Assembly: GCF_016433145.1 (NCBI RefSeq)
Contig: NC_058130.1
Coordinates: forward strand, 4,154,107-4,218,106
DNA length: 64,000 bases
Origin: Gracilinanus agilis
Taxonomy: Eukaryota
Direction of reading: 5' to 3'
Positions 1 to 64,000 of this stretch are shown here, in pieces. How positions within the stretch are numbered: the first letter of the stretch is position 1; each line of letters begins with the position of its first letter. Made by a program: the position numbers and the translations under genes. The notes below the pieces were generated by a model. The model had not been told where the DNA came from, made no database searches, and saw only the letters and a program-made list of their open reading frames with translations.

Positions 1-249
1 AGACCTACCTCTGAGACTGTCCCCTTATGGGGAAAAGCACATCCTGACCCAGTGAGGAAATCTAGGAGGGAAACTAGCTCGCACGAGAGAACGCGAATAT
101 ATGTTATTCTGCTGATAAGCAACAATGGCGACCACCGAACCAAGAATGGACCAGCCCAAACATGTGTGCGCACACATATACACGCAGCTATTTCTGCCCA
201 GTCCCATTGACCCAAGGAGAAATTAGTACAGGTAAGAAGGGACAGTGAG

Positions 250-267
250 ATATATATATATATATAT
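250..267. repeat. (AT)n microsatellite
   Basis: atatatatatatatatat read directly. Confidence 0.9.
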
Positions 268-486
268 GAATTATATAAATATAATAACTTAGCCTCTCTC
301 TTCTTTCCATGAAAACCCCAAAGATCAAAGTTTCCCATTTCGCCTCTTCCTAACTGGAAAGAAAGGCACGCGTGCCCCTTCTCTCCTAGGGCCAATGAAT
401 ACGCTCCTCCAAACAGCTGAGAGCTCCTTTGACGCCTCTGACCGTGGGCAGATGCTTCCCTCCTACCCGGTAATGTGCCTCATCCC

Positions 487-495
487 CCTTGCCTT
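487..495 (-). promoter_or_regulatory. Non-canonical GC 5' splice site (AAG|GCAAGG)
   Basis: ELMO1 homology ends exactly at DFNK (AAG, base 493). The intron then starts GCAAGG. The first GT downstream is 26 nt away and out of frame. Confidence 0.85.
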
Positions 496-629
496 GTTGA
501 AGTCTTCCGAAGTTGCCCTCATCTCCTTCCAAGTCTTGTTCAGCAGCTGGATGCAGATGCAAAAGAATTCCTCAAAGGACCGGTCATGGGTGAAGAACAT
601 GGGGTGAAAGTCGTTGCAGGTCTCACTGG
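493..629 (-). CDS. ELMO1: ELMO1 internal coding exon, 137 nt (equivalent to human exon 16 by my recollection of numbering); part of the ELMO domain
   Basis: Minus strand translates (P)[45 protein letters not shown], the ELMO1 sequence. Acceptor is ttcctcccacag at 630-641 and a CTAAC branch point lies at 663-667. Its phase matches the upstream exon (C|CC = Pro). It is absent from the ORF track. Confidence 0.97.
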
Positions 630-799
630 CTGTGGGAGGAAGTAGAATGAGGAAAGAATCCAGTTAGAAGAGGGCAGGGATGGCAGAGACAAAGTCAGGA
701 GGTCTCAGAAATGGCCACGAGCTCGGGCACAAGTACCCCATGGCACTTCCCTGAACTAGAGCCAGGAGAACCAAACAGGCAGGCGATTTATCCCTCGAA

Positions 800-905
800 C
801 CCTCCATCAACGAGCACCACATAAGCTCTGACTATGCCTTAGACACCAGCGGAGTCGAGCCCTGCAGACACAAAGGCTCTGCCCTCCGGGAGCTTACATT
901 CCACC
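800..905 (-). mobile_element. L2 LINE 3' end fragment
   Basis: Resembles the antisense L2 tail (...tctgccctccgggagcttacattc); recognised by eye; boundaries approximate. Confidence 0.5.
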
Positions 906-2924
906 AGTGAAGATCGCAGCTCTGTGGGGAAGCAGAAACAAGGTCCTTCCTAATGCTTTTGCCTCTCAATTCATTAGCTTCTGCTGAACGAGATGCTCAG
1001 CCCAGGGAAGCAGCATTCCAAGGGTTTCTTCCATCCTCCCACCCCCCGGAGCTGAATCCTGAGGGTTAATTTAAGCACAGCGTTAGACCCACACCATGGC
1101 TGCCAGCTTCTTCTTAGGCTTGCGGGCACCCAGAGGCAGCAAAGCCTTGAAAATGCACTTGCAGCTTATGGTTATCCTGTGGGCCTCCATCCATTTTGAC
1201 AAATGCATGCGCCTTTCCCATCTCCATCTGCCTTTTTTAATAATCCTGAAGCTTTTGTGTCTCCGAGACAGAGACAGCCACCCTCCTGGGCAGGCCCCCT
1301 CCATCATCACCAGCCAAATCACTGGTTTCCCCCTTTTGTATAATTAATTACACTTTTGCAAATGGCCTCCTTAATTATTTCTCCCCCCTTTTCCTCCTCT
1401 TTCTGTCCCTGAGTTGGCAGTGGGGAGGGGGAAAGGGAAGGAGGAGATGACACTGTTCTCATTAGCCATCTGATTCCATTAACCGTTTATTTTCCATGCC
1501 CAGTTAACGGACATCTGGAGACTGGGTCAAGAGCCCCCATTTGCCTCCTCGGGCATTGGTATTCCTCAGGGCTGGGGGCCCTTTACTTCTCTACGAGTGT
1601 CTGACGGGGGGGGGGGCTTCCTGGTGAACTCCCACAAGCATTCTCTCATTGGACCTCCCAATGTGGCGCAGTAAAGCAGGCAGGGCTTACTGCCCTTATT
1701 TGACCGATGAAGAAACTGAGGTAAAGAGAGGCTAAGTAAACTACTTGTCCACTGAGCTAGTAAACTGTAGACCTGAGCCATGGGCTGGGACTCTGCTCGG
1801 CTGAGGACCAGTCAGCACAAAAAGCATCCCGGCCGTTTTAATACATTAAAAAGTAACTTGGAAAGATCAAGAGACTAAGAGGACTCAGAGGTGAGGATGG
1901 GGAAAAGGGGACTTCAGACCCGGGTAAGCCGGCAGGATGGGCAGAGAGTGTAGATGGTCATCAGGAGGATCATACACCTTTTACCCTTCCCTCCATTCTC
2001 ATGGGCAGCCCCCTACATTGGGATGCCGCCATCCCTTACCTGAAAGACTCTGAGAGCCTCCTTCATGGCCTCCCTGACTCCGATGGCTCCCTGTTCTAAC
2101 CACCTTGCATAGGGCTGCCAGAACGATTCTCTAGAAGGGCTTCCCTCCTCTCTCTATTGTATTTACTGATTTCTGAGGGTGAATGTTGCCCCCAACCCTG
2201 TCGGATGTTCCCACGATTGTAGTCTAGCCACTGAATCCCAGTCCTTAGTTTCTCCAGGGCAGGGACCTACCTCCCGCCTCTCTTGTCACTTAGTGGGCAC
2301 GTAACTGTGACTTGTTCAAGAGAGGCGGCACCAGAGGTTGCCCATCTATGCCTGCTTTATTTACTTCTGAAGGGCACAATTTCCCCACGCTGGTTCTCGG
2401 CCTACCCCTCTCGCATCATTGACAGGGAATGAGTGCCGGCCTGAGGAATGAACGAATTTCAGAAGAATGCCAACTCCTTTGGCTTCTGAATTATATATAA
2501 ATATAGCAGCCTCCAGGCCCTGTATCATCGGCTCCTCTCAGCACAATAGTACTAATGTGGCTGTGTCCACGGCCAGCTCTTTCTAAAGAGGAAGATTATA
2601 CCTAAAGGTTGCTATAGGGTAAGTTGAGGCAGAAATGAGCACCAAAGTACATCTGAAATAGGCACCTCCCGTGTCCGGCTGAGAGGCAGAGCGGGGTCAG
2701 GAAGGGAAAAGAGGAGAGGCTCTAGAACCCCAGAGGGCCCTTTGGAGGGAGAAGAGCATAATCCCAGATGGGAATCCAGAAACTGGATGGCCTACTAGGC
2801 CAATGGGATGCCCAGTCAAAGGGGAGGATGGCGAGCGGACGAGGGTCCACGGGGTAGTTCCTAGGCTGGAGGGTCCGCACTCAGCAGGCCTGGGTGAACA
2901 TCCTGCGCCGGCGAAATGCTGGGT

Positions 2925-3290
2925 TCATAGATTTAGAGGCAGAAGAGACCGTTGAGGCCACCTGGTCCAACAACTTCATTTTTCAGATAAGGAAAGGGAG
3001 GCCCCGAGAGCTTAAGGGATATCCCAATAGCAAACAGGGACTAAGTGCAAATGTGGGTCCTGGAGTCCAAGTACGCCATACTAAATGGCTTCCAAGTTTG
3101 ACTCGTGCAATTTGCTGCCCAAGATGGCACGTTTTTATGGTGCTAGAATGTCAGCCCATGCTCTTAGTGTGCTGAGCTGACAGTACCCGAGTTCTGGCCA
3201 CAGACCTACTGAGCCTCAGTTTTCTTCTCTGCCAAATGGGGGAGTTGGGCTAAATGATTTCTAAGGTCCCTCCCAGTTCCAACATTCAGA
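2925..3290. mobile_element. Two MIR/MIR3-type SINE fragments
   Basis: Core-SINE motifs cattttcagataaggaaa (2968-2995) and gagcctcagttttcttctctgccaaatggg...ctaaggtccctcccagttc (3211-3280). Confidence 0.6.
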
Positions 3291-4260
3291 ACCTCCGAAA
3301 GTGGCGGGGGTGGAGGGGGGGTGGGGTGTCATAATGCCTGCCCTGCCCGACACAGCATTTTTGTGGGGAGCCAGAGAAATGATGTCTAACAAAGGAATTC
3401 GGCTGGGACGCGCCAGTCAACTGGAAACTACAATGACGAAGAAAGAGGAAGAAAAGGAAAAGGAAGAGATCAGACAACCAGGTCATGGAAGAGCCACACA
3501 GAGAGTAAAATGGCGGCCAGCAGCTTCCCCCAAGCTCCCAACATCCACCTTGTTCACATCTCCGAAGTCCCAGAGAGGAAGACCCTGCTGACACGGCCGA
3601 TGATCTCAGGCAGGCAGCACAAGTGGGGAGGGGGAAGATTTGAATTGCTGACCTGAAGCACACAGCTATTTAGGGGACCCAGAGCACAAGGCAGGCCGTC
3701 TCTTGTGCTGCTGTGGGCACAGGGCTGTCAGTCACACTTCCATAAACACCAAATTTATAAGGCCCCAGGAATAGTCCTTAAAATCCTATTACCATCTGAG
3801 GGCCTGGTATTAATTACAGGATTACAGCCTCTTTTCCTGGTTCAGCAGGAACACAGTCAGTAACTTGCTCGTTCTGTGGGAGGGCTGCTGTAAAGGGAGG
3901 CTGGCGAAAGGGCTGACTCAAGATTTATGTGCCTAGCACAGGGTAGGAGGCTGACTAGACAAGGTACTAGAAGGAGGAGTCCAGGGGCCAAGAGAAAGGG
4001 AGGTCATGCACTATAAACTCAAGGTCACAGTCACCAGCAAAAGTCCCAGGCCTTTGGGTGGGGGCCAGGAAGAGGGAAAATCTAGTTTTTCTTTTTTTTC
4101 TCTCTCTCAATTTCTTTTTTCCACCCTCTTTTAAAAAATATTTATATTTTACATTCTTTTAAAATTTTGATGGAACTCTCTTCCTCACATCCTTCTCCAT
4201 CCACTGAGAAGGACAATGGTATCAATTATATGTATGAAATAATGCAAAACATATTTCCAT

Positions 4261-4358
4261 ATCAGAAGGAAGGAAGGAAGGATGGAAAGAAAAAGGAAGA
4301 GAGAGAAAGATGGAGGTTGGGAGGGAGGAAGGAGGGAAGGAGAGAGGAAAGGAGATAA
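4261..4358 (+). repeat. GA-rich low-complexity tract (GGAA-like) within L1
   Basis: aggaaggaaggaaggatggaaagaaaaaggaagagagagaaag... read directly. Confidence 0.85.
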
Positions 4359-6319
4359 ATTCTATTTCAATCTGTATTCAGAGTTCCTCAGTTCTCTCTG
4401 GAAGTGTATAGCACTTTTTCATCCTGTGTCCTTTGGAGTTGTTTTTGATCACTAAATTAATCAGAGTTTATTGACCATATACAATATTACTGTGATTATG
4501 ACCTCCAGGTCTTCACTTTACTTTGCATCTATTCATACAGGTCTTTGCTTATTTTTCTGAGCCCCACACACTTATCCTTTCTAGTAGCACGATAGGATTC
4601 TATCACAATCATAAGTTGTGACTTGTTCAGGCATTCTCCACTAGCTGAGGATCCTCTTGATTTCCCATTTTTGGCTATCACAAAGAAGTGTCATAGATAT
4701 TCTAGTATATGTAGGTCCTTTTCCTTTGATCCCTTTGGGGTACAGAAATACAGTGGTATTTCTGGGTCAAGTTCCAGATCGTTCTCCAGAATGGTGGAAC
4801 CAGTTCACTACCAACAGTTCATTAATGTGCCTTTTTTTCCTCATTCCTACCAGCATTTGTGATTTCTGCTAGGTGTGAGGCAGTACCTCAGCATAGTTTT
4901 AATTTGCCTTTCCACAATCAATAGTGATTTTCATGAGTAGATAGCTTTGGTTTCTTCTTCTGAATCTTCTTTGACCATTTATTAACTGAAGAGTGACTTA
5001 TTTTCATAAATTTGACTAAGTTCCCTATATACTTGAGAAAAGAGGCCTTTGTCAACGAAATTCACTGCAAAATTTTCTGATATTACTTTATTGTCTATGG
5101 TAGCTTTTAGCACAATGTATTTTCTCTGATTATCTCTTTTGCTTAAGTATTTTTTTCTGCTTTTGCTTTGTTTTCAGATCATGTCTGCTATCCCTGCCAT
5201 TGCTACTTCGACTGAAACATAATAGATTCTGCTCCAGACCCCCTCATTTCCTTTTTTTTAAAAAAAAAAACTCTATGTGTCTTTACATTTCAAATTTGCC
5301 TTTCATAACAACATATTTTGGTTTCTAATCCATTCTGCTATCTGCTTCTGCTTTATTGGTTAGGTCAGTTAGTGAAGTATTGGCATGCATGCCCAGGCAG
5401 CACTCAGGGAGTTGCTCTGTTCTTCCTCTTCCCAGTGCCTGAGGACATTTTTTGCATGCTCCACCCCTCTGTCCAGCTACCCAAAACAAACACTTCCTCC
5501 CTCCACTCTCTCTTCAGTAATGCAGGAAGGGGGGCGGGGAGGAGAAGGGAGAAAAGGGCAATTGATAGACACCTTGAATTTGCCCTGAAAATGTCTGCCA
5601 ACACTGGCTTAGGCAATCCCATTCACATTAAAAGTTATGATTATTAACAATGTATTTCCCTCCATCCCATTTTCATCTGTTTATCATTCCTGCTTTCTTT
5701 TTATCCTGTCCCTCCTCAAAAGTCTGTTTGGCTTCTAACCACTGCTTCCCTTAATCCTCCCCACTTTTATCATCCCTCCCTAGTATCTTTTATTCCCTTC
5801 CCCTCTTATTTCTCCGTTGGGTAAGAGAGATGTCTCTATCCAATTAAGTGTGTAAATAAATCCTTCCCTCCTTGAACCAATTCTGAAAAGTGAATTTCAA
5901 GTATCATCCCTCTCCCTCCAATTTCTTTTCCGCTGTAAAAGCTCTTCCTTGTGTGTGACTCTTTTAGGTAAGAAAATTATCCTCATTCTAACTCTCCCAT
6001 ACCCCGTCTCCCAGAGCAATCTGTAGGATTTTATTGATAATTGCTTGAAATATGATGTCTAGACTTTTCTTGCTGTTGTTCATGGATTTCAGGGAGTCCA
6101 CTAATTCTTACATGATCTCTTCTTGATCTATTTTCCAGGTTGGTTATTTTTCTGATAAGATTTCACATTTTCCTCTGCTTTTTCACACTTTTGATTTTGT
6201 TTTATTGTTTCTTAAAGTCTCACAGAATCATTAGCTTCTAATTTTTAAGGGATTGTTTTCTTTGGTAAGCATTTATTTTCTTTGACTGACCTGTTAATTC
6301 TCTCTTGTAAAGAAAAAAA

Positions 6320-6508
6320 TAACCGCATCCTAATTTCTGTCTTAGAATCAACAAAATTTCAGTTCCAAGACAGGAGAGCATTAAGGGCTAAGGAAATGTG
6401 TTAAGTGACTTGCCCAGGGTTATTCCAGGTCAGGCCAGGCCCAATTTGATTCTAGGACCTCCTATCTCCAGGCCTGTGTCTTTATCCACTCAACCACTTA
6501 GCTGCCCC
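6320..6508 (-). mobile_element. Marsupial tRNA/core SINE (MAR1b/SINE1-like) inserted in L1
   Basis: ttaagtgacttgcccagggt...ccactcaaccacttagctgccccta is the antisense SINE head; ctgtcttagaatc is the typical tail segment. Confidence 0.75.
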
Positions 6509-7689
6509 TAATTCTCTTTTCATAATTGTCTTGCATTACTCTCATTTCTCTTCATATTTTTCCCTCTACCACTCTTATCTCTTGAACTCTTCCAGGAATT
6601 CCTGCTGGCTTTGGTCTTAATCACCATTTTTCTTTGAGGCTTCGCTTTAGCTGTTTTGACAATTTTGTCTTCCCTTCTACCATGACATATTTTTGTGGTC
6701 AGGTTCTTTTTGTTGTTGCTGTTTGCTCATTTTCCCCAGCCTCCTTCTTCGCTTTGAACTTTATGTTAAAGTTAGGCTCTTATCACCTTGGGGTGGAGGT
6801 ATGGGACCACTGTACCAAGTTTCAGGCATTTTTCATGCTGCTATTTTCAGAGGTATTTTTGAGAGGTCTGGCCCAGGGAGAGATGCAGATGCGATCACTA
6901 TTCTCCTGATTTGCACTCCGCTCTTTACCCAGGAAAGGCCAATTCTCTCCTGTAGCCACAACTGCTAGTGCTTCTCTTAGCCTGGGAACTGAGACCAAGG
7001 CCCCTCTTCCCTTGTGACTGACTCCCCAGTGCTCCTTTCAACCATGGAACTCTGTCCCAGAACTTCAGGGGAAATAGAGGTGCCCATCAGCACCATTTGC
7101 CCCAACATTCTTATTGACTCTGGGCTGTGAACTCCCAAAATTATTGCTGCTGCCTCTGAAGTCCACTGATATAGCTCCTGCTATGTTAATAAGATCTATG
7201 CCTATTCTAGTGTAATAGTCCTCTCCTGAGGACTTCCCAAGCTGTCTTAGGCTCTAACCTTTCGTTGGCTATGTTTCTCCAAAATCGGATTTGAGAAGTT
7301 ATTTTCAAGTTATTTAGAAGGGAATCTGGGGAAAGTTCAGCAGGGCGCTGGTCTGTATGCCACCATCTTAGTTCCCAAACCTGTATTTCTAACTCTATTT
7401 TGAATTTCCTCTTGAGTTGCTTTATAGGCTACTTAATGATAAAGTTGAAAAGGAGAGTTTCTGTCATCATTCTCTCATTTTCTAGATCAGAAAGAGGCCG
7501 CCTAGGGTCTCTTCCTAAATGTTCATGTCTCCACTCTCTTCCATAGGTTCTTGTCCATTAAAGGCTATGAGAGATTTATCCCCAGATAATTAATCACATG
7601 CCAGAGAAAGAGATCTTCCATTGAAATATCTTCCATTATTTATACTACTAATATTTATACAGTGCAAGGTTTAAGTTTTGCAAAGCACA

Positions 7690-7870
7690 TGCCATATATT
7701 AACTCATTTGAGCCGGTGAGTTAGGTGCTATTATTTTCAAATGTAATTACAGATGAGGAAACTGAGGCTGAAGGAGAAAACTTGAGACCTGCCAAGGGTC
7801 ACAAAGCTAAGTGTCTGAGGTAGGATTTGAATTTTGGTCTTCTTCACTTGAAGTTCAGCTCTCTATCCTT
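7690..7870 (-). mobile_element. MIR/MAR1 SINE
   Basis: Core motif ttacagatgaggaaactgaggct...gggtcacaaagctaagtgtctgaggtaggatttgaa. Confidence 0.75.
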
Positions 7871-8286
7871 CTTTCCACTTCTCCTACTTCTCTATCCCTG
7901 CCATGGTATGTTTCATTATTATTATCCTAACCCTGGATGTGGCTCTACCTCTGACTCCTTGAGAAGATTTGGTTCTGTTTCCACTTAGGAACGCCTCTAC
8001 ACCCTTTCGGGGCTACCTTGAATTGTACAAGCCCTAAAAGTAAGTAGTGTCTCCCTTTGAGACTGCCCCTTCTTCTCTCCCTAAGCCAGGCTGTTTGATG
8101 CCTGGTTGATTCTCTTGTGCCCCATTTTCCATGGAAATGACTCACTTCTTTCTCCAGCTGTCTTCTGCCTACTGCGCACATGTCCAGCTTAGCTTTGATC
8201 TGTTCTCTGTGTTTGTTTTTGCTGGACTCAGAATCATGTTGGACTGTCTCCTCCTGATAGAGCCCAAAGACTCATTAATGATTAAG

Positions 8287-8288
<2 letters not shown>

Positions 8289-8339
<51 letters not shown>

Positions 8340-8349
8340 TGCGCGCGCG
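8289..8349 (+). repeat. (GT)24 microsatellite followed by (GC)4
   Basis: Read directly. Confidence 0.95.
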
Positions 8350-10125
8350 ATCACACGGGTGCATGTGTGCTGTAGATTTCAAGGGAAACTAAGCTACTAA
8401 CAATTCCTGAAAAAGACATTGAAAAACTAATTATAAGAGAAACCCAAATTCAAACAAGCCTGGAGTATTACGCCATGTCCTCTGTCTAGAAAAGATAAAC
8501 ATGCTGGCTGTGGGGAGAAGACTTTAAGGGTCAGTACGACCCACCCTGGCCTGACTGGGGCGCACTCCTGGGGAGATACTCAAAGCCAAAATGACTTTCT
8601 AAAACTCGAGATGGTATAGGCAGGAGACCCGAACAGCTACTGAGTGATGAAGAGAAATCAGTGGTTCCCTACTAGCAGCATCCAACAATGGCTTTATTGT
8701 ATCATCTTTTAAAGCTACTGACTGAAGAAATCATATCCGATGGTCCATTTAGAAATAAGGCAGAAAAACGACGAGACAACGAGCTGATTTGAATGTTCAA
8801 CATCTTCAATGTACGTACTAGGCTCTGCTCCATTTCCCATTCTAATCTGGCAAGTGGGGTGAGTGAAAGAAAGGGTGGTGGGAGTGCAGAAAAATCTGAA
8901 TCACCCCATAACAATAGGGAAAGCACTTGACTTCCCTTCTCTTTTGTGCTCGGAAGCTGCAAGCTCCAACAATTGCAGCAACTAGCTGGAGGGAGTCTAC
9001 CAAGTTGGAAAGGCTCCCGGGATGGTCCTTGCAGCCGCTGCCTGTAGAGAGAGGGCAGGCCTAGCTGAGAAGTGCAAGCAGTGTCTTTACTAGCATGTCA
9101 TCAGGGCCCTCAGTGATGAAGTCGTTGGATGTGGTAATCGACCAGAGAAAACTACAGAATAGCCCTTCGTCCAGGGCAGCCCCTTTAGCCTCCTTGGTGG
9201 CAGGGCCAAGAGAGCAGGGAGGGTCATCGATTTTAGTCCAGCTACTGACATCGATCTAATCATCTGTATTCCAAGCAGAACCTACTACGGTCAAAACAGA
9301 AGCCCACGAATATGGGCATTTTCTCCAACAAGGGCAATAGGACACGAGTACGTCAAAAGACACAGAATAAGAGGCCTGGACGGTCCTCGGCGATCACGGA
9401 GTCCAGCCCAGATTCAAGATTCCTCACCACAAAACAGTCAAGAAGTGATTCTCTGGCCTCTGCTTGAAAGCTTGCTAGGAGGGGGAGCCAGCCTCTGCAG
9501 AGGCAGCCCATTCCCTTCTAGGATGGCGCTACACAGTGGCATGATTTTCTTTCCATCCAGCCCTACTGTTCCTCGGTAGGCTTCTGGGCAGTTTCCATTT
9601 TTACCAGACAGGGTCAGACAGAACCAGCATAGTCTCTCTTTCAGGAAACGGCCTTTTAGAACCTCAACGGCAGTTCTCACACCTTCCTTCAAGCCCCCCA
9701 AGCCCTGCACCCACATCTAAGTCTTCCCTCCTCCAGGCTAGATATCCGCTACGTCTCCAAACTGCCCCTAAGTGACTCAAATTGAAGACTCTCCCTCATC
9801 CTTTGATGGGTGTGGAGCAGCGTCTTTCCTAAAACGTGGTGCCCAGAACCGATGGCCAAACTCCAGATCTGCTCTCAGCAGGGCAGAGTGCCAGGCTCCT
9901 GTGCTACGCTGTCATGTAGGATTGGGCTGCCAGTTTTGATCACTGGACACTATGTAAGGGATGCCAGGCAGGTAATGTCAGGCAGGAAAGGCAGGGCTCT
10001 TCTCATAAGCATTATTGAGGGATCCCAGCTGGGTAGTCTGAAGGCTACACTGTTCCCCAGGCGATGCCAAGCAGGAAGCAAAGGACCCCGAGAGATCTAA
10101 GGGGGTGCTCTCTGGTGGATTAGAG

Positions 10126-10320
10126 CAGCGGTTCCCAAACTTCTTTGGCCTCCCGCCCCCTTTCCAGAAAAATATATTCCTTAGCCCCCTGGAAATGATT
10201 GTTTTTTTAAATTTTAATAGCAATTCATAGGAAAGATGAACGCACCCGTGGCCATCACTGCCCACCTGGATCCCTGCAGCACCCACCAGGGGGCGGTGGT
10301 GCCCACTTTGGGAACTGCTG
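10126..10320 (+). mobile_element. Non-autonomous hAT (Charlie/OposCharlie-type) MITE, 195 bp
   Basis: TIR-like ends cagcggttcccaaac ... ctttgggaactgctg; 8-bp TSD gattagag/gattatag (7/8); homologous inverted copy at 54039-54227. Confidence 0.85.
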
Positions 10321-11575
10321 GATTATAGGAAGAAAGGGCAAGTGTTGTATAGAAGAAGAATTGTGCCTGGCCTGCAATCCCCACCGAGAGAGGGAACAAA
10401 CCCAACAGCAGCTTCACAAGTAGTTAAAGGAGGATGCTGGGGGTTTGGGGAGAAGGCAGCTACCCCAGTGGAAGCCCTTGGCTGTCTGGCCCTCTCTCAG
10501 GTGCACGTGCCAGGCAGCTGCTGCTCACAGGTGCAGGCTCTAGCCTCCGACCTTCCCAACTTCTAGCTGTTCTAGGGGAAACGGGCAAGAGGCTTCGGCC
10601 AAGTTTGGATGGCACTCCGCCCTTTTTACATGGATGTAACTGAGGGCAAAAGGCGAACTCCCAAGTCTACCTGCAAGGGCAAAGCCGCGTTCTGGATTTA
10701 GAGCTCAGAACCTAGAACCGCAGATTCGTGAAGCTTCCCAGGGCCCAGCGGATCTGCTGCTCGAATCCCCTCATCTCCCAGAGGAGGACGCCAAATGCTG
10801 ACGTGCCCGGCGGCTTGCCAACGTCTTACAGCTAGTGAGAGGCAAAATGGGATTGGAAAGGTGAAGCATGAATTCGGGAGAGTCTTCGGCTCGTATGCAG
10901 GATGAACGGACTTCTCAACGGACTCGAGAGTCTGGGAAGAAGGAGACGGGAGGCGGCCGGCACCAAAGAACGTCTCCAATGAAACAAGTATTTCTGAAGC
11001 ACCTTTGGGGTGGCAGGCAGCGTGCGAGGGGGCTGGAGATACCAAACAGTGACTGAAAAACCCCTGTTCACGAGTGGATTCTCATTACAAATGCTTGGAG
11101 CAACCGGGCACTGGGTTCTCCAACAGGATGTTACTATGCTTAATACGGAATCTTCCTGAACTTCTCCTGAGGAACTTCCCCTTCATACTAATAAACTGAC
11201 CATAGTAGGCTCGTTCCTTTTCAATCTCACGTTAATATATTTATAGAATGATATTTAATCTATTTAATCTCATCTGTTACTTTATATAATTTAGGTTTTT
11301 CTGAAGAAAACTTATTTTCTCCATTTCTATGCTATATTAACAGGCACAATAAAGACACATTTTAATATCAAGAAAGCAAATCAACTCTATTCTTTACGCT
11401 CTTTTAGGTGTTTACGTGCAGGCAGAGAGGCCTTTGTTACGCTCTCAGATGACGAGTCTGAATCCTCGAAAGCCATCATTTTATCCACCTGCTCGAGAGT
11501 TGCCGGGAAGAAAACCTCCAATAAACAGAATGATGAGGAGAATCAAGTCATCACGAGGGTCCTGGGGGTGGGAAA

Positions 11576-11678
11576 GCGATGATGATGGCGATGGTGGTGG
11601 CGATGGTGGTGGTGATGGTGGTGGCGACGATGATGGCGATGATGGTGGCGATGGTGATGGCGATGGTGGTGGCGATGG
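11576..11678 (+). repeat. Degenerate trinucleotide repeat (GAT/GGT/GGC)n
   Basis: gatgatgatggcgatggtggtggcgatggt... read directly; it generates the poly-GD, poly-H and poly-MV ORFs in the track. Confidence 0.9.
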
Positions 11679-12544
11679 GCATTTACCCAGCTCCTGGCAC
11701 ACGTCCTCTCACGTGGCCCTTGATTGACGGGCTGGGCCTGCACATTCAAGGCCCTCGTGGGACCGGCACCGACGGAGTCTCGGGAGGGGACGAGTGCCGG
11801 CCACCCGGCCAGCACGCATCGCTCGTCGGCACACTTGGGACGTGTTTTTAATAAAAGTTAACAGCGAGCGCGGGATCTGGAAGAAGAGCCTCGAGATTCG
11901 TTGTGGGGAGGACGGAAGACCGAAGGCCGCCATGGCACCTGCCATCTGGCCACGGGAAAGGGCCTGCTTCCTTTAGCCGTAAAACGGGCGTAACGAGCCC
12001 AGCAGCTCCCTCAGAGGTGGCGACGCTGCGCCAAGCTGAAGGAAGCTCATCGCTCACAAGGGGAGGGTGAGGGGACAAAGGAAGGCCTCAAGGACAAGCT
12101 GTGGGCTTGGCCTCCCTTTCATCCCGGTGATGCATTCATTGCCTGGAATTACAGAAGAGAAAAGTGTGGCCCCAAGACTCGCTGGATCTGAAAAGGCCCA
12201 CGTCGGCCATCAGACCGCTCCTGAGCGGCTGTATCTCCTGTCCTGTGGCCCGTCTGGAGAGGACAAGGTGTGCCGGGTCACGGGGCAGCCCGGGTAGCTG
12301 TGGCAAAGGGATCGGCGGCCGCTGGCCTAGACGGAGTCCGTGTTCTGGGAATCGTGGCTGGGCGAGCAGAGGGACTCCGTCCCTCGGACGCTTTCAGGTC
12401 TGCAGGGCCCTCAATCTAGGCTACTTTCTTCTGGGCTTGGAAACAACCTGGGACAGCCCGTGGCTTAATGGGATTGGCTCCACTGGACAGAACAGTAAAC
12501 CAAGGCAGAGGGGAAGAAACGGCCAGCTCACGGTTGCCCAGCTG

Positions 12545-12670
12545 GTCAACAATCAGTCCATAAACATTATTCAGCACTGTCTACCTGCCTGGCACCGTGC
12601 TAGGCACAGAGGCCCAAAGAGAAAAAAGAAACCCACAGTCTCTGCCCTCTGGGAGCTTCCATTGGGATGG
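12545..12670 (-). mobile_element. L2 LINE 3' end fragment
   Basis: aacattattcagcactgtctacctgcctggcaccgtgctaggcac...tctgccctctgggagctt, typical antisense L2 tail. Confidence 0.65.
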
Positions 12671-14632
12671 GTGAGGAAAGAGGCACCTCGTAAGGCTACA
12701 CAAAATGCAGGGATGGGCCTGGACCTCATCAGCAGCTTCCAGGGGAGGGGACTCCCCCCACCACAGAAGGCTGGTGGGTTTGGTGGAGCCTCTCCTGCGA
12801 GAAAGCTGCCCAAACACGGAGAAGTGAGGAGGCGGCCCGGGGTCCTGCCTCCCCCCGCTGCACCGCACTGCCTCTCGCACCCGGACAGAAGGGTTGTGAG
12901 GAGAGGACACTCACAAGGAGCGGGCCCAGAAAGGCTTCCGGTGGAGGCCAAGCCAAGCGCCGGAGGAAAGGCCGGAGCCCAGGCCATTTGGGCGCCATGC
13001 GTGGCCCTCTCAGCGCTGCTCCTCTGGTCAGCATTCTGGGATTTGAGCCCCGATGACCGGTGGTCCTCAGGGATGGGGGGGCCGAAGGAAGACGGCCTCG
13101 GGGTGAGGCTTCTCTTCCCAGCACAAAGGGGGGGCAGATGTGCCAGAGAAATCCAAGGGGCAAACGGCCGCCGAGGAGCCGAAGGAAGACTCGACGTGTC
13201 ACTTAGAAGAAAGAGGAGAATTCCAGTTTCAGAGAAGAAACCGCATTAAAAAGCAGGAAGCAAACGCCATTTTCTCTCGTAAAACTGTTCAGACAAGCCC
13301 CAGTGCCGGAGACTGGACAGCAGGACGCGACGCGCTGCTGGAAGCACAGGAGACACCCAAGCTCGGATGGCAGGCCGGCCTGATGGGCGGCTTCAGGAAG
13401 GACAGCCCGGAGCCCCCGGGGCTGGGCTCGCCGTGGGATGGGGGCTCTGAGGCCAACCAGCTCCTGAGACGAGGCTTCGCAGCCCGAAGCCTCGGGGCTC
13501 CGTCATGGCTTGACGCGGTGCTGGGATGGCCGCGGGGCCGGGAAAGGGAAGCGTCCAGTGTTTCCTGCCTGAGACGGCCTCCATCGCCGGGAACAGGGGC
13601 TGCTTAAGTACCTGGATCCTCGCCGTGTGCCGCCATCGTGCCGCCCATCACCCACGTCTCGCTGGGGCAGGAGGACGCTTTCATCGTCGCGCTTCCCCCC
13701 TCGTCAGTGCAGCCACTCAGAAGGCATTTCCTGGGCCGGGGGCTTTCCACGTCCAAGAAGGCCACCGGAGAAGCCCAGTCAGAGGTCTCTGCCTCCTCGT
13801 CTCCGGGTAACCCGGCACGACAAGCCCAAACTCTCGTGCCCAGGAGCTGGGCCCCCGCCTCGGGGAGCGGAACATTCTGTGCCCGGACCTTGCGGGGAGA
13901 CGCCTGGCCATTAGAAGCCCCGTTCAAAGAGGCAGGTAGGGCCGAGGGGCCGAGGCTGGGCAACAGGCAGGGAGGAACGGGGCAGGCCAGAGGGGCGAGG
14001 GGTGGGCAGTGGCCAGCCAGAGGGCCCTGGCTGTGGAGGGCAGAGGGGAGGGACCACCACGGCAGGCGATTACGGACAGACGCGTTTCAGAGTCCGCACA
14101 GGCGGCCCAACCTTGGCGGATGGGAGTTCCAGGCTGTGAACGCCTGCTGGGGAACCAAAGGAGCGTCATGGAGGCAGGACGTGCACAGATGGATGAATCG
14201 GGGGACGGGATCCAAGGGGATAGCGGCATCGACACGGAGATCCCCAGGCTCCGGGTCGCACGACTGCAGAAGCTGGCCGTTGGCTCTCCAAACGGTGACA
14301 CCCGCTCATTTATTTATCAATCAATAACTTGTGGATGAAGGAACAAACCTCAGGACCCAGCAGAGCCCCAGGAGAAGCCGGATCTGTAGCTTCATCCCGG
14401 GATGGTGGCAGAGGAAGCCCCGCTGAGAGAGACCCCACGTGCACAGGCCAGGCCCCGGCTCTCCGCTGGCCTGAGGCGCCCCTGCTTCAGTTCTAGGTAA
14501 GCGTCATGAGGAATAAGCAAGTAACCGGGTCGGCTAAACGTGGACCGGGCAGAGCCGAAGGCCTAAACCTGCGGGCTGGGAAGCTTTATCGGTTTATATT
14601 AAGAAAACGATTTCAGTCCGTGGTTCTTTTGC

Positions 14633-14795
14633 NNNNNNNNNNNNNNNNNNNNNNNNNNNNNNNNNNNNNNNNNNNNNNNNNNNNNNNNNNNNNNNNNNNN
14701 NNNNNNNNNNNNNNNNNNNNNNNNNNNNNNNNNNNNNNNNNNNNNNNNNNNNNNNNNNNNNNNNNNNNNNNNNNNNNNNNNNNNNNNNNNNNNNN
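14633..14795. other. Assembly gap (163 N), followed by a (TC)n/(TCTG)n tract to about 14855
   Basis: Run of N read directly. Confidence 1.
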
Positions 14796-15934
14796 GTCTC
14801 TCTCTCTGATTCTCTCTCACTCTCTAGCTCTGTCTCTCTCTGTCTCTGTCTCTCATTATCTAATGAGAGGACCACAGGCTTTATCAGACGTTCAAGGAGG
14901 ACCATCACACAAAAAAAAGCCTGATTTAGTCTAAGCCCTTCATTTTACAGATAAGAAAACTGAGTCACGAAGAGCCTAGAGGAGCTTTGAACTGTTTTGT
15001 GACCCAGGTGTGTGGGGCAGGATCTGAATCCAGGCCTTGTCTCTTAAGTCGAGGCTCTTATGCCCTCTTTATAGTACGCAGACTCGTTTCAATAGGCTTT
15101 CAGAAGTACTTTGTGAAGCACGTTCTGGACGCCAGGCCCGAGGCCCGACATCCCTAACCCTCAGTGATTTCCTGCTCTTCTCAGCCCATTCTTTGCAGAA
15201 GTCAGTGAAATGCTCTTTATCCCAAATGAGAGATTCAGTCGGGGCCTTCGGGCCTTTCCACAAACCCCAAATTGGCTCCATTAAAGCAAAATGACCAGAG
15301 GAGACGGCGGCCATCATCACTATGTTGGCTTCTCTACAAGCCAGGCTGGCCTCCCCTTCCCCTTCCCTCCCACACGAGCGGCCCCTGCGGACGGAGGAAG
15401 GTGGGCTGCCCCCAAGACAACCAGAACCAGGGCTCCGAGAGCCCTTCCTTTGCCCGTGGGTTTTCTTCTCTGATAATCCACGCTCCCGGGTTAAGTGACT
15501 GGAGCGCAGACACCAGGAAGAGGGCCATCCCTTGGCCTTGTCATGGTTCAGTCTGATGAATCTGGTTCCTGCCAGAAAGGGATGGCAGGGGGTGGCCAGG
15601 GGTCACGGGCGATTAGTGTGCTATTCCGGTTAGGAAGCTTTCGAATGGGAAGAAAGGAGTGATTAAACTCCCAGAACTATCCGTTGCCGACTGAGAGCGT
15701 GGAGGATCACAGAAGGAGATCTGGAAGGGACCTGGGAGGTCTCTGAGTTCATCCTCCCCCTCATTTTATGGCTAAGGAAACTGAGGACCAGAGATGTTAA
15801 ACTGCAGACAAGAGAGTGACATGTCCAGGGCCACCAAGACTAATCCAAGGGCATCACTCCTCCACTATGACTCTCACTGAGCTCTGCATTTCGCAAATAA
15901 GCTGTGGACTAGAACTGTTTAAGAAAGCACAAGA

Positions 15935-16165
15935 AGATGGCACAGTGGATGTCAATGCATTTGCAATTAGGAGGATGTGAATTCAAATCCTGCCTCAGAA
16001 CCTTACTGACCACATGACTCTGATTAAGCCCCTTTATGTGTTTGCCCCAGTTTCCTGGACTGTAAAATGAGGATAATGATAGCACTGACTTCCCAGGGTG
16101 GCTGTAAGGATCAAATGAGATAATATGGGCTTTGTAAGTCGGAAAAGGTGATCTAAATGCCAGGC
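15935..16165 (+). mobile_element. MIR SINE, near full length
   Basis: ttcaaatcctgcctcaga...cagtttcctggactgtaaaatgaggataatgatagcac...ggatcaaatgagataat. Confidence 0.8.
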
Positions 16166-16274
16166 CTAATGACAGGTTCTTAGTGGAGAGATTTTCCTAT
16201 TTCCAGAAGTTATCCAGGTGGCCAATCCCTCCAGCAATGTACATCATGACCGTCTATGACTCAGAAACATGGAA

Positions 16275-16445
16275 TCACAGACTCGCAGAGCTGGAGGACC
16301 CTCGTGGACTCTAGAACCCCGAGTTCCTGCGCAAGCTTGCCCAGGACTGCTCATCCATGAATTGCCTGCAGGCTTCCACCTCCCAAAGTAGCCCATCCCC
16401 CTTGGGGGCATCTCTGAAAAGAGGGTTTTCCTAACACCAACTTGA
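16275..16445 (-). mobile_element. L3/CR1 LINE 3' fragment
   Basis: gaatcacagactc...ccacctcccaaagtagcccatccc...gttttcctaaca resembles the antisense CR1 3' end. Confidence 0.55.
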
Positions 16446-17719
16446 CCTTCTCCTTTGAAATGTTTGACTCCTGCTGCCAGGTATATCCTTCAAGGTGGCC
16501 CCTTGACTGCCGCCATTTTTGTTCTGACCTTTCCAGGTCAAAGAACTTGCCCCTTGGCAGAGGTTATGGAGGTCAAATCAGCGGGAGCAGCTCTGAGCTG
16601 AAGCAGTGGCCTCCCACTCCTTCATCCCCTTTTCCTCATTTTTTGCTAACACAAAAATCCCAACAACCACAAAGAAATGTGAAGAAACAAAACCAAGACT
16701 GCCCTTGCTGTTAGCATTCGTGTTCCTTGGCAGTCTCTTTTAGCATTCCTCACATTGTCCTCGTACGACTGGATGTCCTCCATGCTCTGTCGCTGCCTCG
16801 GAGCATCCCTGGCTTCCTTCAAGGCTCACCCAAATGCTACATTCTGCAGGAGGTCCTGCCTGCCCCCCCCCAGTCTGCTGGGGTCCTTCCCTCTCAGATT
16901 CCCCTCCAGCTCCTCCAAAGATAGTGTGACTAGTTCTTCGCCATATCATGCATACCATACTGCGCACCCACCAATCAAGGCCTTGGGGTTATCAGCTGAC
17001 AGCTTGGCTGGGGCTTAAAGTTCAAAAAGACTTTGGGAACTGAGAATGACCCGGGACCATCTCCACCTCTGAGCAGGAAGAGGGAATCCTCATCTTAAAG
17101 ACTGAGTTCTCGAGAGAGACTCTGAGGAAGAAGGGAGACCTCAAGAGCTGACAGGTCAGAAACAGCAGGGAAGGGAAAGAAAAGTTAGGGCTCGCTCCCC
17201 TCTTTGGGAGGGCCGCTGGCCTTGACGGCTGTCTCAGAGAAGAAGATTCAGGGGCACTGCCCCTCGTAATGCCAATGGGAAAGCCAAAGCTCCTGACCTC
17301 TTGATGTTCACGAAGTCCTTCTCCAAGGAAGGTTGGGATAAGGAGGTGGCTGGAAAGGTCTTTTTTTTCTTCCCTCTCAGGGCCTTGGCAGAGCTGCTCC
17401 ACCACAATGCTGGCTCGCCATTGGAGTTCTGGATTCTGAACTGGTCGGGGATTTGGCCAAGCCCGACAGGGTGTGACTGATACTCTCCAACCATCCACAA
17501 GACACTTCCTGTGTGATGCCATCTGTTTTCATCAAATCCATACCTAGTGTACTACTTTGAGCGACTAATGGATTTAATAGAAGCGTCTAGGCCTGGTTCA
17601 AACCAAGTTTCTGTCTTTGATTCTAGACCTCAAACAGGTGCTCTCACCGGATAAAGGCAATGGAGTACAGAGCACCCCGTTACTTGCTTTTTCGGTGGTT
17701 CAGGGGTGTCGGCCTCTTA

Positions 17720-17880
17720 TTGAGGCTATATTGTTCCCTCCATTAGAATGCCAGCTCCTTGAGGACAGACTTTTTGGGGGGTGGGCTGGGAGGCGGTGCT
17801 GTTTCTTTGTATCCCTAGTGCCTAGCACAATTCTTGGCAAATAGTCAAGTGCTTTCTAGATGTCTGATGATTGACTAATT
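17720..17880 (+). mobile_element. L2 LINE 3' end
   Basis: ccattagaatgccagctccttgagg...tttgtatccctagtgcctagcaca...gtgcttt...tgattgac. Confidence 0.75.
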
Positions 17881-20800
17881 AAAAAATGTGTTGATTAGTA
17901 AGTTCCACGTGTATCCACATTAGTTACTTTAAATAATTCCTTTTTTCTTTCTCACTGGAATTGTTTCTCTTCCCTTCTCAGAATATCATTATTGGAAGGT
18001 CCTCTCCTCTGCAGAACTGGCTTTCCAAGCCAAAAATGTCAGCCGTGGAACCCAACCTTTCTTTTTTCTGAACTCACTGAAGCGGACTCTCCCCAAATCC
18101 AGGGCACCAACCTGCAACAGGCTCTCTACTGCGTGTGGGTTCTGTCCCACTTGGTGGGACTCGGGGCACCTTTCTACAGCTTCTTTCCAAGGTATATAGA
18201 TGGGTAGCTAGACTCGAACATATTCTCCTTCTCCCTAACTTCTCAGTATTGATAGAAAATATCAACATTCATCCTCGTATTACTGCGGTTCAGTTCCTAC
18301 ACTATCTCCTGATTGGCTGGTTGTGCCAACAACTATACTCATATCCACTTATGGGCTAAAACCTGCTTAATTTATCCAAGGACAATAGGCTCAGCCATGA
18401 AGACTCAGAGGGAGCATCGGAAGCCATCTAGTCCGACCCTCTTCTCTTACAACAGAGAGGAGACTGAGGCAGAGAAAGGTTAAGTGAGGTTCCCAGGATG
18501 CCCCAGGGCAGGGGAGCAGAGCCACTCTGCCCCTTTCCCAGTCCCCTGCCACCATCCCTGTGGAAGACCACGCAGCCCTCAGGATGTTCTTGACTTCATC
18601 AGCTGTTACTGTATTGGTGGGTTCCTGAGGAATTGGAATGAGAAAGTATCCTGATGAGGAAGAAAAAGAGAGCAACATTCATTGCGCCATCTGCGGGGTA
18701 GACGTGCCTCAGAGGAGGACGTGGCCTCCTTTTCACCGGCAGTCTGCGGAGCCTGCGCCCGGGGCCAGGACCCTGCTGGAAGCGGGGAGATGGGAATGAG
18801 CCCAGCATATACTCCCTTAGCACCGGCTGAGATTGCTGCAAACAAGGAACTGAAGGTGCAGAACTGGGGTTGTTGGAGTTAACGCTGCTGTAGGTGGATT
18901 GATCTGGGACCCGCCAGTGGGTGTTTGGGCAGGAAGAGCGTAAAAGCAGTTGTGAGGATTTTGGCAGAGAGCTGAGACCCCAGGGAACCCGCTTGCCTGC
19001 TGCTTTGAACTTCCTTGCCAGCAGTTTTTATGTTTTTATCTTCACAAACCGCTTTTCCAACACCTTGAGAATTGTTCCTCCTTGAGCATATTGGAATACG
19101 ATTTCAATAAAAGGGCTTTATTGGAACCCTCAGGCTCTTAGGGAGCCCATTGCACCAGATACGAAAGAGGGCCAACTGGTCAACCGCATGATGGTCATGA
19201 TGGAGGCAGGCTTGCTGGTCCCACATGGAGTGGATGAACCCCGAGATTCTGGGGTTCTGCTTTCAAACAGTCTAGAGCTGGTAGGAAACAGGGGGGCTAT
19301 CTGGTCTAAGCTGCTCCCTCTGCAGATGGGCAAAGAGGGAAGGGAAGAGCCCAAGTCCTACGTGTAAGAAAGTAAGTGGCCAGGAATGAGCCTTCGCTCC
19401 TCGAGGCTCTTCTCAATGACTTCCCACAATTCCCTCTGAACATTCTTTATTTAGCCTCTTTTTTTCTGAATATTTTCCTAAACGATCTAAGTCCAAATTC
19501 CTATCCTGGTAAGCAGAGGGAGGTGAGCACAACAGATTCTGCACGGGATGATGGAGACTTGCTCGGCCTCCTCACAAATGGTGTTCCGTTTGCCTCTCGT
19601 GCCTCTTGTGCTCCCGATGCCGAAGGACAAAAGGAGGGCGGCCGGCCACGAAACATCCCGCCACGAGGCCACGCAGAAGGCATTTCCTCTCCGACCAAAG
19701 TTCTACTCCTAACCGCTTCTTTCTCATAAAAGGCCGTTAGTTCTGTCTCAGCAAAGCCAGGCAAACATTCAGTTCATCACAGGCAAGTTGGGGGACCCTC
19801 GCCTCAGGGTTCACCGGACTAAGTGTGCAAGTACTATAGGCTGAGACAAAGAGCAAATGTCACCGCCTCCAGGAAGTCGAATGCCTGCCAAATGACCGTT
19901 TGCACTTTATGCAGACTTTCTACAGACGGAGTAAGTAGTGTCTGCCCCGATGGAGTGCCACCTTCCTGAAGGCAAAGACCACGGCTTTGGGCCTTCGTAT
20001 CCCACGAGTCTGGCACGTAGACGGCGTGGAATCAATACAGGTCGATCGGCAGCTCTGCCTGGTCCCAACTCCTGGCCGAGCGAGCGAGGGGCTCAGGCTT
20101 GGGCTCGGCCCCTTCTCTGCGCCTTCAGTGCCTTTCGTCTTGGCCGGACTTGTCTCGCCCTTCAGAGGGACGAGTCTCCAGCGCCCAGAATGGCGAGTGC
20201 TGCTCACCCCGAGGTGAGGGGGACCCCCCCACCCCACAGCCCCCTCCCTCGCTAGAATGGCAGGAAAGGTCTCTTGGCCAAAGGTTTGCTGGTACGAGTG
20301 AAAGCCGAATGCAGAAGTATTCACTGGGTCATCAATGAGGTGATAACCAACTGCCCTGATGGACTCTGGCCTTCCTCCCCAAGGCGTGAAGGCGTGTCAC
20401 CAAGCTTTAAGGACTCCACTGCACTTTAGTTTGTAGCTGGGGGGCCTCATTCCCTCTTAGCCAGAGGGATTTGTAACCTGGGGGTCTCTGAGCCAGAAGG
20501 TGGCCTCAGTGGTGGCCAGGAGCGCTGAGAGAGAGCCCGAGGGGCCACCTTCCTGGCACTTCCAGGGATCCATGAGCCCAGTCGGGAAGCCTTGGTGACA
20601 CACGGCAAGAGGCAAAGGAAGAAGTGAAAGAAAAGCTGGGTTGTGGCGGAAGGGGGGAGCCTCAGGGGGGCCACGGGGAGGTGTCAGCCTGAAGGTGTAG
20701 GCGGTAACTGCCTCTTCCAGGTCTAAGGAATGTTCTGGAAGGTCTGTTCACTTAGAGCAGCTCCAATAGACGCTGCTCACTTCTTCGCTCAAGCATTTCC

Positions 20801-20900
20801 CGTTTCCTGGTGTTTCCTCATATACAAAGAAGCCAGGAGTGAGCCGGAAGCTCACAAATGTTGAATTAGGGCCCAGAGCTGAACCCTTCTGAATGTTAGT

Positions 20901-21062
20901 GGAGCAGCTGAGTGGCTCAGGGCATAGAGAGCAAGACCTGGAGATGGGAAGTCCTGGGTTCAAATTTGATCTCAGACACTTTCTAGCTGTGTGACCCAAC
21001 GCACTAACCCTCACTGCTCTTCTGTCTTAGAACTGAAAATGAAGACAAAAGGAAATGACTAA
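20901..21062 (+). mobile_element. Marsupial core SINE (MAR1b/SINE1-like)
   Basis: Head gcagctgagtggctcagggcatagag, B-box ggttcaaat, ctagctgtgtgaccc. Confidence 0.75.
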
Positions 21063-21192
21063 AAGCCCCCTCACTGGGGGCTCTAAGCTATGGTGGTTCC
21101 CTTCGTGCTTTTTTGTCTGATATAAAACCACACAATTGCAGAGAATGAGACTTCATGGCCTAAAGGCCACTACATTTCTCCTAAGGCTGTCT

Positions 21193-21446
21193 GCGGCACA
21201 GCTAGGCGGTGCAGTGGGTAGAATGCCGGACCCAGAGTCGGGAAGACTCATCTTCCTGAGTCCAAATCTGGCCTCAGGCACTTACTAACTGTGTGACCCT
21301 GGTCAAGTCCTTAAGCCCATTTGCCTCAGTTACCTCAACTGCACAATAGGCTGGAGCAGGAAATGCAAACCACTGCAGTATCTGCCATGAAAAGCCTCAA
21401 TGGGGTCACAAACGCTGGACACAACTGAAAACGACTGAACAACAAG
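21193..21446 (+). mobile_element. MAR1 SINE, full length with RTE-type tail
   Basis: Head cagctaggcggtgcagtgggtagaatg; tail ggggtcacaaacgctggacacaactgaaaacgactgaacaacaa. Confidence 0.8.
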
Positions 21447-24094
21447 CCTTCCGCCCCGGGGAAGGAAGACAGAGAGAAAAGGCGGAAACACCGAACGCCT
21501 GGAAAGGGGCTCTTTCCCCTCCTGACGGGCAGGGGGGGCAGACGGCCAAGCGCTACGTGCCGCAAGCCCACGGGGGGTGCGTGTGTGTGTCATCCCACGA
21601 CAGGAAAACAGCCGCAGTTTGGAGGAATTCAGATTCTTGCTACGAGTCGTGACGTTTCAAGCCGAGGCGACAAAAGCGTCCCTGCAGAGAAGTTACCTTG
21701 TTGGGGGTCTTCCCGTCTTTCTGTCCATGAACAAAGGCACGGCAGGAAGGACGGCTCTGGGGGCCACTTTGCTCGTAAGGTTGGCCCTCATGCCTGGGTT
21801 TCAGTAATGGAGAAATAAACAAGAAATGGGCCCCCCGACATGGCCCGCGGATCCCCCCGTGGGCACGTACTCCGGCAGCCAGCTGAGACGCGGCCCGCTG
21901 GAGATGTGTCTGGGGTGGACGTCATGGCCTGTTCCGCCTCCGGAGACGGCGACTGTGGGCCGGAGAGAGAGGAGGGAGCCCTGGGAGCAGAGCCGGAGTG
22001 AGGGAGGACCCCGGCCGGCAGCCTCCCCACCCCGCAGGGTAAGAAGGCTGCTGTGGAGGGCGGCACCTCCTTCCCCAGGAGAGCTGGCCGGGGGCTACAG
22101 GAACGGGAGAAAGCAGCCTCTGAATCGATGGGACTCCCCCAGAAATGCTGGCTGGAAGGAAGGGCAGCCCCCGAGGCCTTCCCATTGGGTCTGCAGGGAC
22201 AGAAACGGGAAAGGAGGCCAAAGGCGGCGAGGGGCAAGGCAGAGGGGAGGCGGCCTCTGCAGCCTCTCTACCCCTCCAGCAGTGGCCAACAGCTGTGGCG
22301 AAGTCTCAAGCCCAGCCAGCCATGAGCAGGCGGAGGAGGCTTTGGCCGAGACACCAAGCCGAAGGCCTCGGCGGCCGCGGCTGCCCCCAGAATCAGAGGA
22401 AATCCATGGAGCCGTCGGCATCCGGATCCTTAATGGCGTCCGTCTGCATTCTCGCTCTCGGCGCATCCTCAAGGCGAGAGCTGGGCAGGCAGCGGGACGG
22501 ACGGGCCGCAGGGATGGTCGCCGAAGCCCCCTTCCCCATCCTCAGGGGCCCGGCGGCGGGCCTGGACCCTGCTCGCAGACACACGGCAGGCCTTCTCTCT
22601 TCCTCCGCCTTCCGCGGGGTGCAGGGTGCGAGGAGCAGAGGACCTACACTCAATCCTGCTCCTAGAAGGCCCTAGTCATGGCCTCAGCAAAGCAAGCACT
22701 TCCCTGGGGCTCAGCAGTCGCCTCTGCAGGATGGGTGTGAGGACGGGGTTGGGGTGCCAGAGCCCTCTCGGGATCGGTCCGGGGAGCTCTGCGGGGCACA
22801 GTGGGAGAGTGTTGGGCCTGCCCAGACACGGAGAGCGGCAGGACCCTGGCCAAATCCTTTCACCTCTGCCCGCCCCGGCTTCCTATCTGTCAGATGGGGC
22901 TCACAGGGACCCCGGCGCTCCCTGGAGGCATCTCCACTTCGCTCCCAGCAGCATCAGTGATCCGAGATGCAGGTGGGCACCCCTGAGATCCGCCTAACGC
23001 AGGGACGAAGAAGGGGGATCCCCACCCGGCGAGCCCCAGCCCAGGAGAAAGCTGGAGCTGGCTGCAAGGGCTGAGGCGTGCGGATGGCGCGGCTTCCACA
23101 CTGGCAATCGTGCTTCCTGGAGAAATCCCAGGTGTAGACCACACCCAGAGAATGGCAGGAAGCCAGGCAGAGGGGCCGGGCGGGACAAAACCCTCCCAGT
23201 CAGAGCCTTCCCTCCTCCCTGCTTCTCCCCCCATGCAGGGACACAAACGGCCATTCTCCTGCAAGAACAACGACTGCCTTCAGCATGGAGGCAGATGCTC
23301 TGCTGTTTGCCTGGAAAGCCAAGGATGTGCCTGAAATGCAGATGGGGGGCGCCTTCCCCCACGGTCAACGGCTGGCAGCCCCCGGGCTGTGTCTGAGAGG
23401 GTCCCTGGGGAGGACCCCAGCCCGGCGAGCACCTAGTCAGGGCAAAGGGCTCTGCCAGACCCTGCCAATGCGGAGACAACAGCAGCAGCCCCGTCCTTGG
23501 GGAGCTCTGCTCAGACTGCTCCCCAGTGGGGCCTGCAGGCCTCCCCGGCCTTTCTCCAGTCCTCATCGGCCCCGGAGCCCCATGGCTGGCTGCCTTTTCG
23601 GCCTGGCCCCGGCTTTCTCCTGGTCTTTCTCGGAGCTGCCTCAATGCTTCTTCCTGGTCCCTTCGGTGATGTTTTATGCCCCCCAACCTACAAAGCAGGT
23701 TTCTCAGCTCAATTCCGTTCCTCCAACAGCCTCTAGTTGGGATCTACTTTCCTGCGTGCTCAGCCCTGGCCTTGGTGCTGAGCACAGTCTCCAGGCCGAG
23801 CTGCCATCTCTAAGCCCAGCTGCTGGACTGGCCACCACGGAAGTCTCTAGCCAGGGTCCGCCCTCCCGTCTGTCCTGTTCGGCCTTTCTGTCCCTGGAAA
23901 TGATTTCGGCGGCGCCGACGATGGCCCAGACGAGCGAGAGGAAACGTAGCGGGACGGAGGTAAAGACTCGCATCTAGTCTCAGAAAATCCGCAGGAGTCC
24001 AGCGGCAGGCCAGGTCCGGGCGGCAAAGGCGAGCCTGCCTCTGGCCTCGGGGAGCCTCTGGCCTCCCACAGAGGACGGCGAGAGACACGTACGC

Positions 24095-24305
24095 GATTCT
24101 GCTCAGCCATTTGCAGTCGTGTCCAACTCTGTGACTGTTTGGGGTTCTCCTGCCATAGATCCTCGAGCAGGTACCATCTCCTTTGGAGGCAAACAGGTAA
24201 AGTGACTTGTCCAGGGTCACACAGCTAGAAAGAATCTGAGGCCACATTGGACCTGAAGTACTCCTGACTCCAGGCTCAATGCTCCATCCACTGTGCCACC
24301 TACCT
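24095..24305 (-). mobile_element. MAR1 SINE
   Basis: tcagccatttgcagtcgtgtccaactctgtgac (antisense tail) ... ccatccactgtgccacctacct (antisense head). Confidence 0.75.
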
Positions 24306-25353
24306 CTACTACCCCCACACGTGTGCATTGTGTAAATATACACGCAGGACATGGTGAGCCCCAAACACCCTTACAAAGAATTAAACTGATCCCATTTCAA
24401 CAGGCAGGAAAAGATTGCTTATGGTCATGGAAGCTGTCCTGGCACCAGCTGTTTGCACACAGTCAGACCACTGCTTTAGAGCAGAGATCAGAACTGTAAG
24501 GAAAAAAGAGGGAAGAATAATACTGAGAAAAAAAGGCAGAGCCTACAAAGGAGAAGACTTAACCCGAAGGGCTTAAACAAGGTCTGGTACCAACAAAAAT
24601 CACACGATTGATTATCTCAATAGATGCAAAAAAGCCTTTGACAAAATACAGCACCCATTCCTACTGAAAACACTAGAAAGTTTAGGAATAGAAGGGCCTT
24701 TCCTAAAAATAATAAGCAGTACATATCTAAAACCATCAACAAGCATCATATGCAAAGGGGATAAATTAGAAGCCTTCCCAGTAAGATCAGGAGTGAAACA
24801 AGGATGCCCATTGTCACCTCTATTATTTAACTTTGTACTAGAAACACTAGCAGTAGCAATTAGAGAAGAAAAAGAAACTGAAGGTATTAAAGTAGGCCAT
24901 GGGGAGACTAAGCTATCACTCTTTGCAGATGATATGATGGTCTACTTAAAGAATCCCAGAGAATCAACTAAAAAGCTAGTGGAAATAATCAACAACTTTA
25001 GCAACTTGCAGGATACAAAATAAACTCACATAAATCATCAGCATTTCTATATATTTCCAACACATCTCAGCAGCAAGAGGTAGAGAGAGAAACACCATCT
25101 CCCTAGACAATACAAAATACTTAGGAATCTATCTACCAAAACAAACACAGGAATTATAAGAAACACAACTACAAAACACTTTACAAACAATTAAAACTAG
25201 ATCTAAACAATTGGAAAGCCATTAATTGCTCATGGGTAGGACGAGTTAACATAATAAAAATGACCATTGTACCCAAATTAATTTACCTATTTAGTGCCAT
25301 ACCTATCAAACTACCAAGAAGCTTTTTTACTAAATTAGAAAAAACTATAACAA

Positions 25354-25902
25354 GTGTATGTCCTTCAGTTGGGGAATGGCTGAACAAATGGTGGTATATG
25401 CTGGTGATGGAATACTATTGTGCTCACAAAGGAATAATAAACTGGAGGAATTCCATGTAAACTGGAAAGACCTCCAGGAAGTGATGCAGAGTGAAAGGAG
25501 CAGAACCAGGAAAACATTGTACCCAGAGGGATACACTGTGGTAAAATAGAATGTAATGGACTTCTGTATTAGCAGCAATGCAATGACACAGGACAATTCT
25601 GAGGGATTTATGGAAAAGATGCTACCCACGTTCAGAGGAAGAACTGCAGGAGAGGAAACAGAAGAGAAACAACTGCTTGAACACATGGGTTGAGGCAGAC
25701 ATGATTGGGGATGTAGACTCGAAAGGACCACACCAGTGCAACTATCAATAATATGGAAATAGGTCTTGATCGATGAGACATGTTAAAATTCAGTGGAAAT
25801 ATGCATCAGCCATGGTGGGGGGAGCTCAGGGGGTGAAGGGGAAAGTAAGAGCATGAATTATGTAACCATGTTAACTTTTCTAAAAAATAAATATTAATGT
25901 TA
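25354..25902 (+). mobile_element. Second 5'-truncated L1 (3' end only) nested in the L1 ORF2
   Basis: Duplicate ORF2-end and 3' UTR sequence; TSD aaaaaactataacaa (25339-25353) / aaaaaactatagcaa (25903-25917). Confidence 0.9.
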
Positions 25903-26847
25903 AAAAAACTATAGCAAAGTTCATTTGGAAGAACAAAAGATCAAGAAAATCAAGGGAAATAATAAAAAAAATATGAAGGAAGGTGGCCTAGAAGGACCAG
26001 ATCTTAAACTGTACTATAAAGCAGTAGTCATCAAAACAATACGGTACTGGTTAAGAGCAGAAGGGAAGATCAGTAGAATAGACTTGGGGAAAATAATCTC
26101 AGCAAGACATTGTACAATAAACCCAAAGAGCCCAGTTTTGGGGACAAAAATCCACTAGTTGACAAAAACTTCTAGGAAAATTGGAAGAGATTATATTTGG
26201 GAGAGATTAGATTTAGATCAGCATTTCACACCTTACACCAAGATAAATTCAGAATGGATGAATGACTTGAATATAAAGAAGGAAACTAAGTAAATTAGGT
26301 GAACACAGAATATTATATTTATCAGATCTTTGGGAAAGGAAAGATTTTAAGACCAAGCAAGAGTTAGAAAATATTACAAAATGTAAAATAAATAATTTTG
26401 ATTACATTAAATTAAAAAGTTTTTGTATGAACAAAACTAATGCAATAAAAATTAGAAGGGAAGCAACAAATTAAAAAAATCTTTATAACAAAAACCTCTG
26501 ACAAAGGTCTAATTACTCAAATTTATAAGGAGCTAAATCAGTTGTACAAAAAAGCAAGCCATTCCCCAACAGATAAATGGGCAAGGGAGGTGAATAGGCA
26601 ATTTTCAGATAAAGATATCAAAACTATCAATAAACACATGAAAAAGTGTTCTAAATCTCTTATAATTAGAGAAAAGCAAATCAAAACAACTCTGAGGTAC
26701 CACCTCACACCTAGCAGATTGGCTAACATGATAGCTAAGGAAACTAATAAATGTTGGAGGGGACTCGGTGGAGTTGTGAATTAATCTAACCATTCTGAAA
26801 GGCAATTTGGAATTATGCCCAAAGGGCTTTAAAAGATTGCCTGCCCT

Positions 26848-26934
26848 GGGCAAGTCATTTGACCCCCATTGCCCACCCTTACCACTCTTCCACCTAGGAG
26901 CCAATACACAGAAGTTAAGGGTTTAAAAAAAAAA
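26848..26934 (+). mobile_element. 5'-truncated SINE1_Mdo-type SINE nested in L1
   Basis: gggcaagtcatttgacccccattgccc...gggtttaaaaaaaa; 17-bp TSD aaaagattgcctgccct (26831-26847) / aaaagattacctgccct (26935-26951). Confidence 0.9.
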
Positions 26935-28733
26935 AAAAGATTACCTGCCCTTTTATCCAGCCACACCACTGCTGGGTTTACACCCCAAAGAGATTATAAG
27001 GAAAAAGACTTGTACAAAAATATTTATAGCTGTGCTCTTTGTGGTGGCAACAAACTGGAAAATGAGGGGATGTTCTTCAATTGGGGACTGGCTAAACACA
27101 TTGTGGTATCTGTTGGTGATGAAATACTACCGTGTTCAAAGGAATAATAAACTGGAGGAATTCCATGTGAACTGTAACAACCTCCAAGAATTGATGCAGA
27201 GTGAAATGAGCAGAACCAGGAGAACGTTGTACACAGAGACGGATACACCGTGGTAAAATAGAATGTAATGGACGTCTGTACTAGCAGCAATGCAATGACT
27301 GAGGACAATTCTGAGGGACTTATGAGAAAGAACACACTCCACATCCAGAGAAAGAACTGTGGGAGCAGAAATACAACTGCTTGACCACATGGGTGGAGGG
27401 GGATATGATTGGGGATGCAGACTCTAAACGATCACCGTAATGCAATTATTAATAATATGGAAATAGGTCTTGATCAATGACACATGTTAAAGCCAGTGGA
27501 ATTGCTCATTGGCTACAGGAGGGGGTGGGAGGAGGGGAGGGGAAGAGCATGAATCATGTAACCATGGAAAAATATTCCAAATTAACTAATTAAATACAAA
27601 TTTTCAAATAAAAAAACAAACAAGGTCAGGTAAGTCAAAACTAGGGTAGATCTGGCAGAGATGACATCAATCTCAACATCCCTCATTTCCTTCAGAAACT
27701 GATGGCAGTGGCAAAGAATTGTCATGACTGATCTGCTTGCCACCCAGATGGCTGCCAAAGGCAACACTGGGTTAGAATACAAACTAATCCATAAAAATGT
27801 CATGTGGGAGAATGAACAGTATCATCTCATAAAGCAGAGAATCTGTAGAGGGCAAAAGAATTGAAAGAAAGTTTGGCGAGCTAGCCAATCTCAGGGGCAT
27901 TCGAGGACAAAAACCAAAAGAGGACCCCAAACACAAAGGAAATGGAAATGTCTGCACAAATGAATATAAGAAAGTTTTCTTTACCCATCAAGACCATGGA
28001 ACCCTATACTCGACCCATGACATCATATTCCCTGAGAAACTTGGAGAGAACATAGAAATAGTACCAGACAGAGAAATGATGGGAAAAGCATTTGCAGCAA
28101 ATCAGTCTGTGCTGGGACCAGTACAATGCGGAGAGACTGATCTGTTGGGGGCTGACAGAGGGCAGTGAGGGGTACTAATAGGAATGGGACCCCCATTCTC
28201 TGAAATCTTGCATTTCTCACCAGTTAGCATTAGAAAGAATCTGCAGCATTAGTCAAGCACAAATTGAAGCATTAGTCATTAGTACTGGTTCCATAATATA
28301 CTATACTGGGCCATCAGCTTTGTGCCTAATCTGTCTTGTTTATTACTTATATTGTTCTATATTTACTTTAGTTCTGAACTGTTAGATATAATTAATTACC
28401 TATAGTGGTTGTCTCTTGGCCTGTATCTTCCCCTCCCCCTTCACATTCCAGAAGGGTAGCAAGACCTCTCACACAGACGAATGATGACAAGGTGGACAAT
28501 GGGGGAAACATGAGACACGGGCACTAAGGATTCTGGCAGTCCAGAAGGATCTCCCAAACCTATGTGTGCTCCTTTTCCCCTATGACCAAACCACACCTCC
28601 TCCTGAATGTGGCCATGCTCGTTTTGCAGGAAATACCTCTGACCTCACTGATTAACAAAAATTAACTGAGAAACCTTAAACTTCCAAACCAATGGATACG
28701 GCAGCCAATAACCAGCCCTTGGGTTGGATTTTT

Positions 28734-28913
28734 TTTTTAACCCTTGTACTTCTGTGTATTGTCTCATAGGTGGAAGATTGGTAAGGGTGGGCAATGGGGG
28801 TCAAGTGACTTGCCCAGGGTCACACAGCTGGGAAGTGGCTGAGGCCGGGTTTGAACCCAGGACCTCCTGTCTCTAGGCCTGACTCTCACTCCACTGAGCT
28901 ACCCAGCTGCCCC
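28734..28913 (-). mobile_element. Young full-length SINE1_Mdo-type SINE
   Basis: Complete head-to-polyA sequence; 14-bp TSD tgggttggattttt (28720-28733 / 28914-28927). Confidence 0.93.
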
Positions 28914-29721
28914 TGGGTTGGATTTTTAAATGGCCTCCTCCTCCCTGAGGCATGAGAGCAATCAGGAGGGAGAAATCACAACACTTGAGTAAAACATTTA
29001 AGTATTTTAAATAAAAACTATTTAAATAATTTCCTCTAGTACAAGACTGGCTCCCCTACAAGGTGCCACAGCACAAAAGGGAATATATTCCTTCAGTATT
29101 CAGGGCTGATCTCCAGGAAAAGGAAAGCCCAAAAGACAGCGGGATGGCCAAAGAAGCTTTAAACGGCCAATTTCCCAGTGGCATATTTGTGTTCTACAAC
29201 TGGGCTGTAGTAACTAAAATAAAAACTAAAGAATCGCAAATTCCAAAGTCCGGTGGATTCAATCAATTGCATTCTCCTCATTTTTATGAAGTGTTGTTGG
29301 GTGCTCTAGCCTGGGTGGGGATACCAAGGCAAAAGAGAAAAAACTTCCCTTGCCCGGGAGAAGCTTATGTTCTATGGATTCCATGGGAAGGAGGAGGACC
29401 AGGAAAATCAAGGCTCTGAAAGAAATCCGGACCCAAAAAATCAGGTTCAGACTTTGGACATTCCAGGAGGGCTTTCTCAAGGCTTTCTCCTTGTTGAGTT
29501 CTCTAATGCCAACAAGGACTAATGAAAGAATGATCTCTGTTCAGAAACCATCCCGACATTTCCCCGATTCCCATCAGTACTTACTAAAATTCTTTCTCCT
29601 GAACAGGCTATTTCTTGTGCCATTTTTAATTGACTATTTAGAAATTATATACATATATAAAATACTCCTTGGAATCTCTGGAATTTTTCCTTTAAACACT
29701 TATTAAAAAATACTTCATGGA

Positions 29722-29911
29722 GGGGCAGCTGGGTAGCTCAGTGGAGTGAGAGCCAGGCCTAGAGACAGGAGGTCCTGGGTTCAAACCCGGCCTCAGCCAC
29801 TTCCCAGCTGTGTGACCCTGGGCAAGTCACTTGACCCCCATTGCCCACCCTTACCAATCTTCCACCTATGAGACAATACACCAAAGTACAAGGGTTTAAA
29901 AAAAAATTAAA
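29722..29911 (+). mobile_element. Young full-length SINE1_Mdo-type SINE
   Basis: ggggcagctgggtagctcagtgg...gggtttaaaaaaaaa; perfect 17-bp TSD aaaaaatacttcatgga (29705-29721 / 29912-29928). Confidence 0.95.
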
Positions 29912-30771
29912 AAAAAATACTTCATGGACCCCCAGATTTGAAAAAAATCTGAGCTCACCTCCCCCCCCCCCAGCTAAACCTGAGGCCGAAAAGGGACTCT
30001 TCTAGAACATTCCTGACATAGTCTTGGCTCCGAGGTTTCAGCAAATTCCAAATTTTGGAATGTTCTTCCAACCTCAAGGCTAAAGTTGTTTCTTTGAAGC
30101 TTCCATCATTGCCCTCTGGTGCCCACAGAGCAAGGTGGATTCCTCCTTCGGTGTCTGAGGGCAGCTCTGCCATCTGTCCTTCTCTAGTCCGTCAGTCAAA
30201 AAGCATTTAGTAAGCACTTGGTATGTGGCAGCCCCGATGGGGTGGAGGAGAGGGGTGGCTCCATGAGAGTACAGAGAAAAAAGGAACACAGACTTATTTT
30301 TAAAAACTAGAAACAAATTTTAAAAAGGAAGAAAGAGAAGCAAAGTCGATCTCTGCTCCTCGGGAGCACCCAGCCCAGGGGAGGGAGACAACCCGTAAAT
30401 AACTACGGCCATAAAGGCTAGGCTTGGCGTAAATGGGACGCCGTCTGCGGGAAGCCACAGGGTGAGGGGGATGGAGGGAGGCTTTTCACAGAAAGGCCAT
30501 CTTAGCTGAGCCTTGAAGAAAGTAGGGGAAGCCAGAGATAAGGAGGCAAAGAATTCCGCTCCCTGAAAAAAACTTTTCCGTATAGTTAACCATTTATGCG
30601 CACGTCTGTGTGTGTGCAGTTTGCATGTGTGGAACATTTCTTTGATGTGAGAAGCAGGACCCACGGACGGGGGCCGCGGGGGGGGGGGGATTCATAATCA
30701 AATCTGTTGTTTGGAAGGTTCCGAAAACCTCGCTGGGGAATCTGCCTGATTTCTCCTTGAGGAGCTGGTCT

Positions 30772-31529
30772 TGTTAGGTCACCGAGTCCTTCTTTTCTAT
30801 TTCTGGGAGTTTGCATTTCTCTCTTCTTTTACGTTCTCAAACTGATTAGCTTCGAGCTCCCCAAAGAGATCCCCTTCTCAGGTCAAAGGTTACCGGCTCT
30901 CCCCTCTTGCTGCCCTCCTCGGTGGGCTCACTTTTCCCGCGGCTCTTCCCTTCCAGATTCTCTTCTTCTGTAGGTTGCTCCCACGCGGCTCCTGGGTTTT
31001 GGCCTCATCTCCTGGGTTTCCTCGGCTGGACTCGGTTCTTCTGGTCTCGTCTCTTCAGTGGAGCTCGTTTCCTCCTTTCCTTCCTTGAGGGTGTGTCCGG
31101 GGCTCGTCTTTCTTCTGCCGGCCTCGTCCTTTGGGTGACTTCGAGTGGGACTCGGGGTTGTGTTTCTCTTCGGCATAACGACGGCTCTCTCGGAGAGGCC
31201 GTCTGGAACTGGAAGAAGAAGCATCTCCTGAGACCACAGACCGCTTACGCTCTATATTGTCACGTGGGTAAGTCAGGCTGACTTCCTTGGCCTAGCTGGG
31301 CCAATTCTAAACTCTGCCTATCTGGCTGTTGGGCCTTGTGGCTTACAGCTTCATTATTAAGCTTTATAACCTTCTTCTCTCTCAGTCCAGGCTGGACTAG
31401 CCTCTACTTTTCTCTTTATTCCTGCCGATTGTAAATAAACTCTTCAACCGGATGCTGACTTGGGTCTGATTTAATTACAGAATCAACCTAATTGTTGATT
31501 CCTGGCGGCCACATATTGATTCCGAGACA
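30772..31529 (+). mobile_element. Probable solo ERV LTR (about 760 bp)
   Basis: TGT..ACA ends with flanks gtct/gcct (3/4 TSD); AATAAA at 31434; pyrimidine-rich body and U5-like end. Boundaries are inferred. Confidence 0.55.
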
Positions 31530-33309
31530 GCCTCCTCAGGGAACTGCGTGAGCTACTTGACCAGCCAGCGTTCGTGTTTGTCTGTAGCCCCGGCCCTCAG
31601 CCAGGCCCACGCAGGCGCCCAATGAGTGCTTCTTGGCCTGGTTCGACTTAATATTTTGGGCGGCTCTTATGAATTTTGGAAGTAGATTATCCTGTCCACC
31701 CCCTGCGCCCCGACAATAGTCCCTTCTGCTCCCCACCCCCACCCCGGAAGACGGGACTTGAACGGAGGACAGACAAAAACCGCGGCCAAAGGGAGAGACA
31801 AAATGGCGTCCGTAGCACCCAGGAACGAGCGTCTCCCCGAGAGGAGGGCTCTGATGTCCTCCCCGTCAGAAGTGCAAGTTAAGCGGCTTAGAGGTCCTCC
31901 TGCTCGGCCCAACGGTGCGGGGAGATGAGCCTCACGGCAGCCTCAGTTCTCAGCAAAGGATTCCGGGGAAAGACTTCCCGGCGGGGCATCTCGTGCCCAC
32001 GGAGGCAAACGTCACCGCGGAAAGCCTCAGCAGGGAAATCGGATGAAAATAAGCCGCACATAAAAGAGGCCGCGTTTAAGTACTTTAAAGGCATCGTTTG
32101 CCTGGAAGTAAAAGAGCCTGAATTAGAAAACGGTGTCAGGGGCCACCGAAGAGCAAGTCGCACGAATGGAGCTCGGATAGGGGAGGGGGAGGGGACCCCC
32201 AGAGGGCCCAGGAAGAGCCAACCTTTGCAGCGCTCACCTCCTGAGCCCCTTAGCTGACCCCACCAGCTCCCCCGAGGCCCCCGCTTTGGCTGAAGCCAAG
32301 GACAAAGGGAGCCGGACAGGCCGAGCTCCAGCCGCAAATGACCGTCGGCAGCATCCAGGGGAAGCGGCGAGTCAGTCTGGCCAACAAGAGGGGAAGCCAG
32401 TCGGGGTCTTGCGAGCCGGGGGAAGAGCACCCTAAGGAGATGGAGGGCACCGAGGCCCCCGCAGGGAGCTGGCCCAGGAGCCCGAAAGCCCAGGGAGGGC
32501 GAGGGCAAGGCCTCGGCGGCAGACGAGATTCCTTTGTTTTTGAGCCACGGCAGGAAGCCGGACGTTGCAGAAGGTGCCGTCACCGTGTCCCCTCGACCTC
32601 AGAACGGATGTTTAATCTGGGAAAGGGTCCTGGGCTTGGGCTCCCATCGCGGTTCTGGCGGTGACTCAGCCTGTGGGCCCAGAAGCAGCCGCTTAACCTC
32701 TCTGAGATGAAGAGGACTGTGGCGAGGACCCGGGAGATAATCGATGCAAAGCACTTGGCAGCTCCCGCAGCACTATCTATAGGAATGCCAGTTATTATTA
32801 GCACGACATCTGCTGTTATGATTTCATGTGCAGGAGCCGCCCGCCACCATCTTCCAGCACGTCCCAAGGCAGAGCGGCTCCCCCTCGCAGAGGCATCCTC
32901 CAGTCCGGCCGTCCTCTCCCCCGTCCTGGGCTTGAAATCGGGTTTGTAACTACCACCGTCGGCGTGGACAGCCAGGCTACTGGCTAGCACGAGCCCAAAC
33001 TGGGGTGACTGCGGCCGTGCCGGGCGAACCTTCATGCGCACAACGAGTTGTTTCCCCTCTGCGGTTCCCTGTGCTCTGCTTGTTCCCGTTTCTGCCTTTC
33101 TCCTTCCAGAACAGGTCTCGGGATGAGATTAAACGTTGCGACGTGGAATTATCAGCTTTCGGACAGAAGGCTACAAACGTGGTCTGAGCCTAACACCGAA
33201 CATGGCCACGGGCTATTTCCATGGGTGGAAGGACTCCATTTTGTTGTTGCCGAGTTGGGTCTGACTCTGTTACCTCATTTGGCAAAAATACTCGTGGTTT
33301 GTCCCTGCC

Positions 33310-33466
33310 TTCTCTAAATCCTTTGACAGATGAGGAAACTGAGGCATAAAGGGTTAATGACTTGCCCTGTCTCACATAGCTAGGAAGTATCTGAGGATGG
33401 ATTTGAATTCAGGTCTTCCCAACTCCTGGCCCAGTGCTCTATCCACTGTACAACCTGGCTGCCCCT
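33310..33466 (-). mobile_element. MIR/MAR1 SINE
   Basis: gacagatgaggaaactgaggc...atttgaattcaggtcttcc...tctatccactgtacaacctggctgcccct. Confidence 0.8.
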
Positions 33467-33717
33467 TTCATTTCCTTAAATAGATACTTTCCAGAGTTCT
33501 CTGAATCTCTGATCAAAGGACATTCCTGTTGATAGTCTCTCTGGTGTCTGTTCCTTCCCTCTTCCCATTAATGGGCATAATCCACCTTGTACCATGTTCA
33601 GAGGAATATCTCTGTTCCGGTATGTCTGGCTTTAAATTCTAGTTCAATATTTTTGGTACTCGGTAAGAGTCTATATATTTGGCATAATGATCATAAGAGA
33701 CCATTAACTTTCTCTAT

Positions 33718-33900
33718 GGGAGGTGCAGCCAAAGTGGCAGAGAAAAAGCAAGGACCTGCCCGAGCTATACCAAATTCCCTTTCAAACATCTCTAAAATAT
33801 CACCTCAAAATAAGTTCTGAAGCAGGAGGAGCCACCAGAGATTGGGTGAAACAATGTTCCTTCCCAAGACAACTTGGAAGGCTGGCAGGAAAGGTCTGTT
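33718..33900 (+). mobile_element. Marsupial L1 5' UTR start fragment
   Basis: gcagccaaagtggcagag...ccaaattccc...cctcaaaa...ggtgaaacaat...cccaagacaacttggaaggctggcaggaaaggtctg resembles the marsupial L1 5' end as I recall it. Confidence 0.6.
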
Positions 33901-34019
33901 AAGTGGTGTGGGAGTGGAGCACTGCCCAGTGAAGAAGAGAAGGAAAGGTGTCAGGAAGGAATGAGATGACCGAGAAGGAGGGGGAGATAACAAGAGAGGA
34001 GCGAGAGGGCTTCACCAGC

Positions 34020-34510
34020 AGGAAGGAAGGAAGGAAAGAAGGAAGGAAGGAAGGAAGGAAGGAAGGAAGGAAGGAAGGAAGGAAGGAAGGAAGGAAGGAA
34101 GGAAGGAAGGAAGGNNNNNNNNNNNNNNNNNNNNNNNNNNNNNNNNNNNNNNNNNNNNNNNNNNNNNNNNNNNNNNNNNNNNNNNNNNNNNNNNNNNNNN
34201 NNNNNNNNNNNNNNNNNNNNNNNNNNNNNNNNNNNNNNNNNNNNNNNNNNNNNNNNNNNNNNNNNNNNNNNNNNNNNNNNNNNNNNNNNNNNNNNNNNNN
34301 NNNNNNNNNNNNNNNNNNNNNNNNNNNNNNNNNNNNNNNNNNNNNNNNNNNNNNNNNNNNNNNNNNNNNNNNNNNNNNNNNNNNNNNNNNNNNNNNNNNN
34401 NNNNNNNNNNNNNNNNNNNNNNNNNNNNNNNNNNNNNNNNNNNNNNNNNNNNNNNNNNNNNNNNNNNNNNNNNNNNNGGGAGGGAGGAGGGAAGGAAGGA
34501 AAGAAAGAAG
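34020..34510 (+). repeat. Long (GGAA)n microsatellite spanning an assembly gap (364 N, 34115-34478)
   Basis: GGAA units on the left of the N run and a GGAA/GGGA-rich tract on the right. Confidence 0.95.
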
Positions 34511-34714
34511 GACCATTTCATGTGGGGTGAACCCCTTCCATGAACTAGGGGAAGGCTAGGAGTATGTCTAGAGGATCTCTATTGTAGGAAAGTACTTCAG
34601 AAATGAATTCCTATCTGAGTACAAATGTAATAAGTGGTTCATGCCCTGCATCCCTGGAGTGGAGGATGGGGGGCATCAAGCAGATATCACATAGATCCAT
34701 TGAATTCTGGGAGT

Positions 34715-34940
34715 ACTGATAAAACATCTATGCTAAGTGTTTTATACACATCTCATTGGATTGTCACAAAAAACCTCTGGGAGGCAGGTGCTATTTTATT
34801 CCCATTTTTGAGCTAGATAAAGGGTTAAAATGACTTGTCTAGGACTGTCACACAACTGATAAGTGTCTGAGGCCACATTTGAATTCAGGACTTCCTAACT
34901 TTAGAGCTGGCACTCTATGCAATATGGTGCCACCTAGAGA
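34715..34940 (-). mobile_element. MIR/MAR1 SINE
   Basis: ctcattggattgtcacaaaaacctctgggaggcaggtgctatt...atttgaattcagg...tgccacctag. Confidence 0.75.
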
Positions 34941-35353
34941 CCACTAGAAACAACAGGCATTTTCCTTTCTACGCTGGCTTGTCCAATTCAGCATCCCATC
35001 AAAAGAGCAAATCTTTGCTGTCCCTGCTTTCTTGAATGCTTGTAATATATTGGGGGGAGTCGGGGGGGGGCACGGTGGTGGCAAGAAATGCCATGAAGCC
35101 AACCTTTCAGGTATCTCATTAAAACCAAGTGTGTGGGTCCAGCTAGAGCATTTCTCAGCACAGGATCTCTCCCCCCCCCACCCTTTACCCTTTTTGAGCT
35201 CTTCTAAGGAAACTTGTGAAGAGCCCACTGTTGTGGCTGTACAGCGAATGTGAATGAGCCTCCAGATGCCCATGGGGTAGAGCTTGTGTGTGCTTGTGTT
35301 GTTGTTGTTACAAACCTCCTCTAATGAGTCTGTCTGCAGATGTCTTTGCAGTA

Positions 35354-35355
<2 letters not shown>

Positions 35356-35388
<33 letters not shown>
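35356..35388 (+). repeat. (GT)n microsatellite, about 16 units
   Basis: Read directly. Confidence 0.95.
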
Positions 35389-35389
<1 letters not shown>

Positions 35390-38300
35390 TTCACCAATCC
35401 CTGCTTCAGCCTGGGCTGAGCCAGGGGTAGAAGGCAGTCTCTTCCTTCCCCTTCCAATGGACTGAAAACATCACAGAACCAAGGGAAAAGAAGCCATTCT
35501 GGAAGTAGCAGCCCCATTTCACAGAAAACCTCTGAGGTGATGTACTTGATGTCAGAATCCTCCAGACACCCACACTGAGGGAAGGCCGTGTAGCCCAGTG
35601 GAGAGAATGCTGCCTTCTGAGTCAGGAGACCCTGGTTCGAATTCTACTTCTGGCCTTTTTTAACTGGCCACCTTCGTTTGAGTAAGTTCCATCATCTCTT
35701 TAGGTCTCAGCTTTCTCTTCTGCACAACGAGAGCATCATGCCAGGGTGGGGGTGGAGTGCAGGGAGAGATCACAGACTGGGGCCCCTAGATCCCAAGATG
35801 TTCCTGGGTTGGCTTTCGGGGGTCTGTGGGCTAGGATGGGAAAACCACCACAGCATCATTTTCACTAACTTCCGACAGAAATGGAGCATTTCCTTTCAGG
35901 ATGAACGTAGAGGCCCAAACCTTATTGGGGCCTTCACGTGGCGGCCAAAGGGCCCATGATGCACGAGAAGGTGAAGGAGCTCGGACTAGAGGAACTCCCC
36001 GAGGGCTCTGCAGGTCTAAATCTGTGACTGTGTCCCCCTAAGGGAGGGCTCAGGCGAAGGGGATGCTCTCCAGGCTCCCCACGTCAGCAGCATTCTTCGA
36101 GTAGAAGAGCAAACTGCATTTAAAAAAATCCTCTCATTACGGTTTTCTTCAGAAGTCTACGGCGAGCAGCAAGCCTTCGGAAGGCTCCAGCCTCCTCTGA
36201 GTCGCTCAGCCCCCAGGAGTCGAGGAAAGGAGGAGGAAGCAATTCCCCGCCATAGTGCCGGGAGCCAGCTAATGACCGTGCGGTCACTCTGAGCCATTGA
36301 TTTCTCCATGTGGATGTTGAAATATTTTCCTCTGCTTTTTAATACAACTGGCTCCCCCCACCAGAGAATGAGACAGCCCAATACCACGGTCTGTGTGGCC
36401 ACTGCCTTGAGCCTACCCACCTCCTGCAAGCACAGGCTCAGATACACGGATCAGCCCATCATATTTTGCACGAGGAAATCAACCTTCCTCTAGTTAAAAA
36501 CATGCTTCTGCTCAGCTTGGATTTGGGATGTGCCTGCCCTCCCCCCCCCCCCCACAGCGTGATTCATTAGAGAAATGTTCTATTAGTGTGCCACCCCTCC
36601 TTCCCTCCCCCCACCATGCCTTGGCTTTGTGGGCTCCACATGAGTCACGGGCTCTGACTCACCACTCACTCTTATGACAAAGGGAACCTGCCCTCCCTCC
36701 CTTCTCCTTCCTTACCAACCATCCACCAGCTTCACTGGCAGCATTTAGTCACACCCAGGAGAAGCGACGGAAAGGAAGGGGAGGGCTGGCGCCACGACTG
36801 GTGCTAATTATTTTTTTAGCAAGTACCACTGTACATAATGTACCTTTCCTCTAACAACACAGAAAACACAGAGGTGCTTTGCGCCTGATTTGGAGAATAT
36901 TCTTCTAATCTGAGTAATGGGCCCGGCTTGTTTTACTCATTAATACATACAGAAAACAGAGGGCCGGGCAAAGCGGCCCAGTGTGCTTCGGCCACGCTGG
37001 GAGTCATGACAAATTCCCTGGTCACTGGCTCATTCTTTTCTTCTTGCTAATCGGGAAGCATGGCATTGTGGGTAGGGTCCTGGGCTTGGCATGGGAAAGC
37101 ACTGGATTCAAATCCCACCCCTGCCATTTGAGCCAAGAGGTCTGGTTGACCCAAGCGATACATTCGATTTCTAAATGCTTCTGGAAACCCAGCAGGACTT
37201 AGCCACGACGTCCCAGGAGGGTTATGATCTGCACGGGTGGAGGTATTTCCTACACTGGGAATTCCCCATCGTCGTGGCTAACGAAATCAATGACTTTGTA
37301 GCTATCTACATATTAAGCCAACCCCAAAGCCTGATCATTAATAGAACATTCGGCCACCTACATCAGTAGCTATGGAGGATGACGCTGCGTTTTTCGGGTG
37401 TGTGACGGTCACCAAGCAGAGAGGTGGCCTCCACAGGCCCCATTCAGGTTTCTCCTCCTGGCCTTGCTGGAGGAGTTCAGGCGCATCCCCAGTTTCATCA
37501 TTCCTTTAAAATACTGAAATGCATGGAAGCAGGCTTCTCTGCAGAGTGCTGCTCTGCTGGCAGCGGTTCTCTAACCCGAGGAGGCGCTGGCATGCTCCCT
37601 CCTGGTGGACACCCCCTTCTTGGCAGCCTTTCCCAGGGGAGCCAACCTCAGCTTGGATGAAAAATGGATAAAAATACTTGCCACCCACTTGGCTCCAAGA
37701 GACGTAGAGATGATTGATAATGTGCACAGCCTGGGCGAGAGGGGAGGGCTCAGAAGAGAAGCAAGGGAGCAGCACTGGCATCGCCAGGCTTGGGAGAAGA
37801 GGAGACATCTGTCCAAGGGAATGTCTGCTGGGCAAAAAGGAGGCAGCATTCAGCAGAGGAGCCCGACCGTAAGGCTTCAGCGCTGAAGAGGTTGGGAATG
37901 GAGCCTCTGGAGAGGCCACCAGATAATGGAGCCAAAGGCACAAGATCAGAGAGAAGCTTTCAAATGAGGAATGAATGCTATTTGGAGGGCAGGAAGCCAG
38001 AGGCTGTTCGGTCATAGAAAACATGGAAGGGGCAAAATGGCAGAAGGAGAGAGCTGAGATTCCTTGTGGGGTCCACAGAGACGGGTAGGGCTGGTCACCG
38101 GGCAGGCGGCAGCCTTCTAAGGAGGGAAGTCATGAGGAGATAAGAAAGGCAATTTTAGCAGCAGGATTTTTAATTAAATGGAAGGCACAGAGTTTGAGAG
38201 AAAGATTGATGAAAAGAGCCCAATAAACCAGAAGGGACGACAGCAAAACCTACAAGGACGGATCAGGTGGGAGGAGGGGTGCTGAGGGGGAAACAGCCAC

Positions 38301-39971
38301 AAGGATGGGGACTAAGTGGGGAAGGGGGGAAGGACAGGAAGGTTCCAGGAAAACTAAGATCTGAAGGTTGGACAAAGGATGTGCTAATGCATCTGCCTCT
38401 AGAACAAGAGATCTGCCACATTTGTGCATTTGCACACACACAATCCACTCCCCCTCCCCCACCCCCTCCTGTAGGAATCCTGGTCTTCTTCTGAGACTCC
38501 CTTTAGGAGCTCTGTCCTCTGCGGTCTCCTCTGATCCCAGATGCCCCAGTTCTTCAGTTCAGTCCCTCCTCCAGTTATTTGTATTTCTCTGTGCACACAC
38601 TGCCATCACCCCCCAGTGAGAACGGAAGCTTAATGAGGGCCAAGGCTGTGTTTTGGGTCTGGTACCTCCCCAGTGACACGCCACACCGTGCCAGGTACGA
38701 AGTGAGTGTCTGGTCCATTTGGGGGAGGTGAGTTAGGAAGCGCTGGGGCCTCGGATCTCGCTCATCTCAACGTGGAAACGATGCTGAGAAGCCAACGTGG
38801 TCACGTTGTCCGGGAAGCTGGGAGGATGTCCAGAGGAGAAGAATGGCGGAGCTCCACAGGACTTTGGGGAATCATCGGCGTTCTCTAGTGGAAATTACGG
38901 TGAGGGAAACAGGCAGGTAGCCGTCCCCAGGTCACTACGACCAGCACATGTCGGCAGGCTGACAGAGTATAAAAATATATTGGGCCGTTAAGTCGTAAAA
39001 GGAGATTTGCTTTATTACCTTTCCCAAGGGGACGCTGCCTGGGAGCCGGATGCAAATGACGGGGGACAGCTCTTCGGTCGGATTGGTTTGGGCACATTTG
39101 GAAGTCACTAGTCACGATCCAAAAGACAGACCCGGCCCGGATTTACTGGCTCTCTGCCCTGGCTTCTTGGGTAGAAGATGGCCCCCAAAGTCCTCAACAG
39201 AAACAAGCTCGGGTGGCGAGAGATCAGGAGCCTGAACACTGGCCAGGGCCTTGGGGCCAGATAATGAGGAAGTGACCGGGACAGGTCGCCATAAGTGGTG
39301 TCCAAGGCGGCCTGGCGGAAGATGAGAGGCGGAGGCCATGCCCAACTTAGTGACCGTCCGTGCTTCCTCCTCAGTCCTGACTCCTCGGCACCAGCTCGGA
39401 CCGGAAAAGGCTGCTCCCAGGCTTGCTCGGGCGGGGCCAGTCTTCCGTCTTCCAGCGGTAACCTGGCTTTGGCCTGCTCAAGCTTAGCCCCCTCCTCCAC
39501 CCCCACCTCAACCAAAAGCCCAAACGGAATGGAACGGGACAAAGCTGGAAGGCCCAATGCCAATACCCGCGAGCCTCCGTCCTCGCCTCAGAAATCAGAG
39601 GCCCCCCTCTCTGCCATGGAGAGGAAGGAGCACACGGCAGGGGGAAGCACCAGACTACTGGAAGAGAGAGAAATCCAAGAGGCCGTCAGGACGAGGTGAC
39701 CCACGAGGCAGACCGGTACAATGGCCAGAGAGCCAGACCTGGAACTCAAACGTGGCCTCAGTTGCGAACTCCGTGGAAAGCAAATCGCTTAACCTGTTCC
39801 TTAATCTCCTCTTACAGAAAACAGGGACACTAACAGCCCCCTCACAGGGGTGTTGTCAGGATCAAAGGTGGTAACGAGAAGCAACTCTTGTTTTATCAAG
39901 AGCAAAGTGACCCACTTAGAAGCAGCTACGGGGGCCGATTAGATCTTAGATCGTTCGTGCCCAGTTTCGTT

Positions 39972-40384
39972 TGTGATATAGAAACCTGGGAGTCCTCGAC
40001 CTAATTCTGAGGTCCCTCATCGAAACTTCCTGCGGCCATTTAGCACTCTTTCAAAGCTTCATCGCCCATGATTCCTCTGGCGCGGTGAGGTGGACGGGAA
40101 GTTTGATAACGTAGACGGAGCTATAGAGACTCGGGGCGGGACTGGAACGCTCTCCTTCTCCTGCTGAAGCAGTGTGGGGGGAAGGTACGGCGCGGCATTT
40201 GGGAGGGGACGTAGGCTTGAGACCACCACACCAGTGCAACTATCAACAATTTGGAAATGGGTCTTGGTCATCTGAACTAAATCCTAATAGGCACGTGGCT
40301 TCGTTCTCCTAAATGGCTTTCAATAAACCCTTTGAACCACGATCATTTTAATTCTGTCCCTCTATATTAATTTTATTTATTACA
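39972..40384 (+). mobile_element. Probable solo LTR (about 410 bp)
   Basis: TGTGAT...TTACA ends; gttt flanks both sides if the first T is shared; TATA-like gctataga at about 40100; AATAAA at 40322. Confidence 0.55.
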
Positions 40385-40711
40385 GTTTTGGCAAACCTTA
40401 GGGATTCTCCAATTCTTTCAAAGACTCACAGAATCTCGGAATGGATGGAATTGGACAAATAGACTAGTCTATCCACCCAGAGCGGAATTTCCCTTTCACA
40501 ACCCTTAGTGAATGATTCTCCAGCTGTGTTCTGCCATAGGGCCTTGTTGCCGTGGCTGTGTTCTCTCCCAAGAAGGTCACCAACTCCGGTCTTGGGGCCT
40601 TGGTGATCGTCAAAAGCTCTCATTCCAGCTGGTCTACAGCCACCTAACCATGCCCTTCCCAGCTTCCTGATGACACACTGGCATCCTCTTCCCTCCTGTT
40701 TTCCATTTCTT

Positions 40712-40898
40712 TTTCTTTTTTTAAACCCTTGTACTTCTGTGTATTGGCTCCTAGGTGTTAGATTGGTAAGGGTGGGCAACGGGGGTCAAGTGACTTGCCC
40801 AGGGTCACACAGCTGGGAAGTGTCTGAGGCTGAATTTGAACCCAGGACCTCCCGTCTCTAGGCCTGGCTCTCCATCCACTGAGCTACCCAGCTGCCCC
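40712..40898 (-). mobile_element. Full-length SINE1_Mdo-type SINE
   Basis: Perfect 15-bp TSD tgttttccatttctt (40697-40711 / 40899-40913). Confidence 0.93.
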
Positions 40899-41175
40899 TG
40901 TTTTCCATTTCTTGTACAAGGAAGAGTCATGAAAATGCTGCTATCCTTGTTTCCACAAAAGATGGAACAAGGGACTGACCCGATCTGCATGATCTCTCCT
41001 TGGAGCCGGCACTATCATTCCTTTGTATCTGCACCCCTCGAACACAACACCGTGTCCAGAACGTGGCAACTTCTTAAGAAATGGGTTTTTCGTTTATTCA
41101 TTCATTTGGCTTTTACTGATAAACTGGCTTTGACCTGGGCCAGCCTAACCAACCTGAGCAAGCTTGGACCCCTCC

Positions 41176-41321
41176 TGTAATATAAGAATAATACGGCCAT
41201 GTTTGCTTGGGGCAACCCGTCAGTTGCCCTGGCTGGAATGTTGACACTCGTAAAACCTCCACTTTTTCAGCCTCAGCCAGTTCCAACCAAGCAAACATGG
41301 CAGCATTATTCCTATATTACA
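41176..41321. mobile_element. Unclassified MITE: 146 bp, 35-bp TIRs, TGT..ACA termini, 4-bp TSD CTCC
   Basis: Left TIR tgtaatataagaataatacggccatgtttgcttgg versus reverse complement of the right TIR tgtaatataggaataatgctgccatgtttgcttgg: 32/35 identical, no gaps. ctcc at 41172-41175 and 41322-41325. Confidence 0.8.
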
Positions 41322-44300
41322 CTCCCCACCTTCCCACCGCAGCAAGAAGCCGATGGTAATGAAGTGGAACAAACTGGAAGGACCAATCCCCGTGTCCATT
41401 TGCCCACCTAAGCTCCAGGGGGCTGGAACCCCTCGCAGGCTCTTCCTGTTCTCCTCCTGAAATTAGGGGGCGTTCTTGAGACTTTTCCTCCCTAATCGAG
41501 ATAGAAGCCGCCTCTCTTTAGCAGCACTGCGCACTGTTCTGAGTCCTTCTTTGGGGGACAAGCAGAGCATGTCTAATCCTTCGTCCATGTGACAGTGCTG
41601 GGGATACTTGAAGGTCGCTGTCACGGGCCCCCAAATCTTCGCTTTTAGAATTTCAACACTTGCACTTACTGTGATGGCACACGCTTGCGGTCCTCCTGTG
41701 GGACAGCGCGGTGGAGCCAAAGCCTTCCTGAAACGTGGCACCACGAGACAGATGCAGTCTGAGCAGGAGCCCCAGAAACTCGCCTGCGGCTAGGAGCAGC
41801 CCAGGACCGCTCTGCTGTCTGCCTGCCACGTGACGTCATTCCCTCGGCACGACCTTGGAGGCTCCTCCTGGCCAGCTGCTCCCTACCGGCACCTTTTCCA
41901 GCCTGTACGCGCCTCGCTCTCGCTGATTTTGTCTCCCAGCGTTATCGGAGAATTAGGAGGCCCAAATTAAATTTATTTCAATTTAGTGTTTAAAGGAACA
42001 TGTGTCAGGATAATTGGGTTAGGATTGCATAAAACACATTCAAATGAAGAGCAGGGAGTTGCCAGTCCCAGAAGGCTGCGCATCCTCGATGATGGACTCT
42101 TAAGCTCGTTTGCTGGAGATCCTGAAGTGCGCTCGCTCTCGTCACCCTCAGTCATTTCCCAAATCATAAACCAGTCATTTCTCTGCCGGAGGACAAGATG
42201 ACATTTCCCTGTCCTCAAAAAAAGCATCTGTTAAGGGCCTTGATGAATAAAATGTAGGATCTCCAGCCAAAGCCCTCTTTTCTATGCTCCATGTTTCTCT
42301 TGCCTTCCTCCGTTTCCATCCCTAGAATGGACCCTCTTTTCTGCCATGGCTTGCTGACGTAGAGGACCTTGGTAGGTTCATAGAGGCGTAGCTTTAGAGA
42401 TGGAAGGGAATGTGGGGATCACTGAGGCCTTCTTTTTAGGCAGGACAAACTGGAGCCCAAAGAGAGGCAGTGACTCGTCCAAGCTCACACACTGAGTCGG
42501 TGGCAGCTGTGATGCTCTGACTCCTGCGTTGCTTCTTTACCTTTACTATGCCTACTTTTCTTCCGAGGCCCCATGCAAGGACGCCTCCTCTAGAAAGTTT
42601 CCTTTGTCTCTCTCTGCCCGTCCCTATCTCTGAGCACTTCCAGGCAGCAAATGGGATCAGGCACCTCCATCTTTCCCAGCACGCTTTTCTTGGACCGTTC
42701 ATTAGCGGCCGTCTCTGCCTCCCTGGTAGTTCTGTGCTTCACACGCAAGTCTCGCTTCCCTCCCATGATCTCTTCGTTTCTCTCTCCTCCAGGCCCACAG
42801 CAGAGAATCCTCGCCCTGTATTTTTAGAAGAGCAAACCTCATTGCTAGCGTGATCCAGCCATCTGGCGGCCCGGTTTATTAATGTTTCTTAAGACCAAGA
42901 AAGGATTCTTGGAGAAAGAAAACCCGAAGGGGAGGGTCATCGTTATTTGAAGTTGATGCCAAAGAGAACAAGGGTGGCACTTTGCGCCTCCCAGATCATG
43001 GCACTGTAGGACGGCTACTCATTAGCTTTATGGAACGAGCCATTCCAAGAATTCTAATTTTGGCAGAGGAACATAAAGGCCCCGGGCACGCCATTGCCAA
43101 GACCCGAAGGGCTTCTTTTTTCGCTCCTGCTTGGGCATTTCCATCTGAGATGCACCCGATGAACCAAGACGACACAGTGAACTGCTCACATCAAGATAAC
43201 GAATTTGCTAAGACTTACTATGTGCCACACACGCTGAGAAGCGCCCAGCTCTGCTACGACACAGAAATACTCGGTAGCAGGCTTTCCCCGCCAGGCAACA
43301 CGTCAAAGTAGGAAGTTTGCCTTTTGGACGGTTCCTCAGACATCAGCACCGTGGCCAGCGGTAGCCTGGCTCTAAGGAAGGAACTCGGCCAGTTCTACTC
43401 AAGGCTGGGCTGTAGTGTTCTGTGCCCAGCCATTGTGTATCCTGCGGAAATGGAGAAGGAAGAGCTTTACAGACGACTGCCATGGTGCCCTGGGGCAGCT
43501 TCAGGGGCTCGCAGAATGCCTAAAGTCCATGGGAGCCTCCCGGATTTAGGAAGACCGAGGCAGAATGATCTGGAATCCTGGGAACACTTGGGACATGGGA
43601 AGGAAGCCAGGGAAGATGAGCATTCTAGCTGCTCCCTCTCCTCATAGGGGACTCCCTGGCTAGGCATCAGCCCTCCCTGAGGAGGCAACAGCTTTCTTAT
43701 GTAGGTGAGTAGAGGGTCGTCATGATACGGCCATCTTGGGAGAGCACACAGCGTGTCTAGTGGCAGGTCAGTCTCCCCAGATATCGCATCACCCCTGCTC
43801 ATCTTTCCTCTGATTGCAAAAAGGCTCAATTGTCCTTCACAACCTCCCGAGCTCTGACCCCTTTTCTCTTCCTGGGATTGCAGGATTTAGAACTATCTAC
43901 GCCATTGTAAAGAGGAGGACCCTGATGGCCAGAGAGATAAGTGTCTTCCCTTGTGGTCATCCCCAACAGGGCCGTACTCTATCCCAGCTAACCGATAAAA
44001 GCCGGGCTCTCGTGGCCGAGGGCATACGAACAGGAGCCTTCCGGAGACAACGACTCCGCTAAGCGTGTGACTCGGCTTCTGTTCGTTTCAGAACTTTGGG
44101 CCGATACTCGAAGACTCGCAGGTCTGCCCATGTCTAAGCCGGGCCCTGCGCTGGAATCTCCATGGAGCTTGGCTGCGAAACTCCCAGAGAACCTCCCAAA
44201 GGTCCTCCTTTTTTGGACGGTTACTGTCTGGATCGCTTGAGGCCCCACAAATCTGTTTATGGCTCCAAAGAGTCAAAAAGAGTCTTTCTAGGCAAAGACA

Positions 44301-45292
44301 CGAGCCGGTGCCATTCTTCTCTCACCGGCGAGTACGACCCCGAGGATGTGGCCCAGCTTGGATGGTTCTGTAGCCCACAAAAAGGGAGCGAAGGAGGGCA
44401 GAACCACGGACGGTTCCCGAAGGGCACCCCCCCGCCCTGGGGTCTTCCTGCCAGCTGCCTGCCAAGAGAAACGCAGCAGCCTGGGACCAAAGATGAACTC
44501 GGGCGTGCTCCAAGCGAAAGCACTGAGAAAATGGCTTCTGAAGCTGGAAGCCCCAGAAGTGCGCAGCAGCCCGGCGCACGCCTTGAGTTCTTAGCAGCAT
44601 CCCCGCCTCAGCCCGTGGCACACCCAGCGCCCAGCAGGAAAAGGATGGCCTCGACGCTTCGAGATGCGCCTCTGTGCCCTGCCTGGGAGAAGAGCCTGCT
44701 GAGTCAGCAAGTCACGCGAGGCAGGACTCGGCGCTGCTTCTCCTTCATTCGGCGGCCAGGGGGAGGCCCTGGGCCAGACGCACGGCGAGCCGGGGATACC
44801 GAGGCAAAAACAAGACGGCGCCTTCCGTGGAAGCACTCTCGGGTTACGTAAGACGGCTGACAGCAGCTAAGAGGGACGCCCTGCTTTGGGAGGCTGGAGC
44901 CAGCGTCACACACGCCAGCTCGCACGAGCTCAGGCGCACGTTTCCCATTTTTCCACATTGGGGAACAGCGTGTGCTCAGGTGAACCAGCGCACGTAAATC
45001 GGGGTGTCCCGGGAGGGGGCCAGGCCAGGCTTCCCAGAGGAGACGGGCCTGAGCTGTGCAGCAAAGCAAGGCAAAGAGGAGCAAAGGACTGCGTGGAGAG
45101 CGTGGAGGTAGGAGGGGATGCCGCGACCAGGGACGGGTACGCAAGCTTGGCTGACAGGAGAGCAACGAGGCGGCCAGCAGGGGCTGGAGCCAGACGATGG
45201 CGGCCTGGAAGTGCTGCGAGGCAATGGAGAGGCACCAAAGGCTTCTCAGACGGAACACAGTTGGATTTGGAGCTTAGAAAGACTATTAGGTA

Positions 45293-45470
45293 GGGCAGGT
45301 AGATGGCTCAGGGGATAGAGAGCCAGGCCTGGAGATAGCAGGTCCTGGGTTCCAATCTGGCCTCGGACACCTCCTAGCTGTATGACCCTGGACAAGTCAC
45401 TTAACTCGAAATGCCTCGAAACCAGCACTTAGTATGGATTCTAAGACGGAAGGGAAGGGCCAAACCAACA
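45293..45470 (+). mobile_element. Marsupial core SINE (MAR1b/SINE1-like); similar copies at about 47365-47530 and 48475-48610
   Basis: gggcaggtagatggctcaggggatagagagccaggcctggagat...ctagctgtatgaccctggacaagtcacttaac...gattctaagacggaagg. Confidence 0.8.
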
Positions 45471-47149
45471 AACAGGGGCTCCTCGATAACTCGGGATGGA
45501 TCCCATTTGGAAGATCCTGGAGAGCCCTTGTCGGAGTCAAGGTGAGAGACGGGAAGGTCTGAACTAGGGAAGAAGCTATCGAGGATGGAGAAGGGGGTCT
45601 CTGTGGGAAGCGAAGCGGGGACGGAGCTGCCTCAATTTCGAGACCCGCCGGATGTGCCGGCTAGGGGAGAAGGAAGGGTCAGGACGATCCCAACACGAGT
45701 GGCCCGCGGGTGGAGCACTGCATGGCCTCTAGGGAAAAAGTGGGAGGCGTGGAGATGGCCAGGCTGTCGCGCAGAGGGAGAGAATTCCACTTTGGGGTAC
45801 GCTGAGTCGGAGATGAGAGAGCTGCAGGCAAGTGTCCCGTCCATGCAGGCCCAAAGCCCAGGACAAAGACCGGCCTGAATGCGCAGATTGGGGAGGTTTC
45901 GGCGCACGGGTGACGCCCGCTGAAGGAGCTCCCTGGGGAGCTGATGACGGGGAAGCAGGAAGAGGCAAGAGGGGCCAGAAGACCCAAGACATCCTCCAGA
46001 AAACATCTAGTCACCTGCTCTAGAGCACGGCCGACAGACTCCATCTCAATAAACCCTCGTGACGAGCACCGGACGAAGCCATCGGGAACGTCCGGACCGG
46101 GCAGGGAGCCCTCTGGGACAGCAGAGCGAGCATCGGCCGAGCTGTTTAACCCATCGTTAACCTTCCTCCAATTCCCCACATCTTCGACTGTAGCTGGGAG
46201 TGCACGGCTGGGGCGACTCTCTTCCCTCATGTTGGTCGCTCCTCTCTCACCCGCAGCCTGGTGAGGCTGTCTGGCCTCCTTTATTTGGCTGTGGGACACC
46301 CAGTCACACCTGCGATTTCCTCAGGGAAACGGGCTTCTTTTATCCATGGAAGGCAGCTCCGTCTCTGCAAATGACAGCCTTGGAGAGCTACTGGAGCCCT
46401 GAGAGGGGGCTAAATGACTTGTCCAAGGGCATGTGGCCAATGTGTGTCACAGATGGGTCTTCCTGATTCTGAGCCACCCTGCCATACTGTGCCTCGCACG
46501 GTCAGTACTTAATAAATTGTTATTGGAGTTGACTGAAGATGCACCAGAACTATCCAAGTTAGCCCGTCAAGATTTGAAAAGCCCCTTTGAAAATGCCCTT
46601 ATTTGAGCCTTCAACCAACCTTATGAGGAAGCAACCAGTGGTCTTATTGTCCCCATTTTAAAGACGAGGAGACCGAGGCCTAGGGGAGCGTGTGACTTCC
46701 ATCAGCTCACAGAGCTGGGCTCAAAATCCATGTCACCTTCCCCCTAAGCCAAGTGGCTTCTCCCATGATGGATGACGGATGAGGGGAAAGCGAGCTGCTC
46801 ACGGCCACACCTCGGTCAGGCGGCGAATCAAAGAAGCAGCCAAAAGTAGGGAAGCAAACCAAGCGGAACATTCGAGACAGAGGAAGGTGGGAAAAGCCTC
46901 CCTGGCGCCTTCAGGGCTCTGACCCTGCTTGTACCTTGAACATCCTCGCAGAGAAAGAACCACCAGAAAGACTCAAGTCCTCCCCTCCCCCGCAGCCCCA
47001 GAAGAGGCATTTGCTGGGCCACGTGGAGGAGGGGGCCTTATTCACAGACAATGAACCTTCCATAGGTGTGGCGGTGCTCCACTCTTCCTACTCATCTGCT
47101 GTCTGTCCCTGAGGCAGGGGCAGGAGCTCTAGAACCGGGGGAAAGAACC

Positions 47150-47352
47150 TCCAAGTCGCCAGAATTTCAGAGCAAGAAGGGGCCTCAGAGGCATTAGGTC
47201 CAACTGATCCCTGAGCTAGAAGCTCCTCCATGATGCCCCAACGAGCAGGCGCGCAGCTCGGCTTAAAGACTTCCAGGGTGGGAGAGCTCACGGCCTCCAA
47301 GGCAGCCCTTTCCACTGTGATGTAGCTCGAGTTGCTAGCAAGTTTTTCTTAA
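47150..47352 (-). mobile_element. L3/CR1 LINE 3' fragment
   Basis: gcttaaagacttccagggtgggagagctcacggcctccaaggcagccctttccac...caagtttttcttaac matches the antisense CR1 tail; it explains track ORF MERAALEAVSSPTLEVFK. Confidence 0.75.
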
Positions 47353-50300
47353 CAGGAGATGAAAAGCCAGGCCTAGAGACAGGAGGTTCTGAGTTCAAAT
47401 CTGGCCTAAGACACGTCCTAGCTGTGTGACCCTGGGCAAGTCTCTTAACTCCCACGGCCTAGCCCTTCCTGCTCATCTGCCTTGGATCCTATACACGCAC
47501 TGATTCTAAGATGGAAGGGAAGGGCTTACCCAAATAATACCAGTAATACCAATAAATCAAGGCGAAATCAGCCTCTCTCAAAAGCAGCAGAGTAAGAGAG
47601 GCTGCTCCCAGCTCATCCGAATCAGAGCCATCCCCCAGGAGGCGGCCGGTGCATACCCAGAGTGGCCTCCCAGCATCAGAATCAAGGAAATGCCTTTTCC
47701 ATATTCACCCCAATTCATCCTGTGAAGTCCTCGCCTTAGACTTGAGCGCCTGAGTGGCTCCTTGACTTTGCTCCCAGGGGCCCGGCTGGCACAGGGTGCG
47801 AGGGCGGCCTTGCTGCCTGCCCCCCCCCCCAGGCCCAGCTCTTCCCCCGAGGGTCCGGCTGACCTGCTGGAAGCCCTCCTCCCGGTGTTACAGCGTTTTA
47901 CAGGCCCCTGCGCGGTCCGCAGGCCCTCCATGAACGGGAGGAGAGAAGTCCGTCCGCAGCCTGGCTCCCATCCCTTTCAGGCGGACGGCCCTCTTCGGTG
48001 GGGCCAGTCCCCAGGGGGGTCCCACTGCCCTCGGGCCACTCTCACCGGTGCTCGTCAGGTCTTGCTCCTCCTCTAAGCTCGCTTGCTGGCCCCTCCTTTT
48101 ACGTGGCTGTCGGGGAGGCCGAGAGGAGGCGGCCGGCCTGCTGGCCGCCCCTTCTGGTCCTGGGCCGGCCCTTTGATGACTTCACGGTGATGGCTGCGGG
48201 TCGGCCAGCCGAGGAACAAGTCGACACGGCTCGGCCTTAGGTAGGCCAACCCCCACGACCACACTCTCATTCCCGGCGGCTCCCTCCAAGGTCGGGAAGG
48301 ATCTGATGTGGGTGGCACAATCGCAGCCAAGACAGGCCGCGGCGGCCTGGGCCCCCGAAGTGGCCTGAACTCACGGCTGACCTTTGCTGATGAAGGGGAG
48401 ACCCCTTCCCCACCCCCTGCGGCTGGTATAGAAGGGCTTCTTGGGGTCATTTGGCTTTCCTCATCCTCTACAATAGGGCGGCTGGGATAGAGAGCCAGGT
48501 CTGAGGACAGGCGGTCCTGGGTTCAAATTGGGCCTCAGACACATCCTAGCTGTGTGACCCTGGGCAAGTCACTTAACCCCAGAGGCTGGGCCCTTACAGC
48601 TCTTGTGGCCCCTAGGCCTGGAATGCTTTGACCTTAATTCTATCCCCATCCCCTGCCCCCCTCTTGATCTGAGTCTCCTCTTTGGTTCCTCCAAAGCTCG
48701 GCTGAAAACTGCCTCTTCTCGGAAGCCTTCCCAGGCCCCGACTTCCTGTCCTCGTCCTGCAGCCATTGGGGCTCCGTCGTAGCCACGGCATCTTCCTTCC
48801 GTCGGTCCACGTTCCAAGCTCTTCCATGGTCCTTTGGAAAGGGCTTTGTTCTCACTTCCCCAGACTCGCCGTCATAACCCAAACCCAACAAGGGCTCAGC
48901 GAGCGCCTGCTTCTACTGGACGCCCGGCTCGCCCGAGTCCTGGACGCGCATGCGGCTCCCTCGCAAAAGGAGTTTCCTAATAAACGATGGAGGCTGCCGG
49001 ACTCGCCTTTGGCTGACTTGTCTCCGACGTCTCGTGGCCGCGGACTTGGCTTTGACACTGCCCCGGTCAGAGGCCTCGTCTCCCCTGCGGCCCCTCCCTA
49101 CAGCTGGAGCCGGACGCCGAATGGCTCTGCTCCCCCCTTTTACCCCTGGGAGAAAGAAAGCCCGTCACTGCCTCTCCCGCCCTGGGGAGCTCTTCTGCGA
49201 CGAGACACGGCGGGAACGTGGCGCTCTGTTTTTAGCCCTGCTGGACGCGGTTTTCCAAACCGCCGGCGTTGGGGGAATCGGCTCTTGGCTCTTATTGTCC
49301 AAATAACCAATTAACCTTCCTTTGGCTTTGCTGGCTTCCTTTGGGGACGGACGAGCCACACAAATCTTTCTGTTTCAGGAAATAAGGATTCCCAGCCAGC
49401 AGGACAGAGAAAGAACGAGGCGCAAAGCCATCCCCGGCCCTCGGAGCACCCCCACCTGCTCTCTCCTCTTCCCTCGGGATCCTTGCAGGGAGTCGGGGCT
49501 CTCGGAGGGAAGCTCCGGTGAAGAGGATGCCGACGGGCAGCACCTAACTGGGTCACGGCATGAAATCTTGGAAAGAAAATGGGCTGCTTCAGAAAGAAGC
49601 CTGGCCATCGCGGAGTTCCTCCGGCTGCTCTCTGACCATCTGAGGCAAACCTTTCCTTCTCGGAGCCACTGCCCGGTTAGCTGCTCTCACCTTTAAATTC
49701 CGGTCGCCTAGCAAGGCCACCAGGCCCGAACCTATCTGGGTAGGAAGCTGGCAGCAAGCTGCAGAGGCTGGGGACGTTTGGCTGGCTGTGACACTCAGGA
49801 CCAGTCGTGGGGCGGGCACGGAGCCTCAGCCACAGCCGGCTCCGGGCCGAGAGCTTCCTAGCCAAACCTGCCCTCGAGAGGGGCCCTGGCAGGCCCGGCC
49901 CATGGAGCAAAAAAGCTCTTTAGGAAGCAGAAAGCGGGGCTCTTGGGGAGAGGCGGACCTTCAGTCGGAGGACCTGAGCAGCTGGGGCGCTGGCTCACTG
50001 GCCATCTTCCAGGCCAACACAGCGGCCTTCTCTAGGCCTCAGGCTCTTCCTCTAGATCATGAAGAAACAGAACCGGGGGAACTTCCTGAGCTTGGGCCAG
50101 TCCCTCCAGTGTCGGGGGAGCCGCTTCTCCAATCACTGCCATCCTGGGGACGTTCTCTATTTGCGGGTGACTTCCCGATGGCATCAGAAGAGGAACCGTC
50201 TCCTAACAGCATCCGACAACTCGTCGTCCAGAATGGCAGCATCTTGGACTTAGAGTCTCCCTCAGGGTCCCTGGGAGAAGCTTTGCCCCCCTGGCCAGGG

Positions 50301-53300
50301 AGCTCTTTGTCAAAGTCAGCAGAGAAAATGTAGCCTCTACAGACCCAAATGGTGGACATCACGAAGGCCAATCAATGGGTCCATAACGAGTGACCAGCAT
50401 TCGAAAGCATCCTGTTTCCTGCTGGCTGAGTGTCGACAGCCTCTTTACCTTCCCCTGCCCCAGCAACCAGCAACCAGAACTGGGGAGGGGAGTGCCAGCC
50501 CCCTACGCCTCAGACGTTGAGAGATCAAAGTAATATCAGCATTGGGGAAGCTCATTCCCCTCTCTGGGCCTCAGTTTCCTTCTCTATAAAAGTAGAAGGC
50601 TGGACTTGAGGGCTGCTCATGTCACCTCCATCGCTAAGTCCACGAGCTTCACAAAGACATCATGGAGCACTGGAGGGGTCAGCCAGCTGCGCTGGAACAG
50701 CATCTGCCACTCCCATTTTCTAGGGCCACGTCGAGGGTGGAGGCCCGCATCTGGCTCGGCTCAGCTCTCTTGGGCACATGGATGTCTTCCTTCCCTGTTC
50801 TCCCGCCGGGGACCCCAGGGACATCAGAGCCTTCCATGTGCTAGCTTAGCACCCTCCTGCGTAGAGAGGAAGAAAGACTCGAACACAGAATGGCTTGGCC
50901 AAGGGGAGGAGGGCGGGCAGAGCCCCACTGGCTGGCAGCCTCCTCCCTTCCTATGGGAAGCCTGTAGGTTTGCTGTGGTGACCCAGAGCAGGAGGAACGG
51001 GGGCACTGTGAAGGCTGGGCACTGGTTCCGTCAGTCCCTGCCCACTCGCTCGATGCCTGGGCGGCCGCAGAACCAGGGAAAACGCGGCCTGGCGCTAGTT
51101 GGGGATGTTGACCGTCCGCAGGTCACCCAATCACAGCCGGAGTCTCCACAGCCTTGCTAAGGTTCTGAAAAGCCAGCCGGATCGCATCCTCTCTTCAGAG
51201 GGAAGCTCAGGGAGTCCCGATGCGCTGCGGCCCCTCCAGTCCAGGGCCTTCTCGATAATGGGAAATGCAAACTGCACTGGGCACCCGGCAGGACTGAATG
51301 TGTGGCCTCTCCTGGCTTTGCTTCTTGGTCCTGAAACTGCCTGAGGGCAGGGGCTAAGCCACGGGGCCTGGAGCACGTCTGGGGCCTTGCGGGGCTTCCA
51401 CTCCACGGTGGAGCAAGTACAGAATCACCGAGGAAATGTCCAGGAGGTGTGTGTGTGTGGGGGGCGGCTAACGCAGTGCGGCAGGGTCTGGGGTTCCCTC
51501 TCCCCAGCCAGGCAATGCAGCATCACTGGGGATGGGGCTGGGGGGAAGGCCGGGCCGGCCGCTCATCACACCTCCCAGCGCCCTTCTTTCTCCTTTTCCA
51601 GAGGGATGTGGAGGAACAGAAAGTGAGGCCTGCTGGCACTCAGGAAATGGCGGGACTTCGGACGGCTGCCAGGGCGCCCGCGGGACACTCCCTCCATCAC
51701 CGGGTCACCTTTGGGTGCCCGGCTTGGTCAGGCTGCAGCTGACCATCGAGGGGCAGTTTGGCTTTACACCAAGGGAGTCAGAGCCCTTTCCATGCCCCCC
51801 GATCTATGGAGAGCAGGTCCGGGCACTGCGGAATGCGGCCGCCCTATAAGTAGGTCAGCTGAGGATAAACGGGGGGATTTGGAGAATCCTCGGGGGCCGC
51901 GACGGCATTCCAGCTGTTTCTGTGTGAGCAGGATTTTAATTTTCATTCTTTCTAAGGATGGAGATTATGTGGACGTGTGCAGGGCCGAGGGGGAGGGTCC
52001 GCCGAGGCTGGCTCTAGCCTGATCGCCACCCCTGAGCCTCGAGACCCCTTTCTGGTCTCCGGCGGCAGAAGCGCCCAAGAAGAGGGAGCGGCCCCTCCCG
52101 CTCTGCCATCCCCACGCAGGTTACCGAAAGCGCATGAGTCACTTCCATTTGGGGGCAGAGTGGGCAGGGAAGGGAAGGCAGGGGATTTGGCCGCCAACAG
52201 ACTCCCCATGCCAGCTGGTCTGGCACCCACTGCTTAACACCCAGAGATATTTAGAGAGAGGTAGCCTTCCTGCAAAGGAGGAGTAAAAGCACGGCGACTT
52301 CTCCAGACTTCCTGCCAAATGCGGCCGCTGACTGACGAATGTCCAAGAAAAGCCGGCGGGGATGCTCTCGGGGTCCGTCTGCGTTCCCCCGGGGGGGGGG
52401 GGCAGGGGCACCTTCTGCTGGGCAGCAGCTTCCTTCCAAGAACAAAGGGAAGCATCATGGGCTCCCCGAGGGCCCGCCAGCCTCATGGTTGAGTCTTGCC
52501 CTCCCTCGCTCTGGCCTTTTTCAGTGGGGTCCAGAGGAAAGGATCTGGAGGCAAGCTTTAATGGGCCGCTATCAGGACACGATGGTTTGTTGTCTCCCCA
52601 TTAGCCTGGCAGCTCCTTGAGGGCAGGGCCCGGCCTCGGCCCTCTCTGTGTCCCCGATGCGTGGCGCAGAGAAGGTGCTTCAAAAATGTTGATTGATGTT
52701 CTTTGGATTGTCGCATCCCTTTGTAGCCAAACGCGGTGATCACCACGAGGGCGAGCGATGAGTCTCAGGGAGGTGACCAGGGAGCTGACGGGCTGAGTGA
52801 CGTGGCCAGACAGCAGGGGCGGGAGGCGGAGGTGGACGAGGGCCTCCTGGCTTGGCGGCCAGCTCTGGAGGGCCACGTCGCCATCGAGGCTGTCCTTATC
52901 CTTCCTCCGTTCCTAAATCGGAGCCCTCGCTGCGTCGAAGCCACTCTGGGAGATGGCGAGATGGCCGGCGCCTGCCCGACCCTCGTGGAGCTTATGATCC
53001 AGCAGGGAAATGGGGCGAGTGAACAGGGGCAAACGCCACCAGGGACCCAGGACGTCTGGCCACTCAACCTGCTTTACGACGAGTCAAGGAATCGGTCATC
53101 CCGGCCTCAAGCGCCTCCTGCAGGAGGGGGACCCACAGAGCTCCAGAGACAAGAGGGGAAGTGGCTGCCCCCGGGGAGTTTCTGTTCCACAGAGGGAGAA
53201 GAACAGATGCATTCTGGGCTGTTGAGAGGAAGGGCAGGGATGCAGCGACTGGACTTGGGTGGGACCCAAAGAAGCCCAGGAAGGAGCTGCCTGCGAACAG

Positions 53301-54038
53301 TTTCCAGTTTTCCCTTCACAACCAAAATAAGCAGACATCGTCCAGCGGAGCCAATCCAGAACCCACAAGGGCGGAAGACATGAAGAATTGTAAAGAAAAA
53401 GGAGGCCCCTTGGGTGGGCCCAAAGCCTGGCTCTGGGCGCTCTCACCACCAGGGATGCTTAACATTCCACGGGCAGCCCGGAGCTGACACAGTGGCAGGC
53501 TGTAATTACCCCTAAAGGCCATTTGATTTGATAACATATTCCTACCCAGGATCATTTACATAATGCTTTACAATTATGCATTAATATGCAAATCTGAATC
53601 AAGAGATAAGGAGACAAATTCTGGGCAAGGGCATCCACCTGCATGCATATGCAGTGAAGTCCTTCAGCCTGAAGGGCAGCCAGGAGGGTACGGATCAGCC
53701 ATAACTAGGGGGCGGCAGTCAAGGCTTTGGCCCAGGGTGCTAGAATTTAAAGGGCAAAGACTCCAGGCTTAGAAACAACTCCATTTGGGGTCTAGTTAGA
53801 GGAGAAGGCTTTCTCTGGGAGCTCGGGCTCCTCTCAGTCTTCCTGGTCTTTCTCTCTCCTCCTCCCTTCCCATCTCCCCCTCCGGGGTGGGGCCAGGGCC
53901 TCTCTCTGAAGTCCCCCTAATCCTCAGTGAATCTTCTTTGTCCCTGACACAGAAGAGCAGGGATGGCTCTGGTACCTGATACACAATAAGGGACCAGGCT
54001 CTCATCTTTGTTATCCCTGGTCTGAGCTTCATCTAAGG

Positions 54039-54227
54039 CAGCGATTCCCAAAGTGGGCGCCAACGCCCCCTGGTGGGTGCTGCAGCGATCCAGGGGGCGG
54101 CGATGGCCGCAGGGGCATTGATTGTTCCTATTCATTGCTATTAAAATAAAAAAATGAATTTCCAGGGGGCTGAGGAATGTTTTTTCTGGAAAGGGGGCAG
54201 CAGGCCAAAACAGTTTGGGAGCCACCG
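54039..54227 (-). mobile_element. Non-autonomous hAT MITE, same family as 10126-10320, opposite orientation
   Basis: cagcgattcccaaagt ... agtttgggagccaccg; 8-bp TSD atctaagg/ctccaagg (6/8); colinear with the reverse complement of the first copy. Confidence 0.85.
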
Positions 54228-56680
54228 CTCCAAGGTCTCTTCTGGGTCCATGTGGACCCTCCGGAAGGGCAGCAAGTCCCCTCAGCCTAGCTGTCCCCCC
54301 ACCCAGGAAACAACGCAACCGATTCCTACATTTAGAAGACTTGCGCCTGCCAGCGGGTGAGCATCATGGCGGCCTGAGCCAACGGAGCGGGTCGCCTTGG
54401 AGCCGTGAGGCTGTCCTCGCCTCTGACAGTCTTCGTGGAAAAGGAGAAGGAAGCGAAATGAGGAAAGGAAGAAATGCCTTTTTCACTCGAGCATTCTGGT
54501 TCCGCTAGTAAAGGCAGAAAAGCCAGGAAACTTAGCTGTCGTTCCCATAGCAACGGGAGCTCTGGGCCTCCTGGCCCACGGAAATTAAGCTATAAAAATG
54601 AACGTGGCTTGTAGCCCCAGGAAACGCTTCTCTTCATCAAGGAGGCCCTCGGCAAAGGCAGATTTCAGCAGGAGCTGTTTGAGTCCCTCTTGGAGACGAG
54701 AGTCCAAAGAAAGCACGGGCGGCCCAGCACGCCTCGTGGGGACACGGGCACTGCCCAGCCCGCTGGCATCCTAGCTCAGAGGCCCGGGGAGGGAGGGAGG
54801 GAGGGAGGAGAAGCTCAACTCTCCAAGAGGCCGGCCTCAGCTCCAGCCCCCGAGAGGGGGTCAGCTTCTCCTGCTCCTCCAGCTGTCTACGGCGTCCCTC
54901 AGGGCTCAGCCAGAGGCTGGCAGGGGGCGGGCAGAGGGGCAGCCATGGGCTGCTCACCGCCAGGCTAACCAAGATGCTTCCCCCTTGGAGCTGGCACCCA
55001 CTCAGCCTCTGGGATCAGCCTGACCGTGAAGAAGACCTTGGGAGACCCCCGTGAGGAGGCTGCCTGGGCCGGGCTAAGCCTTTAGAGCTCTCCCCCCAAC
55101 GCCAGGCCTCAAACACAAAACACGACAGAAAGGAAGCCCTCGAAGGGAAGCCACCGTTTCACAGGGAAGAGCCAAATCCCAGCCCGGCTGCCCTCCTGTG
55201 GGCATCCCCCAAAGCCCGGAAGGAGATCTCTGAGCTCACTCCAGCCTCTCAGGAGCGCCGAGCACCGACTAACGGAGAATCTGGACACAGAAGAGACTCG
55301 CTCCGGGTCTGAATCAAATGAGCAATTCACGGACACTTGCCCGTGCCAGGCAGCGGGGATGCCAAGATGAAACATGGCCTGGACCCTGCCCGCATGGAGC
55401 TCTCCGTCCGCTGGCGGAGGCCATTTCTACAGAGCTCTCCGTTCATGATCTCGTGTTCTACCGACATCCCCATGAGGAGGGCCCAAGGAGGAGGCAGGGA
55501 GTGATCTGTGGGCCAGGAAGGCAGCGGCGGCGGCTGGTCCCCGGGATGAGGGCACCAGGCTCTCTCCTGCCCCGAAGGCGCCAGGCCTCTGCCAGCCGAC
55601 AAGCTCGCCTTTGGAGGGGCCCTTCACTGCTTTCACGTTAAAGAGTCGTTGACGGTGCCCGGATGGAGGGGCAGAGAGTGGCTCTGGGCCGTCCGGCTCC
55701 CTGGGAATGTCTCCCCCTTGTGTGTGTCCGCGGAGGGACTCTCCCACCCTGCAGCCCCAGAGACACCAAAGAGGGGCTCGGCCACAAGGAACGGACCTTT
55801 GGCACCAAGTCTGTCGGCCAGGCACGGGCTCCAGGGATTGGTCTCGCCCTGCTTGCCCAGATGGCGCCCTGTCGCTGCAGGGTATCTGCAGAGGCCCATT
55901 GAGGTCTGCTGTCAGAAGGGCCACTTGTCAAGGGAGATGACGGCTGTGGCACGAAGAGTAACAGCCAAAAGGGCATTAGAGAGCAGCGGAGGGCTTACGA
56001 GGCCCCCTACAGACACTGTTTTGTGCCCACAACCGCCCTGGAAGGCAGAGGCCATCCTCATCCCTATTTTACAGACGAGGAGGTGGAGGCCGGGAGAGCT
56101 TCCATCTCTTGTACGTGACTAGCACGGATCTGGACTCTGCCCTTCTTGCCTCCAGGTCCAGCTGGCTCGGCGGCTCGGGGATGGGTGCCTGGGGCTCTCC
56201 GGGGCCCCTCCTGCCCTAGGGATGTGCCCGTGGTCACAGAGGCTCGCTTTCGTGGCTTTCTCTGCCTGTGAGGGCCCAGCGGCCAGACCCACGGGAGACC
56301 CGGCCCTCGCGTGTTTCTGAGCTCATCCACTGGACTCGTGGTTAGGCGAAGCCTTCCTCCGCCACCGATGTCAGGCTGGCCTGGAGCAAGGCACCCGGCT
56401 GCCCAGAGGCCGCGCTGCTCCCAGGGGGAAGAGGTGCCCCTCCCCAAGCCCCCCATCCGGGCTCGGGAAGAGAGGAGCGGCCCCCTCCCCCGGCAGGGCT
56501 CCCCAGCTGGCAGGGACCGGCCGCCGGGCCGAGCGGAAGCCACGCGCTGCTCCAGGTTCAGCCACTCTTCACGCCGCTAATCATTCCGTCAATGGAACAG
56601 AAAATGGAGAATCAACAGGAAGAGCGTCTGCAAGGAGGCCCGAGTCGGGCAGAGAACGAGTAACCTGGGAGAGGGGCTTG

Positions 56681-56880
56681 GGCTTCCTCCGGCTTCCTCC
56701 GGCCTCCTCTGGCCTCCTCCGGCCTCCTCCAGCCTCCTCCGGCTTCCTCCAGCCTCCTCCGGCCTCCTCCGGCCTCCTCCGGCTTCCTCCAGCTTCCTCC
56801 AGCCTCCTCCAGCCTCCTCCGGCCTCCTCCAGCTTCCTCCAGCCTCCTCCAGCTTCCTCCAGCCTCCTCCGGCCTCCTCT
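56681..56880 (+). repeat. Minisatellite, 20 exact-length units of 10 bp (RGCYTCCTCY)
   Basis: Units read directly: ggcttcctcc, ggcctcctcc, agcctcctcc, agcttcctcc, ggcctcctct. Confidence 0.97.
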
Positions 56881-59619
56881 GGCTCTCCCATTACCTCTAG
56901 GAAGCCGCACCATTAGCAGCCCTGAAATGGCACCGGTTAGGCTGGCTCTCAGCTGCTGGTAACCCGACGGAGGGGAGGAAACTTCCTCGAAATTGTGGGC
57001 AGCTGCTTGGCTTTCAGAGACGTGTGGCATGACTTTCCCCTGAATGGGGCTGATTCAGCGCGTGACTTCCAGGACACGCGGCTCAGGGTTCGACGGACCG
57101 CCTGAGGCTGCTGCGGGGCCACAAAACCTGTGAGCTGGGCCGCCCGCAGGGATCGCAGAGGCGGCTCGAGAAGGGCCTCCGAAGGCCCATCTAATGCAGC
57201 CTCTTCCTTTTACAGGCCAGGAAACTGAGGCTGGTCCAAGGTCACGGCAATCTCACTCTGAGCCAGAGGCTGGGAAGGGTTTCCTGAGGGGCCTCCCAGC
57301 CCCTGACTAGAGCTCGAACCCCAGCCTTGCACCCACTGAGGCTAGGAAAGGAGGCCTCCTGGGGTGATGGGAGAGGACCAGCCTTGGGCTCCAAAAGACA
57401 CGGGTTCAAATCCAGCCTCGTCTGTAGCCAGACGGTGAGATGCGGAGCACAGCCGACGTCGCGGCAGTCCCGGCAGCTCTCCAGAACCCCACGTGACGGC
57501 CGTCCTCCATCGCTCGCCGCACCACAGAATCACAGAGAAGGCCCCAGCCCGAGCGGTGCAAGAAGTCCAGGGCCGGACATGCAGGCGGGGAGGATGCCGA
57601 GGGACGAGCGGGGTGGAAGGCCAGTGTCCGGAGCCCCAGGCCTGGAGGCGGACGGACTCCTCTTGGTGAGCTCAGATCGGACCTCGGACACTTACTGGCG
57701 CCATCACCCAGGAAGAGCCACTCAACCGTGCGTGCCTCAGTCTCCTCATCTGTAAAACGACCCAGAGAAGATGGCAAACCGCTCGAGTGGCTGCCAAGAA
57801 GACCCAAACGTGTCCCAAAGAGCCGGGCAGGTCCGAACAACGCGCAAAGACTCGACAAGCTCCCAGAACTCGGCCGAGGGGCCGGTTTCCATCCCTGGTC
57901 AAACTGCGCTTCGGGCCGACAGTCTACCGAAAGGCCTGGGGGACGGGACCCCCGCAGGAGCCCACGTCTCGGGGAGGAGCCCCCCGTGGCCGCGCCCGTC
58001 CCTGCACCCCGGCTCTCGGAGGGCCCGGGAACAGCAGTCACCAGATGATCCCAAAGTCAGGGGCCCCATCCCCAAAGCGTCTCAAGCAGGACCCCCAGAT
58101 CCCTCCCTAGCCATGCTATGAAAGGAGGATTCAAGAAACTGAGGCAGCGCTCGCTCCCAAGCATGGTGCAAGGGCCGTGCCACGGTGACCAGCATCTGTG
58201 CCCCCGACAGGCCCAGCACGGGGCTCCGCCTCCCCAGGAAAGCCTGCATCCTGGTGGGGCGCTTTACACACGCAGTCTGACGGAAACCTCACTACCACCT
58301 AAAGCACACGGCTGGCCTTTGAGTCAAGAACCCCCCGATTCTGAGCCCTGGGGGGGCGGGGTTTGAGCCAAAGCAACGAGGCCTCATCAGTGGGTGCTCC
58401 ACAGCCTCCTCTGAGGCCCTCCGGTGCACTCGGGGCCCCAGCCCAGGGCCTTGAGGTTGCCCCGCTGACCCCCAGCTCAGGACCGGCCCCTCGCTCAAAG
58501 GCTCTCCTTGCCCCCAAGCCCGCCTCCCTGCCAACATTCCTGCAGCTGACGCTGGGAGTGAGCGTGCGGGCGGCCCTGGGAAGGTCCATGCCACGGCCTG
58601 CCCTGCCAAGGAGCACGCCGTGCCCGCCACCCGGGCGCCCAAGAAAGGACGGGATGGGGAGGAGCCGCCTCGCCCAGTCACGGGAGAAAACCGCCCACTC
58701 TGCCAGGGTGGGGCACAGAGAGCCCAAGGATGCCCGGCTTGGCCCCGGCAGCCTCCCCCACCACCTTGGCCCACGCTTGGGCAGCCCCTGCTCAAAGGCC
58801 AGCCACGAGAGCCACGTCCTGCGGCAGCCCATCCCCCGCCCCAGACAGCTCTGATCTTGGGCGCCGGTCCCATGACACCAAGACAGAACAGGCCTGGAGT
58901 CGCTCCCCCTTTTAGCCCCCCAGGGCCAAGGCAGACAAGGGGACCTCCTCCAGGAAACAGGAGGGCTCCGAGTTCTAGGGTGCCGTTCTAGGCCTTGTCT
59001 GCAGAGAGGGGGGCTGTCAGGCCACCAGACCCTTCGGGGATGAACCCTGGGGTGGGGAGGCCCCGACGTCATGGCTGGCATTTGTCATGGCGCCTTGTGG
59101 GCTGCACACGCTGCCCAAGACTGTGCCGTGGAAGAGCGAAGCTGTGCAAGAATCGAATCGATCAATAAATGGGCATGAAGCCCCCCTGGTAGATGCCAGG
59201 CCTGCACGAAGCTCCCAGGGCACAGCAGCCTGGCACCATCCCAGGGACAAGAGGCCAGTCGCTGCCTTCACTCATTCTATGAATGATACAGAAATAGGCA
59301 ATTAGGAGTCTCAAAATAGCTTCTCAGGAAGAAAAAATAAAAGCCATGATTCACACATTGGTTGGTGCCCGCCCAGGGCACAGCTGCAATTTGTTTGTGT
59401 CCAAGAGTAAAGGATGGAAGCTGAGCTGTGCCTGCCAGGAGAGGCTGCGTGCCCACGGGCAGGGCACAGGGGCACAGGCTGCCACGGAAAGGAGGGCGTG
59501 AGCCCCGCTAGGCCATGCAAGGCACGCTGAGACCGACCCTTAGAGGTCAGCGTGTGGTTTACAAGGTGGGAAACTGAGGCCACACCATTCAGACAACGTG
59601 TTCCTCCGGGGGACGGACT

Positions 59620-59990
59620 CACTGTGGCACAATGGAACATAACGGACTTGTCTACCAGCAGCAACGCACTGACCCAGGACCACATCCTGAGAAAGAACCG
59701 TGGGAGCGGAAACGCAGAAGGAAATCACGGGATCAACCACGTGGTTCAGTCACGTGGTTCGGCGGGGCTAGGACGGGGCCTGGCACCGAAAGATCACCGA
59801 GTGCAAATATGAATACATGGAAACAGGTCTTGGTCAACGACGCGTGTAAAACCCAGCGGAATCGCTCGTCGGCTCCGGGGGGGGAGAGAGGAGGGCTGGG
59901 AAAGAACACGAATCATGGGACCAAGGAAAAATATTCTAAAGTAATTAAGTAAATAAACTTAATTAAAAAAAAGAAATGCAAAAAAAAGTT
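59620..59990 (+). mobile_element. L1 3' UTR fragment with A-rich tail, internally deleted, GC-shifted
   Basis: Aligns to the L1 3' UTRs at 25540-25900 and 27245-27610; ends aaataaacttaattaaaaaaaag. Confidence 0.9.
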
Positions 59991-62359
59991 CCTCTGGGAA
60001 GACAGAGCTCTGACCCTTGGCTGAGCAGAACTGTGGGCCGAGCAGCAGGTGCCAGGCTGAGAAGTGGGCCGTGTGCGCTCGTCTGCCATCTGAGCAGATG
60101 GGAGCCCAGAGTGGCGACCGAAGGGGCAGAGGGCTCTCCAGAAGGTCAGGTGCCACTCTCAGAATTGGGCACAAGATACTTGCCAGAGAGAGCGCCGGCT
60201 GAGCCCGAGTCTGTCCTGCTCTGGCCCACCGAGGCACGGCGAGAGACAGAAGGCTGAAGAACGGGAGGAAGCTCCAGGAGGATGTCTCCAGCAAACCCCC
60301 AAATGAAAAGATGTCACTATTCTGAGCTTGCAGGATCTGAACCCAGGGCCCAACCACTCTGCGCACTGCCAAGGAAGTCTGGAGCTGAGAGTGTCTCCAG
60401 AAGTAGCACGAGAATGAATGAGCCCCGGAGACCCCCAAAGCTCCACAAACAAAGGACACTTGGCCCATCTTTGTTTTGGAGCCGGGCTGGACTCTGGGGC
60501 GACCTGCTCTACGCTCTGGATTCTGGCCCCCGATACCCTCTGGCCAAGTCCCGCCCAGCCCAGCACACAGGGATGCCCGTGAGTTCTAGTCGGGCCTCCC
60601 ATCTCTTACTTATGAAAGGAGCTAAATGTCTGGCAGGGCACGACATGCAAACTCGGTCTACAGCCTGCCTGGCCACCGCCTGGCCTGAGGAGGGCCATCT
60701 CTGGGGTCACGGGAGAGTGCGGGCTCTGTGTCCGGCCCCCCCAGACCCTTTGGGAACCCATGGATGGTTCTGCCAGGAACACCCCCATCTCAACACCTCC
60801 TGGCTGTGGGTGGTGTTCCTGGGGACCCTTCCCAGGCCTGCAGGGTGGTCGGGGGCACCGTGCCATGGGAGGATTCGCACTGAAGTTGGTCATGACAAGG
60901 GAAGGGATCAGCCTACTCTGGGCATCCCTGGCTGCCAAGGCCAGAGAAGGAGCTATTTTGAGAGAGGCAGAACCTGGACAAGGACAAGAGTGAAGAGGGA
61001 GCTGCGTCTCATCAGGATGCGGTGGCTGGGAACGGAGAGGAGAAGGGGCACTTCACGGCGGGCATTTAGGAGCAGAGAGAAGGGGCACTTCATGGCGCCC
61101 TCCAGAGCCCACGGCCTGAGGAAGGAGGCCACTAATGGTGGGGACTCACGAGAGTCCTTGTGTCTCGAGTGACCCAGGCCTGGCGGGCCCTGCATGCAAA
61201 CGTGGCTGGGCCCAGAGGCCAGCCGAGGTGTTCTGCCTGACTCCCCCCAACCCCTTATCAGAGGGCTCCATGTTGGCCCAGGAAGAGGGAAGGGAAGTCG
61301 AGGCATTGTCACAGAGAGCAGTGGGGCTTCCTGGGCCTGGACTGAAGACCACTGTGCCCAGTGTAGACAGAAGGCCAGGAAGATGGAGGAAAGATAGGAA
61401 AAGCCACCCCAACGCTCAGGACGGGGCAGCCCGGATCAGCATCTGGCACAGGGTAGGCGACCGATTAGGCTTGTGGCCCGGCCAGAGGGAGCGGCACAGA
61501 TGGGTCATGGGACTACGCCGGGGCAGCCCTTCATTAGTGATTCATCTGCGGTGACCAACGTCCCTGGGAAGTGGCCTCCTGCCTGGCCCTCCAGCTTCTA
61601 GTCCCTCCCCCTCTCCTCTCCCTCCTCCTGGCCCCGGCCCCAGTGATGCTCCTCGAACCCAGAACTGACCACTTCCCTGCTCAACCATCTCCAGTGGCCC
61701 GTGAGGACTCTCAGAGAAAATTCTGGAGCCTGGGACTGGAACGGAAAGTCATCCCAGTGTGGAGGGGACTTTTCCTTTGGTTCTTATTCCCCAGGACTGC
61801 GCTTCACACAACCTCCACTCAGGCTTCGGATTCTAGAGTGACTCTAGATTCCACGGAAGGGCTTCAGGTAAGGAGCAAGACAGGCGGGAAGCAAGGTGGA
61901 TCCAAGGTGGCTAAGCGACATGGCGGGCTTTAGACAATCACGAGCCCCAACACCACCCATCCCCATTCATTCTCCCAAGAAAGGCATCCAAGAGCAGGCC
62001 TAGGAGAAAGAGCACCCCAGGGCCACCGAGGCAGAGAACGCTACCCTCCCAGAAGGCACTGCATTCGCCCCAACCCTTATCTGTGCCTGCCTGGTGAGCT
62101 CAGCACCCTCTTTTCCATCCAGGATTCGCATCCATCCCTCCAGCTCCCAGGAGGTGAGGCCACAGCAGCTGGCTACCGGTGGGCACGGAATACCTCCAAA
62201 GGCTTCTTCCATCTCCTAGGAGGGGCGCCCAGCCCCGAAGGCCGCCCCAAAGGCATCTGCACAGCCCTCGGCATCCCCCCGAGGACAATAATCCGACCAC
62301 GGGCACCCCCATACACAGAAGCTCAGGGCTGACTGGCAGGGCAGCCCCCTCGGACTTAC

Positions 62360-62468
62360 GTAACTCTCCCACTTTGAGGATCTCACAGAGCATCTTGGTC
62401 AGCTCGATGCTGCTGCGGCCGAAGGGGCACTCGTGCTTGTCTTCTCGGCTGCTGTTCTCTAGGACGAT
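62360..62468 (-). CDS. ELMO1: ELMO1 internal coding exon, 109 nt (equivalent to human exon 15)
   Basis: Translates [36 protein letters not shown]+C, embedded in track ORF 62100..62825. RSSIEL and LKVGEL match ELMO1 rather than ELMO2 (RSAIEL, LQVGEL as I recall). Acceptor ccctcccacag; donor TAC|GTAAGT. Confidence 0.96.
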
Positions 62469-63879
62469 CTGTGGGAGGGAAGGAGAGGGCTCAGCCGGGG
62501 GGCTCGAGGCCCAGCTGGGGTACGGGACCCCCCTCTGGAGGCTCCAGGGTCTGGCCGGCCTCAGCCTGGAGGGGGGAGGGGGGTGGCAGGCTTCCAAGGC
62601 AGAACCTGTTGACCGTTCTCTCGAGGTGGGACCAGGGTATCCTCCGCCCTCTCTCCAGGGGGAGGCACTTTGGGGTGAGCCCGGGCTCTGGTGGCCAAGG
62701 GAGGCCCCGGAGGAGGCCCAAACCTCACCCCCTAAAATGCCTGCAGCCTCCCTCGCCCTGGCGCCCCCCCAAGAGATCCGGCTCCTTTCACCGGGCCATG
62801 CTGGGCTCCGGAGAGGACAAACCAAGGAGCTGTGGATTTGGGGGTCCTCACTGTGTGCCCTCCAAGTTCACCCCAAACCCACAGGTTCTGGGGAGGGTTC
62901 AGAAAAGTGAATTTCAGCCCTTTCAAAGGGAAAACTTGACAACTAGAGCTTATGTGGAGAAATAATCATGGTAGAGCTAAGTAACGAGGCTACATCTATT
63001 GGGCGCTTTAAAGTTGGGCAGAGCATTTTGTCTTAGATTCCCCCACGGGATCCTCACGAGGGAGGCTGTTTTCTCGGGTGGCCGTGGGCTCCCAGGCGGT
63101 GGAGGTCTGCGCGTTCTCCGGGACCATCAGAAAACAGGCTGACAGCTGAAAAGGCCCTCCAAAGTGGGGCCCCATGCTAGCTGCGAGCCGTACGGGTCAC
63201 GGAAGTGGGAGTCCTTCCTCTCATTCTCTGTCCATAGGAATAATGGAGAGGCCGAAGAGCGGGCCAGGCTGGCTTCGGCTACGAGGCCCGGCAACTGGGG
63301 AGAGGTAGGAGGCTCTGCAGATACGGGCCGAGGCTGATCTGGAACGTTATCCTTTGGATCCCCTCAATGGCTTTGGGGGAATCCGTGACTTTGTGGGGCC
63401 GGCACCTCGCTTGGAAACGTCACCCCCTGAGGCCGTCCCTGCCCATCAGGGAGATGCCAGTGGCCAGCACTGGCTCAGTGACTTGCCCAGGGTCACAGAG
63501 GCAAGATGGCAGAAGGGAGCCTGGAATCTAGGGCTTCTGGGGGCTTTGGGCCCCTCTAAGGCCTCTCCAGAAAACTGCTGATTTGGGTTTTTGCCGTGAC
63601 TCGGCTTCCCAGAGGCCCCCCCCAGAGGGTCAGACTTAGCAGGTTTGAGGGGTTCGAGGAGGTGGAGCGGGAGAGAAGGGCCGAGACCTTGAGCTCTCCC
63701 TCCCCGGCTCCTCTGGGCTTTTGTGCTGAGAAGACTCCCATCAATTAATTCCAGGAGCACTGATGAAGTGTCTGCTCGGGGGAAGAGGCTGAGAATACAA
63801 AGACAGAAAATGTCCCGGCGCTGGGAGAGGAGCCGGAAGCTAAGGAAAGGCTGGGCTGGGCTCGCCGGATGGAAAGCTG

Positions 63880-64000
63880 CCATGTGCCCGCCGCTATGGA
63901 GAACCAGGGAGGCACTGACTCATGGAGGGCACCGAGGAAAGCGGGAAGACCTGGGTTCAAGTCCTGCCTCTAATGTGAACGAGCTGAGAGATCTGAACGA
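63880..64000 (+). mobile_element. MIR-type SINE head; further short MIR/L2 fragments are scattered through 35-64 kb
   Basis: ggaagacctgggttcaagtcctgcctct (B-box region). Confidence 0.6.

What the first reader, a model, noticed from the sequence alone, without database searches (positions are those of the whole stretch)
41172..41325. Unclassified MITE with TGT..ACA ends, 35-bp TIRs and a 4-bp TSD (Ginger-like signature) forming a host-sense hairpin
Seen: 146-bp element, TIRs 32/35 identical, flanked by CTCC on both sides, with an inner 7-bp hairpin GGGCAAC-ccgtca-GTTGCCC. In the ELMO1-sense RNA two of the three TIR mismatches become G-U pairs, giving a 35-bp stem with one true mismatch. Established: mammalian MITEs are mostly hAT (8-bp TSD), Tc1/mariner (TA) or piggyBac (TTAA). 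TGT..ACA termini with 4-bp TSDs are the signature of DDE integrases of the LTR type and of Ginger/TDD DNA transposons. I know of these in mammals only as domesticated genes (GIN1, GIN2). MITEs such as MADE1 and MER53 have produced miRNAs. Inference: possibly an undescribed marsupial non-autonomous family of a superfamily not thought to have been mobile in mammals, and a candidate dsRNA or small-RNA source.
Basis: partly seen in the sequence, partly recalled or inferred. Interest (0 to 1): 0.75.

Follow-up and report, generated by a model that had tools for sequence, protein, structure and literature searches.

The report
Foldback MITE copy in ELMO1 intron
This 146-base inverted-repeat element is one moderately old, internally damaged copy of a small non-coding jumping-DNA family that is highly repeated in this marsupial. 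Its ends look like those made by integrase-type enzymes, but which enzyme moved it could not be settled here.

Summary
Arms 41176-41210 and 41287-41321 are 32/35 complementary, run TGTAA...TTACA, and are flanked by CTCC on both sides. Two of the three mismatches become G-U pairs in the minus-strand RNA. That strand is ELMO1-sense, because an ELMO1 exon lies on the minus strand at 466-663.

It is not a single-copy local foldback. Of 192 contigs from a public run of the same organism laid at 80% likeness, about 190 are other copies. Their similarity stops exactly at 41176 and 41321, with unrelated flanks beyond. In other copies the inverted repeat runs at least 65 bp per arm and carries the small GGGCAAC hairpin on both arms. 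This copy has apparently lost about 22 bp of its right arm, and about 32 bp of its middle is nearly private to it.

So it is a fixed, decayed copy of an abundant foldback MITE family. The same scan has noted at least nine look-alike elements elsewhere in this genome.

The Ginger assignment is a resemblance only. TGTNR ends, long TIRs and a 4-bp TSD fit. The target CTCC fits neither Ginger1 (CCGG/CCGT) nor Ginger2 (AT-rich). No autonomous partner could be sought, and Dfam/Repbase were not available. Small-RNA or dsRNA function is untested.

The parts
41172..41175 (.). Left copy of the 4-bp target-site duplication, CTCC
   Evidence: It lies directly outside the family boundary at 41176 defined.
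41176..41210 (.). Left terminal inverted repeat (35 nt), starting TGTAA
   Evidence: In one search, eight other-copy contigs lose similarity exactly before 41176 and their flanks do not agree (0.49).
41210..41229 (.). Small hairpin GGGCAAC-CCGTCA-GTTGCCC. It is part of the family's longer TIR and sits in the most repeated part of the element
   Evidence: One search gives the sequence. In one search the 41212-41235 bin has the highest summed contig depth, and in other copies the mirror image of 41211-41240 (28/30 identical) also stands on the right arm.
41230..41245 (.). Inner continuation of the family's left arm. 41230-41238 (TGGCTGGAA) pairs with 41278-41286
   Evidence: In one search most other copies match up to 41245 and then continue with a different, mutually agreeing interior (agreement 0.9). 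Searches give the fold.
41246..41277 (.). Central stretch nearly private to this copy: a diverged interior or filler left by a rearrangement
   Evidence: In one search depth falls to about 60 (baseline 26-29) in the 41260-41283 bin, with only one further contig there.
41278..41286 (.). Remnant of the inner right arm. Comparison with the family suggests that about 22 bp, the right-arm copy of the hairpin, is missing between 41286 and 41287, bounded by a CCA microhomology
   Evidence: Inferred from the loose-end consensus before 41287 (nine contigs, agreement 0.91) compared by eye with the sequence.
41287..41321 (.). Right terminal inverted repeat (35 nt), ending TTACA
   Evidence: In one search, eight other-copy contigs lose similarity exactly behind 41321 and their flanks do not agree (0.48).
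41322..41325 (.). Right copy of the 4-bp target-site duplication, CTCC
466..663 (-). Open frame holding an ELMO1 exon (human residues 433-480). It fixes the host gene's strand
   Evidence: E 1.9e-28 to human ELMO1 chains, weaker (7.8e-22) to ELMO2.

Best explanation
The element at 41176-41321 is one fixed, moderately old, internally rearranged copy of an abundant foldback MITE family of this marsupial.

What the family looks like: it is non-coding, its termini are TGTAA...TTACA, and its inverted arms are about 65-70 bp, each holding a small GGGCAAC/GTTGCCC hairpin.

How this copy arose: it was inserted as DNA into a pyrimidine-rich site (...GGACCCCTCC|CCACC...) of what is inferred to be an ELMO1 intron. 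The enzyme, supplied in trans, made cuts staggered by 4 bp, and repair duplicated CTCC. Afterwards the copy lost about 22 bp of its right arm and picked up three arm substitutions. It is now inert.

Shown here: the element is multi-copy, the boundaries are exact, there is a 4-bp direct repeat, and the host gene's strand is known.

Inferred: DNA-level transposition by a DDE enzyme of the integrase-like kind. I put about 0.35 on a Ginger-type transposase specifically. The intronic position and the right-arm deletion are also inferred.

Transcribed within ELMO1 pre-mRNA, the element would fold into a stem of about 35-44 bp. I take that to be a by-product of its shape, not a function.
For: -: 192 contigs of a run of the same organism lie on 40900-41600 at 80% likeness or better. 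Only 2 are 99% or more alike (the locus itself); 28 are 95-99%, 115 are 90-95% and 47 are under 90%.
- flank depth is 26-29, and summed depth inside the element reaches about 72,900.
- similarity ends exactly at 41176 and 41321, with disagreeing flanks (8 contigs on each side).
- three variants of the terminal sequence all start TGTAA.
- other copies carry the mirror image of 41211-41240 on their right arm.
- the TIR is 32/35, absent from shuffles, and the chance of the 4-mer TSD is about 0.5%.
- a structural scan of the whole window finds only this one element with TGT...ACA ends, an arm of 18 nt or more and a 4-6-bp TSD, so the pattern is not a common accident.
- stops or very short frames leave no coding capacity.
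- contigs from samples S2 and S3 bridge the left junction, and no contig skips the element, so the insertion is shared by the sampled animals.
- other notes of this scan report look-alike elements in the same genome, including a follow-up that found a family of thousands of copies. These are unverified leads.
Against: - The TSD rests on this one copy. TSDs of other copies could not be tabulated.
- Summed contig depth is not a copy number.
- No empty orthologous site was examined.
- No autonomous element or transposase was seen, so the enzyme class is inferred from end and TSD signature alone.
- The site CTCC matches neither Ginger1 (CCGG/CCGT) nor Ginger2 (RTATAY) preferences (PMC2836005).
- Published Ginger1 families are low-copy, unlike this one.
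- Whether this copy belongs to the same family as the scan's other TGT...ACA elements was not tested.
Confidence: 0.85

Rival explanations
1. This is the superfamily sub-claim and the reader's reading. The family is a non-autonomous derivative of a Ginger1 or Ginger2/TDD DNA transposon, moved by a Gypsy-integrase-like transposase that was active in this marsupial lineage.
For: - The termini TGTAA fit the TGTNR rule.
- Family TIRs of about 65-70 bp lie within the Ginger ranges of 40-270 and 50-180 bp.
- The TSD is 4 bp.
- These are compared against PMC2836005.
- No other superfamily that I know combines TGT ends, long TIRs and 4-bp TSDs; this last point is from my own knowledge.
Against: - The target CTCC, in a C-rich site, fits neither the CCGG/CCGT nor the AT-rich RTATAY preference.
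- Ginger1 families are described as small.
- As of 2018, Ginger1 had not been found as repeats in human. As of 2012, no Ginger2 transposon had been found in any vertebrate.
- No transposase was seen here.
Confidence: 0.35
2. The family belongs to another DDE superfamily, or to one not yet defined, that makes 4-bp TSDs. Sola-, Chapaev- or Academ-like elements are named from memory. On this reading the TGT...ACA ends are convergent.
For: The target site fits neither published Ginger preference. The high copy number and foldback shape are generic MITE traits.
Against: TGT...ACA ends are conserved across three variants of the terminal sequence, which is the integrase-type signature. I know of no such ends in those other superfamilies (own knowledge, not tested).
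Confidence: 0.3
3. The element is a mini-element built from inverted LTR ends and inserted by a class I endogenous-retrovirus integrase, which also gives TGT...ACA ends and 4-bp TSDs.
For: The end and TSD signature is the same. By other notes of the scan, this genome is rich in ERVs and non-autonomous proviruses (unverified).
Against: - There is no LTR-like direct repeat, primer-binding site or polypurine tract in 146 bp.
- Retroviral integrase does not excise chromosomal DNA, and a palindrome without replication signals has no route to a linear cDNA (established retrovirology). Thousands of copies are therefore hard to explain.
- No resemblance of the TIR to an ERV LTR end was found in the window.
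Confidence: 0.07
4. The element is a single-copy local fold-back duplication, or a chance inverted repeat, and not a mobile element.
For: No second copy exists in the 64-kb window.
Against: About 190 contigs from elsewhere in the same organism match it, with exact shared boundaries. No such repeat appears in shuffles.
Confidence: 0.01
5. The hairpin has been taken over by the host as a source of miRNA or siRNA, or as an edited dsRNA regulator of ELMO1.
For: The host-sense RNA forms a 35-position stem with one mismatch and a strongly negative fold energy (z -7.8). MITE-derived miRNAs exist in mammals, and TE-derived miRNAs exist in opossum (PMC4091103).
Against: - No Rfam family matches at E up to 1.
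- The 76-nt branched loop is unlike a pri-miRNA.
- The arms are decaying (3/35) and the right arm is damaged, as expected without constraint.
- The opossum TE-derived miRNAs reported come from L1/L2 and a Mariner, not from such elements.
- No RNA data were available.
Confidence: 0.05

Closest known systems
Ginger1 DNA transposons (Bao, Kapitonov and Jurka 2010, PMC2836005)
   Same: TGTNR termini (here TGTAA), long TIRs (40-270 bp; the family here is about 65-70 bp), and 4-bp TSDs.
   Different: - Ginger1 TSDs are CCGG (75%) or CCGT/ACGG (24%); here the TSD is CTCC.
- Ginger1 families are low-copy and known from invertebrates. In mammals they are known only as the domesticated GIN1 gene.
- No transposase was seen here.
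Ginger2/TDD DNA transposons (PMC2836005; PMC3575427)
   Same: TGTNR termini, 50-180-bp TIRs, and 4-bp TSDs in metazoan families.
   Different: - The preferred target is AT-rich RTATAY; here the site is C-rich.
- No Ginger2 transposon had been reported in vertebrates as of 2012, apart from the SCAND3/KRBA2 domains.
- No transposase was seen here.
Class I ERV solo LTRs
   Same: TGT...ACA ends and a 4-bp TSD.
   Different: An LTR has only a few bases of inverted repeat at its ends, is hundreds of bases long and carries promoter and polyA signals. This element is a 146-bp foldback whose family arms are about 65-70 bp.
Mammalian palindromic MITEs such as MADE1 (Tc1/mariner) and MER53
   Same: Short, non-coding, nearly all inverted repeat, abundant, often intronic, and hairpin-forming in host transcripts.
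   Different: Those have TA or other superfamily-typical TSDs and different termini (own knowledge). Here the ends are TGT...ACA and the TSD is 4 bp.
Look-alike foldback elements noted by this scan in the same genome (for example s1-153820, s1-153898, s1-192279)
   Same: TGT...ACA ends, a 4-bp TSD, long inverted arms and sizes of 115-400 bp. One follow-up found thousands of copies.
   Different: Sequence relatedness to this copy was not tested. Several of those are perfect (young) palindromes, whereas this copy is diverged and damaged.

Membership tests
MITE (generic non-autonomous TIR element) | Short (under about 800 bp) with no coding capacity | tested here: met
   The element is 146 bp, and six-frame translation shows no room for a transposase.
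MITE (generic non-autonomous TIR element) | Terminal inverted repeats | tested here: met
   32/35 in this copy. At least about 65 bp in other copies.
MITE (generic non-autonomous TIR element) | Many dispersed copies that share exact boundaries | tested here: met
   About 190 other-copy contigs. Similarity ends at 41176 and 41321 with unrelated flanks.
MITE (generic non-autonomous TIR element) | Target-site duplication of constant length across copies | tested here: inconclusive
   CTCC/CTCC in this copy, chance about 0.5%. Other copies' paired flanks could not be read. Other scan notes report 4 bp (unverified).
Ginger1 | TGTNR termini | tested here: met
   TGTAA on both arms and in three variants of the terminal sequence.
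Ginger1 | 4-bp TSD with CCGG or CCGT/ACGG specificity | tested here: not met
   The length of 4 is met, but the sequence is CTCC, and a second readable flank also ends in CTCC. Only one or two copies were readable.
Ginger1 | Autonomous partner encoding a Gypsy-integrase-like transposase (H2C2, DDE, GPY/F, YPYY) | not testable with these tools
Ginger2/TDD | TGTNR termini and 50-180-bp TIRs | tested here: met
   TGTAA termini; family arms of at least about 65 bp.
Ginger2/TDD | AT-rich RTATAY target | tested here: not met
   The reconstructed site is GGACCCCTCC|CCACC. This is a single copy.
Ginger2/TDD | Autonomous partner with an H2C2 + DDE transposase lacking GPY/F | not testable with these tools
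   As for Ginger1.
ERV class I LTR | Part of, or derived from, a direct long terminal repeat with U3-R-U5 organisation | tested here: not met
   The element is a foldback with inverted arms and has no LTR-like partner in the window.
miRNA precursor | Match to a described RNA family, or small-RNA reads from the stem | tested here: not met
   No Rfam match at E up to 1 on 38000-44000. Reads could not be tested because no RNA run was found.

The most novel reading that the evidence does not exclude
The family, together with the look-alike TGT...ACA / 4-bp-TSD foldbacks that the scan keeps finding in this genome, was mobilised by an integrase-like (Ginger-type) DDE transposase that was active in a marsupial lineage, possibly after horizontal transfer. 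That would be the first evidence that this kind of transposon has been mobile in a mammal, and at a copy number far above that of known Ginger families.
Probability: 0.3. Interest if true: 0.7.

Novelty: new member of a known kind. Interest (0 to 1): 0.4.

Why it matters
This copy is an ordinary decayed MITE insertion in an intron, and nothing suggests that it matters to ELMO1.

The family is the interesting part. In the open literature read here, recently active mammalian DNA transposons belong to hAT, Tc1/mariner, piggyBac and Helitron. An abundant family with integrase-type ends and 4-bp TSDs would add a superfamily to that list if its transposase proves to be Ginger-like. It would also bear on how integrase-type enzymes manage excision.

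That question needs the whole genome and a repeat library, not this window. The scan had already met the same signature many times on other DNA of this genome.

Tried and rejected
1. Other copies inside the window. None was found with the full TIR, the inner TIR, the family core or the family interior, allowing 2-3 mismatches. A structural scan for TGT...ACA arms with 4-6-bp TSDs found only this element.

2. Copies in public metagenome and viral contig collections, using two patterns. There were 0 hits. These collections probably hold no DNA of this animal, so the blank says little.

3. Rfam on 38-44 kb. The only hit is a chance-level lncRNA match elsewhere.

4. RNA evidence. No RNA run holds the stretch, so expression, editing and small RNAs are untested.

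5. Literature. No open paper links Ginger elements, or TGT...ACA foldbacks, with marsupials. The key opossum repeat paper (Gentles et al. 2007, PMC1899126) is not held.

6. Earlier findings by sequence gave a blank.

7. Not done: using the large protein searches on translated arms to fish for other copies.

8. GingerRoot was rejected because its TSD is 6 bp. hAT was rejected because the 8-mers do not match (one search shows that only the 4-mer matches).

9. A second ELMO1 exon upstream of the element was not searched for systematically, so the intronic position is inferred from gene order, not shown.
Full report
**Observation**

- The repeat finder reports arms 41176-41210 and 41287-41321: 35 nt, 91% complementary, 76 nt apart.
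- The three mismatches are at 41185, 41193 and 41195.
- A 35-nt pattern search with up to 3 mismatches finds only these two arms in the 64-kb window, and nothing in 100 shuffles.
- CTCC stands directly outside both arms, while the 3-, 5- and 6-mers there do not match.
- Two 4-mers at this spacing agree at only 0.4-0.55% of positions in this window.
- The inner hairpin GGGCAAC / CCGTCA / GTTGCCC is at 41210-41229.

**Strand and host gene**

Both strands fold far better than shuffled controls: + strand -66.3 kcal/mol, z -8.4; - strand -77.3 kcal/mol, z -7.8. Only the minus-strand RNA turns two of the mismatches into G-U pairs, leaving one unpaired position in a 35-position stem.

The open frame at 466-663 on the minus strand matches human ELMO1 residues 433-480 at E 1.9e-28, and ELMO2 less well.

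The element lies about 40.5 kb upstream of that exon in transcript sense. Residues 1-432 must be encoded further upstream, so I infer that the element is intronic. No upstream exon was located.

**Copy number and boundaries**

A public run of the same organism (coded X1, kept as Logan contigs) holds 92% of the sampled words of 39800-42700. Its contigs were laid on 40900-41600 at 80% likeness or better.
- 192 contigs were placed. Only 2 are 99% or more alike (the locus itself); 28 are 95-99%, 115 are 90-95% and 47 are below 90%.
- Flank depth is 26-29. Inside the element the summed depth rises to about 10,700 (41188-41211), about 72,900 (41212-41235) and about 19,000 (41236-41259).
- The tool warns that summed depth is not a copy number. 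I therefore say only that the family is highly repeated, very roughly of the order of a thousand copies.
- Eight contigs lose similarity exactly before 41176 and eight exactly behind 41321. Their loose flanks do not agree with one another (agreement 0.49 and 0.48).
- Contigs from two further samples bridge the left junction, and no contig skips the element. The insertion is therefore shared by the sampled animals.

**Family anatomy**

- Three variants of the terminal sequence are visible, and all start TGTAA.
- Most other copies match 41176 (or 41196) to 41245 and then continue with a different interior that agrees among them (agreement 0.9).
- Nine copies read, just inside the right arm, the mirror image of 41211-41240 (28 of 30 identical by my own comparison). 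In typical members the inverted repeat is therefore at least about 65 bp per arm, and the small hairpin is present on both arms.
- In this copy the right arm lacks that part. Compared with the family, about 22 bp seem to be missing between 41286 and 41287, bounded by a CCA microhomology. Pairing resumes between 41230-41238 and 41278-41286, as the folds also show.
- Most of the central stretch, about 41246-41277, is nearly private to this copy. Only the 41260-41283 bin was resolved there, with one further contig.

The copy is thus a decayed, rearranged member. Its arms differ by 8.6% and most relatives are 90-95% alike. That suggests an age of tens of millions of years, but I did not calibrate this.

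**What it is**

It is a short, non-coding element with inverted ends, a direct repeat of the target, many dispersed copies and exact shared boundaries. That makes it a MITE.

A structural scan of the whole window for TGT...ACA arms of 18 nt or more with a 4-6-bp TSD returns this element alone. The pattern is therefore not a frequent accident.

**Which enzyme moved it**

The signature fits the published description of Ginger1 and Ginger2/TDD: TGTNR ends, TIRs of about 65-70 bp and a 4-bp TSD. Published TIR ranges are 40-270 bp and 50-180 bp, and metazoan Ginger2 families give 4-bp TSDs (PMC2836005).

Several things do not fit or could not be tested.
- Ginger1 TSDs are CCGG or CCGT/ACGG, and Ginger2 prefers AT-rich RTATAY. 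The site here is C-rich, with CTCC duplicated.
- One other readable left flank also ends in CTCC. This might hint at a target preference of the family's own, but two cases prove nothing.
- Ginger1 families are described as small.
- As of 2018, Ginger1 had not been found as repeats in human (PMC5753468). As of 2012, no Ginger2 transposon had been seen in any vertebrate (PMC3575427).
- GingerRoot makes 6-bp TSDs.
- No autonomous partner could be sought, because only this window and the contig table are available.

I therefore do not file the element as a Ginger member. I give about 0.35 to a Ginger-type transposase, about 0.3 to another or an undefined DDE superfamily, and about 0.07 to insertion by an ERV class I integrase. 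The ERV reading shares the end and TSD signature, but it offers no route for a palindrome without replication signals to reach high copy number.

**Function**

Nothing points to one.
- Rfam has no match on 38-44 kb.
- No RNA run holds the stretch.
- The arms are decaying and one is damaged.
- The 76-nt branched loop is unlike a miRNA precursor.
- TE-derived opossum miRNAs reported so far come from L1/L2 and a Mariner (PMC4091103).

The long stem in ELMO1 pre-mRNA could be a substrate for editing, as any intronic foldback could. That remains untested.

**Relation to the rest of the scan**

Other notes on this genome, which other agents call an opossum, list at least nine elements with TGT...ACA ends, 4-bp TSDs and long inverted arms. 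One follow-up (s1-153820) concluded that its element belongs to a young foldback MITE family with thousands of copies that is absent from two related species. These are unverified leads. I confirmed high repetition for this element, but I did not test whether it belongs to the same family. The scan has therefore found this kind of thing before on other DNA.

**Verdict**

'MITE with integrase-type ends' is supported. 'Ginger' and 'undescribed' remain open, and the small-RNA idea is unsupported. The copy is ordinary. The family-level question is worth a genome-wide analysis.

Noticed in passing
window 466-663 (-): An ELMO1 exon, matching human residues 433-480 and nearly identical at the protein level (E 1.9e-28). 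ELMO1 is therefore on the minus strand of this window.
   Followed up: yes
window 24577-28165 (+): A run of open frames with L1 ORF2-like peptides in an AT-rich block (GC 0.37-0.41), probably a LINE-1 fragment. Judged by eye only.
   Followed up: no
window 41548-41595: A short stretch 230-270 bp to the right of the element where summed contig depth rises about fivefold (137-141 against 26). It is probably a fragment of another repeat.
   Followed up: no
window 44001-64000: 20 kb at 56-65% G+C, which is unusually GC-rich for a marsupial intron. No cause was looked for.
   Followed up: no
window 41158-41175 compared with a contig of runs X2/X4: Another copy of the family, with a different variant of the terminal sequence, is also preceded by ...CTTGG(N4-5)TCC and ends in CTCC just before TGT, like this copy. 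This could be a target preference or a coincidence (n=2).
   Followed up: partly
window 14633-14795 and 34115-34477: Two runs of N (163 and 363 bases).
   Followed up: no
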